Assembly: GCF_964204645.1 (NCBI RefSeq)
Contig: NC_134031.1
Location: 13,813,807-13,877,806, forward strand
DNA: 64,000 nt
DNA from: Tubulanus polymorphus
Taxonomy: Eukaryota > Animalia > Nemertea
Direction of reading: 5' to 3'
The position numbers and the translations under genes are program-made. The notes beneath the pieces were generated by a model, which was given only the letters and a program-made list of their open reading frames with translations, did no database searches and was not told the DNA's origin. Positions 1 through 64,000 of this stretch are shown here, one piece after another (positions within the stretch are counted from its first letter, which is position 1; each line of letters begins with the position of its first letter).

Positions 1-942
1 CCAATTTATATGAAAATCCTTATTTGTAATCCGTATCAGCTGTCGGGAACATGCACATGCAAAAATTATAAACATCTGTAATCTAATGAGGTTAATGTGG
101 CCAGTAGGAAATATGAGAAACTCCAGAAAACACTGAAGTTTATCCATCAATGTCACACCAGGGGGTGTTTTCTTTTCATGTATTAATGATATCAAATGGA
201 TCTAAGTAATGAACCATCGGATACTATGAACTTTTTATTCCCCCCCTCCAACAGATCGTTACAACGTCATTCTACTGTAGTAGTAATGACTAAACCAGCT
301 ATTATACGGATTGTGCACATAAATTCAAAGTTTATACGGGTAATAGTTAATTCGTATCAATTACGAATTATCTGTTATCCGTATATCACTTAATCCGTAC
401 TAAGAAGCTCAGTCCCTAGTGATACGGATTAACCGAGGTTGACTGTATTCCATTGGTCCAGAGATGGATGTCGAGCTTTGGCAACATTCTAATCGTGTAA
501 ATCAGGGGCAGATTTAGGGGGGTCCAGACTCCTGCCTTCCATTAAGGTTGACCTTTCCATCAAGACGGAAGTTGTGAAAACTGATCAATTTGACACTCAT
601 CCCGTCTGAAATTGTATCTTTTTGAGTTTGTTTCTTCAAAAATATCTTAATACCGAGAAATTTAAAAAAAAACTGGCCAAATTTGTAAAAACTTAGAAGT
701 TCCTTATTTCTATAAATAATTTTTGAAGAAATTAAATTAAAACATTTGAGAAACAGTGCGCATAAACGCCCCTTTGAAGCGGAATGTAAAAGATATCTTC
801 CAAAATTTGTTTTATACGGCTGTTCAACTGCAGCACATATGTTGCCATTCCGAGTTTTAGCACTGTTTTCTATGAGTGTACGTATTTCAGTGTATGTGTA
901 TTAATTTTTCATTTTGATTGTGCAGATTTACTTCTAGGCCTG

Positions 943-1613
943 ATAATGCACCAGTCAGTGAAATGCACCGCCCTGGGGGAGGGAGGTGGGGGGATTAGCA
1001 CTATTTAAGACTCAGTGGCGATCCAGCGACTAAATATCATGGATTCCATGCGGTAACATCCACGCATTAGCACACTCCCCAGGTAGTACCGCATTACACT
1101 GCATTATAAACAATGATTTCATTTTGCAGTGAACTGCTTGCATAAATCGTATAATCAGTGTACCCAGTCCTGGAAGTGGTTGTTTCCCGTGATCTCCATC
1201 GCTCTACCATCCTAGTCTCTGTGATACATCTGACACTAAGGTTCTTGGTGAAACGATCAGTACCGGTAACTCTAAATTAATGTTTTGTGGTTTATGTGAA
1301 GAATTCATACTGTTTTAGTTTATAGTCCTTAGCCGGTTAAGGGCTTATTGGGTACATCTCTTTATCGTCAACTTTGAACATTGCGTATGATTCATAACGC
1401 TCCACTTGGACAATATCCCCGCCATTATGTGTGATCTGTAGTGCAAACCTCCCCGCTTGGAGGGGTGATGCACAGCACAAACATAATATGTACTGAAATT
1501 GTGTCACTGCTAGCAACGCAATGAATACCCGTTGAGCGATCATCTAGTGTCAGCGCTGATCCCCGTTTTCATGCCCCATCCCCCCAGCAGTGTACTTCAC
1601 TCACTGGTGCATA
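943..1613. mobile_element. Degenerate MITE-like element
   Basis: Imperfect inverted termini ATGCACCAGTCAGTGAAATGCAC / GTGTACTTCACTCACTGGTGCAT; no TSD established. Confidence 0.45.
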
Positions 1614-1743
1614 ATTTACCATTCACTCCCTTTACTACCTGATCTCTGTAACTCCACAGTACCAGACCTATTTTTTGTGATATTTAACGCTACACATATC
1701 TTTGAAGGTGCTAAAGTGTTATCTTGTAAAGAAAACTAATAAA

Positions 1744-2172
1744 CAGTCAACCCCGCATAAGTCGGACATCGAATTAGTCGTATCATCACATCTCTCGTAT
1801 AATTATTTTGGTCCCGATATTTTTCTTCTTTAAACCCAATTATGCTTATAACTCGCGCTCAGTAAGTCGAATTTTCACTTAAGTTGTATCAATTTTGGAA
1901 GCCAAATCTTCTTATTCCATTCAAAATAAAGTAAGTCGTAGCCCGATATGCCGGCAGCAGATAAAAATACCCTACGATATTGTCTATGGAAGTGTTTAGA
2001 CAGTTACATGTAACCTTCTTAATGTCTACATAGTGCACGTGGCAGCTTTAATTGATAGATTGAGGGTAGATTTCAGCGATATAGGATATGCACTGCCAGC
2101 TCAGGATACGACCACATAACTCGTACATCAAATCGTCAGTCCCGAGGGCTACGACTTATGCGGGGTCAACTG
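1744..2172. mobile_element. Tc1/mariner-type MITE
   Basis: TIRs CAGTCAACCCCGCATAAGTCG / CGACTTATGCGGGGTCAACTG (2 mismatches), right end followed by TA; a related right end (GAGGTTGACTG-TA) occurs at ~435-447. Confidence 0.7.
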
Positions 2173-2699
2173 TAAATGCGACAAACTAATTTTTAAAAAC
2201 CCTATTCATGATGTATGATGATAAAAATTACGATAAACTAAGACAAAATACAAATCTATTGTTACCATAATCTTTATTTGTTTTAGTTGTAATTAGTACC
2301 TTTTGTTCCATAGCACATTTTTGCAACGGGGAAAACCTACAACCCATTTCTAACGAATAAACTACCAAAATGATCAGAAATTTATATATTATTAACCATT
2401 CTCATAACAGCTTAATAGACCTACATGTGTATTATAATTCACATTGAAACTAGACAAGAAAAAGATTTAATTTGATGCAAGTTTTTTAAGTTGTACACAA
2501 TTTAGATTAGTCTAGGATTGGGGAAGCTACAACTGGAGTGGGGTTTCATGAAGAGGTACGATATTTTGTATTCTTTATATGTCAAGCTTAATGATGCATT
2601 TAAGGTCTTTCACGAAATCCCATCAGACCCTTCCAGCACAAGATGGCCGCTATATTTCAAATTTAATTGCCCTTTTCCATCACAGTAAAGAAATGTAAA

Positions 2700-2900
2700 G
2701 GTAGGGGGGACACACGAGCATATTTTTTCACCCGATCGCGGCGATTAAATTCGCTGACAAATTTATACGCCTATTACGAGCGGGCACAATGCATCCTATT
2801 GGTTGGTAAAATTGGATCGCTCGGCGGAATTAGCCGAGTGCAGGCAGATGAGCGACCGGTGATCGAGTCGGCCGACGAATTACACGCTCGTGTCCCTACC
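2700..2900. mobile_element. Small MITE (possibly PIF/Harbinger-type)
   Basis: Inverted termini GGTAGGGGGACACACGAGC / GCTCGTGTCCCTACC. Confidence 0.5.
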
Positions 2901-3174
2901 TTAACTAATGCCGTGTCATTCTTGGTTCACAGACGTCATGTCATTTCATTTGCCAGCATTATCAGTGATATAAATAAACCTTTCAATGGAGGCGTGCATC
3001 TTTTCCAGAAGGGTCTAATACAGACCAGGCCATTTCTCAGTGCACAGCTGGAATTGAGACAATAAGCACACAAGCTGCGTTCAAGTTTCATCTTTCAACG
3101 AAGAACGATCAAACCGCGATGAAAACTCTTGCAAAATTTTATGTGCGCTTTAAAACAATCTAGAGTTATGAACA

Positions 3175-3318
<144 letters not shown>

Positions 3319-3597
3319 TTAAAAGAATAAAATGTTCGCCTTGGCGTTTTGTTTACTACCGACACTCAAGACTTTTTCAATACCAGAAATTGAATAAAAT
3401 TCGAGAAATTTCACTGAAAAAGGTTCACGTTAGAAAAGAGCAGTGAATGGTGTTATTAGGACATTGACATTATCATTAATATTGATGGGTTTTTCGTGAG
3501 TAACCTTCGAACATAAACATCTTTGAGTTAGGAGAGGGAAACGGTGAAAAATTCACAATAAACACTAAGAATATAATAGGGCTTTAATAATAAATCA

Positions 3598-3783
<186 letters not shown>

Positions 3784-4264
3784 TCAGGAGAGAATTCAAG
3801 AAAAAATATTTTTACCAATTTGAAATAATTAAAGAAGCTCTTCAAAGCTCATTAAAAATGATTATCTTTTGAGTATAACTTTTAGTCCACAGTATGTATG
3901 CAGCTGTCGATCTGCCCTTTGTCACAACAACAATTGTGTGTTGTATCGTTATAATCCACCCCCTCAGATAATTGGATCTTTACCTAGAGGATTTTTTCGG
4001 CGGAGGGGTCAAAACTGGCAGATTTTTGCATATGTAGTAAATGAATGGTCCCTGAAGAACAATACTAGTAGCATGCATTGTATGTGCACTTATAAGACTG
4101 GCGTATGTCGACAAGCAAAGCAACTGAGGCCGACTAGCGGGATACAAGATCCTCCCAGTTGCTTCCCTGCTTATGTCGTTTACAATTACTGGCAACTGCA
4201 ACAGTCCTGATGGTTATGTGATAAGCATTTTGAGAATAAATTTGAATTACATGTATTGGGAAAT

Positions 4265-4420
4265 ATATTTCTAATAGAAAAGCTATTTCTTTAAGATCTT
4301 TATCTTTCTGATTCTGTTTTGAATACAATGTGCTAGCGACATCATTTAAAGATGGCCGCTCACACCATAATGCTGCCAATTTCGTTTCTAGATCTTTGGT
4401 CCAGTCATCTGCCTTGCTGA
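4265..4420 (-). pseudogene. MADF/Myb-SANT-like domain remnant in TPI intron 4 (likely Harbinger-derived)
   Basis: WTKDLETKLAALWCERPSLNDVASTLYSKQNQKDKDLKEIA fits the MADF pattern W..e...L..lw..rP.L.D....Y....k.....eIA. Confidence 0.55.
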
Positions 4421-5415
4421 AGGTTTTAGTTAACATTTTTGAACTATAATTGGATTTGAAAGTTTATGACTAATTACAAATGAGGTTAACTAGCGGTCAT
4501 AATTTGTACTATGTATATGCAGTCTCTTATTTGTTGGAACCCCTTCGCTCAGTTCCGTCACATCGCAGATGAGCTTATTCGGTTGCGATCAAAAGCAACA
4601 GTCCGCCTAGTCACTCACCTGTCCAGTGTTCTCTATTGTCATAAATTCTCAGGGGCAGTATGTACGCGAGAACGAGCGCCAAAGGCGCGAGCACTTATCA
4701 GAAATTGTTGTTTCATTTTGTACGTTTTATATAAATCCTTGTAGGTCAACTTGTCTATCATGCCAAATGTGTGCAATACAGAGAAATGGCAGCCAATGGC
4801 GGTATTTGTGGAGAAATTAATTAATTTCTCAAAATAATCGCTCGAAACATACATAAAATTGGATTATTTCGAAAGGTACCTGTGTTAGTTTGTGATTTAA
4901 GCCATTGATTGTGGACTGAAGTCAATAGAAAGTATATTTTTGAAGTCCTTTTTTCAACTGACTTTTGGCCCTTGTCATCCCCTAACGTTGGTATAAGCCC
5001 ATCCGATTATAAAAAGCTTACCACCAACAATTAGGTAACTAACTACAGTCCGCCTACCGTAGGCCTAAGTAGAACTTGGGCAACTAGCCAGATACGACTT
5101 GCGACGAGTCGGTTAGGCGTTGGGTTGCCATGGCGAGCCGGATTATATCGAGCCGATAGAGCAGCAACTGGCTGTCTCTAGTAGGCCGCTAGTTGCCGCT
5201 AATCGGCGATAAATGCAGTTGCGTCGGTAGGCGTCGCATTGCTTGCCGACATAAGCCAGCCTATAGCTGCATATAGCTCAAGGCAATCATGGAAGCAGAT
5301 ACATAGCAACATCCGATGGATGTGTTGTGTTACACCTTCCTCTTGTATTGATCAGATTATCTTTTCTAGATGACATAAAAACTGATATAAATAACCAAAG
5401 TAGCCAAATACACTA

Positions 5416-5559
<144 letters not shown>

Positions 5560-7671
5560 CTATATTAGAAAGGAAATAATAAATAATCATTGCTTGAAAA
5601 ATTTGACTTAAAGCTGTCTGACTTACGCCAGTTCTACTGTATTGGGTTTTCAAACAGTTTGTGTAACTTTTACAGATACGTTAACGGTGTGGTGAACATT
5701 GGGTTTTCAGTTACCCTAACGTTTTGATGTGCACTTTTGTTTAAATGCTTTTGAATTCAAATCGGCAGTTTCAGTACGTGCTCACTGTTATTGTTTATGT
5801 TAGCAGACCTGCGCGTTTCTGACGTCATCTCTGACAAACGCCTGCAGTTTCCAGTACTTTCACTAGACATTTCTTGTGATATTTTATCGTTGTATACCAT
5901 TATATACAGTTGCTACCATTGTATATGTCATGTTAATGGTATATAAGTGAGTAGCGCTGTAGGTCTGTGAATACGGTGAACGAATGATGTTTATTTTATC
6001 GATTATACATAGGCCATGCATACTAAAAATGGTGGCACCGCGGGCTGTATGGAGCACGGAGTGAAGGATAAATAAATGACAGAGCTGCCAACCCCTGAAA
6101 ATTGTTTTGAGCGACAGAGATCCCCATTTTCCAGACAGCCATCAATTTTCAGGGACATCCAAGAATTTCAGCATTTTAGCTTTTTAACTTACAATCAAGC
6201 ACTATCTTGTGCCCAGGTGAAGAGAGCAGCATTATGGATGAATGTTTCTTAAAATTCAAGAAACAGGAAATCTAACTCAATGCGTGAGAAAGTCAAGTAC
6301 TGACAGCTAGCTCACTTGCCATATTATATCAAGCCTTGAGTACTGACTGCTAGTGCCACAGTGAACATTTGCCTCATCATATTCACTCACTGTGTATATC
6401 GATTACATATACTGCTAGCGAAAAAGAGCCAACTTTCCATTGAAAACATTGAAATTAATAAAAACCATCACAATTTCCGTGACAAAAACTTATTGTTTAA
6501 TAATCCGTGACATTTTAATGCTTCACGGGACAGCGGGACAAACGATGAAATTCCGTGACTGTCCCACGGTAACTTAATTATAAAGAATATATAGGACCAA
6601 TGGTCCAGTGGCTCGCCAAACTGGTGTGGGGAAGTAAAAAATCTGTCATGTAGCCTACTGGTACGCAAAAATTCATTTCATTGAAAATGAAACAAGAATC
6701 ATAATTTCAATACATCCCTTGAATGGCCTGAAACAACTAAAACTATGAGTGACCCGTTAAGATACGGTACAAACTTGGTGAGAGCTTGGGTTTCATCGGA
6801 GGTTTTTCATTATCATATAGGGACCGATCAGGACAGAAGCTCCCAAGTTCTTCAAATTTGAGGCCAGTGCCGGTTACTGATGAAACAAAGTTTATCGACT
6901 GACATGGTCTTCAATGATTTCACGATAGGATTGCTTTAAGCTTATATCTTCACTCAAATCAAAGACAAATCATTTACGCACGACCTACACCGTGGCGCGC
7001 ATACAGAGATGTCCTGGTTACTGCTCATCCTGGGTTACTGGAGCATTTTGTCTACGTGACTAGGATCACAGGTCCCTGATAAGACTCGTGGAGGTGCAGG
7101 GTTCTATCAATTCAGAATGTCTCCCTCTGGAATGAATTGTTTAATTTGGCCTACACGTAGACGTTTTATTGGGCACACCGTTTTTTGAACTTTCTGGAAG
7201 CAGACATGTGTGGGAAGTCTCTTCCCCTCCCATTTTTGTTAAGGAGTTTTTGTATCAATCTCTTTTTGGTGAGTTTAAACTTAATACTTGGGTTTTCATT
7301 TACTTTAATTAGGGGAAATATTAATTATCATTAATTATTTGTATCTTACAGTCAATAACATAAATTTTGGGGTTTTGAAACGTTGCCTCCACTGGTTTTA
7401 CCAGCGGTACGTTGATTGCATTTTAAATTATATTTCAGGGTCTTTTCTCTCCCCGTTATTTCTTTTCGAAGTTCGTTAAGTATTTAGTTGCGGAACTCTC
7501 AGTGTGTGCGTGCTTTATAATTTTTTAAACAAGGAATTCTGTTGTTGTGGAGATTGTCAAATAAAGGAGCTTGATAGCGGAGCTACTATTGTTTTTGTCT
7601 TTTATTTTGGGCATCCAGTGATCCAGACAGTGGACCACTCTGCTACTGTCACATATCGTAGTCGGTATTTA

Positions 7672-7842
<171 letters not shown>

Positions 7843-8564
7843 TTAAGGATCAATGGCAGAGAGAATAATAATAGTAATGGAAAACCTTTCTAAATCTTAT
7901 AACTAGAAAGAGTCTTTTTATCTGGTCAGGTTAGCAACAAGATAGCAATTGCAGTTCGATCAAAGACATTCAAATAATTTGAGTTGCAGATAACTCTACA
8001 TCAGTTTGCACTGAATCGTAAGACCATTCAAAATTAACGATAGTTTACGAGTCTAAGCAAACCAAAGAATCCAATGCTGGGCCAGGGCCACTGATCTGAC
8101 TGAAGGGGCAGAAGATTATGTGTTCAAGTCTACTCTCATAGTTACTGGGTTGGGACATCCTGATATGACGGTAGGCGGGAAAATGATTATTATTTTATAG
8201 AATTCCTTCCATTTCTTCTTTCAGAAATAAATTCATTCTTTCTTTCAACAAACTCGTCATTGCAATAAATTTCATACCAATTTCATACCGACTAATCCAG
8301 TTACAAAGCTATCTTGTGTCAAAAACAAAGAAAACTGGGAAAATGAACCATAAGTCGAACCACTAGGCCTATAACATCGTGGTCGGCTGAGTTGTTGGGG
8401 TAATCCTAAAACCAAGTCAGGCTAATTATGTAGTAGTGTGCTTACTTATTTCAGGGCTCAACCTTTCAGACTTTAAAGTGTCATTAGAGAGAAGAGGGAA
8501 AGAAATTACAAATTTTCAAGCGCAATTCTTAGTATTCAAGCCATCAATTGTTGTCTTTGTTTTA

Positions 8565-8765
<201 letters not shown>

Positions 8766-10003
8766 TCAGATAGCCAAATATGAAAGAAAATTGATTTTAG
8801 AACTAGGGGGCTTCAAGAGGCCCATGGGCCTTGCAGCATTGGTAGATTATACTGTGGTAAGGTATTAAGTGGTTAATGCTTAACATCTGCCGGAAAATGT
8901 TCTTTGACGATGTTGATTGGGAGGACCACAGATTTAAGAATTGAATTTCATATTTTTGCCGAACGATTAAGCCTAGGCTAATTGTACTGTTAAACATCAT
9001 TAATGCTATTTTGTTTAAAAGACAAAACTAGTTTATTCTGATGTTTTCCATCATGTCCCAGCCAAGAGATTTATATCAAGATTTATCAAGGCCCTATTGC
9101 TGAATAATGAAAACAAAAACAGAACGATTCAATGAAAATTTTAGAAATTAAAAGCGTTTTCCCGAACAATAAGAGCGATCTTGAACCCATGAATATCATA
9201 TTTTGGAAGGTAATGGCTATTTCCAATGTGACACATTCATATTTCTCATCCGATTTCGATATTCCAGGCTTGATATGAAAGAATGTTGTGCGCATTTGAA
9301 GCCCTCGATCATCAAAATTGGTGAACGATTTCGTGTCGAAATCAACGTTTTAAATTTCAAAATCGACAAAGCCGGTATCATAGCATTTTCGGTCCAGGTG
9401 ATTTCGGCCCTAATTTCGTGTTAAAAGATATATAATTCATGAACTATTCATTGGAAGTTAACGGGATTAGTTGCGTTAGAAGCAGGAAGCTATTAGCTCT
9501 CATATCATGCCTGGATTATAGAAATCGGATGAGAAATAACGAAATAGTAAGTGACTGAAGTTGAGTAGTTTGTGAGCGTCATTAGCCCCCTTGTTATCTT
9601 ATGTATGTTATATACATAAGATTAACAGATTATCATTTTTACATTACCTACAACTCTGATACCAGCCCCTGTGGTCTGGGTAGGTGGGTACAATAGGATC
9701 GTAGAGCAACAGAGATCACTGCGGAGACAGCCACACTACAGGACTGGGTAAAATGTAAACGCTGTGGCTACTCGTACGGATCCGTACGGATTACTCTGGA
9801 GGCTATTCGTACGGAACTAGGAACTGTACGCTAATAACTGTCACTGATTGGCTGATTTATGCCACGCATGCGCACAGAGGTGCGCGATTTAGAAAATCCA
9901 AGGAAAGTGTGACGAATAATACCACTTGACTAGTCTAGTACCATCGTTCTTGTTTCAAATCCTTAAGGTTAAAATTGACCAAAATCTATGCGTTTTATCA
10001 ACA

Positions 10004-11275
10004 AACTAGGGGTCCAGGGACACCATGCCCACTTGGGAAGTGGTTTCAAATGCTCAACAATCTAACAAATTCAACATTCAACGCCCCCTGGTGACCATTT
10101 ACAAAAACCAATGACCTTGAAACTCACCACAATCATAGAACATGTCAGCAGCTACGATTTTGTAATTGATTGTGATAACAAAATATGCCTCGTTACCAAT
10201 TAAATATGGAAATACTAAGTCATTCTACTATTCAACGCCCCCTGGTGACCATATTCAAAACCCAATGACCTCGAAACTCACCACAATCATAGAACATGTC
10301 ATGAACTACAACTTTGCAATTGATCATGGTGACAAAATATGCCTAGGTACCAATATAATAAGGAAATACTAATTTATTCTACTATTCAACGCCCCCTGGT
10401 GACCATATAGAAAAACTTATGTCCTCAAAACTCGCAACAATCATAGATGATGTCATGAGCTACAACTTTCCAATTGATTGTGGTAACAAAATATGCATAG
10501 GTACGAATATAATAAAGAAATGCTAAGATATTGTATTATTCAACGCCCCCTGGTGGCCATATACGAAATCCAATTACCTTGAAACTCACCACAATCATAG
10601 AACACGTTATGAGCTACAACTTTCTAATTGATTGTGGTAGCAAAATACGCTTGGGTATCAATATAATGTGGAAAAACTTTTTCCCACTTACGAATGAGTA
10701 CTGGTGACACCAAGATGGCCGCCAATGGCGTCATAATTGGCTGATGAAAAATACCTGTCTCAGGTATAACACATCCCTTTCCAAAGAATACCCATCACAA
10801 ATTGTAATGAGAAATGGCAAATCAGTAGGAAGCTACAGGACTCAGAATTCGGGCCAAAATTTACATTTTTGGGCACTAAAAAGGTCATAGGACGGCCATC
10901 TTGAGTCCGACCGACCCAATTTTTGTTATGTTGATGGGCCCTGGGGGGGGATTCACATATATCTGAAAGATCAAGGTAATTGATCGAAGCGTCTTCAAAA
11001 TTTCCCTCAAAAAGTTCAAAAATGTGTAAAAAGTGCTGATTTTGGCGAAAAACAATGGCTGCCCGTCGGCCATCTTGATTCTGACAGGGCCAGTTTTTGG
11101 GCTGAAGATGTGTCTAGGGTAGATACATGTGTAACCCAAATATCAAGACATTACCTTGAAGCGTCTTCAAAACTTCCCAAAATAACTGGATTCCGTCTAC
11201 GGACGGACGAACGGACGACGGACGAAAAGTGAACGCAATAGCCCCCTGGGACTAAAGTCCCAAGTGGGCTAAAAA
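10004..11275 (-). mobile_element. Non-autonomous Helentron-associated element (HINE/DINE-1-like), copy 1
   Basis: 12-bp subterminal inverted repeats GCCCACTTGGGA/TCCCAAGTGGGC, 5' hairpin GGGACT..AGTCCC, CGTC-type microsatellite, internal 154-bp tandem repeats (units at 10077, 10231, 10385, 10539), 3' end GTCCCTGGACCCCTAGTT, T-rich junctions; four copies in the window. Confidence 0.8.
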
Positions 11276-13485
11276 TAACATTAAGAGTAATTTCAGAGAG
11301 GCATATTGAATTTTCACATTTTATTAATTTAGTCCTTATTGAAAATCCCGATTGTGGCAATCAATTCAATTCAAATCATATCAATAAAATCTCCGGTTCA
11401 CGATTTAAATCATCAAAAATATTATTATATAACAGGTTTTCAAAGTCAACAAGGTAACTCATTTATTTATTTTAGTACACAGGTTTGATTTGACACTAAA
11501 ATCAGTTGTTGCATTGCAATAAACAGTGAGTTAACTTCTATACGATACTTTAGCATCAGACGTTGTAGGGAACCGGTAACAATGACTGAAGACCTCAGAC
11601 GACATTCGAGATACGAGGTACGACTTGTTTTACAATACGGGTGTCCGTCCGCTAGCGCCACCGCAGTGTTTTTTTTCAACATTTACTCGGCGTATACTAC
11701 GACACGTGCGCAGGCGGTGTGGCGTAGGCCCCTATACATTAACTATGAATATCAATATGCGAAAAACGTTTCATTTGAAACGAAAAATATTTAAAACAAA
11801 ATAATATTTTGATCATAGAAGTGTAAACTGAATTTGATTTAATTTGGGATCATTGATAACGCGCCGCGTCGGTGGGACTCGAGTGCGGCTGCCCGGGCAT
11901 TGTGGACAGTGTCGAGCGTGAGTGAGGCACCCAGCTGCTGGTCCTACGTCGGCGGGTCTGATCAACAGCGGTGATTTTGAAATCGTATCGCATCGTCTTT
12001 CGCAATTTGTGAGATCCCCTGTCGATCAACTGCTATATAGCTCCCGACAACTAGGCATTCTTGCCGGGGACCGGCTTCACGCTACGTCGATCCTGGGCGA
12101 CTCTAAGTGTGAGACACCGATGGTCCGGTGATTAGAATAGGCTCCAAATACAGGGCTACAGCCCCTAAATCCACCAAAAACCCCTCAAATTTCAAAATCC
12201 ATTTTTGAGTGTAGGCCTACAAAAAACCCTCAAAAAGAGTTAGCCATGGCCCCTTCAAATTGGTGGTGCTAAGAATTGCGCCTAGTCAAGGGTTTAAACG
12301 TCGCGTTCAATCGAGGGTTTTCGATGAAGAATGAAAGATGTATGTATTACGAATGCCGATGACCAAAGAGTTTTTAAAAAAGTCCGACACATGCGGAATC
12401 TGTTTAGTGTACTATGATTTTCAACGAATGAATTGAAACATGGATATGAATTAAAAATACTAAAGATAACATAAATATATTGAATGAATTATTCATTATC
12501 AGAATGGAGTTCCACTGTATCACTCTCAGCTCCTGGCCCTAGTCCAGCTGATTTCGTTTATCACGACGCTTTTTGCGATGGGTGCAAACGCACCATACAA
12601 GCAAAGTTCCGGAGTTCCGCTAATTCCCAGTCTAGAAAAATTTTACTTGATATTTCCATGGATCTCTTATCTTTACAAATGTAAGAGCAGTTGTGTTTTG
12701 CTGAAGGCTTATTATTTATGTGGTTCCTGTATATATTATATATTCCTGTATTATTTATATGGTAGTTTTGTCAATAAACAGTTTTAAAACTGGCCATGTT
12801 AATTGATAAGAATGATCTTAATCTCCGATTATGAAAGTTATTCAGATTCAGCCATTTGGCCCTTTTCATGAAAGATGCCAGAAAAGAAAGATAGCCAAAA
12901 TGCCCTCAGAATACACAAGTACATGTACCTAAATTGAACAAATTTTCAGGGGAGGACCCCAGACTATGGCTTATACTATGGCTACCCAGAAAGACAGTGC
13001 CGCATACTGCCCTGACGGTTAGCGAAAACTGGCTCGTCTCGACTCTCAACGGCTGGTCTAGTTGACTCACCAGTCTGCCCCGGTAGCTCTTTAGGGATGG
13101 CATTTAGTTGGGGATTTCAAACCTTGAGAGAGAGCACGGTTGTTCTTAATCTGGAGACCAGGGCGATGTACGGGTTCCCGGGTTGTTTGGGATTCAAGAA
13201 CTCAGGCTGGGGTGTCAAACAGCGGAGGAGGGGCACAAGAGGGTTGGGATTTCCGGCTGTGGAGTTTTTTTTTAGAATTTTGATTTCTGATGCAGAAAAG
13301 CCGGCCGGTCTACGGCGGGTGGTGAACAGAAGTTATTTTTTCTGCAGGCGGTGAGTAACCGGAACCCCGGCCCCTGAACACAAGGCCGTTTTCAGACCAA
13401 AGGAAGACAAGAAATAGCATAATATCATGAACTTTGTGATTTGAAAAACTTTTCATCGCCCGCAGGAGAGGAACAGCCGGCGCGC

Positions 13486-13972
13486 CTAATGTCTATTTCA
13501 ACCTGACTTGAGAGCATTCCGGGTGGCCTAGCTCGCTAATTTTTGGTGAGACATACCTGACAAAGGTCTTAATAGGACCAGAAAGGACAGGCAGTCGACC
13601 TAAATCATCGAAACTGTATTGAAGGATATCCTAAAAGTCTTCACTGAAAGGGGTTAAATGAAAAGAAGTGACTCCATGATTTGAAAGTTTAACAATATGT
13701 TTCCATGCCTGCGTACCAAACTTCAGTAGGTAGGCATGGAGACATATTGTTAAACTTTCAAATCATGGAGTCTCTTTTCTCTCAGGAACCCCTCTCAATG
13801 CAGATTTTTTGGATATCCTTCAATACGGTTTAAAGTAGATTAGAAAACGATATTTTAGGTCATATGCCAATGCATTCTGTTCCTAATAAGACTTCTATCA
13901 GGTATGTACTACCAAAACTGACTGAGCTAGGCCACCAGGAATGCTCCCAAGTCAGGTTGAAATAGACATTAG
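13486..13972. mobile_element. Foldback MITE
   Basis: Long imperfect inverted arms beginning CTAATGTCTATTTCAACCTGACTTG and ending CAAGTCAGGTTGAAATAGACATTAG. Confidence 0.75.
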
Positions 13973-15122
13973 TCCAGGGTGTTCACAGTATTGCCTAATC
14001 GTTGTGTCCGGTCCAGGTGTCCATTATCCAAAAGAAATATATTTCTGGTTTGAATAAAATGTTGACTATGTTGGTTTTCATATAATTGACGATGACTATA
14101 CGCGTCACCATGTTAAACGATTTAAATGCAGTAAATATTGAAAAAACATACACTGCGGTGGCGCTAGCGGACGGACTGTAAATAAGTCGTATCTCATAGG
14201 ATGTAATATGTCGTATGTTAGGCCTATATGTGGTATCTCGTATGTTATATCTCATATCTCGTATGTTAATCTCATATCTCGAATGTCGTCTGAGGTCTTC
14301 CATAATTAGGGTTTTCTGTTTCTTCACAGAAAACCCTATTGAAATTCGCGTGATTATTATTTTTTTTTCCCTTTTCCACACAGTTTTTGTTAAAAGTGTA
14401 AAGGCTTCCTTACCTTACCGCTGTCGCCGATACAATCCGTATGATATCCTTCAGCTCACTTCAATCTCCAGATACTGCATGGGAATTTTGATAAATCCAC
14501 GTTATAAAGGCACTGTCGAGCCGTAAACATCGGAAATTTGGCTCCGTTCAATTAGTAGCCATGCTGTGTTTTCTTTCCGAAATTTCTCTCTTCTTTATGA
14601 GGAAGAGCTATCGAATTATTCCCTCTCTTCTCCACAATCAATTTCAAAGTCAATTTTATGAATTTATTGCTCAGCGGGTCCGAGTCCAAGAGTTTACGAG
14701 TCCAGCGTTCGCGTGTCTGACAGGTTTACGGGCATTTGTTGGTTACCTCTTTAATATTTTTGATTTCTTGTTATTCCGGTTATTTCATTTAGGTATATTG
14801 CTGATCAGTTCATGTAACCAAAAGCGTCAATAAACAGATTTTGAATTGATCAAGTTTAAATCAAGGTCGTTGAGTCGCGGAGGGCTATTAGAATTACGTT
14901 CGTCTCAGAGAGAAAACAAACAACAGAAAAGTATCAGGTGATTATCGATAGCCTACTACGGTACACACAGTTGACAAACAGTGTTAGGCCTGTGCCGGTC
15001 GGTGAGTACTGGGAATAAATATACTGGTTGTTCAGTTGGTTCGGTTGTGAAGTGTGGAAGCTAAGAAAGCCTACCGGTATGTAGGCCTATTATATAGTAC
15101 CCAATAGCATTTTAAGTACGTA

Positions 15123-15449
15123 GTTGTTACCTGTACGTGACTGTACGGTGATCTCCACAGGTTAACCATACGTGAGTTCCCTACTAACGCCGTACGTGAG
15201 TTCCAATAATCTGCAAACACGCGTGCGTAAAAGAATAGAGTTTGGGTTAGGTGAGGCTAGGCTATTTGTAAATCAAATTTCATCTAACCTGCAGTTACGT
15301 TCTGTGGCACAGTGGGTAAATCACTGGACTACCACTGGATTTTTTTTTTTTCTTTGGTTTCGAATCCCAATATTGCATGTCTGAGCGTCAACGTACTCAC
15401 ATATGGCTAACCTGTAGAAATCACCGTACAGTCACGTACAGGTAACAAC
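15123..15449. mobile_element. MITE with ~30-bp perfect TIRs
   Basis: GTTGTTACCTGTACGTGACTGTACGGTGAT / ATCACCGTACAGTCACGTACAGGTAACAAC. Confidence 0.7.
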
Positions 15450-15638
15450 AGCGTTTTAAGTATTAAGTGAGTGCGACAAGCCTACCATGCCTATGTGCTA
15501 CAAACACAACTTTTTCCCCTCTCGTCGGCCCTACAGTGATGTTACTAATAACTGGTGCCATTATAACATGGATAGGATTTGGTCAGGACTAGCCTAAAGT
15601 CTAATTCAGTGTATGTACTAATTCACTCGATAGGCTTA

Positions 15639-16750
15639 TTTTTAGCCCACTTGGGACTTTGGTCCCAGCGGGCTATTGCGTTCACTTTTCGTCCGTCGTC
15701 CATCGGTCCATAGACGGAATCCAGTTATTTTGGGAAGTTTTGAAGACGCTTCAATGTAATGTCTTGATATTTGGGTTACACATGTATCTACCCTAGACAC
15801 ATCTTCAGCCCAAAAACTGGTCCTGTCAGAATCAAGATGGCCGACTGGCAGCCATTGTTGTTCACCAAATCAACACTTTTTACACATTTTTGAACTTTTT
15901 GAGGGAAATTTTGAAGACGCTTTGATCAGTTACCTTGATCTTTTGGATGTATGTGAATCCCCCCAGGGCCCATCAGCATAACAAAAATTGGGTCGATCGG
16001 ACTCAAGATGACCGTCCTATGACCTTTTTAGTGCCCAAAAATGTCAATTTTGGCCCGAATTCTGAGTGCTGTTGCTCCCTACTGGTAGGCCATTTCTCAT
16101 TGCAATTTGTGATGGGTATTCTTTGAAAAGGGATGTTTTATACCTGAGACAGGTATTTTTGATCAGCCAATTGTGACGCAATTGGCGGCCATCTTGGTGT
16201 CATAAGCACTCATTCGTAGGTGGGAAAAGTTTTTCCACATTATATTGTTGATATTTAAGCATATATTCTTACCACAATCAATTGGAAAGTTGTAGCTCAT
16301 GACATGGTTTATGATTGTGGTGAGTTTGAAGGTGATTGGTTTTTGTATATGGCCACCAGGGGGCGTTTAATAATACAATATCTTAGTATTTCTATATTAT
16401 ATTCGTATCAATGCATATTTTGTAACCACAATCAATTGCAAAGTTGTAGTTCATGACATCATCTATGATTGTGGCAAGTTTTAAGGCCAATAGTTATTCT
16501 ATATGGTCACCAGGGGGTGTTGAATAGTAGCATAACTTAGTATTTCCTTATTATATTGGTACCTAGGCATATTTTGTTACGATGATCAATTACAAAGTTA
16601 TAGTTCGTGACATGTTCTATGATTGTGGTGAGTTTCCAGGTCAGTGGGTTTTGAATATGGTCACCAGGGGGTGTGAATATTGAAATTGTTAGATTGTTGA
16701 GCATTCGGAACCACTTCCCAAGTGGGCATGGTGTCCCTGGACCCCTAGTT
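15639..16750 (+). mobile_element. HINE copy 2
   Basis: Same termini, subTIRs and tandem-repeat block as 10004-11275, opposite orientation. Confidence 0.8.
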
Positions 16751-18407
16751 GAAACAATACAGTGAAGTATTCACAAGCAGAAAGGCCAATTGATTTGAGC
16801 CATGTGATTAAATTTGGCCAGGCCTTCTCTGACCTGACATTAATAGTCAAACCTAGATCCAAAACGTTCATATGGTCACGGCTTGTATACCAGAAATCAT
16901 TGTAGGCCTGTACATTTTGCTGTTCGTAGGTTTGGTATACCGATTTCTCCATTCTTGACCGATAAGTGTATAGTATAGCGTACGCATTATACAATTGTTC
17001 CAATGGGAATAGGGCCTATTGATTGGGCTTATTATTTCGTCCTGCTTTAGAATACTGAAATAAGCCCAACGTTCATTCAAATATCCAACATCAGTGAAAG
17101 TTTGATTAGCCTACTGTATACATGTACTGTAGGTTTTCATGTTGTATGAATATTTTGCAGTTCAAATGAGTATGATGCTGATTCCAATGTCAAACGCATG
17201 AAGTTAGATGGACAGTCAACACCAAGATATCTCTCTTCGACCGATGTTGCACCATAGAAGATCTGATTCTTTCAACTCAAGGAAAGTGATTCAACACGAT
17301 CGACATAACACTGGAATGGGTTTGCAGTAACTAACGGTTCATTTCATTTAGTCCTATGTACTTTTTAGCCAATTTGGATTTGATTGTAATTGAAACTCTG
17401 GAACTGTTAACAAAAGACAAGTTGAAAAAACACAAGTTATGCTTGATTCTCATGTTCAAATTTAATTCAAATTCAAATTTATTATATTACATCATATTTA
17501 CAAAGCATATCATTAGTTCATACAGTAATAAAAGTTAGGACAGAACAAATATTATTACAGAATTTCCAAAAAGGCAATGAATGTCTATAACTAAATGACC
17601 ATCATTTTTCTAATAACTCAGATCAAGAGTGACTCTCCCGTTTATTAGGAAACACACGCAACTAGTGGAATAGGTTTGATTTACACACATGTTGCAGGTA
17701 TCAATTGTTTATCACTATAGAATTTGTAATCCATAAAAGCCGGAATCAGCCGGAAACCCAGACCAGATCAATTCATAATTTATTGATTGAATCTACACTA
17801 CAATATATGTATTTATTCAAATATTTCAATAAAAACATTAACTTCTTAAATCTATTCTAATTCATAATACGTTCTTATCTGTAAATTCACTCAATCTATC
17901 GACTCAGCAGGTGCTTCAAATGAGTTCTTAATAGGACAGATCCATTTTTAAGCATGGTGATAATACAGTATCATGATGTTTGAATGCCAAAATAAATGCC
18001 TGGTCAAATGAATTAATATTTGTTGATTGTACGTCCGCGTATGTTCGGTTTCAAAGGTGAATCATATTTGACGTTAACACAGTGGTAGCATATTAGGTTC
18101 GAATCTGTCAATGCATTTTTATTCTATGTATCGATACTCCAATTTACTACAATTCCCATCTTTCTGAATGGCTTTGCAGAAAACCCGTCATCGCTGCTTA
18201 GCAGCTATATTTCAGACTAATTTTTGAAGTGTCACTTTTTTCAACCGTGTTTTGGCCCTTGTCAGTCATCCCTAACGTTGGTATAAGCCCATCCGATTAT
18301 AAAAAGCTTACTACCAACGGTAAGATTCAAGAATAGGGGACTAGTGGTTAGGTTTATGGTTAGGATTAGGGTTAGGTAACTAACTTAACTACTTCGAAAA
18401 GTAAACT

Positions 18408-20615
18408 CACAGGGGCTTGTAAACTGGCTTGGATTTTACTTCCGGGTTGTTGATAATCTCGCGAGAATGGCGCTAAATTTAAACTGCAAATAAATTCAAA
18501 ATATCACAGAAATACCTCTTGTTGATGTTGTTTATTTATCCACTATAGAGTTTCGATAAACAATTAGCTGTTAAGGATCAGTATCAGCGGGCGCGACGAC
18601 TTACTATATTAAAATAACAAGGGATGAAACGGCTTCGCTTTTGCCTGTGACCGTATTGATGCGGCGGAAACCACTGCGCATGCGCGGCAACTTCCGAGCG
18701 CTAGTGAGCTGTCATTCAAACTACACATTATAGTTTTTCTACATCAATTCAAAAATTGATAATTTCCTTAGAAGTGTGATTGCCTTGGCTTGACATAGGT
18801 TTTTGAGAAGAATCAATTGAACTTGAACTGATCTTAACCTTTCGGAAAGTTGCCGCGCATGCGCAGTGGTTTCCGCCGCATCAATACGGTCACAGGCAAA
18901 AGCGAAGCCGTTTCATCCCTTGTTATTTTAATATAGGCGTCGCGCCCGCTGATACTGATCCTTAACAGCTAATTGTTTATCGAAACTCTATAGTGGATAA
19001 ATAAACAACATCAACAAGAGGTATTTCTGTGATATTTTGAATTTATTTGCAGTTTAAATTTAGCGCCATCAGTCAGGAACACTTTCCAAAAACGGCTTAT
19101 TCTGCCAATTTCGGCGTTTTCCGCCAATAACGGCAGAATCAGCCATTTATGGATTACTCAGTTTTAAACTGCTTCTGCCAATTTAGCCGAAATCGGCGTT
19201 TTCTGCCATTTTTGGCTTGTTCTTAAAAAACGCCATTTCCGCCGTTTTCAGCTGTTACAGTTTTTAAAACTACATCGCCAGAAACGGCGTTTTTAGCTTA
19301 GATAGTTTTACAGGTGCTATTTATAATGCTTAGTTCGATGGGAGTCCCTATTATGACATCATCGCTTTTCTGCTGGCATACATTTGTATATTTGCGCCGA
19401 AAAATTAATCTCATTGATCCGTTCCAGGCTTCAAGAAAGAATTAAATATAAATGTATGGGCTTCCGATGGCAAATGTATTTGAATTCTGTTCTTTCTGTA
19501 TACCTGTATTCTATGAAATAAATATATACATACATGTATCCCAAATTGTTTCGAAAATGTTTGTTGTATTTTGAAATGAGTCTAGATACAGCTGTATCGA
19601 TTTTGAGTTGTAACGTCATCGGCCACCAATTCATTCAATCACTATCCATCACAAGAATCCATCAATTAGCTTGGAGGCATCGAAGATGTTGATTACCTTC
19701 AATTAACCAACATCATATGCCGTCCAATATATCCCTCAACCATTCTATGCTTTATTAGGCAAGATAAGACCATGGGCAAAACTTAAAACTAGATTTTTGA
19801 TACACTAGTTTATACATCCATGATTGATTTGTCTTATGAGAATGATAATTATAATAATAATAATTTTATTTTTATTTTTAACATATAATATTTACACATC
19901 CGTTCACCTCAGCAAATAAATTATTTTATTCCGAAAAAAGTACCGTGTAGACACTGGGGAAACGTCTAAGTGGGTGGGGGAATCCTCATATATAACAAGT
20001 GGACTGCCAATAATGGCTTAATAGTTTATGATTATAAAACTAACTATGCCAAAAACGGCGGAATACGCCAGAAATGGCGAATGTTTTTATGTGTACCCAT
20101 GGCAACGTTTACTTGAAAACTTTATAATAGTTTTTAAAACTAGTTCCCAAATTTATTTTTAACAAAAATCATGATTAATAAACTTGTTTCATGCTGTAGT
20201 AGTTTTGAGAGTTTTCCCGGAGTTTTTGGGCTTCATATGACGTAATCATTTAGAAAAACGTAAATTTGACCACTTTACCTAGCTCAAAAATTTCCATCCT
20301 AGCGTCATATGAAAGCTTATCGTCTGCTCGAGATTATGACGTCATCGGCAACATGCGCTAATTGAACCGGAAGTGCGCAAAAAACTTTAAAGCAAAACTC
20401 GAAACTTAGTGAGCTGAAACTGGCTGATTAAGCCATAAACGACTGTGAAAGTTTCAAAACTGAGTGATCCATAAACGGCTGATTCTGCCGTAATTGGCGG
20501 AAAACGCCGAAATTGGCAGAATAAGCCGTTTTTGGAAAGTGTTCCTGACTGGCCATTCTCGCGAGATTATCAACAACCCGGAAGTAAAATCCAAGCCAGT
20601 TTACAAGCCCCTGTG
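18408..20615. mobile_element. Foldback MITE (~290-bp arms) whose right arm is split by a nested transposon
   Basis: 18408-18697 is the reverse complement of 18842-19069 plus 20557-20615. Confidence 0.8.
19070..20551. mobile_element. Non-autonomous DNA transposon, ~100-bp TIRs, 5-bp TSD GCCAT
   Basis: TIR CAGTCAGGAACACTTTCCAAAAACGGC... at both ends; GCCAT at 19065-19069 and 20552-20556. Confidence 0.85.
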
Positions 20616-20655
20616 GACGTGGTAAACTGTGAGTAAATTAAAAAACAAAACCCAC

Positions 20656-20770
20656 CCGTTTTTGAGTCGAGATCGCCGTGTAAAAAGTTGCAGATGTCGT
20701 CGATACTCTTCTGTGTTCCATTCATTTTCCAGTTTCCACCAACGAAAAATTGTCGCTCAGTTGATGCCAT
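20656..20770 (-). CDS. TPI: TPI coding exon 1 (MASTERQFFVGGNWKMNG...DSKT)
   Basis: FFVGGNWKMNG signature; phase-1 donor G/GTGGGT at 20655. Confidence 0.96.
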
Positions 20771-21289
20771 GGTTCGTAAATAATGGATCGGTTTATCGAT
20801 GGAAAATTGAAACTTCGAAGTTGACCTTGTCGCGTAGAGTTAAAATCGGGACGCTCCGATCGCTGTTAAACCAAACAAAGGGTAACTCCGAAAATATCCA
20901 AGTCACAACGTCCCTATAGAACGATAACCACGCTCAAACGTGGTGAACGTACTAAGATAAAACCCGGCCACTATCTACAAATTAAAAGAATTTAAAAACA
21001 AGAAATTTACTTATTCGAACAATCTAAAATATATAAAATACATGACGTTTGGATCTCACCCAAGAGATCATCGTCAGGTGTGAGATATAGACTAAAAACA
21101 GGGGTATATACAGAGGAGAACATGTTTGTAAATCGGTCAAGTGAGTAGGTAATCTAGTATTGTTTGGCAAGGCATGAAGTAATATACTTAGAAAGAAGGG
21201 AATTGTGCGGAGAAAAGCCATTATTTAAATTGGTGAGTGACTCAACTATGTGGCGGTTTAGTGGGTTGCAGGATCACAAAGTATAAATA

Positions 21290-21449
21290 AGCCTTCGGCT
21301 TTTTCAAAACTAAAACGATGACCAGTGTTCCAAATGTGATTGGCAACGCCACTAGCTGGTTTTTGATTTATTGTACCCTTTTTGTGTTCCGAAATTCGAG
21401 TTTTTGAATCACTACCAGTTTCTCCAAAGTAAATTTTATCATAGAACAT
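21290..21449 (-). pseudogene. Penelope-like retroelement GIY-YIG endonuclease fragment
   Basis: IYFGETG...TRISEH...SGVANHIWNTGH matches the YIGET-R-EH-SxVAxH-GH pattern of Penelope GIY-YIG domains. Confidence 0.75.
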
Positions 21450-21897
21450 CCATATTGCACAGTGCTCCCAGATGCCGATAGACTACATGTCTCCGCCAAG
21501 CTCCTGGCCACCGCCTTCGCTCAGTACCGCCGCACTACTACTCTCTCGGTGAGTCCCCTGTCCGCTGACTCGGAGGAGGACGGTGACCAGGAGGGTTAAA
21601 ATCTAATGAACCTGTGTCCGCCGAAGCTCGTGTTGGCTCGTTGTCGTGAGCTTCTCAGGCGGGAGGCAAGAGAAGGCCTGCAAGGAGGAAGGCAGATATC
21701 TACTGGGGAATTTTTCAAAAAAGTATCTGCGACTGGCCATTAATTTCTAACGACTGACAGCGAAAGTAAAGAGAGTTTCACGACGCTATCTGAAAATAGC
21801 TCACTTTCATCTTACAGTGTATATAAGTTCCCGGCCTGTTTGGTGATCTGGAAAAGTCATAGGCTCCTGAGGAAAAAGTCGTAATCTAGGCTATAAT

Positions 21898-21987
21898 AGT
21901 AATTAGAAAAGTGGGGTTTCAGGCCAGAGGGCGTGAGGGCGAGACACCACTCATCACCACAAGTAATTTTTTTTCCTAATAAATGGG
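21898..21987 (+). repeat. Left TIR of element A (includes the pPolB start codon)
   Basis: Exact reverse complement of 39263-39352. Confidence 0.95.
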
Positions 21988-24900
21988 GGAGAATGAACAC
22001 CAACCAGAAAACAATAATGTCAATAAAAATCAATATTATTGCCAATATTGTAAAAAATACATCGATACATCTCATAAAACACGACATGAAAAAACTGCAA
22101 ATCATATAAAAAATGTAATAGATTTTGAAACTCCAGAAAATTCTAATGAAAGAAAAGAACGATTAGAAAATATGAATGTGGATGAAATAAAATGTGAAGT
22201 TTGTAATGAATTTATAGTAAAAAGGAATTATAATAGACATCTCGAATCACAAAAACATTATAAAAATTTAAATAAAAATGTTTTAGGATTAGAATATTTT
22301 GATAATAAACCTCAACAAGTAAAAGAATCAACTTCAAAAACTAAATCCATTTCAAATAAACCCTACATGGAAAATGTTAGAAATTATATTGATTCACTAG
22401 AAATAAAAGATACAATTGAAATCTTAGAAACATTACATAGTAAAATTGGTCCTGCAGCTATTATATTTAGATTTTTTAAAGGCACAACAATAGAAGATTA
22501 TAGTAAATTTAATGAAATAATAGAAAAAATACTAGATTTGATAACAGATGTTGAATATCCAAAAATTAGTATCTCTGGGAAAGTAAGTTTTATAAAGTCA
22601 GAAGAAAAAATGGATTATAATATTCAAACACTCTCTGAAGAAATAATTTCAAAAACACAAATAAAAGAGAAGTTAGAAAAAATATTAAATGAATTTAAAC
22701 GTCATATTGAAGAAAGATATTTTGAGGGTTCTGGTTTAACATTGAATGAAATTATATATTTAGATTTAAATGTTTATAATACAAAAAGAAATAAAACATC
22801 AAAAAGTAATAAAATGTTTAAAAATGATTCAAACTTTATAACAGAAAAAGATATGAAAGCATCAAGTTATATCAAATTACCATTTATAACAAAAGCAGTA
22901 ATAAATATTCAAAATGAAGATAATAAATGTTTTCTATGGTCAATTATTAGTTGCTTACATCCAACAGAAGAACATGTTTATAGAATAACAGATTACCGGA
23001 AATATGAAACATTATATAAAATTGATCAATATCCAGTAACTATAAAAATGATTCCTAAAATAGAAAAAGTTAATAATTTAAAAATAAATGTATTTGAATT
23101 AATGCAATTACCAAAGACAAAAGGTGAAAATATTAAAGATTATACATTGGAAGCTTTATATTTAACAGAATATTATGATGATGAAAATGCTATAGATTTG
23201 TTATATTACAAAAAAGATGAAAATGAACATTATATGTGGTTAAAACAAATTGATTTATTCTTTAGAACAACAGAAAGTGATCATCATCGTAAAATTTATC
23301 TTTGTAGAAAATGTTTATCTAAATTTATGACTGAGAATACATTATTAAAACATAAAGAATTATGTGATAATAAAGATTTTTGTAAATTAATAATGCCAAC
23401 AGAAAAAGATTATAAATTGAAATTTACTAATCATAAATTTAAAAATATTGTTCCATTTGTAATTTATGGGGATTTTGAATCGTTGAATAAAGAATTAACT
23501 GATCAAGATAGAAAAGAAATATATAACAAAAAGCAATTATTAAAATCAATGGATAAAGGAAATGAATTAAATGAAGATATAATTCAAGACCCACCAATTA
23601 TAAATACAATTAAAAAAGTTCATCAAAGAGCTGCTGCTTATGGAATTTATATAAAATCAAATTATCCCGAATTATATGAAAGTCAATATATTTCTTTTAG
23701 AGGTGAAAATGTAGTTAATGATTTTTGTGATAAAATGATTGAATTAGAAAGTGATTTTGCAAAATTATTAAACAAAAATAAAAGAATAGTTATGACAAAA
23801 GAAGATGAAATTGATTTTAATTATGCAACTCATTGTTGTTACTGTGAAAAACGTTTTTATTCATTTGATAAAAAAGTTAGAGATCATGATCATTTAAATT
23901 CAAAATATCGTGGAGCTGCTCATGAAGATTGCAATTTACAAGCTAAGAAAGTTAATTTCGTACCAATATTATTTCATAATTTATCAGGCTATGATACCCA
24001 TCTATTTATAAAACAATTATCGGGAAAATTGGGTGCAATTAATCAAGAAATAGAAGAATATAATGCTATGAATGAAGCAAATGTAAGAAAATATGATTTT
24101 AAACTATTAGCTAAAACATCTGAAAATTATATTTCATTTCAATTTGGTTGCATTAGATTTTTAGATTCTTATAGATTTCTAGCAAGTTCATTAGATAATT
24201 TATCAAAATCATTAGTTGATAATGATTTTATTATAACTCGATATTATTATCCAAATGAACAAGATTTTAAATTATTGAGATATAAAGGCGCAATTCCTTA
24301 TTCATTTTATAAAACACATGATGATTTTAATGTAACAGAATTATTAAAAGATCAATTTTATGATCAATTAAAAGAGGAGTATGTGAAAGACGAAGTGTTT
24401 AATAGAACATTAAATATTTGGAACCATTTTAAGATGAAAAATCATGGCGAATTAGTTGATTTATATTTAAAATCAGATGTTATGATATTGGCAGATATAT
24501 TTGAAAAGTTTAGAGAAGTTAATCTAAACCATTTTAATGTTGACCCTTGTTATTGTTATTCAAGTCCTGGTTTAACCTGGCAATGTGGTTTAAAATATAC
24601 AAATGTAGAATTAGATTTATTAAAAGAACCAGATATGGTTTTATTATTTGAAAAATCAATTAGAGGTGGAATTAGTGGTGTTATGGGAGATAGGTATTTT
24701 AAAGCAAATGATGAATATAAATTATTATATATTGACGCCAATAATTTATATGGTTGGGCAATGATGCAACCTCAACCATATAAAAATTTTATATTAACAG
24801 AAGTTGAAAATGATGATAAAACTGATTGGGAAAGCGCAATTACGAGTTTAAAAGATGAAGCGCCAATTGGTTACTTCTTTGTTATAGACTTAGAATATCC

Positions 24901-27049
24901 TGAACATATTAAATTTAAATCTAGAAACTTACCTTATTGCCCTGAACATTTAACTGTAGATGATAGTTATTTAAGTGAATACCAGAAGAAAGTAAAACCG
25001 AAAGATCATGTTTTTACGGAAAAATTAATACTTACTCAAAATAATAAATACAATTATATTGTTCATTATAGAATGTTAAAATTTTATCTAAAACAAGGAA
25101 TGAAATTAAAGAAAGTACATAGATATATTGAATTTAATCAATCGAAGTAGTTAGAAAAATATATAGATTTCAATACTCAACAGAGAACCATATCAAAAAC
25201 AGATTTTGAAAAAGATTTCTTTAAATTAATGAACAATAGTTTTTATGGTAAAACATGTGAAAATATTAGAAATAGAAATGATATTGAATTAGTAAATAAT
25301 TCTGAAAGATTAAGACATTTACAATCAAGTCCTAGACATTTAGGAAATAAAAGATTTGAAGATTATTTAACAGCAGTTAAATTAAAAAGAACATCAATGA
25401 AATTTAATAAACCTATATTTATTGGTTCGACTGTTTTAGAAGTATCAAAATTATTAATGTATGATTTTTATTATAATGTTTTACAACCACTTTTTGGAGA
25501 AAAACATATAGAAATATTATATTTTGATTCTGTAACAGCTGACACCCCAATATTATTAAAATGTAATGATAAAATATTGGTAAGAAGAATTTCAGAAATA
25601 ATTCCAAAACAAAATGAATGTTATATTTCATATGGTGAAAAAGAATTAATACAAATAAATGGATTAATGGATGTTTGGACAAGAAATGGATGGAAAAAAT
25701 TAAAGAATATTATTAGACATAAAACAAATAAGAAAATCTATAGAGTTAGAACTAAATTAGGATTTGTAGATGTTACAGAAGATCATAGTTTAATTAAACA
25801 AAATGGTGATGAAATAAAACCAACTGATATAAAAATTAGAGATGAATTATTACATAAAAGATTTTACCCAAGAATGAATCATATGTCATTTGATGAAATA
25901 ATTGATAATATTTATAATATAGAACCCGAAACATTGGAAGAAAAAGAATATTTTATCAAAGGATTTTTCATGGGCGATGGTTCAGCAGGTGTGTATAATT
26001 ATGTTAGTGGAACTAAATATTGTTGGTATTTATGCAATCAAGACTTAAAATTATTAGAAAGAATTAAGAAATTCTGTGAAGAAGTTTATTCACATAAAAC
26101 ATTTAGAATCATGGACCATATGAAATCATCCGCGGTTTATAGAATACTTGTAAATAATCCTAAAGATTTTGCTACAGAATATAATAATGAATTCTATATT
26201 CATGCAATAGTGAAAAGTAATACTTCAACAAAAGAAAAGATAGTTCCAGATTACGTATTAAATGCAAAAAATAATTTAAGAAAATGGTTCTTCATTGGAT
26301 TCTATGCTGCAGATGGTTCAAAAAGTTTCAAAAACCGCAAAACAATATCTTTAGCTCAAAAAGGAAAAGTTGCTATATCAGGATTGAATATATTATGCAG
26401 TTCATTAGGATTTAATATGAATATTGGATTGATTAAATCTAAACCAAATTGCTTTAATTTAAGCCATGTAGAAAATGAGTTAACAGAAGAAGTTAAAGAT
26501 TTATTTGAAATATATAACCCAACAGATTATGTTTATGATTTATCAACTGAAGATGGTACATTTAACTGTGGATTTCCATTAATAGCAGTCAATACGGATG
26601 CCTACATACTAAAAATCAAGACAAATGACATAACAAAAGACTTAAAAACATTAAAACATCATTTTGATTTTAGCAATTATCCTAAAGATCATGAACTATT
26701 TAGCAATGATAATAAAAAGATTCCTGGTAAATTTAAAGATGAATTAGGAGGTGATGAAATGATTGAATTTGTTGGGATAAGAAGTAAAATGTATTCATAT
26801 AAAACTAAAGAACATGAAGCTAAAAAGTTAAAAGGAATAACAAAACTTGTGGTTGATAATCATATAGAATTTCAAGATTATATAAAGTGTTTATATAAAT
26901 CAATTGTAATGAAACACAAAATGAATTGTTTAAGATCAGAAAATCATGAAATGTATATAAATGAAATTGAAAAAACTAGTTTAAATCCATTTGATGATAA
27001 AAGGCATATTTTAGATGATGGTATAAAAACATTACCTTATGGCCATTAA
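21983..27049 (+). pseudogene. polB: Protein-primed family B DNA polymerase polyprotein (N-terminal C2H2-like fingers, vOTU-like protease, exonuclease with HNH/EndoVII-like insert, polymerase, intein); interrupted by TGG>TAG at 25148-25150
   Basis: Motifs YGDFES, FHNLSGYD, FLDS, YLKSDV, YIDANNLYG, KLMNNSFYGK, YFD/TD, KMY, NPFDDKR; NEDNKCFLW..HY protease-like motif; DHDH..YRGAAH..CN. ORFs 21983-25150 and 25229-27049 are in the same frame and copy B has Trp at the stop. Confidence 0.93.
25529..26593 (+). mobile_element. Intein (355 aa) with LAGLIDADG homing endonuclease in pPolB motif C, copy A
   Basis: ILYFD/SVTADTPILL ... TEDH (block B) ... FIKGFFMGDG and FFIGFYAADG (two LAGLIDADG helices) ... 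YVYDLST (block F) ... LIAVN/TDAY; removal restores YFDTD. Confidence 0.95.
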
Positions 27050-36925: not shown

Positions 36926-37531
36926 ATGGTAGGTGAAAAGAAAATAAAATCTAAAAATGGTGATGTTCCAATTGAAAAAACTTTAGATAATTTAGGAATA
37001 ACAGAAACAAAATTAACTCCAGATGATGGTGTTTTAAATAATGTTACAACAAATAATAATTATGAATATTATCTTTATTGTAAACATCAATTAGAAATAT
37101 TAATAGCATCTGGAAAATGTAAAAATTTTGTCAGTAAAAATTTAACTTATAATGAATTAGACACAATGAAATCAGATGAAATTATTAGATTATTTAAGAT
37201 TTATGAAGCCGCGAGAACAGCTAGAATTAATGACGCGATATCATAAAATGTAGTAAAAGGTTATAGTAAATTATGTAATTATATACTACCAATTGAAAAT
37301 GAAAATAGATTATATTCCGATTTAAAAAATGACTATTTAGTTATGACTGAATTAAATAAATGGATTGGATATTTATCATTTCAATTAGGTGGATTTATGA
37401 CATTATTATCAACTGGAGTTATAACATTTTCAAATATTGAAAGTAAAAATATTTCTATAATAAATGAGCGAGGTGAAAGAAGTGAAGGAATTAACTGTGA
37501 AGAAAAAACCGAGAACTCAGAAACAAATTGA
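36926..37531 (+). pseudogene. Hypothetical protein split by GAA>TAA at 37244-37246
   Basis: ORFs 36926-37246 and 37343-37531 are one reading frame that is continuous in copy B (42181-42723). Confidence 0.8.
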
Positions 37532-37832
37532 ATGGTCTCGACAATTAGGAATTAAATCACAAGAATATAAAAAAGCTGTAAAAGAAAAAATAAGTAATAA
37601 AAATGTTAATAAAAATGGTGAAAATATTGTTATTTCTACTCCTTCTAATAATAGAATATTTGATAAATGTCTATATTCTACAGTTGGATTTGTAATTGTA
37701 TTCATTTTGATTGGGTGTAATTGGTATAAGAAATCAAATAAAATTCATGATATTAATAATTCTGAAACAAATGCTATCAAAAATGAAAATACTTCTGAAA
37801 TTCCAAAATTGATAATAAAAAAAATGGATTAA
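37464..37832 (+). CDS. Basic protein with single TM segment (122 aa)
   Basis: ATAAATG start; KKKPRT basic stretch; VGFVIVFILIG hydrophobic helix. Confidence 0.72.
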   Translation: MSEVKEVKELTVKKKPRTQKQIEWSRQLGIKSQEYKKAVKEKISNKNVNKNGENIVISTPSNNRIFDKCLYSTVGFVIVFILIGCNWYKKSNKIHDINNSETNAIKNENTSEIPKLIIKKMD

Positions 37833-38317
37833 TATTTTAGAAAAAAAGCAAAAAAAATAATTTTTTTTAATTAATTGAATATTAATTGAATATCTCACTA
37901 CTTTTGTCTATCTATGCGGAGCAATTAAATTGTCCAGATAAGTCATTTCGGATTCTAGATATTCATTATTTTTATTATTTTATTTTGTTTTTACTTGAAT
38001 ATTGTATTACAGTCGTTTCTTATTATTAGTTTTTTCTTAAATTGAAAGATGGCAGCACTGGGTGTGATGCTAAAATGAATATTTGAATTTGAATTTGAAT
38101 TTGTTAATCAATTAACATAGTAATTGATCACTAATTTGATTAAAAATTATATCATAATGAAGTTAAAAATACATAATTCATTTATCAGTTTCATTCTTAC
38201 ATTCTTTTCATTCAGAATAATTTATAATTTCAAATTTCACATATTTTTTTAACACCAACAACATTTACTTAGGTGTTTTAGCTAAGTATATAAGGTAATT
38301 CATTCAACCACTAGAGT

Positions 38318-38600
38318 GCCGCCGGGCTTGGCTTGCAGGGGCATTTCGAAAATGCACCTTTGCTCCGTGGTTCTCCTTCAGTTTCGACTTTCGATCCTCC
38401 TTTCGGGGGTAAGGGGTTGATAGGAAATGCATCAGGCGCCTTTAATATAATGTGTTTCCTGTCAACCATTGAAGGAGAATTGGTGAGGTGTGGGTCACAG
38501 GGGTGTAAGTAGAAGTGCTTGGGGATAGGTATCTCGTGGCGCCTCTCAATAACGGGATGCTTATCCCCTAAAAACTCTGCGAGTCAAGACGGGTGGTTTT
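38318..38600 (+). ncRNA. Putative structured non-coding RNA (~280 nt), possibly a Pol III transcript
   Basis: GC-rich ORF-less island with nested helices whose mismatches are G-U wobbles on the + strand; TATATAA at 38287; first TTTT at 38597-38600. Confidence 0.7.
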
Positions 38601-38940
38601 GCTAAAACTTACCATAAAAACATTGAAATATTCCTTTTAATCACGATAGAATGATGACTATCCTCCTGTTGTCACGGTTGAGCTAATTTAAATAAACCTC
38701 GTTTTCAGCAACTAATGAAAACGTAGTAATTCAATACCAGCTAACTGGCTTGTGTGTGTTGTATGTACTGTGTGCTTATTATATAACAACAACGTTGTGC
38801 AACACCTGTTTGATTGATAAATATTCAAATGAAGCACTCTCTTACAATAATATGTAACAGATGTACTGTATGATTATAGTTGTTTATAAAACGACTAAGG
38901 TCATTTTGGATTCTAGATATTCATTATTTTTATTTCTTAT

Positions 38941-39267
38941 TTAATCAACAATTTCTAAATCATGATGACCGTCTTCATTTTTCCCATGATATATTATTTT
39001 AAATCCTACTAAATCTTTCAATTCCTCCATACTCAATGAAACCCATTTATCGGGTAAAAACACTTTAAATTCTCGTGATGTACTAACATTACAGTAGCTT
39101 AAATTAGCTGATACTTTCTCTCCATATTTAGTTTTTATCTTTTCTAATTTCAATATTTTATGTTCAATTTCTTTTGTAACATCAACTAACTTTTTTATTT
39201 CAAATTGTTTTTTTGCTGGTTTTATTCTGTTATTTATTGTTGCTAAGAATGCTTTTCTATCTCCCAT
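38941..39267 (-). CDS. 108-aa terminal protein (possibly OB-fold ssDNA-binding; unverified)
   Basis: Start codon inside right TIR; nearly identical in copy B; TKYG...VFLP beta-rich pattern. Confidence 0.7.
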   Translation of the reverse strand: MGDRKAFLATINNRIKPAKKQFEIKKLVDVTKEIEHKILKLEKIKTKYGEKVSANLSYCNVSTSREFKVFLPDKWVSLSMEELKDLVGFKIIYHGKNEDGHHDLEIVD

Positions 39268-39352
39268 TTATTAGGAAAAAAAATTACTTGTGGTGATGAG
39301 TGGTGTCTCGCCCTCACGCCCTCTGGCCTGAAACCCCACTTTTCTAATTACT
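39263..39352 (-). repeat. Right TIR of element A
   Basis: Reverse complement of 21898-21987; followed by TSD TATAAT. Confidence 0.95.
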
Positions 39353-39846
39353 TATAATCGAACTTTCGATCTAATGCTACGACATGGACCCGTGCATAAA
39401 TATCGTTTTAGAGTCAAATGATCGACCCTGATTCCTCCCCCCCCCCCCCAATTTATATCTTCTTGAGTAGGTGCATGCACCCGTAGGTCATAGTTTTTTC
39501 ATACTCTTCCATTGGTATGACTGGTGACATAGTAATGCAATTAGAAGAATCAATTAGTCAATTCCCACATTTTGAAAGACTTTTATAATGCGAGACTGTG
39601 CGCGGCAGCACAGGCAGTTAGCGCGATTGGCTTGGGATACATGCGTTACTGGTTTCTTCGAAAGTTCCACTTGGGCCCAATGGAATGAAGGTTTGAACCA
39701 GATTTGATGCGATATCACTTTCGATGGCACTATTTGGGTTTTGCGCTGTGATAGATGGCTGCGCTATTTGCGTACGGTTTCACTTTCACAAAGGCAATAT
39801 TTCGAATATTTCCCCAGGTTTTATACGTACGGTTCGGACGGAGTTT

Positions 39847-40037
39847 CAATGCGCACTTATTCTTTTCCAGTATTTAGTATCAATTTTTTCTAGTTTTTCA
39901 ATATGATATTCATCATCTTTTGATAATTTATCTAATTTTTTAAATGTAAATTCTAATTTTTAGGCGCGAATCTTGCATTTAATTTATTCAATTTCTTTGA
40001 TTTCATTGCTTTTCCCTTTGGTTTGTTTCCTCTGCAT
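39847..40037 (-). pseudogene. Decayed homolog of the 108-aa terminal gene, from an older related element
   Basis: ATAAATG start at 40037; frameshifted peptides LNKLNARFAPK and LEFTFKKLDKLSKDDEYHIEKLEKIDTKYWKRISA align to LATINNRIKPAKKQFEIKKLVDVTKEIEHKILKLEKIKTKYGEKVSA. Confidence 0.75.
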
Positions 40038-40240
40038 TTATAAAGAAAGAAATTAACCTACCCTACCTCATTTCTACGTATTTTACCTACCGTACCTCAT
40101 GCATATCTACCTAAATATATTTTAATCGAATTAGATTTATCAAATTCAATACAACATTTACAATTCTTGATATTTTATATTGAATTATATAACGAATTAA
40201 AGGCAATAACTGCTTACATTGATCACAATATTTATAATCA

Positions 40241-41208
40241 TTTTTAGCCCACTTGCGACTTAAGCCTATTGCGTTCACTTTTCGTCCGTCTGTCCGTAGA
40301 CGGAATCCAGTTATTTTGGGAAGTTTTGAAGACGCTTCAAGGTAATGTCTTGATATTTGGGTTAAACATGTATCTACACTAGACACATCTTCAACCCAAA
40401 AACTGGCCCTGTCAGAATCAAGATGGCCGACTGGCAGCCATTGTTGTTCGTCAACATCAGCACTTTTTACACAGTTTTGAACTTTTTGAGGAAAATTTTG
40501 TAGACGCATTGATCAATTAGCTTGATCTGTCGTATATATTTGAATCTTCCAAAAGCCCATTCCAGCGTAAGAAAAATTGGGTCGATCGGACTCAAGATGG
40601 CCGTCCTATGACATTTTTAGTGGCCAAAATTGTCGATTTTGGCCCGAATTCTGAGTCCTGAAGCTTCCTACTGGTTTGCCATTTCTCATTGCAATTTGTC
40701 ATTGGTACTCTTTGGAAAGGGATGTTTTATACCTGAGAGACAGGTACGTATTTTTGATCAGCCAATCATGACGCCATTGGCGGCCATCTTGGTGTTGTCA
40801 GTACTCTTTCGTAGGTGGAAAAACGTTTTTTGACATTATATTGATACCTAAGCATATTTTGTTACCACTGGTTTTAAGGACATTATTATATTTTATATGG
40901 TCACCAGGGCGCGTTGAATAGTAGAATAATTTAGTATTTCCTTATTAGATTGGTACCTAGGCATATTTTGTTACCATGATCGATTACAAATTTGTTGCTT
41001 ATGACATGTTCTATGATTGTGGTTAGTTTCAAGGTCATTGGGTTTCGCATATGGTCACCACGGGGCGTTGAATAGTAGAATTACTTAGTATTTCCATATT
41101 AAAATGGTAACGAGGCATATTTTTTATCACAATCAATTACAAAATCTGCTGACACGTTCTATGATTGTGGTGAGTTTCAAGGTCATTAGTTTTTGTATAT
41201 GGTATATG
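40241..41208 (+). mobile_element. HINE copy 3, 5' part (interrupted by Polinton B)
   Basis: Same 5' end and tandem block as other copies; sequence resumes at 57616. Confidence 0.85.
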
Positions 41209-41329
41209 AGTAATTAGAAAAGTGGGGTTTCAGATCAGAGGGCGAGAGGGCGAGACACCACTCATCACCACAAGTAATTTTTTTTTTCCTACTCATCACC
41301 ACAAGTAATTTTTTTTCCTAATAAATGGG
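41209..41329 (+). repeat. TIR of element B with internal ~30-bp tandem duplication
   Basis: Matches 57526-57615; ACTCATCACCACAAGTAAT(T)nCCT occurs twice (41260-41290, 41291-41319). Confidence 0.92.
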
Positions 41330-41651
41330 AGATAGAAAAGCATTCTTAGCAACAATAAATAACAGAATAAAACCAGCAAAAAAACAATTTGAAATAAAAA
41401 AGTTAGTTGATGTTACAAAAGAAATTGAACATAAAATATTGAAATTAGAAAAGATAAAAACTAAATATGGAGAGAAAGTATCAGCTAATTTAAGCTACTG
41501 TAATGTTAGTACATCACGAGAATTTAAAGTGTTTTTACCTGATAAATGGGTTTCATTGAGTACGGAGGAATTGAAAGATTTAGTAGGATTTAAAATAATA
41601 TATCATGGGAAAAATGAAGACGGTCATCATGATTTAGAAATTGTTGATTAA
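41325..41651 (+). CDS. 108-aa terminal protein, copy B
   Basis: One substitution relative to copy A. Confidence 0.7.
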   Translation: MGDRKAFLATINNRIKPAKKQFEIKKLVDVTKEIEHKILKLEKIKTKYGEKVSANLSYCNVSTSREFKVFLPDKWVSLSTEELKDLVGFKIIYHGKNEDGHHDLEIVD

Positions 41652-41776
41652 ATTTAAAAAAAAATAAATTAATAAAAATAATGAATATCTAGAATCCGAA
41701 ATGACTTATCTGGACAATTTAATTGCTCCACATAGATAGACAAAAGTAGTGAGATATTCAATTAATATTCAATTAA

Positions 41777-42184
41777 TTAAAAAAAATTATTTTTTTTTTG
41801 CTTTTTTTCTAAAATATTAATCCATTTTTTTATTATCAATTTTGGAATTTCAGAAGTACTTTCATTTTTGATAGCAGTTGGTTCAGAATTACTAATATCA
41901 TGAATTTTATTTGATTTCTTATACCAATTACACCCAATCAAAATGAATACAATTACAAATCCAACTGTAAAATATAAATATTTATCAAATATTCTACTAT
42001 CAGAAGGAGTAGAAATAACAATATTTTCACCATTTTTATTAACATTTTTATTACTTATTTTTTCTTTTACAGCTTTTTTATATTCTTGTGATTTAATTCC
42101 TAATTGTCGAGACCATTCAATTTGTTTCTGAGTTCTCGGTTTTTTCTTCACAGTTAATTCCTTCACTTCTTTCACTTCGCTCAT
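41777..42184 (-). CDS. Basic single-TM protein, copy B (C-terminus altered by an A-run indel)
   Basis: Homolog of 37464-37832. Confidence 0.68.
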   Translation of the reverse strand: MSEVKEVKELTVKKKPRTQKQIEWSRQLGIKSQEYKKAVKEKISNKNVNKNGENIVISTPSDSRIFDKYLYFTVGFVIVFILIGCNWYKKSNKIHDISNSEPTAIKNESTSEIPKLIIKKWINILEKKQKKNNFF

Positions 42185-42723
42185 TTATTATAGAAATATT
42201 TTTTACTTTCAATATTTGAAAATGTTATAACCCCAGTTGATAATAATGTCATAAATCCACCTAATTGAAATGATAAATATCCAATCCATTTATTTAATTC
42301 AGTCATAACTAAATAATCATTTTTTAAATCGGAATATAATCTATTTTCATCTACAATTGGTAGTATATAATTACATAATTTACTATAACCTTTTACTACA
42401 TTTTCTGATATCGCGTCATTAATTTTAGCTGTTCTCGCGGCTTCATAAATCTTAAATAATCTAATAATTTCAACTGATTTCATTGTATCTAATTCATTAT
42501 AAGTTAAATTTTTATCAACAAATTTTTTACATTTTCCAGATGCTATTAATATTTCTAATTGATGTTTGCAATAAAGATAATATTCATAATTATTATTTGT
42601 TGTAACATTATTTAAAGCACCATCATCTGGAGTTAATTTTGTTTCTGTTATTCCTAAATTATCTAAAGTTTTTTCAATTGGAACATCACCATTTTTAGAT
42701 TTTATTTTCTTTTCACCTCCCAT
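42181..42723 (-). CDS. Hypothetical protein (180 aa), copy B
   Basis: Continuous homolog of 36926-37531. Confidence 0.75.
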   Translation of the reverse strand: MGGEKKIKSKNGDVPIEKTLDNLGITETKLTPDDGALNNVTTNNNYEYYLYCKHQLEILIASGKCKKFVDKNLTYNELDTMKSVEIIRLFKIYEAARTAKINDAISENVVKGYSKLCNYILPIVDENRLYSDLKNDYLVMTELNKWIGYLSFQLGGFMTLLSTGVITFSNIESKKYFYNK

Positions 42724-42754
42724 TTATAAAACAAATAAATTAGTTGTGTTGTTG

Positions 42755-43027
42755 CAACTAGAATTCAACTAGAATTCAACTAGAATGTAACTAGAATTCA
42801 ACTAGATTAACAAGCTAGTTGAAATATTGTTGTTTTTGTTTATTTCTTGTTAAATCTAGTTGATTTTTGTTTCAACTACTAACAACTAGAATTCAACTAG
42901 AATGTAACTAGAATTAGACTAGATTGACAAGCTAGTTAAAATATTGTTAAATCTAGTTGATTTTTGTTACAACTACCAATAACTAGAATTCAACTAGAAT
43001 TCAATTAGATTAACAAGCTAGTTGAAT
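42755..43027. repeat. AACTAG/CTAGTT repeat array, copy B
   Basis: Counterpart of 36642-36895 with a different unit number. Confidence 0.85.
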
Positions 43028-43636
43028 TTAAATAAATTCATATTTAAATGGGTGTTGTAATCTAAATAGTAATTTTGATCTTTTAATATTTTTCAACTTA
43101 TCCATATATTCATTATGTAAATCATGTGGAATAATATCATTTTCCTCAAGTGCATTTTTCATTGATTTTCTATCTTTATTGTAGAATAAAACTAGAAATC
43201 TTATATTCTCTCTAAAATCTTTCACAATTGAATTATATTTTTGATTTAAAACCCAAGTTGTTATCCCAAAATGTCTCCCAGAGAAAGCTAAATAGCATAA
43301 CTCACTTTCTCTAATTTTTGAATCATGTAAATTTGCACAATCATCTATGATAAATAATGTATTTGATCCTTTATAAATATCAATTGCTATTTTTATACAA
43401 TTATCTAAATTTTCTTTTACTGTTTTAGGATCTAATATAATAAATTTATTATTCCTAGTAATATTTCTATCATAAGTTTGATTAAATTCATATGTTGGAC
43501 AAAATAATACTATATTATCAAAATAGTTTTTGTAAACAGTTTCTAATAAATTTAATATGAAATAAGTTTTTCCACAATTTGTTACGCCAGAAATTAACAT
43601 ATTATGAGGCTCAAATATGAATAATTCCTTATTCAT
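43028..43636 (-). CDS. A32/FtsK-like packaging ATPase, copy B
   Basis: Walker A/B and GRH motifs intact. Confidence 0.93.
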   Translation of the reverse strand: MNKELFIFEPHNMLISGVTNCGKTYFILNLLETVYKNYFDNIVLFCPTYEFNQTYDRNITRNNKFIILDPKTVKENLDNCIKIAIDIYKGSNTLFIIDDCANLHDSKIRESELCYLAFSGRHFGITTWVLNQKYNSIVKDFRENIRFLVLFYNKDRKSMKNALEENDIIPHDLHNEYMDKLKNIKRSKLLFRLQHPFKYEFI

Positions 43637-44764
43637 TTATATATTTTTAATTTTACTTGATAATATCCATTCATTGAATTTATCTGGCCATCCAACCCAT
43701 TTTACTAAAGAATATTTTTTTCTTTTAATAGTTTTTGTTTTTAGTACTTTTTCAATTTTATATTCTTGTTCTATATTTTCAGTAGTTAAACTTAATTCTT
43801 CTTCATAAAAATATCCATCAACTTCTTCACCATCTAAATCTTCTAATTTATAGACATATGGTTTAGTTGTTATTACCTTTTTTATTTTATATATTTCTCT
43901 AGTAAAATTTCGATCGTATCCTTTATCAAATATCTTTTTATACTTAGAAATTCTAACATTTTGACCAACTTTAAATTTAGGTTCACCAAAATCATCTACA
44001 AGAAATGCTCCATATAAATTATTCCAAACAATTTCAGCATTTTCAGGTTTTCTAGCATCAATAGGTTTCATTCCAATAGAAGAATGATAAGAATTATTAT
44101 ATCCTTCTATCAATTTTGGTAAAACATCAATCCATTTAAAAGTATTATTTGCTGTAAAATATTTCCACATTCTTGTTCTTAATGTTCTATTAAATCGTTC
44201 AACAACTGCTGCTTTTTTATCCGATTTTGTTGAAAAATATTTAATATTATGAAAATCTAAAAGTCCATGAACAAGTGAATTATCAAATTCTTTTCCATCA
44301 TCAAATTGTATTTTTTCTGGTTTTAGTTTATCATCCGAAAGAAATTTTCTTAAAACATTTGATGTTTGTACAGCATCTTTTCTATAAAGTGGGAAACTCC
44401 ATACATAACGACTAAAAATATCAATTATATTCAATAACCACCAATAATCATCATTATCTTTCTTAACATTTTTCATATCAATTAAATCTCCTTGCCACTG
44501 TTGATCTACATAACTTACCATAGTTTTACGAGTTTTATATTTTCTAACAATTTTTTTATGTGTTGTATATGTTGGTTGTTCTAACATAAATTCATTTATA
44601 TCTTTATATTTAACTAAATTTTGTGGGATTATCTTATCTAATTTATCTTGTTTTACTTTACGCCATATATTTTTAGTAGAAGAATAAGCAACCGAACTCT
44701 CAGGGTTGTAATATAAATTTCTTAAATATTGTTCTTTAATATTAGGAGTTTTTTTACCACTCAT
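43637..44764 (-). CDS. rve integrase with chromodomain, copy B
   Basis: DDE motifs and chromodomain intact. Confidence 0.95.
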   Translation of the reverse strand: MSGKKTPNIKEQYLRNLYYNPESSVAYSSTKNIWRKVKQDKLDKIIPQNLVKYKDINEFMLEQPTYTTHKKIVRKYKTRKTMVSYVDQQWQGDLIDMKNVKKDNDDYWWLLNIIDIFSRYVWSFPLYRKDAVQTSNVLRKFLSDDKLKPEKIQFDDGKEFDNSLVHGLLDFHNIKYFSTKSDKKAAVVERFNRTLRTRMWKYFTANNTFKWIDVLPKLIEGYNNSYHSSIGMKPIDARKPENAEIVWNNLYGAFLVDDFGEPKFKVGQNVRISKYKKIFDKGYDRNFTREIYKIKKVITTKPYVYKLEDLDGEEVDGYFYEEELSLTTENIEQEYKIEKVLKTKTIKRKKYSLVKWVGWPDKFNEWILSSKIKNI

Positions 44765-44794
44765 TTATATATCCTTAATTTTAACTTTATATTT

Positions 44795-46042
44795 CTAATA
44801 TTGAATACTATCTAATTGTGAATTTACAATATTTAATTGTGCGTCAGATATAATATAAATATGCATTTTAAAATTTTTGATTCCTTTATTCTTTTTCATG
44901 AATAATTGTATTCCATCTTTTGTATTTTGTAGTTTTTTTCCAGAACCATGTAATGAATTATCTTCAGTTGTTCTAAAATCTAACCATAATGCATATTTAT
45001 TACCGGTATAATAATCAATTTGATTAATATTACAATTTTCAAATGATTTTATTTTTTCATTCATAAAATGTTTTTTAATTTCTACCCATTGATCAATCAT
45101 TCTCATTCCTTGACAAAATATTTTATTCGCTATTCCTTCGATAGTTATTTCTACTTTTGTTATTTCAGGATTATAATAATTATCAACATTTATTGCGCCA
45201 TTAGTATACGTTCCAATGGTAAAAAATATTAATATACCTTTAATAGATCTTCTAGGGAAGTTAATATTCACATTAATTATTTCATCATTTGCATTAATAG
45301 TTACAGTTTTAAATTTATCAATATAATCATATAATAATGAAAACCCTTGATTATATTTAGTTTGAATTATACTTGAAATATTTTCATCAGTTACTATATC
45401 ATATTCTAAACATATATTCGATAATTTATAACTCATATCTTTATTAACGCTAGATATTACGATTTCATTTACAGGAGCAAATGTTATCTCAAATATAATA
45501 TCTTCTTGAATTGCGTATTTATATAAAGGTGCATTATTATTTATCAATTCAAAGTCTAATGGAATTTTATATTTGCTTCCATATATACTTTTTATCAATT
45601 TATCTACATCATTTGTTAATATTGCGCTATTAGCTTCTGATCTTAATTTATTTTGGTTTTCTGATTGAATACCCTGAAATATCATATTATTTCTATTTTC
45701 TTTAGTTAACCATAAATCTTTATAATGCATAAATAAATTATAATCATCTAATGAGAAAACTGTTTCCGGACCAATCTTTATTGTTAACTTTTTAATCAAA
45801 TATCTTCCAACATTATCAACGACATAATTATTATTATTACCGATTACTTTTATATCGGCTGATAAATAAATACTATTTGGAACATAAAAAGTATTTTGTG
45901 TTAATCTAGGGATTTTAACGTATAAAGTTTCATCGGGATTAATATTTGAAGGGTTATGAGTAATTATATGATGTGATCTTTCTGCTTTAATAGCATTAGA
46001 TATTCTATGATTCTTCGAAGGACTTATATAACTCCCACTCAT
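44795..46042 (-). CDS. Probable major capsid protein, full length (415 aa), copy B
   Basis: Homolog of 33627-34853 with intact C-terminus. Confidence 0.74.
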   Translation of the reverse strand: MSGSYISPSKNHRISNAIKAERSHHIITHNPSNINPDETLYVKIPRLTQNTFYVPNSIYLSADIKVIGNNNNYVVDNVGRYLIKKLTIKIGPETVFSLDDYNLFMHYKDLWLTKENRNNMIFQGIQSENQNKLRSEANSAILTNDVDKLIKSIYGSKYKIPLDFELINNNAPLYKYAIQEDIIFEITFAPVNEIVISSVNKDMSYKLSNICLEYDIVTDENISSIIQTKYNQGFSLLYDYIDKFKTVTINANDEIINVNINFPRRSIKGILIFFTIGTYTNGAINVDNYYNPEITKVEITIEGIANKIFCQGMRMIDQWVEIKKHFMNEKIKSFENCNINQIDYYTGNKYALWLDFRTTEDNSLHGSGKKLQNTKDGIQLFMKKNKGIKNFKMHIYIISDAQLNIVNSQLDSIQY

Positions 46043-46113
46043 TTATTTAACAAAAAAATTAATTATTTATTTTTTGATATCATGGTTTACTTGATATTTT
46101 TTGATATCATGGT

Positions 46114-47521
46114 TTACTTGATATTTTTTGATATCATATTCACTAACCCAAAAATAATAGCACTAACAACTGTGATTAAAAATAAAATAATATGTTCAGC
46201 AGCAAAGTTAAGAATATTCCCAGCAGATTTCAATATAAAACCAACAATTGAAGCAATAACTCCTGGCAATGCTAAATATTTTGCTAATTTCTTTAAACCA
46301 TCCTTAACTTTATCTTGTATAGAATTATTGCCTGGAGGTTTATCTGGTTTATTTGGAGTAGGAGTAGATTTCAAAGCATTTGATATTGCTAAACCAATTG
46401 TTGTGAATAACATAGTTACAGCTGTTAGAATTGAAAGAATTGTTATTCCTTCTAATTTAAATAATAACTTTATTCTATCTTTCAATGATATTTCAGAATT
46501 TGGTTTTATCAACAAATCTTTAAAAATAACTTTTAATCTATTTATATTATAATCATACGATTTTAACGATAATTTAATTTCTTCTTTTTGTAATTCTATG
46601 TTATATTCTAAATCATCTTTTTCTTTTTCTAAACGTAACTCTTTTTGCCTATATTCTATTTCATCAATTACTTGATGATCTAAATCAGACTTTAATTGTT
46701 CTATTTCTTTATTTTTATCAGTTAATTCTTTTTCTAAAGTTCTAATTTTAAAATCTCTTATACTTTTATTATGTGCAATTTTATCAGATGCAAGTCTTAT
46801 ACTAATCTCTAATTGCTTTATCAGAAAATATATCTAAATCTTCTAATTCTTGATCTGTTGCATCAAGTAATCCCTTCGGTAAAAGTTTTTCAGTTTGAAC
46901 TTCTCTTGAATTAGGTCTACTAGTTTTGGAAGTTTTATCTTCTTTAGGAATTGTTTCTGGTTCTAAATTTTCATTAATTATCTTCAAAAAATCATTATTT
47001 CTTCGATTAAATTCTCTTCTATTTTGATTTATCTCTTCTTCTGTAACATCAGTTATAACATCATTATTGATTTTTTTAATTCTAGATTGTTCTAATTTAA
47101 TAAAAGTTGATTTTGTTATTATTTTATCAAGACTTTTATTAGAAGAAATCTTAAAATAATAGTCATCTTTCAAATGCCAATAATAATCACCATTTAAATA
47201 TTTCAAATCTTTTACTAAATAATTCACACCTTTATTTGTTATATTGAATCCAGATTTTTCTAATATTGGTTTGAATTTATCTGTTAATTCGTCATATTCT
47301 AGTTCTTTTTTCATTAAATCTGGATTTTCATTTTCAATGTCCAATCTTGAACGTGCTTTATTAACATATTCATTGGTATCAGGTCTTGCTAAATTAGAAT
47401 TATATGCTGTTTCATTTTCGTTACTGAAACTTGTTTCATCAAAATCAGGTGGTTGTTCATCAGTTATACCAGGTTCATCAAAAGGATCCATTCCAATATC
47501 TTCTCCACCTTCTACTTCCAT
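46114..47521 (-). pseudogene. Coiled-coil/membrane protein, copy B, frameshifted near 46800
   Basis: Homology to 32008-33606 continues in another frame (ASDKIAHNKSIRDFKIR); also lacks WELSKKSAA and has 27-bp tandem duplications at its 3' end. Confidence 0.8.
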
Positions 47522-47537
47522 TTATATAATAAAAAAA

Positions 47538-48839
47538 TTAAAATTTAAAATATAATATTCCTCCGATTACAATTCCTATACAAGTTATAGCTAATTTAGT
47601 ATTTTCATGGGATTTATTATCATCATTTAGTTTAATTATATCATGTTGAATTTTATCAGTTTTTATATCTTCTGATGTATTGTAATCTTTTATTTTAGAA
47701 TCATTATTTAATTTAATATTCTTAGTTTTAGTTTCTGTTGATTGAATATGTTTTTTATTTTTTTCACCTTCCATTAATTTTGGAGCAGTGATAATCTTTT
47801 TATTTATATCATTTAACCCAAATGAATTATTTATTGTTGCAGTTTTAATTAGATTATTATAACCAATTATATTTCCCATCTTCAATACTAAATCCTTAGA
47901 AATAATTAATAGATTAGGGCCTATACAATAATTAAGTCTTACATGAGATTTATCTAAATAATTTTGATATCTTATAATGTTTTCTGGAATCGATCTATTT
48001 TTATCATTATGAATTGAATCTTCAAATAAAACTTTAAACTGTTTCTGCGCATCGAATGAAGTGTTATCATTTCCAATTATTGGGGATCTTGTTTCAACTT
48101 GAGCGCCTAAAATACATATCAAATAAATTCTAATAGATTGATTTATTCTTTGTATACCTGATTTTGTAAAACCTTCACCATTTTCTAAAATGAAATTAAC
48201 CCAACTATTATTATTATCAATTTTATAATTATGATAAGCTCCAATTCTATGCATATAATCAATTCTTTTTATTTCATACTCTTCACCAACACCTTGCAAT
48301 TTACCATGCGCTCTAAAATCGGAATTAATATTTATATTAAATTCATTACATATTTTATAAAACTTGGATATATTAATATTATTATCCAATTCTTTAAAAT
48401 ATTTAGACCCGGGTAAAGGACATTCTAATTCATTTAATATTATTCTGATTTGAAAATATGTGTGAAATCTAAATATTGTGTGAATTAATTTTAAATCAGA
48501 ATACTTCAAATTTTTATCTAAGTTATTTAAATGATCATTCCAACTAATTCCACATCCTGTTGTTGCACAATAAACAGCAAAATTTAATTGATTCTGCCAA
48601 TATTTCATATTAGATTTTACTTTATATATATGATATTCATCTCGAGTAAAAGTAACTTCATATGTATTAAATATATTTTCCATTTTAGAAATAAAAAACT
48701 GTGATTCATTAACATAAATTTCTAAATTAGTTAATGAATTTAAAACTATATTTTTATATGTAATATTTTTCTTAAAATCTATTGCCGGAATATTATATTT
48801 AATTGATTTATTATATTGGAAAGCTTTTGGAAACCCCAT
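47538..48839 (-). CDS. 433-aa C-terminally anchored protein, copy B
   Basis: Near-identical to 30690-31991. Confidence 0.8.
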   Translation of the reverse strand: MGFPKAFQYNKSIKYNIPAIDFKKNITYKNIVLNSLTNLEIYVNESQFFISKMENIFNTYEVTFTRDEYHIYKVKSNMKYWQNQLNFAVYCATTGCGISWNDHLNNLDKNLKYSDLKLIHTIFRFHTYFQIRIILNELECPLPGSKYFKELDNNINISKFYKICNEFNININSDFRAHGKLQGVGEEYEIKRIDYMHRIGAYHNYKIDNNNSWVNFILENGEGFTKSGIQRINQSIRIYLICILGAQVETRSPIIGNDNTSFDAQKQFKVLFEDSIHNDKNRSIPENIIRYQNYLDKSHVRLNYCIGPNLLIISKDLVLKMGNIIGYNNLIKTATINNSFGLNDINKKIITAPKLMEGEKNKKHIQSTETKTKNIKLNNDSKIKDYNTSEDIKTDKIQHDIIKLNDDNKSHENTKLAITCIGIVIGGILYFKF

Positions 48840-48855
48840 TTATATAACTAAAAAA

Positions 48856-49290
48856 TTAATAATTTATTAATTCTTTTAATAATTTATCTTGTTCTTCAAC
48901 TGTTATATGACCATTTAAACTTATTATATAATCTAGTGTGTTCTTTAATTTATTAATTTCTTTTATATTAGTTTTAATTTTTTCTTTATTACTTTTTATA
49001 TTTAATTTTGAACTTATACCAGTTAAAACACTTGAACTTAATCCTAATACACCAATTGATATAGCTAAAGGTGTTAATGGACTGAATATTGCTAAAAATG
49101 TTATTACAGAACTAATTGTAACCGAACCACTTATAATCAAATAATATATAATTTTACTTTTTAAATATTTTTTCTTTTTAACTTTTAAGTCACTTTCAAA
49201 TTCTAATATTTGTTTTTCTAAATATTTTTTTAATTTAGTTTTATTTATATCATGAGGAATAATATCAATACTATCAACTTTATCTTCCAT
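48856..49290 (-). CDS. Two-TM protein, copy B
   Basis: Homolog of 30239-30673. Confidence 0.78.
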   Translation of the reverse strand: MEDKVDSIDIIPHDINKTKLKKYLEKQILEFESDLKVKKKKYLKSKIIYYLIISGSVTISSVITFLAIFSPLTPLAISIGVLGLSSSVLTGISSKLNIKSNKEKIKTNIKEINKLKNTLDYIISLNGHITVEEQDKLLKELINY

Positions 49291-49322
49291 TTATTTAGAA
49301 TAAAAATTACTTATTAGTAAAT

Positions 49323-49733
49323 TTATAAGCAACAAATATAACAATAACTTGTTCCACCTAAAATCCATATTATTTCATATTTCTGTTGTTCTTTACTTGG
49401 GGTATAATAATCTGATAATTTAGGTTTGTATAGATGTAATTTTTCTTTATTTGTTACTGCGTTATATAAACTCATTGCATCATCAACTGATTGAAAATCT
49501 CTATGTGAAATCTTCTGATCATATAATTCTTTATTGATGTAATCCATATAGTTTTGTCTCTTTTCTCTATATTCTTCTGCAGCTTTATTGTATTTCTCTA
49601 ACGCTAAGTTATGTCTTCTTTGTTCTCCTAATGAACTATTTTTATCAATATGTTTAAATAAATAACCACCACCAGTAAATGCTAAAGCGTTAACAATTGC
49701 CGATCCTATAATAGTTATAATTGCAGAAGCCAT
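49323..49733 (-). CDS. Membrane protein, copy B (frameshift alters the C-terminal TM)
   Basis: Homolog of 29797-30219; diverges after LGGT. Confidence 0.7.
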   Translation of the reverse strand: MASAIITIIGSAIVNALAFTGGGYLFKHIDKNSSLGEQRRHNLALEKYNKAAEEYREKRQNYMDYINKELYDQKISHRDFQSVDDAMSLYNAVTNKEKLHLYKPKLSDYYTPSKEQQKYEIIWILGGTSYCYICCL

Positions 49734-49757
49734 TTATTTAACAAAAAAATTATGCAT

Positions 49758-49979
49758 TTATATGGGAGGAATATATTTTTGTTTTTCCAAATAATCAATA
49801 GTTAAATTAGATAAAGTAACTGCTAATGTTAACTTTAAAATATCATTTATATCAAATCTATCAACATTAACACTTCCCATTTTGAATACTTTTTTTAATA
49901 CCATTGAATAACCAACAGTTCCAACTGATAGTAAGGCACCATTATATAATCCAGTTATTATCCACTTATTATCATTCAT
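49758..49979 (-). CDS. Small hydrophobic protein (73 aa), copy B
   Basis: Homolog of 29551-29772. Confidence 0.75.
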   Translation of the reverse strand: MNDNKWIITGLYNGALLSVGTVGYSMVLKKVFKMGSVNVDRFDINDILKLTLAVTLSNLTIDYLEKQKYIPPI

Positions 49980-50321
49980 TTATTTATCAAAAAAATTACT
50001 ATCATCAAAATATTTAGTTAACTTATTTATGATTAATTCAACATTTATTTCATTACTAGTTTTATGATTATCATATATTTTGGATAATATGTTTTTAATA
50101 TCTTCAATAATTCCATCTTCATTTAATTCATAATATTCTAAAGGTGATTTAATTAAATCAATTACTTTTTCTATATTATACTTTTCTTCATCAATCATTG
50201 ATGCATTGTTAAATGATTTACTTTTTATATCAGTAATTACATCATTTAGTTTAATTCTCATTTCTTTACCATGTTTAAAATCAAACCCAAAACATATACT
50301 CGGTCCAACAGTTATATTCAT
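49980..50321 (-). CDS. Hypothetical protein (113 aa), copy B
   Basis: Homolog of 29191-29547 with divergent middle. Confidence 0.75.
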   Translation of the reverse strand: MNITVGPSICFGFDFKHGKEMRIKLNDVITDIKSKSFNNASMIDEEKYNIEKVIDLIKSPLEYYELNEDGIIEDIKNILSKIYDNHKTSNEINVELIINKLTKYFDDSNFFDK

Positions 50322-50337
50322 TTATATAGGTGAAAAA

Positions 50338-51099
50338 TTACTCTTTACATCTTATAACTAATTCATAAATTACAGGAAAGTTATTCAAATCAATTAAGTA
50401 TCCATTATGATTTCTAATTTCTAATCTAAAATTATTAAAACTAGGAATGCATGGTTTGAAATCACAATCTGTTAAATTATAATTTATTTGCGTTCCAAAT
50501 TCTTTAACATTCTTCCATGGTAAAATGTTTAGTAAACCAGAATTACAAGTTATATCTTTAGTTGCTTCGAATGTTTTTGTAGGATCGATTAAATTGCAAT
50601 AAATATAAAAATGTGTGTAAGGTATTAAGTTTGGTGTAGTAGCGTCAATATTTGTAAAAGATCTATCTGGAAGAATTCCTAACAGTTTAGCTATAGGTTT
50701 TTTTACCATAAGTTTATGTTTTTCACTATTAGACAACCTTATCTTTATTCTATCAGAACTCTCACTTTTTAAAAATCTAATACTAAACCCAGAACTACTA
50801 CCTAATTTGTGCCAGGCTTTTCTATTAATTTCTTGTGCTAATGTATCTAAATTATATAACCCTGGTTTTAAATATATATAGACCCATTCATTTTTATTTC
50901 TAATATTAATTAAAATGACTCTATGTTCAATAGACTTATCCGATACATTGTAAAAAGAATTACATAAACTTATATTAACTAATTTTAAATCTACACAATT
51001 CTTAAATTCTCTATCTAATTGTACTAGTAAATTATGAGATTTATAATTTGTAAGTTTTCTAGAATCAACAAATATTCTGTATTCTTTTAATTCTACCAT
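50338..51099 (-). CDS. Minor capsid protein (penton), copy B
   Basis: Homolog of 28416-29174 with divergent central region. Confidence 0.8.
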   Translation of the reverse strand: MVELKEYRIFVDSRKLTNYKSHNLLVQLDREFKNCVDLKLVNISLCNSFYNVSDKSIEHRVILINIRNKNEWVYIYLKPGLYNLDTLAQEINRKAWHKLGSSSGFSIRFLKSESSDRIKIRLSNSEKHKLMVKKPIAKLLGILPDRSFTNIDATTPNLIPYTHFYIYCNLIDPTKTFEATKDITCNSGLLNILPWKNVKEFGTQINYNLTDCDFKPCIPSFNNFRLEIRNHNGYLIDLNNFPVIYELVIRCKE

Positions 51100-51167
51100 T
51101 ATTTATAACACAAAAAAATTACCGCTCATCACTAAAAATTAATTTTAATAAAATTTTTCCTTAATAA

Positions 51168-52469
51168 ATGGATGAGAAGATAGCATGCGAAATTTGTGGT
51201 GAACTTCTAAGAAAAAGTAATATGGCTCGACATATGAAAAAACATGATGAAAATTATAAACCCCCTAAAATAAACTGTCCAAAATGTAATAAATTATTCT
51301 CAAGAAATTATGTTAAAAAACATTCAGAGAAGTGTAGAATTAATGGCGCAACGGCTAATGTTGATAGTAATTCTGCTGAAGTTGAACCTGAAGTTATTTG
51401 GAAAAGACCTTTCTTATTCTATGATAAGGATAATATAAAAGATCATTTCTGTGAGCCTTGTCAAGTAAAATATAGCCCTGAAAATATAGAAGATTGGGAG
51501 AATCATCAATTTCGTAAAGCACATATAGATAAAATTTCTAATAAATTTGAAACTGAATTCAATGAAAGAAAAAATAATTTATTAGAAAAAATAAAATATG
51601 AGAAAACGTTACCAGATAATAAAGAAACAGTTGAAAAGTTAGAAAAACAATATAATGAATTAACAAGAAAAACATATTATTGTAAATATTGTAAATTGAT
51701 TATTACAACAAGTAATTCAAATCTACATAATAGAACAATAAAACATAAAGAAAACGTAAGAAAATACCAAGAGCTTAATGAAGATCTATTACCAATAAAT
51801 TATAAACGAAAATGCCCACAATGTAGTTATGCGACCTTAAGACAAGAAGGTACTGTGTTATTTTGTGTTGAATGTGGATGGCAAAAGAATTTATGGGGTG
51901 AAGAAAAAACTAGAGATTTTCTCATAGAACCAAAATTAAATTATCTAGATGAAATTTTTAAAATATTTTCTATAGAAGATCATACACCAGAATATATGCA
52001 ATGGCTTGAAAAAATGAAAATAATAGAAAATAAAAATGGTGAAATAACTAAAAAAGATATTATAAAAACAATTATTCCACCAACATTTAACACAAAACAA
52101 AAGAAAATGTATTTATATTTATTATTTAACGATTATTATGAAAAACCTAAATTAACAGAAGAAGATATGGAAAATATAAAAAAAATATTTAAACAAATAT
52201 TAATGTATCATTTGGAAAATAGAATAACAGATTCAATAAATTATGAATTCTTTTTAAATAAGATTGTAAATTATTTAAACCTAGATATTATAATTCCATT
52301 TGATGAATTAACAAACAAAAAGAAACAAAGAGAGCGAGATGAAATGTGGAACAAGATAGAACTTTATTTAAATGAGAAAAATGGAATGGAAGAAGAACCT
52401 GAACAATTAAATGAAAATGAAGAAGCCAATAGTGATTTCGAGTATGATGATATTGATTTTATGTTTTAA
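51168..52469 (+). CDS. Zinc-finger/VLTF3-like protein, copy B
   Basis: Near-identical to 27046-28347. Confidence 0.7.
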   Translation: MDEKIACEICGELLRKSNMARHMKKHDENYKPPKINCPKCNKLFSRNYVKKHSEKCRINGATANVDSNSAEVEPEVIWKRPFLFYDKDNIKDHFCEPCQVKYSPENIEDWENHQFRKAHIDKISNKFETEFNERKNNLLEKIKYEKTLPDNKETVEKLEKQYNELTRKTYYCKYCKLIITTSNSNLHNRTIKHKENVRKYQELNEDLLPINYKRKCPQCSYATLRQEGTVLFCVECGWQKNLWGEEKTRDFLIEPKLNYLDEIFKIFSIEDHTPEYMQWLEKMKIIENKNGEITKKDIIKTIIPPTFNTKQKKMYLYLLFNDYYEKPKLTEEDMENIKKIFKQILMYHLENRITDSINYEFFLNKIVNYLNLDIIIPFDELTNKKKQRERDEMWNKIELYLNEKNGMEEEPEQLNENEEANSDFEYDDIDFMF

Positions 52470-55400
52470 TAGCCATAAGGTAATGTTTTTATACCATCAT
52501 CTGAAATATGCCTTTTATCATCAAATGGATTTAAACTAGTTTTTTCAACTTCATTAATGTACATCTCATGATTTTCTGATCTTAGACAATTCATTTTGTG
52601 TTTCATTACAATTGATTTATATAAACACTTTATATAATCTTGAAATTCTATATGTTTATCAACCACATGTTTAGTTATTCCTTTTAACTTTTTAGCTTCA
52701 TGATCTTTTGTTCTGTAACTATACATTTTACTTCTTATCCCAACAAATTCAATCATTTCATCACCTCCTAATTCATCTTTAAACTTACCAGGAATCTTTT
52801 TATTATCATTGCTAAATAGTTCATGATCTTTGGGATAATTACTAAAATCAAAATGATGTTTTAATGTTTTTAAGTCTTTTGTTATGTCATTTGTCTTGAT
52901 TTTTAGTATGTACGCATCCGTATTTTTTTGGATTAATGGGAACCCAGAATTGAATGTTGCATCATCTGTTGATAAATCATAAACATAATCTGTTGGGTTA
53001 TATATTTCAAATAAATCTTTAACTTCTTCAGTTAAATCTTTTTCTGTGTGGCTTAGATTAAAACAATTTGGTTTAGATTTAATCAATCCAATATTCATAT
53101 TGAAGCCTAATGAATTACATAATATATTTAACCCTGATATAGCAACTTTTCCTTTCTGTGCAAAGGTTATCTTTTTATCCTTTGTAAATTTTTTAGTACC
53201 ATCAGCTGCGTAGAATCCAATAAAGAACCATTTTCTTAAATTATTTTTTGCATTTAATACATAATCTGGAACTATCTTTTCTTTTGTTGAAGTATTACTT
53301 TTCACTATTGCATGAATATAGAATTCATCATTATATTCTATAGCAAAATCTTTAGGATTATTTACAAGTATTCTATAAACTGCTGATGATTTCATAACAT
53401 CCATGATTCTAAATGTTTTATTTGGATAAACTTCTTCACAGAATTTCTTAATTCTTTCTAATAATCTTAAGTCTTGATTGCATAAATACCAACAATATTT
53501 ATTACCCCAAACATATTTATACGCACCTGCTGAACCATCACCCATGAAAAATCCATTGATAAAATATTCTTTTTCTTCTAATGTTTCAGGTTCTATATTA
53601 TAAATATTATCAATTATTTCATCAAATGACATATGATTCATTCTTTGGAAAAATCTTTTATGTAATAATTCATCTCCAATTTTTATATCAGTTGGTTTTA
53701 TTTTATCACCATTTCGTTTAATTAAACTATGATCTTCTGTAACATCTACAAATCCTAATTTAGTTCTAACTCTATAGATTTTCTTATTTGTTTTATGCCT
53801 AATAATATTCTTTAATTTTTTCCATCCATTTCTTGTCCAAACATCCATTAAACCATTTATTTGTATTAGTTCTTTTTCACCATATGAAATATAACATTCA
53901 TTTTGTTTTGGAATTATTTCTGAAATTCTTTTTACCAATATTTTATTATTACATTTTAATAATATTGGGGTGTCGGCCGTTACAGAATCGAAGTACAGAA
54001 TTTCTATATGTTTTTCCCCAAACAATGGTTGTAAAACATTATAATGAAAATTATACATTAATAATTTTGATATTTCTAAAACTGTTGAACCAATGAAAAT
54101 AGGTTTATTAAATTTCATTGACGTTCTTTTTAATTTTACCGCGGTCAAATAATCCTCAAACCTTTTATTTCCTAAATGTCTAGGATTTGATTGTAGGTGT
54201 CTCAATCGTTCAGAATTATTTACTAATTCAATATCATTTCTATTTCTAATATTTTCACATGTTTTACCATAAAAACTATTGTTCATTAATTTGAAGAAAT
54301 CTTTTTCAAAATCTGTTTTTGATATGGTTCTCTGTTGAGTATTGAAATCTATATATTTTTCTAACCACTTTGATTGATTAAATTCAATATATCTATGTAC
54401 TTTCTTTAATTTCATTCCTTGTTTTAGATAAAATTTTAACATTCTATAATGAACAATATAATTGTATTTATTATTTTGAGTAAGTATTAATTTTTCTGTA
54501 AAAACATGATCTTTCGGTTTTATTTTCTTCTGGTATTCACTTAAATAACTATCATCTACAGTTAAATGTTCTGGGCAATAAGGTAAGTTTCTTGTTTTAA
54601 ACTTTATGTTATCAGGATATTCTAAATCAACTACAAAGAAATAACCAATTGGTGCTTCATCTTCTAAACTCATAATTGCGCTTTCCCAATTAGTTTTATC
54701 ATCATTTTCAACTTCTGTTAATATAAAATTTTTATATGGTTGAGGTTGCATCATTGCCCAACCATATAAATTATTGGCGTCAATATATAATAATTTATAT
54801 TCACCATTTGCTTTAAAATACCTATCTCCCATAACACCACTAATTCCACCTCTAATTGATTTTTCAAATAATAAAACCATATCTGGTTCTTTTAATAAAT
54901 CTAATTCTACATTTGTATATTTTAAACCACATTGCCAGGTTAAACCAGGACTTGAATAACAATAACAAGGGTCAACATTAAAATGGTTTAGATTAACTTC
55001 TCTAAACTTTACTTATATCTGCCAATATCATAACATCTGATTTTAAATATAAATCAACTAATTCCCCATGATTTTTCATCTTAAAATGGTTCCAAATATT
55101 TAATGTTCTATTAAACACTTCATCTTTCACATACTCCTCTTTTAATTGATCATAAAATTGATCTTTTAATAATTCTGTTACATTAAAATCATCGTGTGTT
55201 TTATAAAATGAGTAAGGAATTGCGCCTTTATATCTCAATAATTTAAAATCTTGGTCATTTGGATAATAATATCGAGTTATAACAAAATCATTATCAACTA
55301 AACTTTTTGATAAATTATCTAATGAACTTGCTAGAAATCTATAAGAATCTAAAAATCTAATGCAACCAAATTGAAATGAAATATAATTTTCAGATGTTTT

Positions 55401-57530
55401 AGCTAATAGTTTAAAATCATATTTTCTTACATTTGCTTCATTCATAGCATTATATTCTTCTATTTCTTGATTAATTGTACCCAATTTCTTTGATAATTGT
55501 TTTATAAATAGATGGGTATCATAACCTGATAAATTATGAAATAATATTGGTACGAAATTAACTTTCTTAGCTTGTAAATTGCAATCTTCATGAGCAGCTC
55601 CACGATATTTTGAATTCAAATGATCATGATCTCTAACTCTTTTATCAAATGAATAAAAACGTTTTTCACAATAACAACAATGAGTTGCATAATTAAAATC
55701 AATTTCATCTTCTTTTGTCATAACTATTCTTTTATTTTTGTTTAATAATTTTGTAAAATCACTTTCTAATTCAATCATTTTATCACAAAAATCATTAACT
55801 ACATTTTCACCTCTAAAAGAAATATATTGACTTTCATATAATTCGGGATAATTTGATTTTATGTAAATTCCATAAGCAGCAGCTCTTTGATGAACTTTTT
55901 TAATTGTATTTATAATTGGTGGGTCTTGTATTGCGTCTTCATTTAATTCATTTCCTTTATCCATTGATTTTAATAATTGCTTTTTGTTATATATTTCTTT
56001 TCTATCTTGATTAGTTAATTCTTTATTCAACGATTCAAAATCCCCATAAATTACAAATGGAACAATATTTTTAAATTTATGATTAGTAAATTTCAATTTA
56101 TAATCTTTTTCTGTTGGCATTATTAATTTACAAAAATCTTTATTATCACATAATTCTTTATGTTTTAATAATGTATTCTCAGCCATAAATTTAGATAAAC
56201 ATTTTCTACATAGATAAATTTTACGATAATGATCACTTTCTGTTGTTCTAAAGAATAAATCAATTTGTTTTAACCACATATAATGTTCATTTTCATCTTT
56301 TTTGTAATATAACAAATCTATAGCATTTTCATCATCATAATATTCTGTTAAATATAAAGCTTCCAATGTATAATCTTTAATATTTTCACCTTTTGTCTTT
56401 GGTAATTGTATTAATTCGAATACATTTATTTTTAAATTATTAACTTTTTCTATTTTAGGAATCATTTTTATAGTTACTGGATATTGATCAATTTTATATA
56501 ATGTTTCATATTTCCGATAATCTGTTATTCTACAAACATTTTCCTGTGCTGGATGTAAGCAACTAATAATTGACCATAGAAAACATTCATTATCTTCATT
56601 TTGAATATTTATTACTGCTTTTGTTATAAATGGTAATTTAATATAAGATGATGCTTTAATATCCTTTTCTGTTGTAAAGTTTGAATCATTTTTAAACATT
56701 TTATTACTTTTTGATGTTTTATTTCTTTTTGTATTATAAACATTTAAATCTAAATATATAATTTCATTCAATGTTAAACCAGAACCCTCAAAATATCTTT
56801 CTTCAATATGACGTTTAAATTCATTTAATATTTTTTCTAACTTCTCTTTTATTTGTGTTTTTGAAATTATTTCTTCAGAGTGTGTTTGAATATTATAATC
56901 CATTTTTTCTTCTGACTTTATAAAACTTACTTTCCCAGAGATACTAATTTTTGGATATTCAACATCTGTTATCAAATCTAGTATTTTTTCTATTATTTCA
57001 TTAAATTTACTATAATCTTCTATTGTTGTACCTTTAAAAAATCTAAATATAATAGCTGCAGGACCAATTTTACTATATAATGTTTCTAAGATTTCAATTG
57101 TATCTTTTATTTCTAGTGAATCAATATAATTTCTAACATTTTCCATGTAAGGTTTATTTGAAATAGATTTTGTTTTTGAAGTTGATTCTTTTACTTGTTG
57201 AGGTTTATCATCAAAATAATCTATTCCTAAAACATTATTTCTCAAATTTTGACGGTGTTTTTCTGTTTCGAGATGTCTATTATAATTCCTTTTTGTTATA
57301 AATTCATCACAAACTTCACATTTTATTTCATTCACATTCATATTTTCTAATCGTTCTTTTCTTTCATTGGAATTTTCTGGAGTTTCAAAATCTATTACAT
57401 TTTTTATATGATTTGCAGTTTTTTCATGTCGTGTTTTATGAGATGTATCGATGTATTTTTTACAATATTGACAATAATATTGATTTTTATTGACATTATT
57501 GTTTTCTAGTTGGTGTTCATTCTCCCCCAT
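52466..57530 (-). pseudogene. polB: Protein-primed PolB with intein, copy B; frameshift near 55010
   Basis: GCAGATATA-AGT-AAAGTTTAG versus GCAGATATA-TTTGA-AAAGTTTAG in copy A (net 2-nt loss) splits the gene into ORFs 55002-57530 and 52466-54880. Confidence 0.93.
52922..53986 (-). mobile_element. Intein (355 aa) with LAGLIDADG endonuclease, copy B
   Basis: YFD/SVTADTP...FINGFFMGDG...FFIGFYAADG...LIQKN/TDAY; same site and length as in copy A. Confidence 0.95.
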
Positions 57531-57615
57531 TTATTAGGGAAAAAAATTACTTGTGGTGATGAGTGGTGTCTCGCCCTCTCGCCCTCTGATCTGAAACCCC
57601 ACTTTTCTAATTACT
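57526..57615 (-). repeat. pPolB-side TIR of element B
   Basis: Reverse complement of the 41209 terminus; followed by TSD TATATG. Confidence 0.95.
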
Positions 57616-57714
57616 TATATGGTATACCAGGGGGCGTTGAATATTGAAATAGTTAGATTGTTGAGAATTTGAAACCACTTCCCAAGTGGGCATGGTTTCC
57701 CTGGACCCCTAGTT
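57616..57714 (+). mobile_element. HINE copy 3, 3' end
   Basis: ...CTTCCCAAGTGGGCATGGTTTCCCTGGACCCCTAGTT matches 16660-16750. Confidence 0.85.
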
Positions 57715-58025
57715 ATTTTTTTTCTTCTAAACTCTAGATATTTTTTATATTCTTTTCTCCTTTTTCTATGATCTTTTTGCAATTCAAGGGAACATCTTTT
57801 ACATTTACATACTAAACCATCAATTGTTCCTTTTCTTTTATGAAATTCTGAATAATTTTTTAATTCACCACAACCTAACACATCTTTTCACATCAAATAT
57901 TTCATCTCTACATAGGTTACACTTAATTTTTTTCATCTCTTTCCTTTAAAGTCATTTATTATCTTTAATCTTAGACAAAAATGACAAAATCTATCACGAG
58001 TTTCAAGTGTATTATCATTCATCAT
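57715..58025 (-). pseudogene. Decayed multi-CxxC zinc-finger gene of an older AT-rich viral element (likely continues at 40110-40240)
   Basis: GTAATTTTTTTCTATATAAATG start at 58025; frameshifted peptides FCHFCLRLK, KCNLC, GCGELKNYSEFHKRKGTIDGLVCKCKRC; YKYCDQCKQLLPL on the far side of the HINE. Confidence 0.65.
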
Positions 58026-58074
58026 TTATATAGAAAAAAATTACCAAATATATTTTACCCAACATTTTTACCCA

Positions 58075-58128
58075 AAAACCTACCTAGCCTCATACTTCTG
58101 GTTTCAAACCACCCAATTTTCCCTTACT
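58075..58128 (-). repeat. Diverged TIR of the older element
   Basis: AGTAAGGGAAAATTGGGTGGTTTGAAACCAGAAGTATGAGG resembles AGTAATTAGAAAAGTGGGGTTTCAGGCCAGAGGGCGTGAGG. Confidence 0.55.
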
Positions 58129-59576
58129 GATGTGTTTGGACAAAATGTTGAGGCCACTGTGGGTGGCTGTCCACAGTGTGTAGACAAGAGGCTGTGTGCC
58201 TTGCAGGACTGTGTGTCCTTGCCTTTATGTGCGGGCTAGATGGCTGTGTGCCCCGGAGTCCACTGTATGTGGACGGAGACTGTGCGCCTTTGCAGGACTG
58301 TTTCCTGTTGCCTACTGCGTGCGGGCTGGAGGCTCATGGACCGGACTAGGAGGGCTGTGTGCCGCGGAGTCCGCAGTGTGTGAGAAAATAAATGGAAGAA
58401 TCGTTTTGTTTGAAATGAAGAGTGATAATGAATAAATGAATTTTGGGGCAGAGAAAACTCGATAGGTCAGGGTTGTTGGTTCGCCATATTCAAAGTGTAT
58501 TTCGATATACTACGTTAGTCCCACTATTGCGAGATTTATCGGTCAAGGAGTTCGTCTATTATTTCGGTTTTCTAATCGGTTTCGGCGATTTTATTTAGCG
58601 CATTTTCCTTGGCTGTGTAGAGTTAATAGTCGAGCTCAACGCATGATACTCCGTTCGTGTGGGACGCGGGACATTAAATCCCTTACATTTGCAGTTTTAT
58701 GCGAGCCTTTTGACTACTCCGATTTTAGTATTTTCTTTTGTTCTTGTTTGGCTGGTTATCCTTGAATAAGCCGATTTGCAAAGGATTTAAGCGCCTGAAA
58801 CCTATTGTTTACGCTGGTAATAAAGTTAGATTGTCTAGAGTTTCAATTTGTTGTTTCATGCGTCCTGTGTTTTCAATTCTATAGCCGCGGGCCTCGTACT
58901 TCGTAGTGTCCGTTGTCGGCTTCGGTCATGGTTTACTCTACTCCTTTTAGATGGTACGATCTCAGTTCGATGTGGATTCTATTATTCTTTCTTTGAGCGA
59001 TATCCTGTCCGAGGAGTGTCCGAGGGCTTATAGATATGTGTCTAAATATTGCTTCTTTGGGCTTGCTTTTTAGATTTAATCAACTCCCCTTTTTGGTTTG
59101 GGTTTTGGATTGTTATTATATATATTTGGGCGACACCGGTTCCCATGTTTCTGCAGTGTCTCCACTACACGGACTGAGAATATTTACGGCGTTCCCCAGT
59201 TAGGACGACAAATGGATGCTCCGACTTAGATATTCTCGGAGCCAGCCCGTTTTCGCGTCGTAACTTATGTGGAAGTTATGGCTGACAGTAGTGATGTACA
59301 CTATGAAGAAAATCAGTGTCCTGTTGACCGAAATGCTGATTCGGATCAAAACGGAGAAACTGCATCGGTTGCAGGTAACAAACGACTCTATTTTAATTAT
59401 CCCTTTAACCGAATGGGAAAAAATTCATGACGTTTTTTCTTTCCGCTTTTTTTTTACATCGAGCTCCACATTCAATTCAAATCAATCGAAAAATATTTAT
59501 TGACTGCTTTGATTTGAGCTTACATCCGTCTTCTAACGCAACTGATACCTGTCACGTTTATGTGACCGACTTTTTC

Positions 59577-60455
59577 AGGTAAAAGTGCAGATCTGCACCT
59601 CTCGTGACTGACGCAATCTGCTGAATGACAAGATCCAGGCACAGGCACTTGAATATGGGCTTTGACCTTTTTGTTGGTGCGGTAAAATAAAAATGATAAA
59701 ATTTACCGTAATCTACGATAAAACACAACCGGGGTTGCCATCTTAATCATCCATGATGTAACTGTTTTACCCATGATCCAATGCGCACCCCTCGTTTAAC
59801 TATACTATACAGAAAGGCAGTAAACGCTCCTATCTCCGTATTAATGCTTAAATCTACCCGCAATTATCGGGACAGATGACGTCACAGCAATCCCGAAGAG
59901 GCATCGCGAATTTTCAAAAATCAATCTTGTTGCCAGTTAAAATCTTTAACGGAGCTAAAACAGTGTCAATATTTCCAAAAAATCATCTACAATTGAAATT
60001 ATAGGCGCTCCTTATATTTCAGAATTAAAATTGACACCTTGGGACGTACTTCGGCAATTCTCGGCAGTGTTCGGCTGTCCCGATAATTGCGGGTAGATTT
60101 AAGCATTACAGAGAAAGGAGCGTTTCCAGCCTTTCTGTAGGCCTATAGTATAGTTAAACGACGCGCGCGCGTTGCATCATGGGTAAATTCATTAGAAAAC
60201 ATGGCGGATTATCAAAGTCAGGAATAACATATCGCTGGTGAATTATTAAATATTTATCCATTATCAAAGCCCATATTCAAGTGCCTGTAATCCAGGCTAA
60301 AATCTTTCTACTCTCTCTAGTGAAGATATCTTAAAATTAGCCAATGGTAATGTACTGAATTGCTGTCTGATGACATTTTGAATCTGAAACAATGATATTT
60401 AATGTAATTGATTGAATCGTTTACGCGGAGAGGTGCGGATCTGCACTTTTACCCT
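59577..60455. mobile_element. Nested MITEs / foldback elements
   Basis: Outer inverted pair GGTAAAAGTGCAGATCTGCACCTCTC / GAGAGGTGCGGATCTGCACTTTTACC; inner pair ACAGGCACTTGAATATGGGCTTTGA / TCAAAGCCCATATTCAAGTGCCTGT (59641-60288) with further internal inverted blocks. Confidence 0.7.
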
Positions 60456-62684
60456 CTACTAGATAGTCTAGTACCTAGCTGTCGTTCTACAAACAACGTC
60501 TAGGGCCAAAGTGCTCATATAAGGTTAATTTTCGTCCCTCATTTTGAGGCACAAGGCTTTGAGCGTCTATTGCACCCCATAAAACACCATCAACTTACCT
60601 CAAACTTGTAGAGGGTCCTTCCAACTACATAAAATCAACAACGCGAGATCTTGATGAACACTTACAGTCAACTTTATTTAACGATTCTACCAGACGTTCT
60701 CATATAGCGCGAGCGCCATTTACAACACAAAACTCACTGATTATGAAAATGGTTTTTAGTATATAACCGAAAATTTAGGTTCTTAATAGATTTTGATAGT
60801 TTCGATATTTTAAAACTTTTTCGATCTCGTGATTGCAGGATTTATATTTTTCTCGTCTCTTGCGATTCATTGTGTATTTACCGCGTTGACATTAGCCTAA
60901 GATTGGATACAGCGGTGTGTTTCAGACAGTTCGATTATTTATTCTGTCAATTAGAGTTTTTCATCCTCAAAATGGCCTGAACTTTGCTTTTCAAATGGCC
61001 TGAAATGAAGCCTGGCCTGGAGGCTATGAACCCTGTATTGGTTCTGTAACGTTTAACGCACTCTAGCATTTTGCCTAGTTTGAATGTAAATGTACCCATT
61101 ATAATAGTTGAAACAACTCATTCATAAAAGGCACTAACGTGATATCTAAAATGTATATCTATGTAATTATATGAATGGTGAGTTCTTGTTTTCTGGACGA
61201 TCACTGGAGTTATACTGATGAATCCTCTTCTCTTGCGAATTTCTCCTCTCCTTTTACGAATGAATCCTCTCCTCTTTTACGGATAACAAAGAGTCTATGT
61301 ATCTCAACTCCGGGAATAAAAATCTGTATTGTACACAATTGGGTAAAGTAAATGCTTTAGTCAATAAAGGTGATGTTACAAGAGACCTTCTGCATCCACA
61401 TAACTATGGTGAGTATCTTTAAGATGGGGTAGTTTTACCTCCACAGGAAAAAGATAGTGCTCAATATTTCGAAGACTGAAGTGGCTTTAAAGAAATGCGA
61501 AAATCCCCGACTACACTCAGGTGTGCAGCTCCCGGAACTCTCACAGCTTGAGTTGAGAAAAGTTACCACACACAGCATCACCCCTAGGGTTTTTGGCCAT
61601 TCAACCCGAACATGATACGCGGTAACCGGCGCGCACCTACTCCAGACCCTGAAATCGCCCTATCTCATTCTATAAGAGACTCGGGCCTCAACACTCATCC
61701 GTCCTGCTGGCGTGACAGCACGTCCATTGCCACAGGATACAAAGCCGATGAATGCTGCATCGTAGATCGAAGGGCCTCGGGGCCTTATTCGATGATCCTC
61801 TACTGCTGAGTCTGCAGCACGCCTGCTCAATCACAATCCAGGGGTACTCGCACATACAAATAGCCACAAACAACCATAATCGACCTAAATGGCAACATGT
61901 TTAAAGGATAATGAATCGATATACACTTTATTTTCATTAGAAATACACTGTACGTAATAAGAGGGTAATCAATTTTAACTGTTCTCTGACGTATTCTTCC
62001 ACTACCGGTGGCTAAGCTCTATCTTCGTTGACACTAAACTGTGAGGCTCAAATCAGCTCAACGGGGGCGTATCAGTGAGAAAGAAGGGAACAACTTATGA
62101 CTTTATATACACAGACTTAATTATCATACACCAAAACTTTTGCGACGCATGCGACTCAAGGTTCTACATACAAAACGTAACGGGAACATATATTTAATCC
62201 ACACTGTTTAACGAGGTCATTTCCTTCCACAAAAACGCTACTTATGTACGACGTGTGCATGGCAACAACCTGGACTATACAATCATCAACTTCGGTCGAC
62301 CCGCTACCCTGAACAAACTACGCGACCAGACACATACTGGTAGGCCTACTACTATATGCAGCCGGGTATACGCACTACCGTCCGAGCGATACGTCTTACC
62401 CTCCTCGTGTCTTGCCACATTAATATCATAGGACGTTGAACATTAAAACAAACGACTTAGAGACACCTATCTCCCTCAGAAACGTATAGGGGACTTGTTT
62501 CACTATAGGCACAAAGGAAAGGCCGACTCAACTTACGACGCGTACATATAACATAAACAGGCCCTAACTAATAACGCGCCTATGCGGCGCCACAGCCCGC
62601 AGGGCGAACACACGACGATCGAGAGATGACTGTCTGAGCTGGCGAATCGCGCGCCTTTTAATGTGAGATTGCCGAAGTGTCGCG

Positions 62685-63690
62685 TTTTAGCTAACTTGGT
62701 ACTTTAGTCCCAGCGGGCTATTGCGTTCACTTTTCGTCCATCCGAATCCAGTTATTTTGGGAAGTTTTGAAGATGCTTCAAGGTAATGTCTTGATATTTG
62801 GTTTATACATGTATCTACCCTAGACACATCTTCAGCCCAAAAACTGGCCCTATCAGAATCAAGATGGGTGACCGGCAGCCATTGTTGTTCGCCGAAATCA
62901 GCACTTTTTACACATTTTTGAACTTTTTGAGGGAAATTTTGAAGACGCCTTGATCAATTACCTTGATCTATTTGGTCGTCCTAGGACCTCATAAGTGCCC
63001 AAAAATGTTAATTTTGGCCCGAATATTGAGTCCTGTAGCTTCCTACTGGTTTGCCATTTCTCATTGCAATTGCTAATGGGTATTCTTTTGAAAAGGATGT
63101 TTTATACCTGAGACAGGTATTGTTGATCAGCCAATTATGACGCAATTGGCGGCCATCTTGGTGTCATTAGTACTCATTCGTAGGTGGGAAAAAGTTTTTC
63201 CACATTATATTGATACCTAATCATATTTTGTTACAACAATGAATTGGAAAGTTGTAGCTTATAACTAACGTGTTCTATGATTGTGGTGAGTTTCAAGTTC
63301 ATTTGGGTTTTTGTATATGGCCACCAGGGGGCGTTGAATAATACAATATCTTCAATTGCAAAGTTGTAGCTCATGACATCATCTATGATTGTGGTTAGTT
63401 ATTCTATATGGTCACCAGGGGGCGTTGAATAGTTGAATAACTTAGTATTTCCTTATTATATTGGTACCTAGGCATATTTTGTTACCATGATCAATTGCAA
63501 AGTTGTAGTTCATGATATGTTCTATGATTATGGTGACTTACAAGGTTATTGGGTTTTGAATATGGTCACCAGGGGGCATATTTTGTGATCACAATCAATT
63601 ACAAAATCGTAGCTGCTGACATGTTTTATTATTGTGGTGAGTTTCAAGGTCATTGGTTTTTGTATATGGTCACCAGGGGGTGTTGAATAT
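62685..63690 (+). mobile_element. HINE copy 4 (3'-truncated)
   Basis: Same body and tandem repeats; lacks the CCCCTAGTT end. Confidence 0.8.
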
Positions 63691-64000
63691 AGCAAACTAT
63701 AACTTCAGATTTCTTCACCAATGTTCCAGTGTACCTCAAAACTATTTAATATTCACAACTATCCATTCGGAAAATATCAGATTCCAATTTGATTACAAAA
63801 GGAAAACAGTGCTTATCTGAAACGTGACAAAGGAGGACACGGGAATGATTGACAGGGTGACGTCACATTCATAAACAACTCGCACGTGGCATGCGGTCCA
63901 GCGCAACTTGATACTAGATGATACTAAACTCCACAAATCAACACCCCCAAATCCGACCTGAAACACCAGGGGAATGGTCAAGAATGCCACAATTCGCATG

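Follow-up and report, generated by a model that had tools for sequence, protein, structure and literature searches.

A promoter-like signal of poxvirus geometry at the gene starts of an endogenous Polinton in the nemertean Tubulanus polymorphus

Animal Maverick/Polinton elements have been described as adintoviruses (PMC8502044) and as coral polintoviruses (PMC11131425); some of the latter are already reported to carry VLTF3 homologues (PMC11131425), and the main text of neither paper mentions promoters. Polinton-like viruses accompanying entomopoxviruses have been proposed to be poxvirus hyperparasites in an animal, one of their lineages branching with maverick-polintons; they were found in occlusion bodies together with the helper, two of them have no known integration genes, and the main text mentions neither VLTF, nor a motif, nor transcription (PMC11296320). 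Mavirus and the endogenous mavirus-like elements of Cafeteria are described as using the late promoter motif of their helper, a motif that differs from one type of element to another (PMC10945749). In vaccinia, late promoters are reported to consist of TAAAT(G) lying on the start codon with a conserved T ten bases upstream, and intermediate promoters of an AT-rich stretch 15 to 19 bases upstream (PMC11980589). Polymerase slippage is described as producing poly(A) leaders in vaccinia and in the yeast pGKL system (PMC11980589, PMC12722222, PMC6831550).

The element studied here, Polinton copy A, occupies positions 21898 to 39352 (no strand assigned) of the window, that is, the whole 64,000-nucleotide stretch of DNA that was analysed. 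It resembles the animal elements (PMC8502044, PMC11131425) in its protein-primed family B polymerase (pPolB), rve integrase, A32-like ATPase, double jelly-roll capsid, terminal inverted repeats and 6-bp duplication, and differs from them by a polymerase intein, by one promoter-like signal per gene and by the absence of a detected adenain protease. Whereas the entomopoxvirus-associated elements were recovered with their helper (PMC11296320), the case for a helper of A comes from its promoters. Like the mavirus-like elements, A is integrated and carries pPolB and an rve integrase, but mavirus belongs to the Lavidaviridae, lives in a protist, has a mimivirid as helper, uses another motif and is described as reactivating (PMC10945749), whereas A is known from its sequence. 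With vaccinia intermediate and late promoters (PMC11980589, PMC12722222) and the yeast pGKL initiator (PMC6831550), A shares the TAAAT(G) initiator and an upstream A/T core; the vaccinia and pGKL genomes, however, encode their own polymerase, and the core of A is a fixed TAAWWTW at one distance.

Copy A ends in AGT...ACT and is flanked by the target-site duplication TATAAT (21892-21897 and 39353-39358), so that both terminal features of Maverick/Polintons, inverted repeats in AG...CT and a 6-bp duplication, are present. The empty site was also found: one contig of sequencing run X1 joins 21890 to 39355. The terminal inverted repeats (21898-21987, plus strand, and 39263-39352, minus strand) are 90 identical bases; the polymerase gene has its promoter and its start in the inner end of the left one, and in the right one the same promoter starts a gene of 108 amino acids. 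A second copy, B (41209-57615, minus strand), lies inverted relative to A, has the duplication TATATG and carries the same promoters. The two copies are mostly 93 to 98% alike, and B is therefore not independent evidence for the gene-start rule. Between them lies the relic of a gene like the 108-aa one, a single decayed open reading frame (ORF; 39849-40055, minus strand, ATG at 40037). The family is multi-copy and recently mobile, with many variant copies; for these, summed contig depths served solely to infer variants, not copy number. No host gene was found in 36 flank frames, and no tRNA was found. Run X5, whose RNA nature is a guess, gave only matches of 21 to 35 bases, one of which (32 bases, low-complexity, with a poly(A) loose end at 41777) was given no weight.

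Copy A contains 15 genes in a region of 22 to 26% GC, and these appear to be intronless, judging from their full-length open frames. The pPolB gene (21983-27049, plus strand; PF03175, E 4e-14; promoter 21964-21985) is interrupted by an in-frame stop at 25148-25150, and that of B is frameshifted near 55010, so the polymerase is broken in both copies. Next to it, on the other strand, lies the gene of a 433-aa VLTF3-type protein (27046-28347, minus strand; promoter 28345-28366). A putative penton, a name carried over from an earlier reading (28416-29174, plus strand; promoter 28394-28418), is followed on the same strand by six genes of 118, 73, 140, 144, 433 and 532 amino acids (29191-33606), each with the signal (promoters beginning at 29172, 29532, 29778, 30220, 30671 and 31989). 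Five of these six have homologues in several related loci, while the 118-aa gene was seen in locus L001 only; the B homologue of the 532-aa gene is broken. Next come the double jelly-roll major capsid protein (33627-34853, plus strand; promoter 33608-33629; model pLDDT 85.5) and an intact rve integrase with a chromodomain (34905-36032, plus strand; PF00665, E 2e-10, 41.3 bits against a cut-off of 32.6; promoter 34886-34907), and then an A32-like packaging ATPase (36033-36641, plus strand; PF04665, E 1e-12), whose promoter (36014-36035) lies inside the integrase gene end. Two genes of 106 and 122 amino acids (36926-37832, plus strand; promoters 36907-36928 and 37444-37466) and the 108-aa gene (38941-39267, minus strand; promoter 39265-39286) complete the set; the 106-aa gene is shortened by a stop relative to a 180-aa counterpart in B. 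With polymerase, integrase, ATPase, capsid and termini all present, copy A is a Maverick/Polinton. In a Foldseek search the capsid matched the PBCV-1 capsid (E 9e-16), and the mavirus capsid came at ranks 41 to 50, behind PBCV-1 and iridovirus in this ranking by fold. Relatives of the capsid protein were not found in viral_contigs. A Pfam scan found no RNA polymerase, TBP or capping enzyme encoded in A, and none of 17 proteins scanned matched an adenain-like maturation protease, which is common but not universal in Maverick/Polintons.

The original prediction held that genes of this element start within ATAAATG, and this was confirmed: ATAA precedes the ATG of 14 of the 15 genes, the exception being the penton, with ATAAATA|ATG. 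Among the other ATGs of A, only 16 of 687 are so preceded (binomial P about 2e-22). An upstream T-tract was likewise present, although it does not float at the proposed 10 to 20 nucleotides but is held at a fixed spacing. The core is TAATTTT in 11 of the 15 genes and TAAAATT in three, and TAAWWTW starts exactly 19 bases ahead of the second-last A of ATAAAT in 14 of 15. Counted from the ATG, the core TAA of 13 genes stands at -19 and that of one gene (37464) at -20; in the penton it stands at -19 as well, measured from the ATA of TAAATA. The composite TAAWWTW-N8-ATAAATR has 14 sites in A, each of them at a gene start, and none at spacers of 4 to 7 or 9 to 12; in 200 third-order Markov simulations it occurred 0.46 times on average and at most 4 times, the pattern being derived from the same data. 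All 15 genes have T at -14 and AA at -18/-17, and 14 have T at -13. The same rule was stated for B and for the relic: it holds for 14 of 15 genes in B, but the relic start, TAATTTCTTTCTTTATAA|ATG, has its core at -18, one base closer than usual. As for the proposed tight packing, gaps are 0 to 51 bases among the tandem genes from 29191 to 36033, but 284 and 217 bases before the last two. Between A and B, the core changed at 1 of 126 bases and the spacer at 5 of 112 (P 0.10), so extra conservation of the core is not significant.

In the penton, whose ATG lies three bases further on, the spacing is kept to TAAAT and not to the ATG. This suggests that the signal acts in transcription. With TAAAT(G/A) on the start codon and a T ten bases upstream, as in poxvirus post-replicative promoters, the 22-base signal is likely a promoter of that geometry. 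It stands before every gene of A, the polymerase included, as would be expected of a virophage.

The whole 433-aa protein gave no Pfam VLTF3 match, and no homologues were found with it as query. Its proposed VLTF3 identity nevertheless holds by profile, language-model and fold searches. N-terminal zinc fingers precede a zinc ribbon and a VLTF3 domain, and the C-terminal 214 amino acids match PF04947 with 28.3 bits (gathering cut-off 25; E 1.7e-6). The model (pLDDT 80.8) shows a zinc ribbon followed by a helical VLTF3 fold. Among viral folds its best match was cowpox A2 (E 2.4e-6, TM 0.60), with entomopoxvirus homologues at ranks 3 and 5, and the PDB gave no fold match. This Foldseek ranking is weak, at 15 to 22% identity, and may favour poxvirus A2 through its length. 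The language-model search (Atlas) scored 0.96, but with low recognition value. P0124, one of four matches among 1.84 billion proteins, has an A2L zinc ribbon and is 63% identical to a gene on the entomopoxvirus-like contig L121. By sequence, then, the protein carries a C-terminal VLTF3 domain; late-factor activity is predicted only.

Among the 46 relatives that could be scored (those with 3 or more ORFs), use of TAA|ATG is nearly all-or-none: 16 are users, 28 non-users and 2 lie between, with 89 of 102 ORFs following the rule in users and 3 of 203 in non-users. Users span 20 to 44% GC (L007, L008 and L041 at 39 to 44%). The rule is patchy on the capsid tree, where it needs 8 changes; this tree was made by a quick method, 11 of 67 loci being excluded as too short. 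Such patchiness recalls the distinct promoter motifs reported for endogenous mavirus-like types (PMC10945749). The signal is kept ahead of non-homologous, lineage-specific genes (a kinase in L001, others in L003, L004 and L007), and across capsids just 33 to 77% alike, combined with either of two types of polymerase. Another fixed signal, WTTY-N10-TATA, is found in a sister lineage that carries a VLTF3-like gene of its own (at spacer 10 there are 13 and 12 sites, at spacers 7 to 9 there are 2 to 4). VLTF3 is not supported as a marker of the TAAATG grammar, as weak VLTF3-like genes occur without TAAATG in L017 (E 3.6e-5) and L028 (E 6.4e-4), both below the cut-off; conversely, L036 and L045 follow the TAAATG rule but yielded no VLTF3 gene, though both loci may be incomplete. 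A search for RNA polymerase subunits, TBP and capping enzymes among ORFs without a BLAST match to A, covering 23 of 40 from TAAATG loci and 29 of 59 from other loci, came back empty. The 20 ORFs of L121 served as poxvirus control: 9 have TAAATG starts, and no fixed TAA-T-tract core was seen, the core being more rigid in A.

How is the signal read? Because a poxvirus-late-like signal at 14 of 15 genes accompanies a VLTF3 gene, we lean, by a little, towards the view that A is an endogenous, virophage-like element dependent on a poxvirus-like helper virus in the cytoplasm, whose RNA polymerase would transcribe it. The fixed spacing to TAAAT, the vaccinia-like geometry, the poor start-codon context that the signal creates, the spread of the rule among relatives, the TAAATG starts of L121 and the lack of an RNA polymerase, TBP or capping enzyme in the Pfam scan of A also speak for this reading. 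Transcription would start in the AAA of TAAAT, and slippage there would add untemplated A residues, giving the transcripts the 5' leader that is absent from the DNA. All genes, the polymerase too, would be expressed together in the post-replicative phase of the helper, and the VLTF3 protein of the element may join or compete with the late factors of the helper. The integrated copy would otherwise be silent, and be released once the host cell meets the helper. Several observations weigh the other way. The intact integrase and the many variant copies imply that A must reach the nucleus. The rigid TAA-T-tract core, missing from L121, also counts against such a helper, as do VLTF3-like genes without TAAATG and those of mriyaviruses, which are not known to encode an RNA polymerase. 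VLTF3 is conserved in these 35 to 45 kb viruses (PMC11253617). A motif scan of viral_contigs gave 53 viral loci with a single match each and no convincing helper among them, and near-universal motif use was found in only two of them, with just 3 to 4 ORFs.

Of the poxvirus-style transcription originally proposed, promoter geometry, virophage-like placement and VLTF3 stand, while VLTF3 as a marker, the terminator and the intein fall. TTTTTNT, the supposed early terminator, lies within 31 bases of the stop at just 6 of 16 ORF ends, and the T-tract is also present away from gene ends, in both terminal repeats and at the divergent gene pair. Its depletion in coding strands is a general avoidance of runs, A-runs included (T5VT, 6 against 9.0 expected). 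A group-specific depletion of TTTTTNT (observed/expected 0.35 against 0.91) failed controls and was dropped. Depletion of AATAAA did not separate the groups (1.06 and 1.07), nor did that of ATTAAA and GTRAG. The intein, with a LAGLIDADG domain (25529-26593, plus strand), sits at the YxD/TD site of the polymerase and does not point to a helper: its nearest relatives are other Polinton inteins and then delta-like polymerases, not poxvirus ones. The polymerases that host these inteins could be placed in no virus family; two of them, P0141 and P0148, have Pol delta as best solved-structure match, and no poxvirus polymerase is among the best 60 matches listed.

In the main alternative, A would be autonomous, its private promoter being used by nuclear host RNA polymerase II under the guidance of a factor of its own, such as the zinc-finger/VLTF3 protein. 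Beta- and gammaherpesviruses steer RNA polymerase II in this way, by their own late complexes. We consider this rather unlikely, but it has points in its favour: the family has many copies and has moved recently, the core is more uniform than in the entomopoxvirus-like L121, and WTTY-N10-TATA beside the VLTF3-like gene of the sister lineage fits a co-evolution of factor and promoter. However, the VLTF3 gene and the polymerase stand behind the same signal, so that no early gene remains to launch a cascade, and some TAAATG loci have no detected VLTF3 gene. Moreover, transcripts begun inside TAAAT would have almost no leader, and an upstream start meets the T that the signal places at -3, a poor Kozak base; in relatives without the signal, 72 of 96 ORFs carry a purine at this position.

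An improbable scenario is that the signal is a leftover of a helper-dependent ancestor, the copies now being nuclear transposons expressed by read-through or weak host transcription. Breaks in both copies, the helper missing from the viral motif scan and the non-significant core conservation agree with it. However, retention of the signal ahead of lineage-specific genes, across such divergent capsids and with both polymerase types, needs continuing selection.

Still less probable is a translational role (stop-restart on a polycistronic RNA), or a poly(A) signal that belongs to the upstream gene and overlaps the start of the following one. AATAAA does lie within many sites, and of 11 tandem junctions, three use the TAA at -19 as stop codon of the upstream gene and one uses the TAA before the ATG. 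In contrast, the signal occurs where no upstream gene ends, namely in the terminal repeats, at both divergent genes and after the gaps of 217 and 284 bases; several sites read TATAAA and not AATAAA, and the penton spacing is tied to TAAAT. Finally, that the pattern simply results from 77% AT and densely packed genes has next to no probability: AT-rich starts do lean towards TAAA(A)n|ATG in L019 and L022 (5 of 9 and 4 of 4 ORFs, at 26 to 28% GC), but for copy A the ATG background count and the Markov simulation refute it, and relatives keep the rule at 39 to 44% GC.

Polinton-like parasites of entomopoxviruses are already known, while we found no promoter evidence of this sort in print. The signal bears on the expression of animal Polintons and on their standing as autonomous viruses or not: its rigid 22 bases at every gene make the mode of expression directly testable. 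Should a poxvirus-type polymerase prove to read it, some of the animal Polintons would be virophage-like parasites with large DNA helpers, and the grammar would be a way of sorting elements by helper. Going further, it is possible, though we would hesitate to assert it, that a widespread set of animal Polintons live as endogenous virophages on a yet undiscovered poxvirus-like group that infects aquatic invertebrates, and that sister lineages of these Polintons changed promoter dialect (TAAAT, poxvirus-like; WTTY-N10-TATA, asfarvirus-like) on changing helper; the grammar would then predict the class of helper, and may be the mark of an inducible antiviral element in animals.

The start signal of this Polinton is a real feature. 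As the original prediction had it, ATAA|ATG stands at 14 of the 15 gene starts of copy A; of the 687 remaining ATGs, 16 are so preceded. An upstream tract was also correctly predicted; its supposed loose distance of 10 to 20 nt was not, for the core, TAAWWTW, begins exactly at -19 in 13 genes and is displaced by one base in one. In the putative penton gene (28416-29174), the core lies 19 bases from the ATA of TAAATA, and the ATG follows three bases beyond. The composite of core and ATAAAT has 14 sites in copy A, with a single spacer and every one at a gene start, and no site there at eight alternative spacers. Both terminal genes start from the same signal, located within the terminal repeats, and it stands before each gene of the divergent pair as well as before genes 217 and 284 bases past a stop. 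Together with the penton spacing, these positions show that the signal goes with gene starts and with TAAAT and is unconnected with upstream stops. The older relic (a decayed 108-aa-like gene, 39849-40055) obeys the rule as expected, with its core at -18.

One Polinton is present twice, in opposite orientations, as two AT-rich islands (GC 21-28%, against about 39% outside): copy A at 21898-39352, bounded by TATAAT duplications, and copy B at 41209-57615, bounded by TATATG duplications. Among the genes of copy A are those for an intein-bearing protein-primed polymerase, an rve integrase, an A32-like ATPase and a double jelly-roll capsid protein; no protease was detected among its proteins. The capsid has a homologue named from a bivalve (39% identity), and the virion proteins of adintoviruses have been called animal-restricted (PMC8502044). 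Other capsid homologues (P0046 cluster, 55% identity) come from 0.5-1.6 kb contigs in assemblies labelled Bartonella and are probably contamination from an animal host. The flanks of copy A are joined as an empty site in one contig of read run X1, and the element is covered by thousands of variant contigs, so that the family is multi-copy and recently mobile; the polymerase is broken in both copies. The surroundings are repeat-rich, with few genes; taken with the bivalve homologue and the animal-restricted adintovirus proteins, this makes an invertebrate animal the probable host. A host repeat built of 154-base units occurs at 10076-10678, 16183-16692, 40885-41203 and 63262-63701; its units include CCACCAGGGGGC, which resembles a CTCF site, and copy B is inserted inside one such repeat. 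About 900 bases between the last two genes of copy A (38000-38900) are absent from copy B, and 44 bases of copy A are directly repeated, once at 37942-37985 and again at 38900-38942. The terminal repeat of copy B contains a 31-base tandem duplication of the promoter's upstream half, without TAAATG (41260-41321), and short tandem repeats with 97 and 117 base spacing separate the ATPase from the next gene in both copies (36621-36892).

The signal is of the same type as poxvirus promoters, yet copies no known poxvirus consensus. Vaccinia late promoters have TAAAT(G) on the start codon, with a T conserved ten bases upstream, and intermediate promoters are AT-rich at 15-19 bases upstream (PMC11980589); in copy A, T occupies -14, -13 and -12 in 15, 14 and 13 of the 15 genes, and AA occupies -18/-17 in all 15. 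In a poxvirus control (L121, 18% GC, which carries genes for A2L, MSV199 and NAD ligase), 9 of 20 ORFs start with TAAATG, but no fixed core is seen. At -3 the signal imposes T, whereas in relatives that lack it 72 of 96 ORFs carry a purine at this position; an untemplated A leader, such as poxvirus-type mRNAs gain by slippage (PMC12722222, PMC6831550), would put A back there.

The proposed VLTF3-like gene (27046-28347, 433 aa) was confirmed: its C-terminal 214 residues pass the Pfam cut-off for VLTF3, its model finds cowpox A2 first in a viral fold search, in which entomopoxvirus homologues come third and fifth, and Atlas, a language-model-based protein search, concurs at a low recognition value. 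A sequence search gave four matches among 1.84 billion proteins, including one that is entomopoxvirus-like (P0124) and one whose beginning resembles an ORF of metagenome locus L001 (P0121). VLTF3 in Polintons is already published (PMC11131425). The suggested coupling of this gene to the TAAATG grammar does not hold, since weak VLTF3-like genes (165-169 aa) occur in L017 and L028, which lack TAAATG, and a domain and homology scan of the TAAATG loci L036 and L045 saw no such gene.

TTTTTNT, taken earlier for the poxvirus early terminator, does not behave as one here. It lies at most 31 bases from the stop at 6 of 16 ORF ends; its scarcity in coding strands (7 against 18 expected) is shared by A-runs (A7, 6 against 35), T-runs are likewise avoided in GC-rich relatives that lack the signal, and in copy A the diagnostic variant, whose sixth base is not T, shows no significant depletion (6 against 9.0). 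In other TAAATG loci this variant is depleted (15 against 27.5), so a weak effect may exist. Nor does the intein (25529-26593, at the YxD/TD site of the polymerase) point to a helper. It belongs to a clade of 11 members (support 99, FastTree); those with annotation are found in Polinton-type polymerases, one of them in a cluster of 136 members. Its top seven relatives are 46-63% identical, and the next nearest lie in delta-like family B polymerases (about 40%), mostly at the same site. Past exchange with large DNA viruses is plausible. No report of Polinton inteins was found in the accessible text of PMC12220804.

Among 67 metagenome loci encoding a related capsid, several of them near-duplicates, 46 have at least three scorable ORFs: 16 use TAA|ATG (89 of 102 ORFs, GC 20-44%), 28 do not (3 of 203 ORFs) and two are intermediate. 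A quick tree of 57 capsids requires eight trait changes, gains or losses, all forced by starred branches. L017 and L028 (to which L029 is near-identical) have a fixed signal of their own, WTTY-N10-TATA, at 13 and 12 sites, mostly no more than about 15 bases before the ATG. Its layout is like that of the ASFV p72 promoter, with TATTT at -15 to -11 and TATATA at -1 to +5 (PMC5294985); ASFV late genes have short leaders, with slippage at an ATA start (PMC7163114). In AT-rich relatives L019 and L022, TAAA(A)n|ATG at 5 of 9 and 4 of 4 gene starts is possibly a third, intermediate-type dialect or merely an AT-rich Kozak context. A deoxynucleoside kinase gene occurs in two TAAATG-type relatives (L001:10343-10981 and L008:2898-3380, E 1e-31) and was seen in none of the other loci scanned; a gene that supplies nucleotides would be in keeping with replication in the cytoplasm. 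No RNA polymerase subunit was found in the loci scanned.

The main rival reading, itself unlikely, is that host Pol II, aided by element-encoded factors, reads the signal; the different signal of L017 and L028 fits helper switching, but would fit such private factors too. That the signal is a vestige is doubtful, as it stands before lineage-specific genes and two polymerase types and is hence maintained. A translation or poly(A) signal is improbable indeed, the site being independent of upstream stops and its spacing following TAAAT, not the penton ATG. A by-product of composition is scarcely credible: simulated sequences held at most 4 composites against the 14 of copy A.

In mostly open-access literature, no publication on TAAATG promoters in Polintons was found; Polinton-like viruses have been found with entomopoxviruses, in a report whose main text has no promoter analysis (PMC11296320). 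Endogenous mavirus-like elements carry their helper's late motif, which differs by element type (PMC10945749). Inferring every step beyond the signal itself, we lean, if only slightly, towards transcription of the integrated Polinton by the polymerase of a cytoplasmic poxvirus-like virus, which would act as helper; all Polinton genes would be expressed at once, following helper DNA replication.

Follow-up and report, generated by a model that had tools for sequence, protein, structure and literature searches.

The closest described systems are inteins of B-type DNA polymerases and nuclease inserts in the polymerase of Polintons (pPolB). The PolB intein of Mimivirus sits at YGD/TDS (a slash marks the insertion point throughout), the pol-c allele, and the accessible part of the same report also mentions an intein of an insect iridovirus (PMC549080). 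The survey of eukaryotic inteins in Green 2018 counts none in Metazoa and, in the portions available, assigns DNA polymerase inteins to viruses only (PMC5784728). HNH and VSR nuclease inserts have been described in polinton pPolB by Jeong 2023 (PMC10748475), and intein invasions were suggested by Krupovic 2024 as the source of the homing endonuclease inserts, with HNH/VSR domains, found in this polymerase (PMC11071308). The words "intein", "LAGLIDADG" and "Hint" do not occur in the available text and supplement of Jeong 2023 (PMC10748475). A term search returned no "intein" in the indexed text and supplement of the adintovirus paper (Starrett 2021, PMC8502044) or in that of the coral polintoviruses paper (PMC11131425), and no "polinton" in that of PMC10710043; the accessible parts of PMC12220804 and PMC3671162 hold general mentions only. 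This literature, mostly open-access, partly available and exclusive of RepBase and InBase, yielded no account of a Hint/LAGLIDADG intein in a Polinton, and a prior note is possible. The sequence-only reading of the present locus knew of no such intein either, which stands for the literature searched, with the reservation that Krupovic 2024 had already raised intein invasions in connection with the HNH/VSR inserts (PMC11071308).

The window analysed here, the whole stretch of 64,000 nucleotides, contains two Polintons in opposite orientation, both complete and both with exact target duplications (Table 1). They show the features by which Polintons are recognised, namely a pPolB, an rve integrase, terminal inverted repeats and a 6-bp target duplication, and their GC content is about 23%, versus about 39% outside. 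The weak PF03175 match of their polymerase fits the Beta class (group 1), as far as this class is described in the accessible text of PMC8502044. The likely capsid protein is a lead only: it has low recognition value and no Pfam match, and few of the viral clusters that it resembles carry Capsid_N or DJR families, on 10-24% of their members. No Pfam match to an adenain-type protease was obtained among the 14 proteins scanned, a set to which the small ORFs past 36,900 do not belong. Element 1 exceeds element 2 in length by about 1 kb, and the counterpart of its 532-aa ORF in element 2 is reduced to 239 aa (46007-47521).

Table 1. Features of the window (positions in the window; residue numbers refer to the copy 1 intein)
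Feature	Position	Strand	Details
Host triosephosphate isomerase (TPI) gene	3178-20770	-	at least six exons, long introns
Polinton element 1	21898-39352	+	17,455 bp; terminal inverted repeat about 93 bp; 6-bp target-site duplication TATAAT
pPolB, element 1	21983-27049	+	1,688 codons including intein; PF03175 E 4e-14
Intein copy 1	25529-26593	+	355 aa, no stop; boundaries equal the read joint
N-terminal splicing region, copy 1 intein	about aa 1-110
LAGLIDADG endonuclease, copy 1 intein	about aa 139-312		D150, K237, D262
C-terminal splicing region, copy 1 intein	aa 313-355		D337, N355
Likely double jelly-roll major capsid protein, element 1	33627-34853	+	feature score 0.97-0.98 to viral clusters; lead only
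rve integrase with chromodomain, element 1	34905-36032	+	PF00665 E 2e-10
A32-like packaging ATPase, element 1	36033-36641	+	PF04665 E 1e-12
Polinton element 2	41209-57615	-	16,407 bp; terminal inverted repeat; 6-bp target-site duplication TATATG
pPolB, element 2	52466-57530	-	frameshift near 55,000, giving ORFs 55002-57530 and 52466-54880
Intein copy 2	52922-53986	-	355 aa, 90% aa identity to copy 1

The polymerase of each element is split by an in-frame insert. In copy 1, the insert stands between YFD and TDA, dividing the YFD/TD motif of pPolB, and reads SVTADTP...VDVTEDHSL...GFFMGDG...GFYAADG...YVYDL...PLIAVN. Both copies hold S1, T83/H86, the block-F D337, N355 and a +1 Thr, and both have two LAGLIDADG helices with D150, D262 and K237, the last of which we take to be the catalytic Lys of the endonuclease. 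The penultimate His, a dispensable position in inteins, is absent: Val is found in copy 1 and Lys in copy 2, which ends in QKN, and among 119 relatives the endings are KN in 55 (the commonest), HN in 33 and VN in 4. All 11 aligned Polinton inteins retain S1, T83/H86, D150, K237, D262, D337 and the terminal Asn, and the splicing residues and both LAGLIDADG Asp agree with those listed for the Mimivirus intein. The 11 Polinton inteins with both ends measure 333-355 aa, and none is a mini-intein.

Profile searches and structure prediction give the same picture. Both copies score above the cut-off for TIGR01445, the intein N-terminal profile (30.4 and 30.7 versus 24.5), and for LAGLIDADG_3 (PF14528; 34 and 26.4 versus 22.5), and lie just under the Pfam cut-off for Intein_splicing (32.6 and 31.5 versus 35.8, E about 1e-7). 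The sole match of the intein in a PDB sequence search is PI-PkoII (E 4e-7). An AlphaFold2 model built on a 29-row alignment has a mean pLDDT of 91.2 and a pTM of 0.91, and its top matches in Foldseek are without exception homing inteins: TliVMA (E 1.5e-18), PI-PkoII (4e-17), PhoVMA, PI-PfuI and PI-SceI. On this model, the insert is predicted to have the Hint fold, like archaeal homing inteins. Taken as a whole, the evidence supports a canonical full-length intein of the Pol-c allele with a LAGLIDADG domain. A Hedgehog or Hint-only domain is ruled out by the endonuclease and by the existence of empty alleles, and a spliceosomal or group I intron by the open frame, the protein-splicing motifs and the presence of the joined form in DNA reads.

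Alleles free of the intein are found under the same species label. Four read runs from two studies were aligned to 24600-27400 at 85% likeness, and in each of them the polymerase and its intein are fully covered by abundant reads. Run X5 is raw WGS from a study other than that of X1-X3. In this run, 41 reads (28 starts) show a gap of exactly 1,065 nt at the intein. The interval is also missing from two further classes, of 44 and 12 reads, in which 5 and 9 other letters, respectively, occupy the site and the net gap is again 1,065 nt; this makes 97 reads with a net gap of that length, besides 3 with a net gap of 1,066. Since the joint skips exactly 1,065 nt, the boundaries of the intein are given independently of its motifs. 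Read depth is about 120-260 over the intein versus 280-660 on its flanks, and many intein positions are polymorphic. The classes of skipping reads, the depth and the polymorphism together imply that several filled and several empty families coexist in one species. A search with the N-extein, whose length window excluded full-length filled proteins, listed 120 relatives, of which 116 have an empty motif and 4 have no motif; the closest empty polymerase, P0167, shares 89% identity over 300 aa. The sequence-only reading is thus borne out on the in-frame 355-aa insert in both elements, by translation and by the read joint, and on every one of its motifs in both copies (Ser1, TEDH, the two LAGLIDADG helices, YVYDL, the terminal Asn and the +1 Thr). 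Those of its proposed checks that rest on sequence comparison came out as follows: two of three profiles lie above cut-off, intein-less alleles occur under the same species label and among relatives, and the phylogeny with NCLDV inteins, considered below, places the Polinton clade among giant-virus-type Pol-c inteins.

The intein has its best matches in other pPolBs that bear this insert (P0046, 63% identity; P0047, 49%; P0048, P0049 and P0050, 46%; P0054 and P0055, 42%), followed by family-B1 polymerases of the form YGD/S...N/TDS at about 30-42%. A search of IMG/VR gave 37 loci, 17 of them named as giant-virus MAGs, and the loci matched from residue 1 mostly have YGD or VGD ahead of the insert. 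A search of 1.84 billion proteins gave 2,096 matches; blastp gave no match to a pPolB extein for any of the 138 new matches among the best 150 of these, and 105 of the 111 new matches that could be parsed have YGD ahead of the intein. The phage collection yielded two weak matches (26-27% identity). The 119 relatives were reduced to 97 rows, the two window copies included, by dropping 3 mis-parsed junctions and all inteins shorter than 300 or longer than 460 aa, and 49 chosen rows entered an IQ-TREE phylogeny. In this tree, the 11 Polinton inteins form one clade (support 100/100), nested among Pol-c inteins of giant-virus-type PolBs, and its sister group (81/80) consists of the giant-virus MAG inteins L001 and L009 and three shorter polymerases that look phage-like to us. 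The tree supports a single old entry into Polintons that would have come from a B1-type PolB, and a giant-virus-type PolB is the likely donor class, the sister group being only moderately resolved.

Several distant Polinton lineages share the intein, which has diverged in step with their polymerases, and the acquisition therefore looks old and not specific to this species; a recent acquisition here is ruled out, as the intein clade is common to lineages with 45-61% extein identity. Related inteins occur in other settings. A Chloropicon primus protein named DNA polymerase delta catalytic subunit (P0151) carries a 342-aa intein at YGD/TDS, that is, a Pol-c intein in a cellular nuclear polymerase, and four proteins with type II topoisomerase Pfam domains (P0051, P0137, P0143, P0164) carry related, non-allelic inteins with 29-33% identity.

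The distribution of the intein among polymerases speaks of its past movement. Filled polymerases are scattered among empty ones, with 6 changes on a 39-row tree, at least 4 of them forced; being counts of changes alone, these do not separate gain from loss. Monophyly of the intein-bearing polymerases is rejected (p-AU 1.5e-5) on the 24 rows kept after 15 of the 39 were dropped as long, short or redundant. Among Beta-type Polintons, the identities of intein and extein run parallel (64/61, 52/51, 50/45, 49/45, 43/49 and 45/49%), which points to long co-descent with losses or re-invasions among near kin. In P0049, the intein is 48% identical and the N-extein 25%, near the 17-20% of B1 polymerases, which suggests a transfer between pPolB classes; the AU test does not secure a place for this intein within those of the Beta type (p-AU 0.216, 23 rows). 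P0049 lies on a 5.3-kb contig and is a strong PF03175 pPolB, with 111 bits versus about 52 for the window type, and presumably bears a VSR-like motif.

The family of P0047 shows filled and empty forms side by side. Of 15 listed members of its 90% cluster (136 members), 7 are filled (1,537-1,539 aa) and 4 empty (1,121-1,193 aa); the other four are one with a divergent empty site (P0294, left out of the family counts) and three that end short of the site. The divergence between filled and empty forms is 0.8-2.9% across residues 42-1021, rises to 20-21% close to the site (within 20 aa) and is 4-5% past +50, and all 11 fixed differences between the 7 filled and the 4 empty forms fall between -7 and +44; a naive probability for this clustering was set aside because the sites are linked on one tract. 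The pattern fits co-conversion of the donor flanks or survival of resistant targets, either of which implies an endonuclease that once worked. Contigs in the related filled/empty family reach 1.0 Mb. In the cluster of P0050, an empty allele and a filled one show 3 differences in 746 columns.

Divergence between the two window copies bears on selection. The endonuclease is under purifying selection (dN/dS 0.20; 24/423 nonsynonymous versus 24/99 synonymous sites, Fisher p 3e-7), a signal from one pair of copies which reflects history rather than present activity. The ratio is 0.22 for the whole intein, 0.23 for each splicing part, and 0.07 and 0.15 for the exteins. Synonymous divergence between the elements is 0.17-0.26 over the intein and the adjoining polymerase parts (24635-27046), and 0.02-0.10 in four other genes and the N-part of the polymerase. 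A mosaic of this kind, with the intein at its centre, is what conversion by a more distant family would produce. Of the 12 residues just past the second LAGLIDADG helix (aa 264-275, 26318-26353), 7 differ between the copies, possibly through drift in DNA-contacting residues.

The preferred reading, to which we assign a probability of roughly 80%, is that of a Pol-c intein at YxD/TD of a Polinton pPolB, predicted to be self-splicing and likely homing into coexisting intein-free Polinton polymerase genes. In an intact precursor, Ser1 would undergo an N-O shift aided by T83/H86, followed by transfer to the +1 Thr and cyclisation of Asn355, and splicing would restore the YxDTD motif. Because this motif carries a catalytic Asp, a filled element would need splicing for polymerase activity and replication. 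The endonuclease would cut the empty site, and repair from a filled copy would transfer the intein together with some of its flank; the partners may be integrated paralogues or co-replicating extrachromosomal genomes. A single ancient transfer from a giant-virus-type PolB would have brought the lineage into Polintons, where it would have lasted by inheritance, interspersed with losses and renewed invasions, and at least once it would have crossed into a very distant pPolB class.

The alternative that survives best, though unlikely, is that the intein still splices but its endonuclease no longer homes in this species; it would be inherited with the element, empty forms would arise by recombination with intein-free families, and the surviving sites would be resistant. 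Vertical descent with losses would also explain the parallel divergence of intein and polymerase, two of the three classes of empty-site reads have other letters at the site, and no empty form of the P0047 family has the site of the filled ones, an observation equally in line with resistance and with co-conversion. However, the endonuclease domain is whole and under purifying selection, none of the 11 Polinton inteins has shrunk to a mini-intein, and the empty allele of the P0050 family has flanks like those of the filled form.

The present state of the two window polymerases raises another alternative. An in-frame stop (25148-25150) lies upstream of the intein in element 1, and neither this stop nor the frameshift of element 2 appeared in the sequence-only reading. 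Because of these breaks, a full-length polymerase cannot now be made from either copy, and the two are recently disabled passengers. A dead insertion, unable to splice, in filled Polintons that are non-autonomous and use the polymerase of empty copies, would agree with both breaks and with the missing penultimate His. Nevertheless, it is very improbable: neither break touches the intein, purifying selection has acted on exteins and intein alike (dN/dS 0.07-0.23), all aligned Polinton inteins keep the splicing residues, and uninterrupted filled polymerases (1,476-1,693 aa) are present in several families. The polymerase of element 1 also shows a weak match to endonuclease VII, which is HNH-like (23804-23941, PF02945 E 0.038). 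Matches of this type are common among its relatives and represent a second domain of nuclease type, next to which no splicing domain is matched.

The flank of the elements is marked as eukaryotic chromosomal DNA by the intron-rich TPI gene, whose first intron is about 12 kb and whose start codon lies about 1.1 kb from element 1, the latter being upstream (20770-21898). The best PDB matches of three TPI exons are 3th6, 5eyw and 5zga, which we take to be invertebrate TPI enzymes. Plant entries likewise score well for one exon, and the flank therefore points to an invertebrate, short of proof. Element 2 sits inside a dispersed host repeat with 154-bp tandem units (flanks 41150-41208 and 57616-57714), of which other copies are found at 10076-10678, 16183-16750 and 62685-63700. 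Among the matches listed, four of five named polymerase relatives come from animals (a beetle, a spider and two bivalves). UniRef assigns one Polinton-type polymerase (P0173) to Sulfurimonas sp., probably because of a mis-binned contig. The Polintons are likely integrated in an invertebrate animal chromosome. That elements or intein are foreign to the animal genome, through an assembly chimera, a symbiont or a giant-virus contaminant, is barely credible: the drop in GC inside the elements would agree with it, but the exact target duplications and terminal inverted repeats, the interruption of a host repeat by element 2, the spliced TPI gene with top matches taken to be invertebrate enzymes, the abundant polymerase and intein reads in four of four runs from two studies under one species label, and the mostly animal origin of the named relatives all stand against it.

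These results qualify several earlier proposals on the same locus. That inteins are essentially unknown from animal chromosomal genes agrees with the zero count for Metazoa in the available part of the Green 2018 survey (PMC5784728), but the carrier here is a Polinton gene rather than a host gene. Assignment to the Pol-c site holds, as the position matches the YGD/TDS of Mimivirus in the accessible text of PMC549080 and the kin are other Pol-c inteins. Acquisition by a Polinton lineage agrees with the single clade, although the event is old, shared by distant lineages and not one of this species; a co-infecting large DNA virus as donor agrees with the giant-virus-type PolBs being the nearest non-Polinton relatives, but the sister group is supported at only 81/80 and has phage-like members. 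The proposal of a gene drive brought into an animal genome is right as to integration in a likely animal chromosome; since the intein sits in a proviral gene, the targets of any drive would be copies of the Polinton polymerase rather than host alleles.

A broader claim, for which we see even odds, is that animal germlines host an active homing-intein cycle, in which a giant-virus-derived lineage, long resident in Polintons, splices, converts empty copies, selects resistant sites and has crossed two deep pPolB classes. If so, Polintons could not replicate without protein splicing, and Metazoa would have inteins after all. Apart from this claim, a full homing intein in multi-copy elements of a likely animal chromosome shows a route for entry and persistence, and it records at the molecular level that Polintons and giant-virus-type polymerases exchanged genes in the past. 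It also bears on the activity of animal Polintons, since selection on the endonuclease requires a translated precursor and the meeting of filled and empty genomes. With filled and empty paralogues together, the homing cycle, co-conversion and target resistance become measurable from sequence in a multi-copy setting.

In comparison with known systems, the window insert shares with the HNH/VSR inserts its nature as a nuclease domain placed in a Polinton pPolB (PMC10748475, PMC11071308). Unlike these, which are described without a splicing domain in the text available, it has a full splicing domain, a position in the active-site motif and exact empty alleles. With the Beta-class adintoviruses or group 1 Polintons, as described in the accessible part of Starrett 2021 (PMC8502044), the elements share the divergent pPolB with its weak PF03175 match, the rve integrase, the A32/FtsK ATPase, the likely capsid and the terminal inverted repeats; they differ from them in the intein and in that adenain was not found among the 14 proteins scanned. 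Like the nuclear inteins of Prp8, VMA1 and RNA polymerase (PMC5784728, in the portions available), the intein resides in a eukaryotic nuclear chromosome and has filled and empty alleles, but its carrier is a proviral gene with many paralogous targets instead of one host locus. The closest likeness is to the inteins of Mimivirus PolB and archaeal PI-PkoII (PDB 2cw7), with which it has in common the YxD/TD position, Ser1, the N3 Thr/His, the terminal Asn and the +1 Thr, as well as the length of about 350 aa and the two-motif LAGLIDADG domain of Mimivirus and archaeal Pol-c inteins; it is about 40-46% identical to giant-virus-type inteins. In contrast to the NCLDV and archaeal hosts of Pol-c inteins, the window pPolB shares only 17-20% identity with their polymerases along the 140 aa that precede the site, the carrier is an element that integrates and exists in many copies, here in a likely animal chromosome, and the Polinton inteins form a clade of their own. 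The type of intein is thus already known, and what is new here is its host: a Pol-c homing intein in a Polinton pPolB.

Follow-up and report, generated by a model that had tools for sequence, protein, structure and literature searches.

The closest described relatives of the element studied here are the inteins in motif C of the family-B DNA polymerases of giant viruses (Mimiviridae and relatives), whose insertion site is called 'pol-c'. Algal and protist genomes also harbour integrated polymerases of giant-virus type in which inteins have been reported (PMC10710043). The group I intron of angiosperm cox1 has left co-conversion tracts, one of which was kept after the intron was lost (PMC3192709). 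In haloarchaeal inteins silent changes of the target are tolerated (PMC3024317) and resistant alleles are met (PMC10643990), and an arms race at a LAGLIDADG target was described for the WHO endonuclease of Torulaspora and its target FBA1 (bioRxiv 10.64898/2026.08.13.744650). Within Polintons, the polymerase pPolB2 of nematodes, oomycetes and molluscs carries HNH and VSR domains (bioRxiv 10.1101/2023.08.22.554363; PMC11161782), and a one-line guess at intein invasions is given in one of these papers (PMC11161782). The word 'intein' is absent from the available text of the nematode Polinton paper (bioRxiv 10.1101/2023.08.22.554363). The idea that an intein had been described in vertebrate Mavericks was not borne out, with 0 occurrences of the word in the available text of two Polinton surveys (PMC8097293, PMC8502044). 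In the literature covered, which leaves aside subscription papers and supplements, no Polinton polymerase was found described as containing an intein of the splicing type that includes an endonuclease.

The window, that is, the whole stretch of 64,000 nucleotides that was analysed, contains two Polintons, A and B, in inverted orientation and about 93.5% identical. The features that define Polintons/Mavericks are present: terminal inverted repeats, a 6-bp target-site duplication, and genes for a protein-primed DNA polymerase (pPolB), an integrase and a packaging ATPase, these genes being recognized by Pfam searches of the Polinton open reading frames (ORFs). The Pfam search of the window ORFs gave no match to the capsid proteins and protease of Polintons; one ORF (33627-34850) resembles viral capsid clusters in a protein atlas, a likeness with a low recognition value. 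Named relatives of pPolB include oyster and spider sequences, which are the ground for regarding the host as probably animal. Both pPolB genes carry a 1065-bp in-frame insert that splits the Asp and Thr of the catalytic motif YxD-TDx. The elements, their polymerase genes and the inserts lie at the following positions of the window.

21898..39352, + strand: Polinton A, inverted repeats at both ends, target-site duplication of 6 bp
41209..57615, - strand: Polinton B, inverted repeats at both ends, a separate target-site duplication of 6 bp
21983..27049, + strand: pPolB gene of A, with an in-frame stop at 25148-25150, 5' of the intein
52466..57530, - strand: pPolB gene of B, with a frameshift near 55010, 5' of the intein
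25529..26593, + strand: intein of A, 355 amino acids (Ser1-Asn355), with a Hint domain and a predicted two-motif LAGLIDADG endonuclease
52922..53986, - strand: intein of B, its protein 90% identical to that of A, with both catalytic aspartates retained

Since the breaks in both pPolB genes precede the intein, A and B are likely relics, and neither gene is likely to make the endonuclease at present. Several other features of the two elements were recorded. Both terminate in AGTAATTAG (39260-39356 and 41205-41705), and about 945 bp near the right end of A are absent from B. In the ORFs at 28416-29547 and 32008-33606, amino-acid changes between A and B far outnumber silent ones, unlike in the core genes (49/18, 35/8 and 144/42 codons with replacement/silent changes, the last with many in-frame indels); these are candidates for host-facing proteins under diversifying selection. 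B is inserted within a host repeat (41203-41208, 57616-57714), other copies of which lie at 10004-11278, 15636-16750 and 62685-63689. The host flank also contains imperfect palindromes of about 500-600 bp at 13486-13972 and 18467-19069.

The sequence of the insert in A and B identifies it as an intein with a two-motif LAGLIDADG endonuclease, for which both splicing and cleavage are predicted. The splicing residues S1, T83/H86 of block B and D337 of block F are invariant across 82 aligned rows, and the C-terminal N355 is followed by Thr at +1, as in class 1 inteins. The penultimate His is absent, being replaced by Val in A and by Lys in B; several viral relatives also have Lys, and the P0002 intein has His. 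The predicted fold (pLDDT 93) matches the TliVMA intein, PI-PfuI, PI-SceI and I-DmoI. Loss of catalytic residues as a cause of dead enzymes was ruled out, since D150 and D262 (in A, at 25976 and 26312) are kept in both copies.

The nearest relatives of the intein are found in three Polinton-type polymerases (64, 49 and 46%), followed by the inteins of giant-virus polymerases at about 35-41% identity. A tree built from 35 of these 82 rows, and rooted at the midpoint only, set the five Polinton-type inteins apart from the 30 others by a branch with 100/100 support. One protein (P0004) has the same intein in exteins dissimilar to those of P0001 and P0002, which suggests a jump between types of Polinton polymerase. 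None of the loci L038-L114 has the intein. No close relative of the Polintons was found among the viral contigs searched, and one distant relative was found among the genome contigs. Relatives of Polinton-type polymerases also occur in bacterial genome bins (L115 and P0126), where they are probably contamination.

The intein is present in some copies of the family and precisely absent from others. In raw reads from another study with the same species label (X5, 12% read), depth was 578 over the exteins and 218 over the intein, so that about 33-43% of the family copies carry it. Forty-eight reads skip exactly the 1065 bases, 47 further reads join the exteins with other letters between them, and the loci L039-L043 are empty relatives.

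According to the original prediction, the homing site itself had been silently recoded between A and B as an escape from cleavage. Directly upstream of the insertion point (25514-25528), A reads ATA TTA TAT TTT GAT and B reads ATT CTG TAC TTC GAT. The five changes are indeed all silent, and four of them run towards C/G; the ATA/ATT difference does not. They are not peculiar to the site, being the end of a longer tract.

25307..25528, + strand: upstream tract of A, with 21 of 68 codons silently different from B, the A side being closer to the outgroup
53987..54208, - strand: upstream tract of B, derived and C/G-richer, its last five codons forming the site earlier read as recoded

Silent changes affect 21 of the 68 codons of this 220-bp tract versus 48 of 1174 in the remaining extein, and without its last five codons the tract is still silently changed at 17 of 63 (P 3e-9). 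A density of four in five recurs in three other five-codon windows (25307, 25364-25367 and 26561), and the five-codon site, a window picked post hoc, differs from the remaining tract at P 0.029. The polarity of the tract is given by the empty outgroup L039, which equals A at 15 of the 21 codons and B at 2. B is the C/G-richer copy in 15 codons versus 1 within the tract, and in 18 versus 16 outside it. The tract holds 22 silent and 5 replacement changes (pN/pS 0.06). No donor of the B tract was found among the sequences compared.

A silent-divergence peak confined to the site was rejected on these data, since the changes span 220 bp. Silent recoding as escape was likewise rejected for A and B, because both copies are occupied, and an occupied allele cannot be cut, so that its flanks lie outside escape selection. 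The reads agree. Reads at least 80% alike were aligned to 170 bp of the empty relative L039, with occupied copies clipped at the junction. Common variants occupied 6 of the 30 positions within 15 bp of the insertion point, not a higher density than in the remaining 170-bp stretch (25 of 140; P 0.80), so that the elevated junction divergence that had been expected was absent over this stretch; one of the 41 rows behind these counts, an A>C change by tally, was not displayed. In the nine bases before the junction, no variant reached 10% among reads crossing empty sites, and the Tyr and Phe codons of B are therefore rare there (<10%). The silent cluster beside the intein is likely a conversion scar and not a recoded target; the narrow claim of silent recoding thus comes down to something ordinary, a conversion tract.

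The flank on the other side of the intein is shared by A and B, and the C/G-ending codons reported there in both copies are present as quoted.

26594..26641, + strand: downstream flank of A, 48 bp in common with B, with codons that end in C/G and, at +3, Ala where Ser is usual
52874..52921, - strand: downstream flank of B, counterpart of the A flank

In each copy C/G is the last letter of 7 of the first 16 codons, compared with 8-10% in the background (binomial P 2e-4 and 6e-4, for a window chosen post hoc), and of 20 codons only 1 is different between A and B. Among the reads, the first 48 bp downstream hold 16 variable sites and the next 37 bp hold 1 (P 3e-4). The shared flank is a minority form carried by 17-22% of the family reads; together with a depth step from 427 to 501, the matching frequencies suggest that it may be linked to the intein in the window's family. 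At +3, 108 of 110 related intein-free polymerases have Ser and 1 has Ala, the residue present in A, B and L041 and also in the second family described below. The intein is itself a mosaic between A and B, with some blocks nearly identical and others diverged, among the latter the following.

26279..26593, + strand: 3' third of the A intein, with pS between A and B of 0.44 (0.09 in the first 250 codons)

Flanking changes linked to the intein were also found in a second family, composed of P0002 and two neighbouring clusters. Among the 30 of its 151 proteins that were listed, 22 span the site, 7 with the intein and 15 without. All ten fixed differences between the two groups, over 1191 columns, fall at -7..+44. 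The intein-linked flank (+1..+11) occurs exactly in 18 of 117 proteins of a sister clade, and the three empty types tested occur in 0 of 117. Judged from these alignments, the flank reads as a co-conversion tract with a plausible donor in the sister clade. A large Polinton clade on long contigs (P0262-P0378) has several common versions of the catalytic motif among its 117 proteins: YMD-TDS in 32, YMD-CDS in 32, YID-TDG in 15, YID-TDA in 12 and YVD-TDG in 12.

A comparable patch lies in an empty copy, L041. All 15 differences between L041 and the equally empty L042 over 2432 bp fall at -43..+9 of the site, as do 15 of the 21 that separate L041 from L043 over 3893 bp. Over the 54 bp of the patch, L041 differs by 7 from B, by 8 from A and by 15 from its sister L043, and L043 keeps its expected tie to L040 (6). 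Outside the patch the L041 lineage is 26% diverged from that of A and B. Five of the twelve changed codons alter the amino acid, and the direction of change has no overall C/G bias (6 versus 5). The patch is known from one assembly, and its likeness to B lies at the 6th percentile of windows, which is not extreme. In two other near clusters no change was found at the site.

Homing with co-conversion of the flanks is the part of the original prediction that is supported, by the tract with its polarity and direction, by the mixture of empty and occupied copies in the reads, by the second family and by the L041/L042 pair. It probably explains the B tract, the flank that A and B share downstream, the mosaic structure of the intein and the fixed differences of the second family. 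The silent patches beside the intein would be the inner ends of gene-conversion tracts brought by homing from other Polinton lineages. An intact occupied copy would make the endonuclease, which would cut, elsewhere in that nucleus, the YxD-TDS codons of a copy still empty. With the occupied copy as template, repair would import the intein with tens to hundreds of flanking bases, and a template of a diverged lineage would leave a patch of differences, mostly silent because the polymerase is under purifying selection. Repair off a diverged empty copy would likewise patch an empty site, and the site would then become a hotspot of allele exchange, spreading any variant that is not cut. Against this reading, A and B are mosaic elsewhere too, and a single tract could lie beside the intein by chance. 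Plain co-conversion also leaves unexplained the three motif versions among the empty alleles of the second family.

Those versions bear on a target-escape arms race superimposed on homing, in which empty alleles are selected for changes of the cut site and the endonuclease shifts its specificity in reply. This reading is tentative and has rather less than even chances. Its target escape by silent recoding in A and B did not hold up; the wider idea did find support, in site-centred changes of empty alleles. These would be mainly residue changes at the non-catalytic positions -2, +1 and +3, a course compatible with co-conversion, and the occupied copies would be old escape alleles invaded later. 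The 15 empty proteins of the second family read YFD-TDA (5), YGD-TDA (4) or YTD-CDS (6), none of them the YMD-TDS of the occupied copies. Thr and Cys at +1 both permit intein splicing. In six of the empty proteins, 5 of 10 site columns are variable versus 68 of 890 elsewhere (P 6e-4), although few independent haplotypes underlie such protein-level column counts, which overstate the significance. Of ten clusters, four have the site as their most variable 18-residue window; three of these four are one family, and the other six have no peak. Diversity at +1 and +3 is 0.43 and 0.57 in the sister clade versus 0.00 and 0.04 in a control clade, which is more diverged, whatever the past exposure of either clade to the intein. 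Escape would also fit the Ala at +3, which is so rare among intein-free relatives (1/110) and yet recurs in both Polintons of the window, in L041 and in the second family, and the five replacements among the twelve changed codons of L041. On the other side stand the family reads, in which diversity does not peak at the site, and the two near clusters unchanged there; neither the sister clade nor the L041 cluster showed a member with the intein. In favour of escape, 8 of 24 silent changes gave resistance to WHO6 (bioRxiv 10.64898/2026.08.13.744650); against it, LAGLIDADG enzymes were reported to be tolerant of single silent changes (PMC3024317).

The reply of the enzyme was sought in amino-acid differences that had been said to cluster after each LAGLIDADG helix, on strands contacting DNA. 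The clustering is real: 12 of the 35 differences between the A and B inteins are found in two stretches of 12 residues, each behind a catalytic aspartate (Fisher P 1.5e-7).

25982..26017, + strand: first cluster, V155A, N157K, S160W and T162N, on a predicted beta1-beta2 hairpin
26318..26353, + strand: second cluster, 8 of 12 residues changed (264-275), in a predicted loop and the start of a strand

The first cluster does lie on predicted strands (151-158 and 161-170), whereas most of the second does not, six of its eight changes being in a predicted loop (263-273) and two on the strand. Presumably, if the register of I-CreI applies, V155, N157 and T162 would point off the DNA and S160W alone would be a likely contact; by the same assumed register the second cluster would include even-register positions, and also a charge reversal, R270D. 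In the second endonuclease domain, 8 of the 12 changes are confined to the 12 residues of the cluster. This confinement favours a special role of the clusters, as does the first cluster with a pN/pS of 1.33, from just five replacement changes versus one silent. Against such a role, the second cluster, besides its changes in the loop, has a pN/pS of 0.35 and falls within a recombinant block where silent divergence is high (0.44-0.48), and the changed columns are variable across the entire intein family (entropy 2.06 versus 1.42).

Free recombination of diverged Polinton lineages, with the patches near the intein a chance sample unrelated to homing, is unlikely. Other divergent patches do occur along polB (22133-22357, 24758-24982 and 26783-26990) and in other genes, Ser codon switches are present elsewhere in polB, and the reads have no diversity peak at the site. 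Yet across the whole element pair, counted per 80 codons, silent changes are densest in the upstream tract (23) and next in the 3' part of the intein (17), all ten fixed differences of the second family and all 15 between L041 and L042 lie at the site, and one 52-bp tract would cover a given point by chance in about 1-2% of cases.

That the C/G-rich codons were made in place by GC-biased or error-prone repeated repair, and not brought from a C/G-richer donor, would suit the bias of the B tract (15 versus 1 codons, against the unbiased 18 versus 16 outside) and the 7 of 16 downstream codons ending in C/G, but is very unlikely given the 22 silent versus 5 replacement changes of the tract, which fit a long-selected donor, the L041 patch with its 6 versus 5, and the first 250 intein codons, which lean the opposite way. 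Both chance mosaicism and biased repair in place fit worse than homing with co-conversion.

Resistance in the targets of inteins is hard to study, as empty and occupied alleles are usually spread across separate strains. Here very many copies, with and without the intein and with several versions of the site, are likely to be present in a single genome, so that homing, co-conversion and escape could be counted within one assembly. The system is that of a homing intein carried by some members of multi-copy Polinton families and missing from others, the empty alleles having changes centred on the site. The fullest account would have an intein of giant-virus type homing among Polinton copies in eukaryotic, probably animal, nuclear genomes, empty copies escaping through residues of the catalytic motif, resistant patches passing between lineages by break repair, and the endonuclease re-specifying; it is rather less likely than not. 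If true, the system would be a natural gene drive inside a transposon family.

In comparison with known systems, WHO/FBA1 likewise joins a LAGLIDADG enzyme to diversified target codons, with alleles that are possibly unequal in sensitivity. WHO leaves its target whole and must avoid self-cleavage, whereas an intein splits its own target, so that escape selection is possible in empty alleles only; selection and cleavage were measured for WHO/FBA1 (bioRxiv 10.64898/2026.08.13.744650), and the Polinton intein is known here from sequences. Empty and occupied haloarchaeal mcm alleles also differ in flanking residues, and invasion needs co-conversion, but resistance there is a proline that blocks splicing (PMC10643990), and +1 is Thr or Cys here. 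The cox1 intron tracts resemble those of A and B in being mostly silent diagnostic differences left over tens of bases by a homing element (PMC3192709); here the element is an intein, tracts lie on both sides and reach 220 bp upstream, and donor and recipient both belong to a nuclear element present in many copies. The HNH/VSR pPolB2 proteins also place an endonuclease domain within a Polinton polymerase (bioRxiv 10.1101/2023.08.22.554363; PMC11161782). Those are fused domains (bioRxiv 10.1101/2023.08.22.554363), whereas in the A/B intein the Hint domain is complete and the empty alleles are exact. The giant-virus motif-C inteins share the Asp/Thr insertion point of YxD-TDS, begin with Ser1, end with Asn, carry two LAGLIDADG motifs and are 35-41% identical to those of A and B; the host of the A/B intein differs, being the protein-primed polymerase of an integrated Polinton.

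What the first reader, a model, noticed from the sequence alone, without database searches (positions are those of the whole stretch)
38287..38600. Unannotated ~280-nt structured RNA gene inside Polinton A
Seen: a GC-rich, ORF-less island with nested complementary pairs: 38327-38340 with 38575-38588; 38353-38362 with 38498-38507; 38369-38382 with 38468-38481; an 18-bp hairpin (38415-38432 / 38450-38467); a 17-bp hairpin (38521-38537 / 38552-38568); and a small UUCG-capped stem near 38397-38409. Every non-Watson-Crick position I checked in these five long helices (three in each) is a G-U wobble on the + strand, which is expected for selected RNA structure but not for a decaying DNA inverted repeat. 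TATATAA lies ~30 nt upstream and the first TTTT run comes exactly where the closing helix ends. Inference: a Pol III-type viral ncRNA, conceptually like adenovirus VA RNA (a dsRNA/RNAi decoy or small-RNA precursor). I know of no ncRNA described from Polintons.
Basis: partly seen in the sequence, partly recalled or inferred. Interest (0 to 1): 0.9.

Follow-up and report, generated by a model that had tools for sequence, protein, structure and literature searches.

The report
Twin kissing-loop RNA in worm Polinton
A virus-like transposon (Polinton) in a ribbon-worm genome carries an optional stretch that folds on one strand into a long 283-base rod whose two hairpin loops show the same self-complementary six bases; it is likely a small viral RNA gene, predicted to stick to itself through those loops and likely to decoy the host's double-stranded-RNA defences, but its expression is untested.

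Summary
Observation confirmed and extended. The five helices hold 73 pairs: 15 G-U, no mismatch. The + strand folds at z -9.1, the - strand at -3.0. A strand-neutral scan gives G-T:A-C 8:0, against about 1:1 in the window's DNA repeats. TATATAA sits at -31 from the G that opens the closing helix; TTTT (38597-38600) ends it. No Rfam match.

New: both long hairpin loops present the palindrome GGCGCC, and the hairpins look like diverged duplicates. Of 17 pairs, 9 differ and none is broken. The RNA lies in a ~958-bp cassette bounded by a 44-nt repeat. The neighbouring Polinton copy lacks it, but many related copies in public runs have it. The element encodes a double-jelly-roll capsid; the host TPI exon matches a nemertean.

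Not shown: transcription, function, covariation across homologues (none found elsewhere).

Best reading: a Pol III viral RNA working like adenovirus VA RNA, with added kissing loops. It is not a VA family member. Two earlier scan notes report other, differently built hairpin-RNA genes in Polintons of other animals.

The parts
38318..38600 (+). Predicted RNA, 283 nt: rod of about 74 bp with one side hairpin and a U tail
   Evidence: first G pairs with the last base before the unpaired U tail; 79 of 100 predicted pairs at p>0.9
38287..38293 (+). TATATAA, at -31 to -25 from the predicted start
   Evidence: sequence; 21 copies in 17,455 nt of the element; promoter role inferred
38597..38600 (+). 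First T4 run, candidate Pol III terminator
38318..38347 (+). 5' strand of closing helices (6+14+7 bp; partners 38592-38597, 38575-38588, 38512-38518)
   Evidence: mean pair probability 0.97-0.99
38353..38382 (+). 5' strand of the core arm (10+3+15 bp; partners 38498-38507, 38485-38487, 38468-38482)
38384..38409 (+). Two small hairpins at a four-way junction, one UUCG-capped
   Evidence: pair probability 0.71 and 0.79; four UUCG in the RNA, P 0.04
38415..38467 (+). Hairpin P4: 18 bp, 17-nt loop
   Evidence: z -5.9 (+), -4.1 (-)
38434..38441 (+). 8-nt palindrome in the P4 loop (GGCGCC core 38435-38440), candidate kissing site
   Evidence: unpaired probability 0.92-1.0 over the hexamer
38521..38568 (+). 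Hairpin P5: 17 bp, 14-nt loop; likely duplicate of P4
   Evidence: z -5.5 (+), -1.3 (-)
38538..38543 (+). GGCGCC palindrome in the P5 loop, candidate kissing site
37942..38942 (.). Optional cassette (~958 bp plus one repeat copy), absent from Polinton B
37942..37985 (.). Left copy of the 44-nt direct repeat
   Evidence: 93% to the right copy; the single copy in B is 96% to it over 54 nt
38900..38942 (.). Right copy of the 44-nt direct repeat, at the 3' end of the 108-aa minus-strand ORF
21898..39352 (+). Polinton A: terminal inverted repeats and 6-bp target duplication TATAAT
   Evidence: pPolB, rve integrase, A32 ATPase
33627..34853 (+). Double-jelly-roll major capsid protein, 408 aa
   Evidence: model pLDDT 94; Foldseek to iridovirus, PBCV-1 and mavirus capsids, E 2e-16 to 1e-10
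41204..57620 (-). Polinton B: sister copy, ~95-97% alike in the longest arms, without the cassette; target duplication TATATG

Best explanation
This stretch folds, on the + strand only, into a long G-U-studded rod with two related hairpins whose loops both display GGCGCC; it is likely a stand-alone viral RNA gene read by RNA polymerase III, whose product is predicted to pair loop-to-loop and likely serves as an abundant decoy for the host's double-stranded-RNA sensing and silencing proteins. Steps. (1) Selected RNA structure on +: shown statistically, about 0.9. (2) Own transcript from G38318 to the U run at 38597-38600, driven by an upstream TATA (U6-type) promoter: inferred from layout, about 0.7. 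(3) The two open loops kiss, either folding the rod back on itself or linking molecules into dimers or chains: predicted, about 0.55. (4) Helices of 14-18 bp broken by wobbles bind but do not trigger dsRNA sensors, Dicer or export factors, as VA RNA does, with self-association raising avidity: inferred by analogy, about 0.4-0.5. It is an accessory module: gained or lost by recombination between two copies of a 44-nt element motif, and able to act in trans for copies that lack it.
For: Strand-asymmetric fold. G-T:A-C 8:0 against ~1:1 in controls. TATA at -31 from the G that opens the closing helix, T4 at its end. Hairpin likeness P 0.0005-0.003 against shuffled hairpins. In the loop-anchored register 8 pairs are the same, 3 changed on one side, 6 on both, 0 broken, of 17. 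Two such loops share a palindromic hexamer in 0.04% of random draws; GGCGCC occurs only at these two places in Polinton A. Loops are open at a cost of 0.37 kcal/mol; duplex energy of the two isolated loop sequences is -15.1. Related copies: the main variant contig (X1 record 6) has 4 other letters, 2 of them inside the predicted RNA, one in a loop and one turning G-U into A-U, plus a 6-nt indel opposite the 10-nt bulge whose extra letters are complementary to the bulge. VA-I is wobble-enriched and interferes with PKR, Exportin-5, Dicer, ADAR and OAS (PMC6599070, passages). Adenovirids evolved from polintons (PMC11071308, passages).
Against: No transcript evidence. No PSE could be tested. Internal A and B boxes match only loosely. 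Covariation among true homologues could not be counted; an ~82%-alike variant exists but its changes were not listed. Two compatible substitutions are too few to mean much. Conservation against the downstream flank is only P 0.065 (8/374 vs 17/348). With the loop kept, stems alone give only P 0.06-0.12 for paralogy, and MAFFT chose another register. Polinton B and six metagenome relatives (75-81% ATPase identity, partial contigs) show no such island. PKR, the best-known VA target, is a vertebrate protein (recalled), so the target in a worm is a guess. Duplex energies of free loop sequences overstate a constrained kiss.
Confidence: 0.45

Rival explanations
1. A Pol III RNA whose main job is architectural: the twin kissing loops polymerise it into rings, chains or a condensate that organises viral replication or packaging (working like phi29 prohead RNA, oskar kissing-loop granules, or BocaSR at replication centres).
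For: Two identical sticky loops per molecule. Palindromic kissing loops scaffold oskar granules (PMC11567897, passages). BocaSR localises to viral replication centres (PMC11194592, passages). The element has a capsid and packaging ATPase.
Against: Absent from Polinton B and not seen in six relatives, so not a core part. No pairing of its loops or arms with the element's own sequence beyond 5 shuffles each.
Confidence: 0.2
2. A Pol III small-RNA precursor: the two hairpins are cut into miRNA-like products, as in foamy-virus or BLV Pol III transcripts.
For: Two hairpins of ~50 nt in one Pol III-like unit; foamy-virus pri-miRNAs have hairpins first thought too short for Drosha (PMC4378190, passages).
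Against: Stems are 17-18 bp. Between the two hairpins the loop is the best-kept part and the arms differ at 15 of 34 positions, the reverse of what miRNA families usually show (recalled). No arm target in the element beyond shuffles.
Confidence: 0.15
3. A captured host Pol III gene or a SINE-like passenger that merely rides in the Polinton.
For: Optional cassette with a GC content unlike the element, bounded by direct repeats. An ~82%-alike variant appears to diverge just past the terminator, so it may sit in another context.
Against: No Rfam or tRNA match. No second copy in the 64-kb window. In one search the RNA is not deeper than the rest of the cassette, and one contig (X3 record 14) bridges the cassette to the Polinton ORF side. 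Part of the repeat motif also occurs in related Polintons, so it is unlikely to be a target-site duplication.
Confidence: 0.12
4. A cis element: a single-stranded-DNA fold used in strand-displacement replication or recombination, or a structure in a read-through mRNA.
For: With DNA parameters + also folds better than - (-51.8 vs -35.8); it lies between convergent genes.
Against: A TATA at -31 and a T4 exactly bracket the closing helix; UUCG-capped stem; dispensable in copy B.
Confidence: 0.08

Closest known systems
Adenovirus VA RNA I/II
   Same: Viral, highly paired 5'-3' closing stem, wobble-rich helices, oligo-U end; virus descended from polintons (PMC6599070, PMC4378190, PMC11071308; passages read).
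   Different: 283 vs ~160 nt; upstream TATA and no clean internal A/B boxes; twin palindromic loops instead of a 3-bp central pseudoknot; optional rather than universal; no sequence or Rfam match.
EBV EBER1/2 and bocavirus BocaSR
   Same: Small structured viral Pol III RNAs in non-coding regions (PMC4378190, PMC11194592; passages read).
   Different: No sequence likeness found in Rfam scans; BocaSR is 140 nt with a type II internal promoter; no pairing with the element's own ends was found here.
Palindromic kissing-loop RNAs: HIV-1 DIS, oskar SL2b; multimeric RNAs phi29 prohead RNA, ROOL, GOLLD
   Same: GC-rich six-base palindrome shown in a hairpin loop; possible protein-free self-assembly (PMC11567897, PMC12990946; passages read).
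   Different: DIS and oskar loops are single sites in long genomic or messenger RNAs; here two copies sit in one small stand-alone RNA. Kissing is predicted, not shown.
Foamy-virus and BLV Pol III pri-/pre-miRNAs
   Same: Pol III unit with short hairpins (PMC4378190, passages read).
   Different: Hairpins are embedded in a long rod; loops rather than arms are conserved between the two hairpins.

Membership tests
Adenovirus VA RNA | Match to the Rfam VA model | tested here: not met
   (E up to 5) and 57: no hit in the RNA
Adenovirus VA RNA | Internal A and B box promoter | tested here: not met
   strict patterns (recalled consensus) 0 hits; one loose hit each at 38329 and 38389
Adenovirus VA RNA | Wobble-rich long stems with paired ends | tested here: met
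Adenovirus VA RNA | Inhibits dsRNA sensors or Dicer | not testable with these tools
   needs bench assay
U6-type (type 3) Pol III gene | TATA near -30 | tested here: met
   TATATAA at -31 from G38318; the start site itself is predicted
U6-type (type 3) Pol III gene | Proximal sequence element shared with host snRNA genes | not testable with these tools
   no host genome held; literature search listed nothing
U6-type (type 3) Pol III gene | First T4 or longer run at the 3' end | tested here: met
   absence of an internal T4 has chance 0.17
U6-type (type 3) Pol III gene | Transcribed by Pol III | not testable with these tools
   no raw RNA reads were offered
Known host Pol III RNAs (7SK, SRP, RNase P/MRP, tRNA, vault, Y) | Rfam or ARAGORN match | tested here: not met
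Kissing-loop RNA | Self-complementary sequence unpaired in a hairpin loop | tested here: met
Kissing-loop RNA | Loop-loop pairing shown physically or by covariation | not testable with these tools
   no pseudoknot or RNA 3D tool; no homologue alignment
Polinton/Maverick (host element) | TIRs, 6-bp TSD, pPolB, rve integrase, packaging ATPase, DJR capsid | tested here: met

The most novel reading that the evidence does not exclude
An animal polintovirus encodes a natural two-armed 'sticky' RNA: a Pol III transcript built by duplicating one hairpin so that two identical palindromic loops either lock it into an RNA-origami-like two-helix tile (P5 17 bp + kiss 7 bp + P4 18 bp = 42 bp, against 35-41 bp of core arm) or chain it into protein-free polymers or condensates that trap host dsRNA defences or scaffold viral factories. 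With the other Polinton RNA genes noted by this scan, small Pol III RNAs would be a recurring, independently invented accessory of the lineage that gave rise to adenoviruses.
Probability: 0.25. Interest if true: 0.9.

Novelty: new variant of a known kind. Interest (0 to 1): 0.72.

Why it matters
Viral Pol III RNAs are known from a few vertebrate viruses. Polintons are widespread endogenous viruses and the likely ancestors of adenoviruses, yet my searches found only Rfam-family RNAs reported for polinton-like viruses. A dedicated structured RNA would show that these elements carry RNA-based accessory functions in invertebrates, would give a handle on lophotrochozoan dsRNA immunity, and would add a eukaryotic-virus example to the short list of self-assembling natural RNAs. 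The with/without-cassette polymorphism between near-identical copies is a natural comparison.

Tried and rejected
Expression: the look-up of sequencing runs listed no RNA holder (4 holders of unknown kind, 1 study, plus 1 guessed-RNA run with none of the words); nothing from that run was laid. This blank is no evidence either way. The full list of changes in related copies, needed for covariation, was not obtained: one search showed 40 of 224 substitution rows.

Homologue searches, all negative:
- Viral contigs patterns: 6 hits (16-19-nt matches only), 23 hits and 4 hits. In none did both motifs sit as open loops on long stems.
- Genome contigs pattern: 3 hits, chance.
- phages blastn: none.
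- Related Polintons by protein: 0 loci in viral contigs, 0 in genome contigs, 6 in metagenome contigs, all without a GC-rich structured island in the parts assembled.
- No host genome; loci not searchable by handle.

Rejected:
- Decaying DNA inverted repeat.
- tRNA-derived unit; known Rfam family (only SNORD107 at E 2.3 outside the RNA).
- Hammerhead core: by eye, none seen.
- Target-site duplication as origin of the 44-nt repeat: partial motif matches of 19-29 nt in L001, L004, L005 make an element motif more likely.
- A second structured RNA in the cassette: z -2.0, -2.3, -0.1.
- Antisense target in the element (only 5 shuffles per query).
- Nested L4-L5 pairing in place of the hairpins costs 35 kcal/mol.

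The sigma-70 scan is irrelevant to a eukaryotic element. Read depth is not a copy number and is used only qualitatively.

Full report
Setting. The window holds two Polintons tail to tail. A runs 21898-39352 and B 41204-57620 on the other strand. Each has terminal inverted repeats and a 6-bp target duplication, and the longest arms are 95-97% alike. A encodes pPolB, an rve integrase and an A32 ATPase. Its 408-aa ORF at 33627 folds as a double-jelly-roll capsid protein. A host exon near 20.7 kb is 100% identical, over 81% of a 47-aa query, to a triosephosphate isomerase labelled Tubulanus polymorphus (1 candidate), so the host is most likely a ribbon worm. No whole genome is held.

Observation. 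The five helices are exactly as described: 73 pairs, 15 G-U, no mismatch. The + strand folds at -135.5 kcal/mol, z -9.11; the - strand at z -2.98. Choosing helices that tolerate G-U biases the count, so I rescored diagonals on Watson-Crick pairs alone. The RNA gave 8 G-T, 0 A-C and 4 other mismatches. Five controls in the window gave 23:27, 2:7, 50:40, 16:13 and 73:77. A true host DNA inverted repeat at 18620-18920 folds alike on both strands. The structure is therefore selected on one strand.

Gene layout. The closing helix starts at G38318 and ends at 38597, followed by unpaired U's. TATATAA starts 31 nt upstream (38287) and the first TTTT is 38597-38600. The -31 spacing is that of U6-type promoters (recalled). 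TATATAA occurs 21 times in 17,455 nt, so about 0.6% of 5-nt windows would hold a start (my arithmetic). Lack of an internal TTTT is weak evidence (17% of shuffles). Strict A- and B-box patterns found nothing; loose ones one each. A PSE could not be tested. Rfam and ARAGORN found no family.

Anatomy. The predicted molecule is a rod of 6+1+14+7+10+3+15+18 bp ending in a 17-nt loop. A 17-bp side hairpin branches near the base, and two small hairpins sit at a four-way junction. No single helix exceeds 18 bp, though 14+7 and 15+18 bp can stack end to end.

New finding: twin loops. Both long hairpin loops contain GGCGCC followed by U, with AAUA near the 3' side. These are the only two GGCGCC in Polinton A; B has none. 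Random loops of this composition share a palindromic hexamer in 0.04% of draws. Both stay open in the ensemble, at 0.37 kcal/mol cost. The strand-neutral diagonal scan found by itself a 7-bp match between the loops. Global alignment with the first scoring scheme places the hairpins in the loop-anchored register; across three schemes P is 0.0005-0.003 against shuffled hairpins. In that register 8 of 17 pairs are the same, 3 differ on one side, 6 on both sides, and none is broken. Against this: with the loop kept, the stems alone reach only P 0.06-0.12 under free alignment (0.004 in fixed register), and MAFFT chose another register. If the duplication is real, this is internal covariation, with the loop as the conserved business end.

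Geometry (inference). P5, a 7-bp kiss and P4 sum to 42 bp, close to the 35 bp of the core arm (up to 41 in related copies). A fold-back at the four-way junction could thus close an intramolecular kiss. The zero-base link between the 15-bp and 18-bp helices favours straight stacking instead, which would leave both loops free for other molecules. I cannot choose between these.

Cassette. B lacks about 958 bp around the RNA. In A this stretch is bounded by a 44-nt repeat, 93% alike; B has one copy. Parts of the motif (19-29 nt) recur in three related Polinton contigs, so gain or loss by recombination between element motifs is more likely than a target duplication. Direction is unknown.

Related copies. 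Four runs (1 study, 2 samples, kind not on record) hold 38-41% of the sampled words. Laying X1, X3, X4 and X5, the first three cover the cassette, and X3 record 14 bridges it to the ORF side. Summed depth over the cassette is well below the Polinton flanks in X4, closer to them in X1, and mostly well above the host flank; the tool warns this is no copy number. X1 record 6 (38293-38536) has 4 other letters. The table lists four sites in that range at full depth; two fall inside the predicted RNA, one in the P4 loop outside the palindrome and one changing G-U to A-U. It also has a 6-nt indel opposite the 10-nt bulge, with extra letters complementary to the bulge (read by eye). Two contigs of an ~82%-alike variant align up to 38626 and leave 57-58 letters unaligned, which I read as lying downstream. 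Their changes were among the 184 of 224 rows not shown. The RNA-bearing contig differs less than the downstream one (8/374 vs 17/348, P 0.065): suggestive only.

Homologues elsewhere. None in viral contigs, prokaryote genomes or phages. Six metagenome relatives show no island in their partial contigs.

Mechanism. Most likely a Pol III transcript acting as a dsRNA mimic. VA-I is wobble-enriched, interferes with PKR, Exportin-5, Dicer, ADAR and OAS, and its wobbles lower sensor activation (PMC6599070, passages). Adenovirids descend from polintons (PMC11071308, passages). The twin loops add a self-association step of the kind known from oskar and HIV-1 (PMC11567897, passages) and from multimeric RNAs (PMC12990946, passages). 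Shown: structure, strand bias, loop motifs, optional cassette. Inferred: transcription, kissing, decoy role. Rivals are a scaffold RNA, a miRNA precursor (PMC4378190, passages), a captured host gene and a cis element. No antisense target was found in the element.

Prior art. Ten searches of the open library. Polinton + VA RNA: 0 papers. Polinton + small RNA + hairpin + decoy: 0. Polinton + non-coding RNA + Pol III: 5 general TE papers, listing only. A looser search gave 26, 20 listed, of which PMC11414722 was read in passages and concerns gene rearrangement. Adintovirus + noncoding RNA gave PMC12220804, which reports only Rfam and ARAGORN families in polinton-like viruses and virophages; its supplements were not opened. 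Subscription journals and Repbase/Dfam annotations were not searchable. Two earlier AI notes describe a 131-nt hairpin and a tRNA-derived ~360-nt RNA in other animals' Polintons; I could not test them, and no look-alike of this sequence was noted before.

Verdict. A real, selected, previously unannotated RNA structure with a Pol III-like frame and an unusual twin-palindrome design. It works, most likely, like a viral Pol III decoy RNA but belongs to no known family. Interest 0.72, held back by missing expression and covariation data.

Noticed in passing
window 21983-27049 (+) and 52466-57530 (-): The pPolB of both copies carries an intein with a LAGLIDADG-like domain (Pfam hits, intein below its curated cut-off), unusual for an element in an animal genome. 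The gene is broken in both copies, at different places (near 25150-25229 in A, near 54880-55002 in B). A search for Polinton + intein listed 18 papers, none read for this point except passages of PMC12220804.
   Followed up: partly
window 38941-39267 (-), 41325-41651 (+): The 108-aa terminal ORF has unnamed arthropod-rich look-alikes (0.94) and a weak lead to Phi29_Phage_SSB (0.88, family on 44% of members): possibly a single-stranded-DNA-binding protein.
   Followed up: partly
window 36620-36900 and 42755-43010: Array of short palindromic repeats (97-117-nt units) just after the ATPase gene in both copies; relatives L003-L005 fold strongly at the same place.
   Followed up: no
window 32008-33606 vs 46007-47521: The 532-aa ORF is the most variable region between A and B (segments at 72-77%) and is split into two ORFs in B; its role is untested.
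   Followed up: no
window 38252-38277: AACACC ... GGTGTT half-sites 14 nt apart, about -66 to -41 from the predicted start, where a PSE would lie; depth rises over 38205-38291.
   Followed up: no
window 38078-38102: Short (TTTGAA)n run inside the cassette, resembling non-LTR retrotransposon tails (recalled).
   Followed up: no
window 38690-38940: Several weak hairpins in the downstream part of the cassette (z about -2 on both strands), more variable among copies.
   Followed up: partly
window ~18580-18965: Host MITE-like element with near-perfect long terminal inverted repeats (74 bp without mismatch); used as the DNA-repeat control.
   Followed up: partly
window 39353-41203: Only 1.85 kb of host repeats separate two independent Polinton insertions in opposite orientation, each with its own TA-rich 6-bp duplication.
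   Followed up: no

Follow-up and report, generated by a model that had tools for sequence, protein, structure and literature searches.

Polintons (Mavericks) have so far been described by their proteins. The features given as defining in the cited part of PMC6431247 include a protein-primed DNA polymerase B (pPolB) and a retroviral-type integrase, and the same part describes these elements as related to adenoviruses. The open-access literature searched showed no paper that describes a Polinton with a gene for a non-coding RNA. Viral RNAs that RNA polymerase III (Pol III) makes are an already known kind. According to the cited sections of PMC7589676, VA RNA is a Pol III RNA of ~160 nt which has internal boxes (A and B) as well as a central GGGU-ACCC stem, binds PKR, and is cut by Dicer. 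Pol III genes of another type depend on upstream elements; for the chicken 7SK promoter, the passages cited from PMC2235858 place the TATA box at -31 to -25 and the proximal sequence element (PSE) at -67 to -46, with Pol III ending at T4-5.

Two further systems concern the pairing of RNA loops between molecules. The cited part of PMC4264320 discusses the palindrome GGCGCC as a contact for dimers of MMTV RNA. The packaging RNA (pRNA) of phage phi29, as characterized in the cited part of PMC4201828, has ~120 nt, ends that pair with each other, and two arms at a three-way junction whose complementary loops kiss over 2-5 bp; it binds the connector. The locus compared with these systems below lies in one of two neighbouring Polintons and holds an RNA structure that is conserved and probably stems from a Pol III gene; it is new both as a family and for Polintons.

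Two Polintons and a cassette present in one of them

The window, i.e. the whole 64 kb stretch of DNA analysed, consists of eukaryotic DNA of ~40% GC, taken to be probably that of an animal, and two AT-rich elements of 22-24% GC. The elements and the cassette are located as follows:

21898-39352, + strand: left Polinton/Maverick, with the cassette; 93-bp terminal inverted repeats and the 6-bp target duplication TATAAT
41209-57615, - strand: right Polinton, without the cassette; ~93.5% identical to the left one; target duplication TATATG; one copy of the 35-nt repeat
37942-38934, no strand assigned: 958-bp cassette, bounded by two direct repeats of 35 nt (at 37942-37976 and at 38900-38934; 97% alike)

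Both elements are Polintons/Mavericks, as they combine terminal inverted repeats, target duplications of 6 bp (the rule for Polintons), a protein-primed PolB, a retroviral-type integrase, a packaging ATPase, and a double jelly-roll capsid. The left copy encodes pPolB with an intein, the capsid protein, an RVE integrase, and an A32 ATPase, with Pfam matches to DNA_pol_B_2 (E 4e-14), rve (E 2e-10), and Pox_A32 (E 1e-12). The capsid assignment comes from a model of the 415-aa ORF of the right copy (pLDDT 79.6), which matches the capsids of PBCV-1, iridovirus, and mavirus (E 6e-15). For an adenovirus-like cysteine protease, no protease family was found by Pfam in 16 left-copy and seven right-copy ORFs, a search that a divergent protease could escape.

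The two full-length copies lie tail to tail, 1.9 kb apart, and the right one sits in a host repeat. A host repeat of ~1 kb with internal repeats of ~150 bp is found at 10004-11278, 15636-16750, 40240-41203, and 62685-63715. The inner terminal repeat of the right copy (41209-41330) carries a duplication of ~31 bp, and reads show similar short duplications there. In both copies the pPolB reading frame (21983-27049 and 52466-57530) is split, at different sites; its intein has a LAGLIDADG domain. The left capsid ORF stops seven codons before the right one.

The cassette sits between two convergent ORFs, contains no ORF longer than 52 aa, and extends from the RNA described below by ~340 nt on the upstream and ~300 nt on the downstream side. 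Protein coding was rejected for the RNA locus, where the overlapping ORFs measure just 20-52 aa. The cassette also has a second TATATAA (38780-38786), with the next T4 at 38904; the segment 38780-38907 folds weakly (z -2.69) and could be a second small gene or a chance occurrence.

A GC-rich fold of 283 nt

The predicted RNA is built from the following parts, to which the two hairpins listed in the next section belong:

38318-38600, + strand: predicted 283-nt RNA; 88 pairs in the minimum-energy fold; the 5' G pairs with the first U of the final U4
38318-38340, + strand: 5' strand of the closing helix P1, paired with 38575-38597; mean pair probability 0.84-0.98
38341-38518, + strand: long arm, with the helices 38341-47/38512-18, 38353-62/38498-507, 38363-65/38485-87, and 38368-82/38468-82

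The closing helix leads into a three-way junction, from which a long arm tipped by hairpin 1 and, as a side arm, hairpin 2 emerge. The long arm runs to a junction that bears, besides hairpin 1, small hairpins at 38384-38394 and 38396-38409, the latter of UUCG type. Helices of at least six pairs have mean pair probabilities of 0.92-1.00. The z score of the whole fold is -8.28 on the + strand and -3.05 on the - strand (200 shuffles per strand), and it is the strongest among 63 segments scanned in the left Polinton (median z 0.05); the scan itself gave z -14.8 for the RNA locus from 16 shuffles, and the 200-shuffle value is the figure used. With 51% GC, the locus stands out from the Polintons around it at 22-24% and neither element has another GC island (GC fraction 0.51 across 280 nt here, at most 0.31 elsewhere in both copies). 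It is very probable that 38318-38600 specifies a real structured RNA.

Among unrelated segments, the one that ranks next in the fold scan lies at 36634, in an AT-rich array of palindromic repeats. Both copies have such arrays behind the ATPase gene, at 36620-36900 and 42736-43026, with a palindromic unit of 11 bp and z -7.9 (16 shuffles).

Twin hairpins with a common palindromic loop

The first-pass annotation had drawn attention to two long hairpins with unlike stems and related GGCGCC loops, and folding gives exactly these:

38415-38432/38450-38467, + strand: hairpin 1, 18 pairs, three of them G-U; loop 38433-38449, CAGGCGCCUUUAAUAUA, with GGCGCC at 38435-38440
38521-38537/38552-38568, + strand: hairpin 2, 17 pairs, three of them G-U; loop 38538-38551, GGCGCCUCUCAAUA, with GGCGCC at 38538-38543

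The stretch 38415-38568 folds with z -4.15 on the + strand, a value reached in 0 of 200 shuffles. The - strand folds far less well (z -1.93) because each stem contains three G-U pairs. Rather than standing alone, the hairpins form two arms within the larger fold 38318-38600, which has promoter-like and terminator-like signals and lies within a Polinton. Long hairpins per se are not rare, as the left Polinton has three others of 14-18 pairs with AT-rich or unrelated loops. An AT-rich 18-pair hairpin within a putative minor capsid ORF is kept by both Polinton copies (28512-28560 and 50955-51003).

The 64 kb window contains GGCGCC at three sites, two of which are the hairpin loops. The longer motif GGCGCCTYT(N)AATA occurs there twice vs 0.01 expected, a count which, with the pattern derived from both loops, shows only that the motif is uncommon. 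Among 200,000 random draws of loop pairs with the same lengths and composition, 0.035% had a 6-nt palindrome in common and 0.56% any 7-mer.

The same RNA gene might instead present its twin loops unpaired, as two protein-binding sites on a scaffold for a host protein or for U1-type zinc-finger proteins of the Polinton. U1-type zinc fingers bind RNA, and those predicted in the pPolB N-terminus and in ORF 27046-28347 (- strand) are possible partners. The entire loop of 13-14 nt, including AAUA, is common to both hairpins while their stems differ, and AAUA is without a variant among the 40 of 73 variant rows listed. Such binding would leave the perfect all-GC 6-nt palindrome, at the above 0.035% of random loop pairs, unexplained; it is estimated that about one in eight 13-nt motifs would contain some 6-nt palindrome. 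This use of the loops is the main alternative to their pairing and is considered doubtful.

Promoter-like and terminator-like signals

The transcription start is taken from the fold, +1 being G38318, the first base of the closing helix. Around it, the following signals are found:

38287-38293, + strand: TATATAA, at -31 to -25 from G38318; the sole TATAWA in the cassette upstream of the RNA
38597-38600, + strand: TTTT, Pol III terminator-like; the first T4 on this strand after 38279, beginning at the base paired to +1
38251-38272, + strand: position of a candidate PSE, at -67 to -46, with CACC at -65 to -62
38081-38100, + strand: three overlapping ATTTGAAT, 7/8 matches to the octamer motif consensus at -237, -231, and -225, in the place of a distal element; a weak lead

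The TATATAA spacing matches that of the chicken 7SK promoter (PMC2235858, in the part cited). The slots for these signals were picked after the sequence was seen; their chance frequencies are 0.032 for TATAWA in a given 7-nt slot, 0.105 for T4 in a given 10-nt slot, and 6.6% of 40-nt slots in the Polinton for an octamer-like site. No T4 occurs on the + strand within 38280-38596 of the window sequence, a stretch that taken alone is weak evidence, since 19% of shuffles match it; one loose end in run X1 carries a T4 inside the RNA body (by eye). An Rfam search of the 64 kb window found no host snRNA gene. Compared by eye with the consensus sequences of box A and box B, the locus has partial internal matches, TGGC at +12 and GTTTCGAC near +64. 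Three TTCGA motifs lie within 38345-38405, one of which, near +64, reads UUCGACU in the manner of a tRNA T-loop or of a B box that has degenerated.

Provided that the structured RNA is real, the sequence signals make a stand-alone Pol III gene likely. Pol III would then transcribe from G38318 by means of an upstream U6/7SK-type promoter and stop at T4, giving a transcript with paired ends plus a U tail.

The fold could also act in cis, with no gene of its own, as part of a long 3' UTR or of a read-through transcript of the upstream + strand ORF 37464-37832. It lies on the same strand ~490 nt behind this ORF, between convergent genes, and has a poly(A)-like hexamer on either side, at 38139 and at 38691. 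However, an earlier poly(A)-like hexamer is present at 37924, ahead of the cassette, and the TATA at -31 and the T4 at the exact close of the fold would be left unexplained, which makes a 3' UTR element improbable compared with a Pol III gene.

Variation among copies

The cassette is partly present in four runs of one study. None of the listed runs is recorded as RNA, and run X7 gave 0 records, which speaks neither for nor against transcription. For run X5, which has the same species label, 12% of the raw DNA reads were covered; there the depth over the RNA is ~530-750, with ~460-570 in the adjacent Polinton DNA on the left and ~680-740 on the right. Since these depths resemble each other, many family members in that run must have the cassette. 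Contigs of run X1 show a summed depth in the cassette that is roughly 5-10 times below that of the flanks; cassette-less copies may dominate that sample, or the drop may be an artefact of summing contig depth. Given the low depth in X1 and the right copy without the cassette, integration likely does not depend on the RNA.

A captured host small-RNA gene or SINE, carried as a passenger in the Polinton, has to be weighed against a gene of the element. The cassette lies between 35-nt direct repeats, is absent from the right copy, and has a GC content nearer to the 40% of the host than to the 23% of the Polinton. On the other side, there is no match to an Rfam family, a retroposed copy would not bring the ~340 nt upstream and ~300 nt downstream that the cassette contains, the X5 depth over the RNA is like that of the neighbouring Polinton, and the best-supported loose ends fall at the Polinton termini, not at the RNA ends. 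A host passenger is accordingly given little weight.

Variants were obtained from X5 reads aligned to 38396-38612, giving 73 variant rows, 40 of which were examined; all come from related copies of one species and probably reflect few events. Their phase was taken from frequencies and a 'cleanest' column, not from haplotypes. Fourteen of the 40 rows lie in the stems of the two hairpins and affect 11 pairs. If the changes co-occur, 0 pairs are broken vs 6.0 expected, an outcome as good in 1 of 200,000 permutations (P 5e-6). Four of the 14 break a pair when taken alone, and each is rescued by a partner change at matching frequency. The double changes, at frequencies of 0.25-0.30, are 38420/38462 (A-U to G-C), 38424/38458 (G-C to A-U), and 38427/38455 (A-U to U-A); taken alone, these three give P 0.04. 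Fifteen further rows fall in other helices, where 11 keep the pair singly and four break it, the partners of the latter lying beyond the stretch aligned.

Eleven rows concern unpaired positions. One of them, 38433 (96% of reads), faces A38449 at the edge of loop 1, so that loop 1 has 13 nt in most copies and is still closer to loop 2. Within the loops themselves just two variant rows appear among the 40 of 73 listed, both in the linker (38443 and 38545); GGCGCC is untouched among the same rows, as is AAUA. The 12 unchanged palindrome positions are not significant alone (~0.07 at the stem rate of 14 in 70). Outside the hairpins, 347 of 487 X5 reads have six extra letters behind 38362, facing a 10-nt bulge of the window's fold, and loose ends inspected by eye reveal a subfamily that skips the small hairpin 38395-38414 and keeps hairpin 1.

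G-U pairs, 17 of which are present in the whole fold, interchange with A-U and G-C among the variants. These interchanges point to RNA of the + strand. They speak against the alternative that the hairpins act as single-stranded DNA in strand-displacement replication. The + strand does fold well as DNA (z -5.29), but the DNA ensemble is much less defined, G-U pairs are exchanged freely, and promoter-like and terminator-like signals bracket the fold, so a DNA role is barely credible. The earlier proposal of RNA hairpins with related loops thus gains from the G-U asymmetry and the pair-keeping variants, which support a + strand RNA with a conserved loop motif. As to loop conservation in homologs, which the first-pass annotation had named as a check, GGCGCC is unchanged in the listed rows (40 of 73) from one species, and no homologue was found in another host.

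Comparison with described RNAs

Like VA RNA I/II, the predicted Polinton RNA is small and highly paired, its 5' and 3' ends pair with each other, it finishes in U4, and it belongs to a lineage of protein-primed double jelly-roll DNA viruses. Unlike VA RNA, it has 283 nt, an upstream TATA, no ACCC in 38318-38600, and twin palindromic loops. Identity with VA RNA is ruled out by the length, the promoter type, the missing GGGU-ACCC stem, and the lack of an Rfam match.

The putative gene resembles those of the U6/7SK type (type 3) in its TATA at -31 to -25, its T4 end, and, as a weak lead, an octamer-like motif near -230, with internal boxes unneeded. It differs from them in being carried by a mobile element and in having a PSE that is only a candidate. 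Against the Rfam families of 7SK, U6, SRP, RNase P/MRP, Y, and vault RNAs, neither a sequence nor a structure match was found.

The analogy with phi29 pRNA had been suggested by the first-pass annotation. A pRNA-like packaging RNA would form a ring of monomers joined loop to loop and work with the ATPase on the capsid. The predicted coarse topology is alike, with paired ends, a three-way junction, and two loop-bearing arms predicted to be able to pair between identical molecules (compare the cited part of PMC4201828), and the Polinton encodes a double jelly-roll capsid and an ATPase. The arms are much longer than those of pRNA, though, and the identical palindromes would let either loop pair with either, whereas the cited part of PMC4201828 reports an RNA of ~120 nt with short kisses and connector binding. 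The host is eukaryotic, and no connector family was detected among the 23 ORFs scanned. The right copy has the same capsid and ATPase genes without the RNA. The ATPase is of the Pox A32 type; motors of this type are not known to require RNA. The analogy therefore stands for the predicted topology and falls for the motor, since an A32-type ATPase and a double jelly-roll capsid are encoded. A phi29-like packaging role is unlikely, and a ring that drives packaging in the manner of pRNA is very improbable.

With the HIV-1 DIS and the MMTV PBS palindrome GGCGCC, the Polinton RNA has in common a GC-rich palindrome of 6 nt that a hairpin loop exposes. In the HIV-1 DIS, the loop has 9 nt with flanking purines. 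The Polinton RNA departs from the retroviral DIS in having two loops per molecule, with the palindrome at the 5' side of a loop of 13-17 nt and followed by a 3' linker of 7-8 nt. Unlike RNAs with retroviral dimer palindromes, it is not a genome.

Possible loop pairing, assembly, and purpose

Within the RNA, GGCGCC has no GGYGYY site to pair with other than those in the two loops. Given a stand-alone Pol III gene, it is somewhat more likely than not that these loops kiss; the palindrome being invariant, there is no covariation on the kissing contact. In the proposed contact, a kiss of 6 bp would form between GGCGCC loops, and the linker of 7-8 nt ending in AAUA would return along the new helix. 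Linkers of this length suit minor-groove crossing in pseudoknots.

No unpaired base is present at the P1/long arm joint or at the long arm/hairpin 1 joint, so that a stacked rod is likely, with the loops far apart in one molecule. Pairing between molecules is for this reason the more likely arrangement. The arm lengths (35 pairs plus internal loops vs 18+6+17) would permit a closed monomer if the arm bends back. Taken as a whole, the best reading is that the cassette is a Pol III gene for a 283-nt rod-shaped RNA whose GGCGCC-tipped arms pair to form dimers or small rings; its chances come close to even, if slightly below.

The purpose of such an RNA is a guess. By analogy with VA RNA, an abundant and mostly double-stranded RNA might act as a decoy or scaffold for host dsRNA sensors or for the RNAi machinery, which is put forward tentatively. 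The fullest form of the proposal, likewise held as a possibility rather than a probability, is a Polinton Pol III gene with a borrowed U6-type promoter, the RNA of which self-assembles by kissing into rings or chains and serves as an independently arisen VA-RNA-like counter-defence decoy.

As cargo, a Pol III RNA gene would have no sense unless the element is expressed and there is something for it to counter or build. If true, the gene would bear on whether animal Polintons behave as viruses and would parallel adenovirus VA RNA in a related lineage. If the loops kiss, the RNA would be a new natural self-assembling RNA, and if rings or chains form, a multimeric RNA occurring naturally in a virus-like element of eukaryotes.

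Searches for relatives and rejected identities

At the gathering score, Rfam gave 0 matches in the 64 kb window, with chance-level hits around the locus (E 1.9-4.4), and no tRNA was found. The twin-loop pattern retrieved at least 120 stretches of metagenome contigs from the 15 of 64 parts scanned and a further 12 from viral contigs, all due to chance. The 138 motif matches in 131 loci include none on a stem longer than seven pairs, none that aligned to the RNA, and none that encoded Polinton proteins. A pattern derived from the stems found one viral locus of 63% GC, which is unrelated, and blastn against phage records gave no match to the RNA. With the capsid, integrase, and ATPase as queries, no related locus was found in viral and prokaryote collections; the pPolB query gave three loci at 30-44% identity. 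Neither a similar RNA nor a long hairpin was found in them, a result of little weight for loci so partial and distant. A homologue beyond this Polinton family was thus not found in collections that are poor in eukaryotic Polintons.

A microRNA precursor and an antisense guide were also rejected. In microRNA precursors, stems are usually conserved and loops variable; here the stems vary and the loops are constant, the opposite of that pattern. An antisense guide to Polinton mRNAs was dismissed because neither Polinton has GGCGCC at any other site. A hexamer as in the retroviral PBS might also pair with the 3' ends of tRNA-Lys, but this requires an upstream U, which is present in loop 2 only.

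Capsid relatives of 50-77% identity were found in the search. Some capsid relatives are filed as hypothetical proteins in several Bartonella assemblies, on contigs shorter than 2 kb (P0046, 54% identical, and P0129-P0136). These entries likely represent eukaryotic Polinton DNA in those assemblies.
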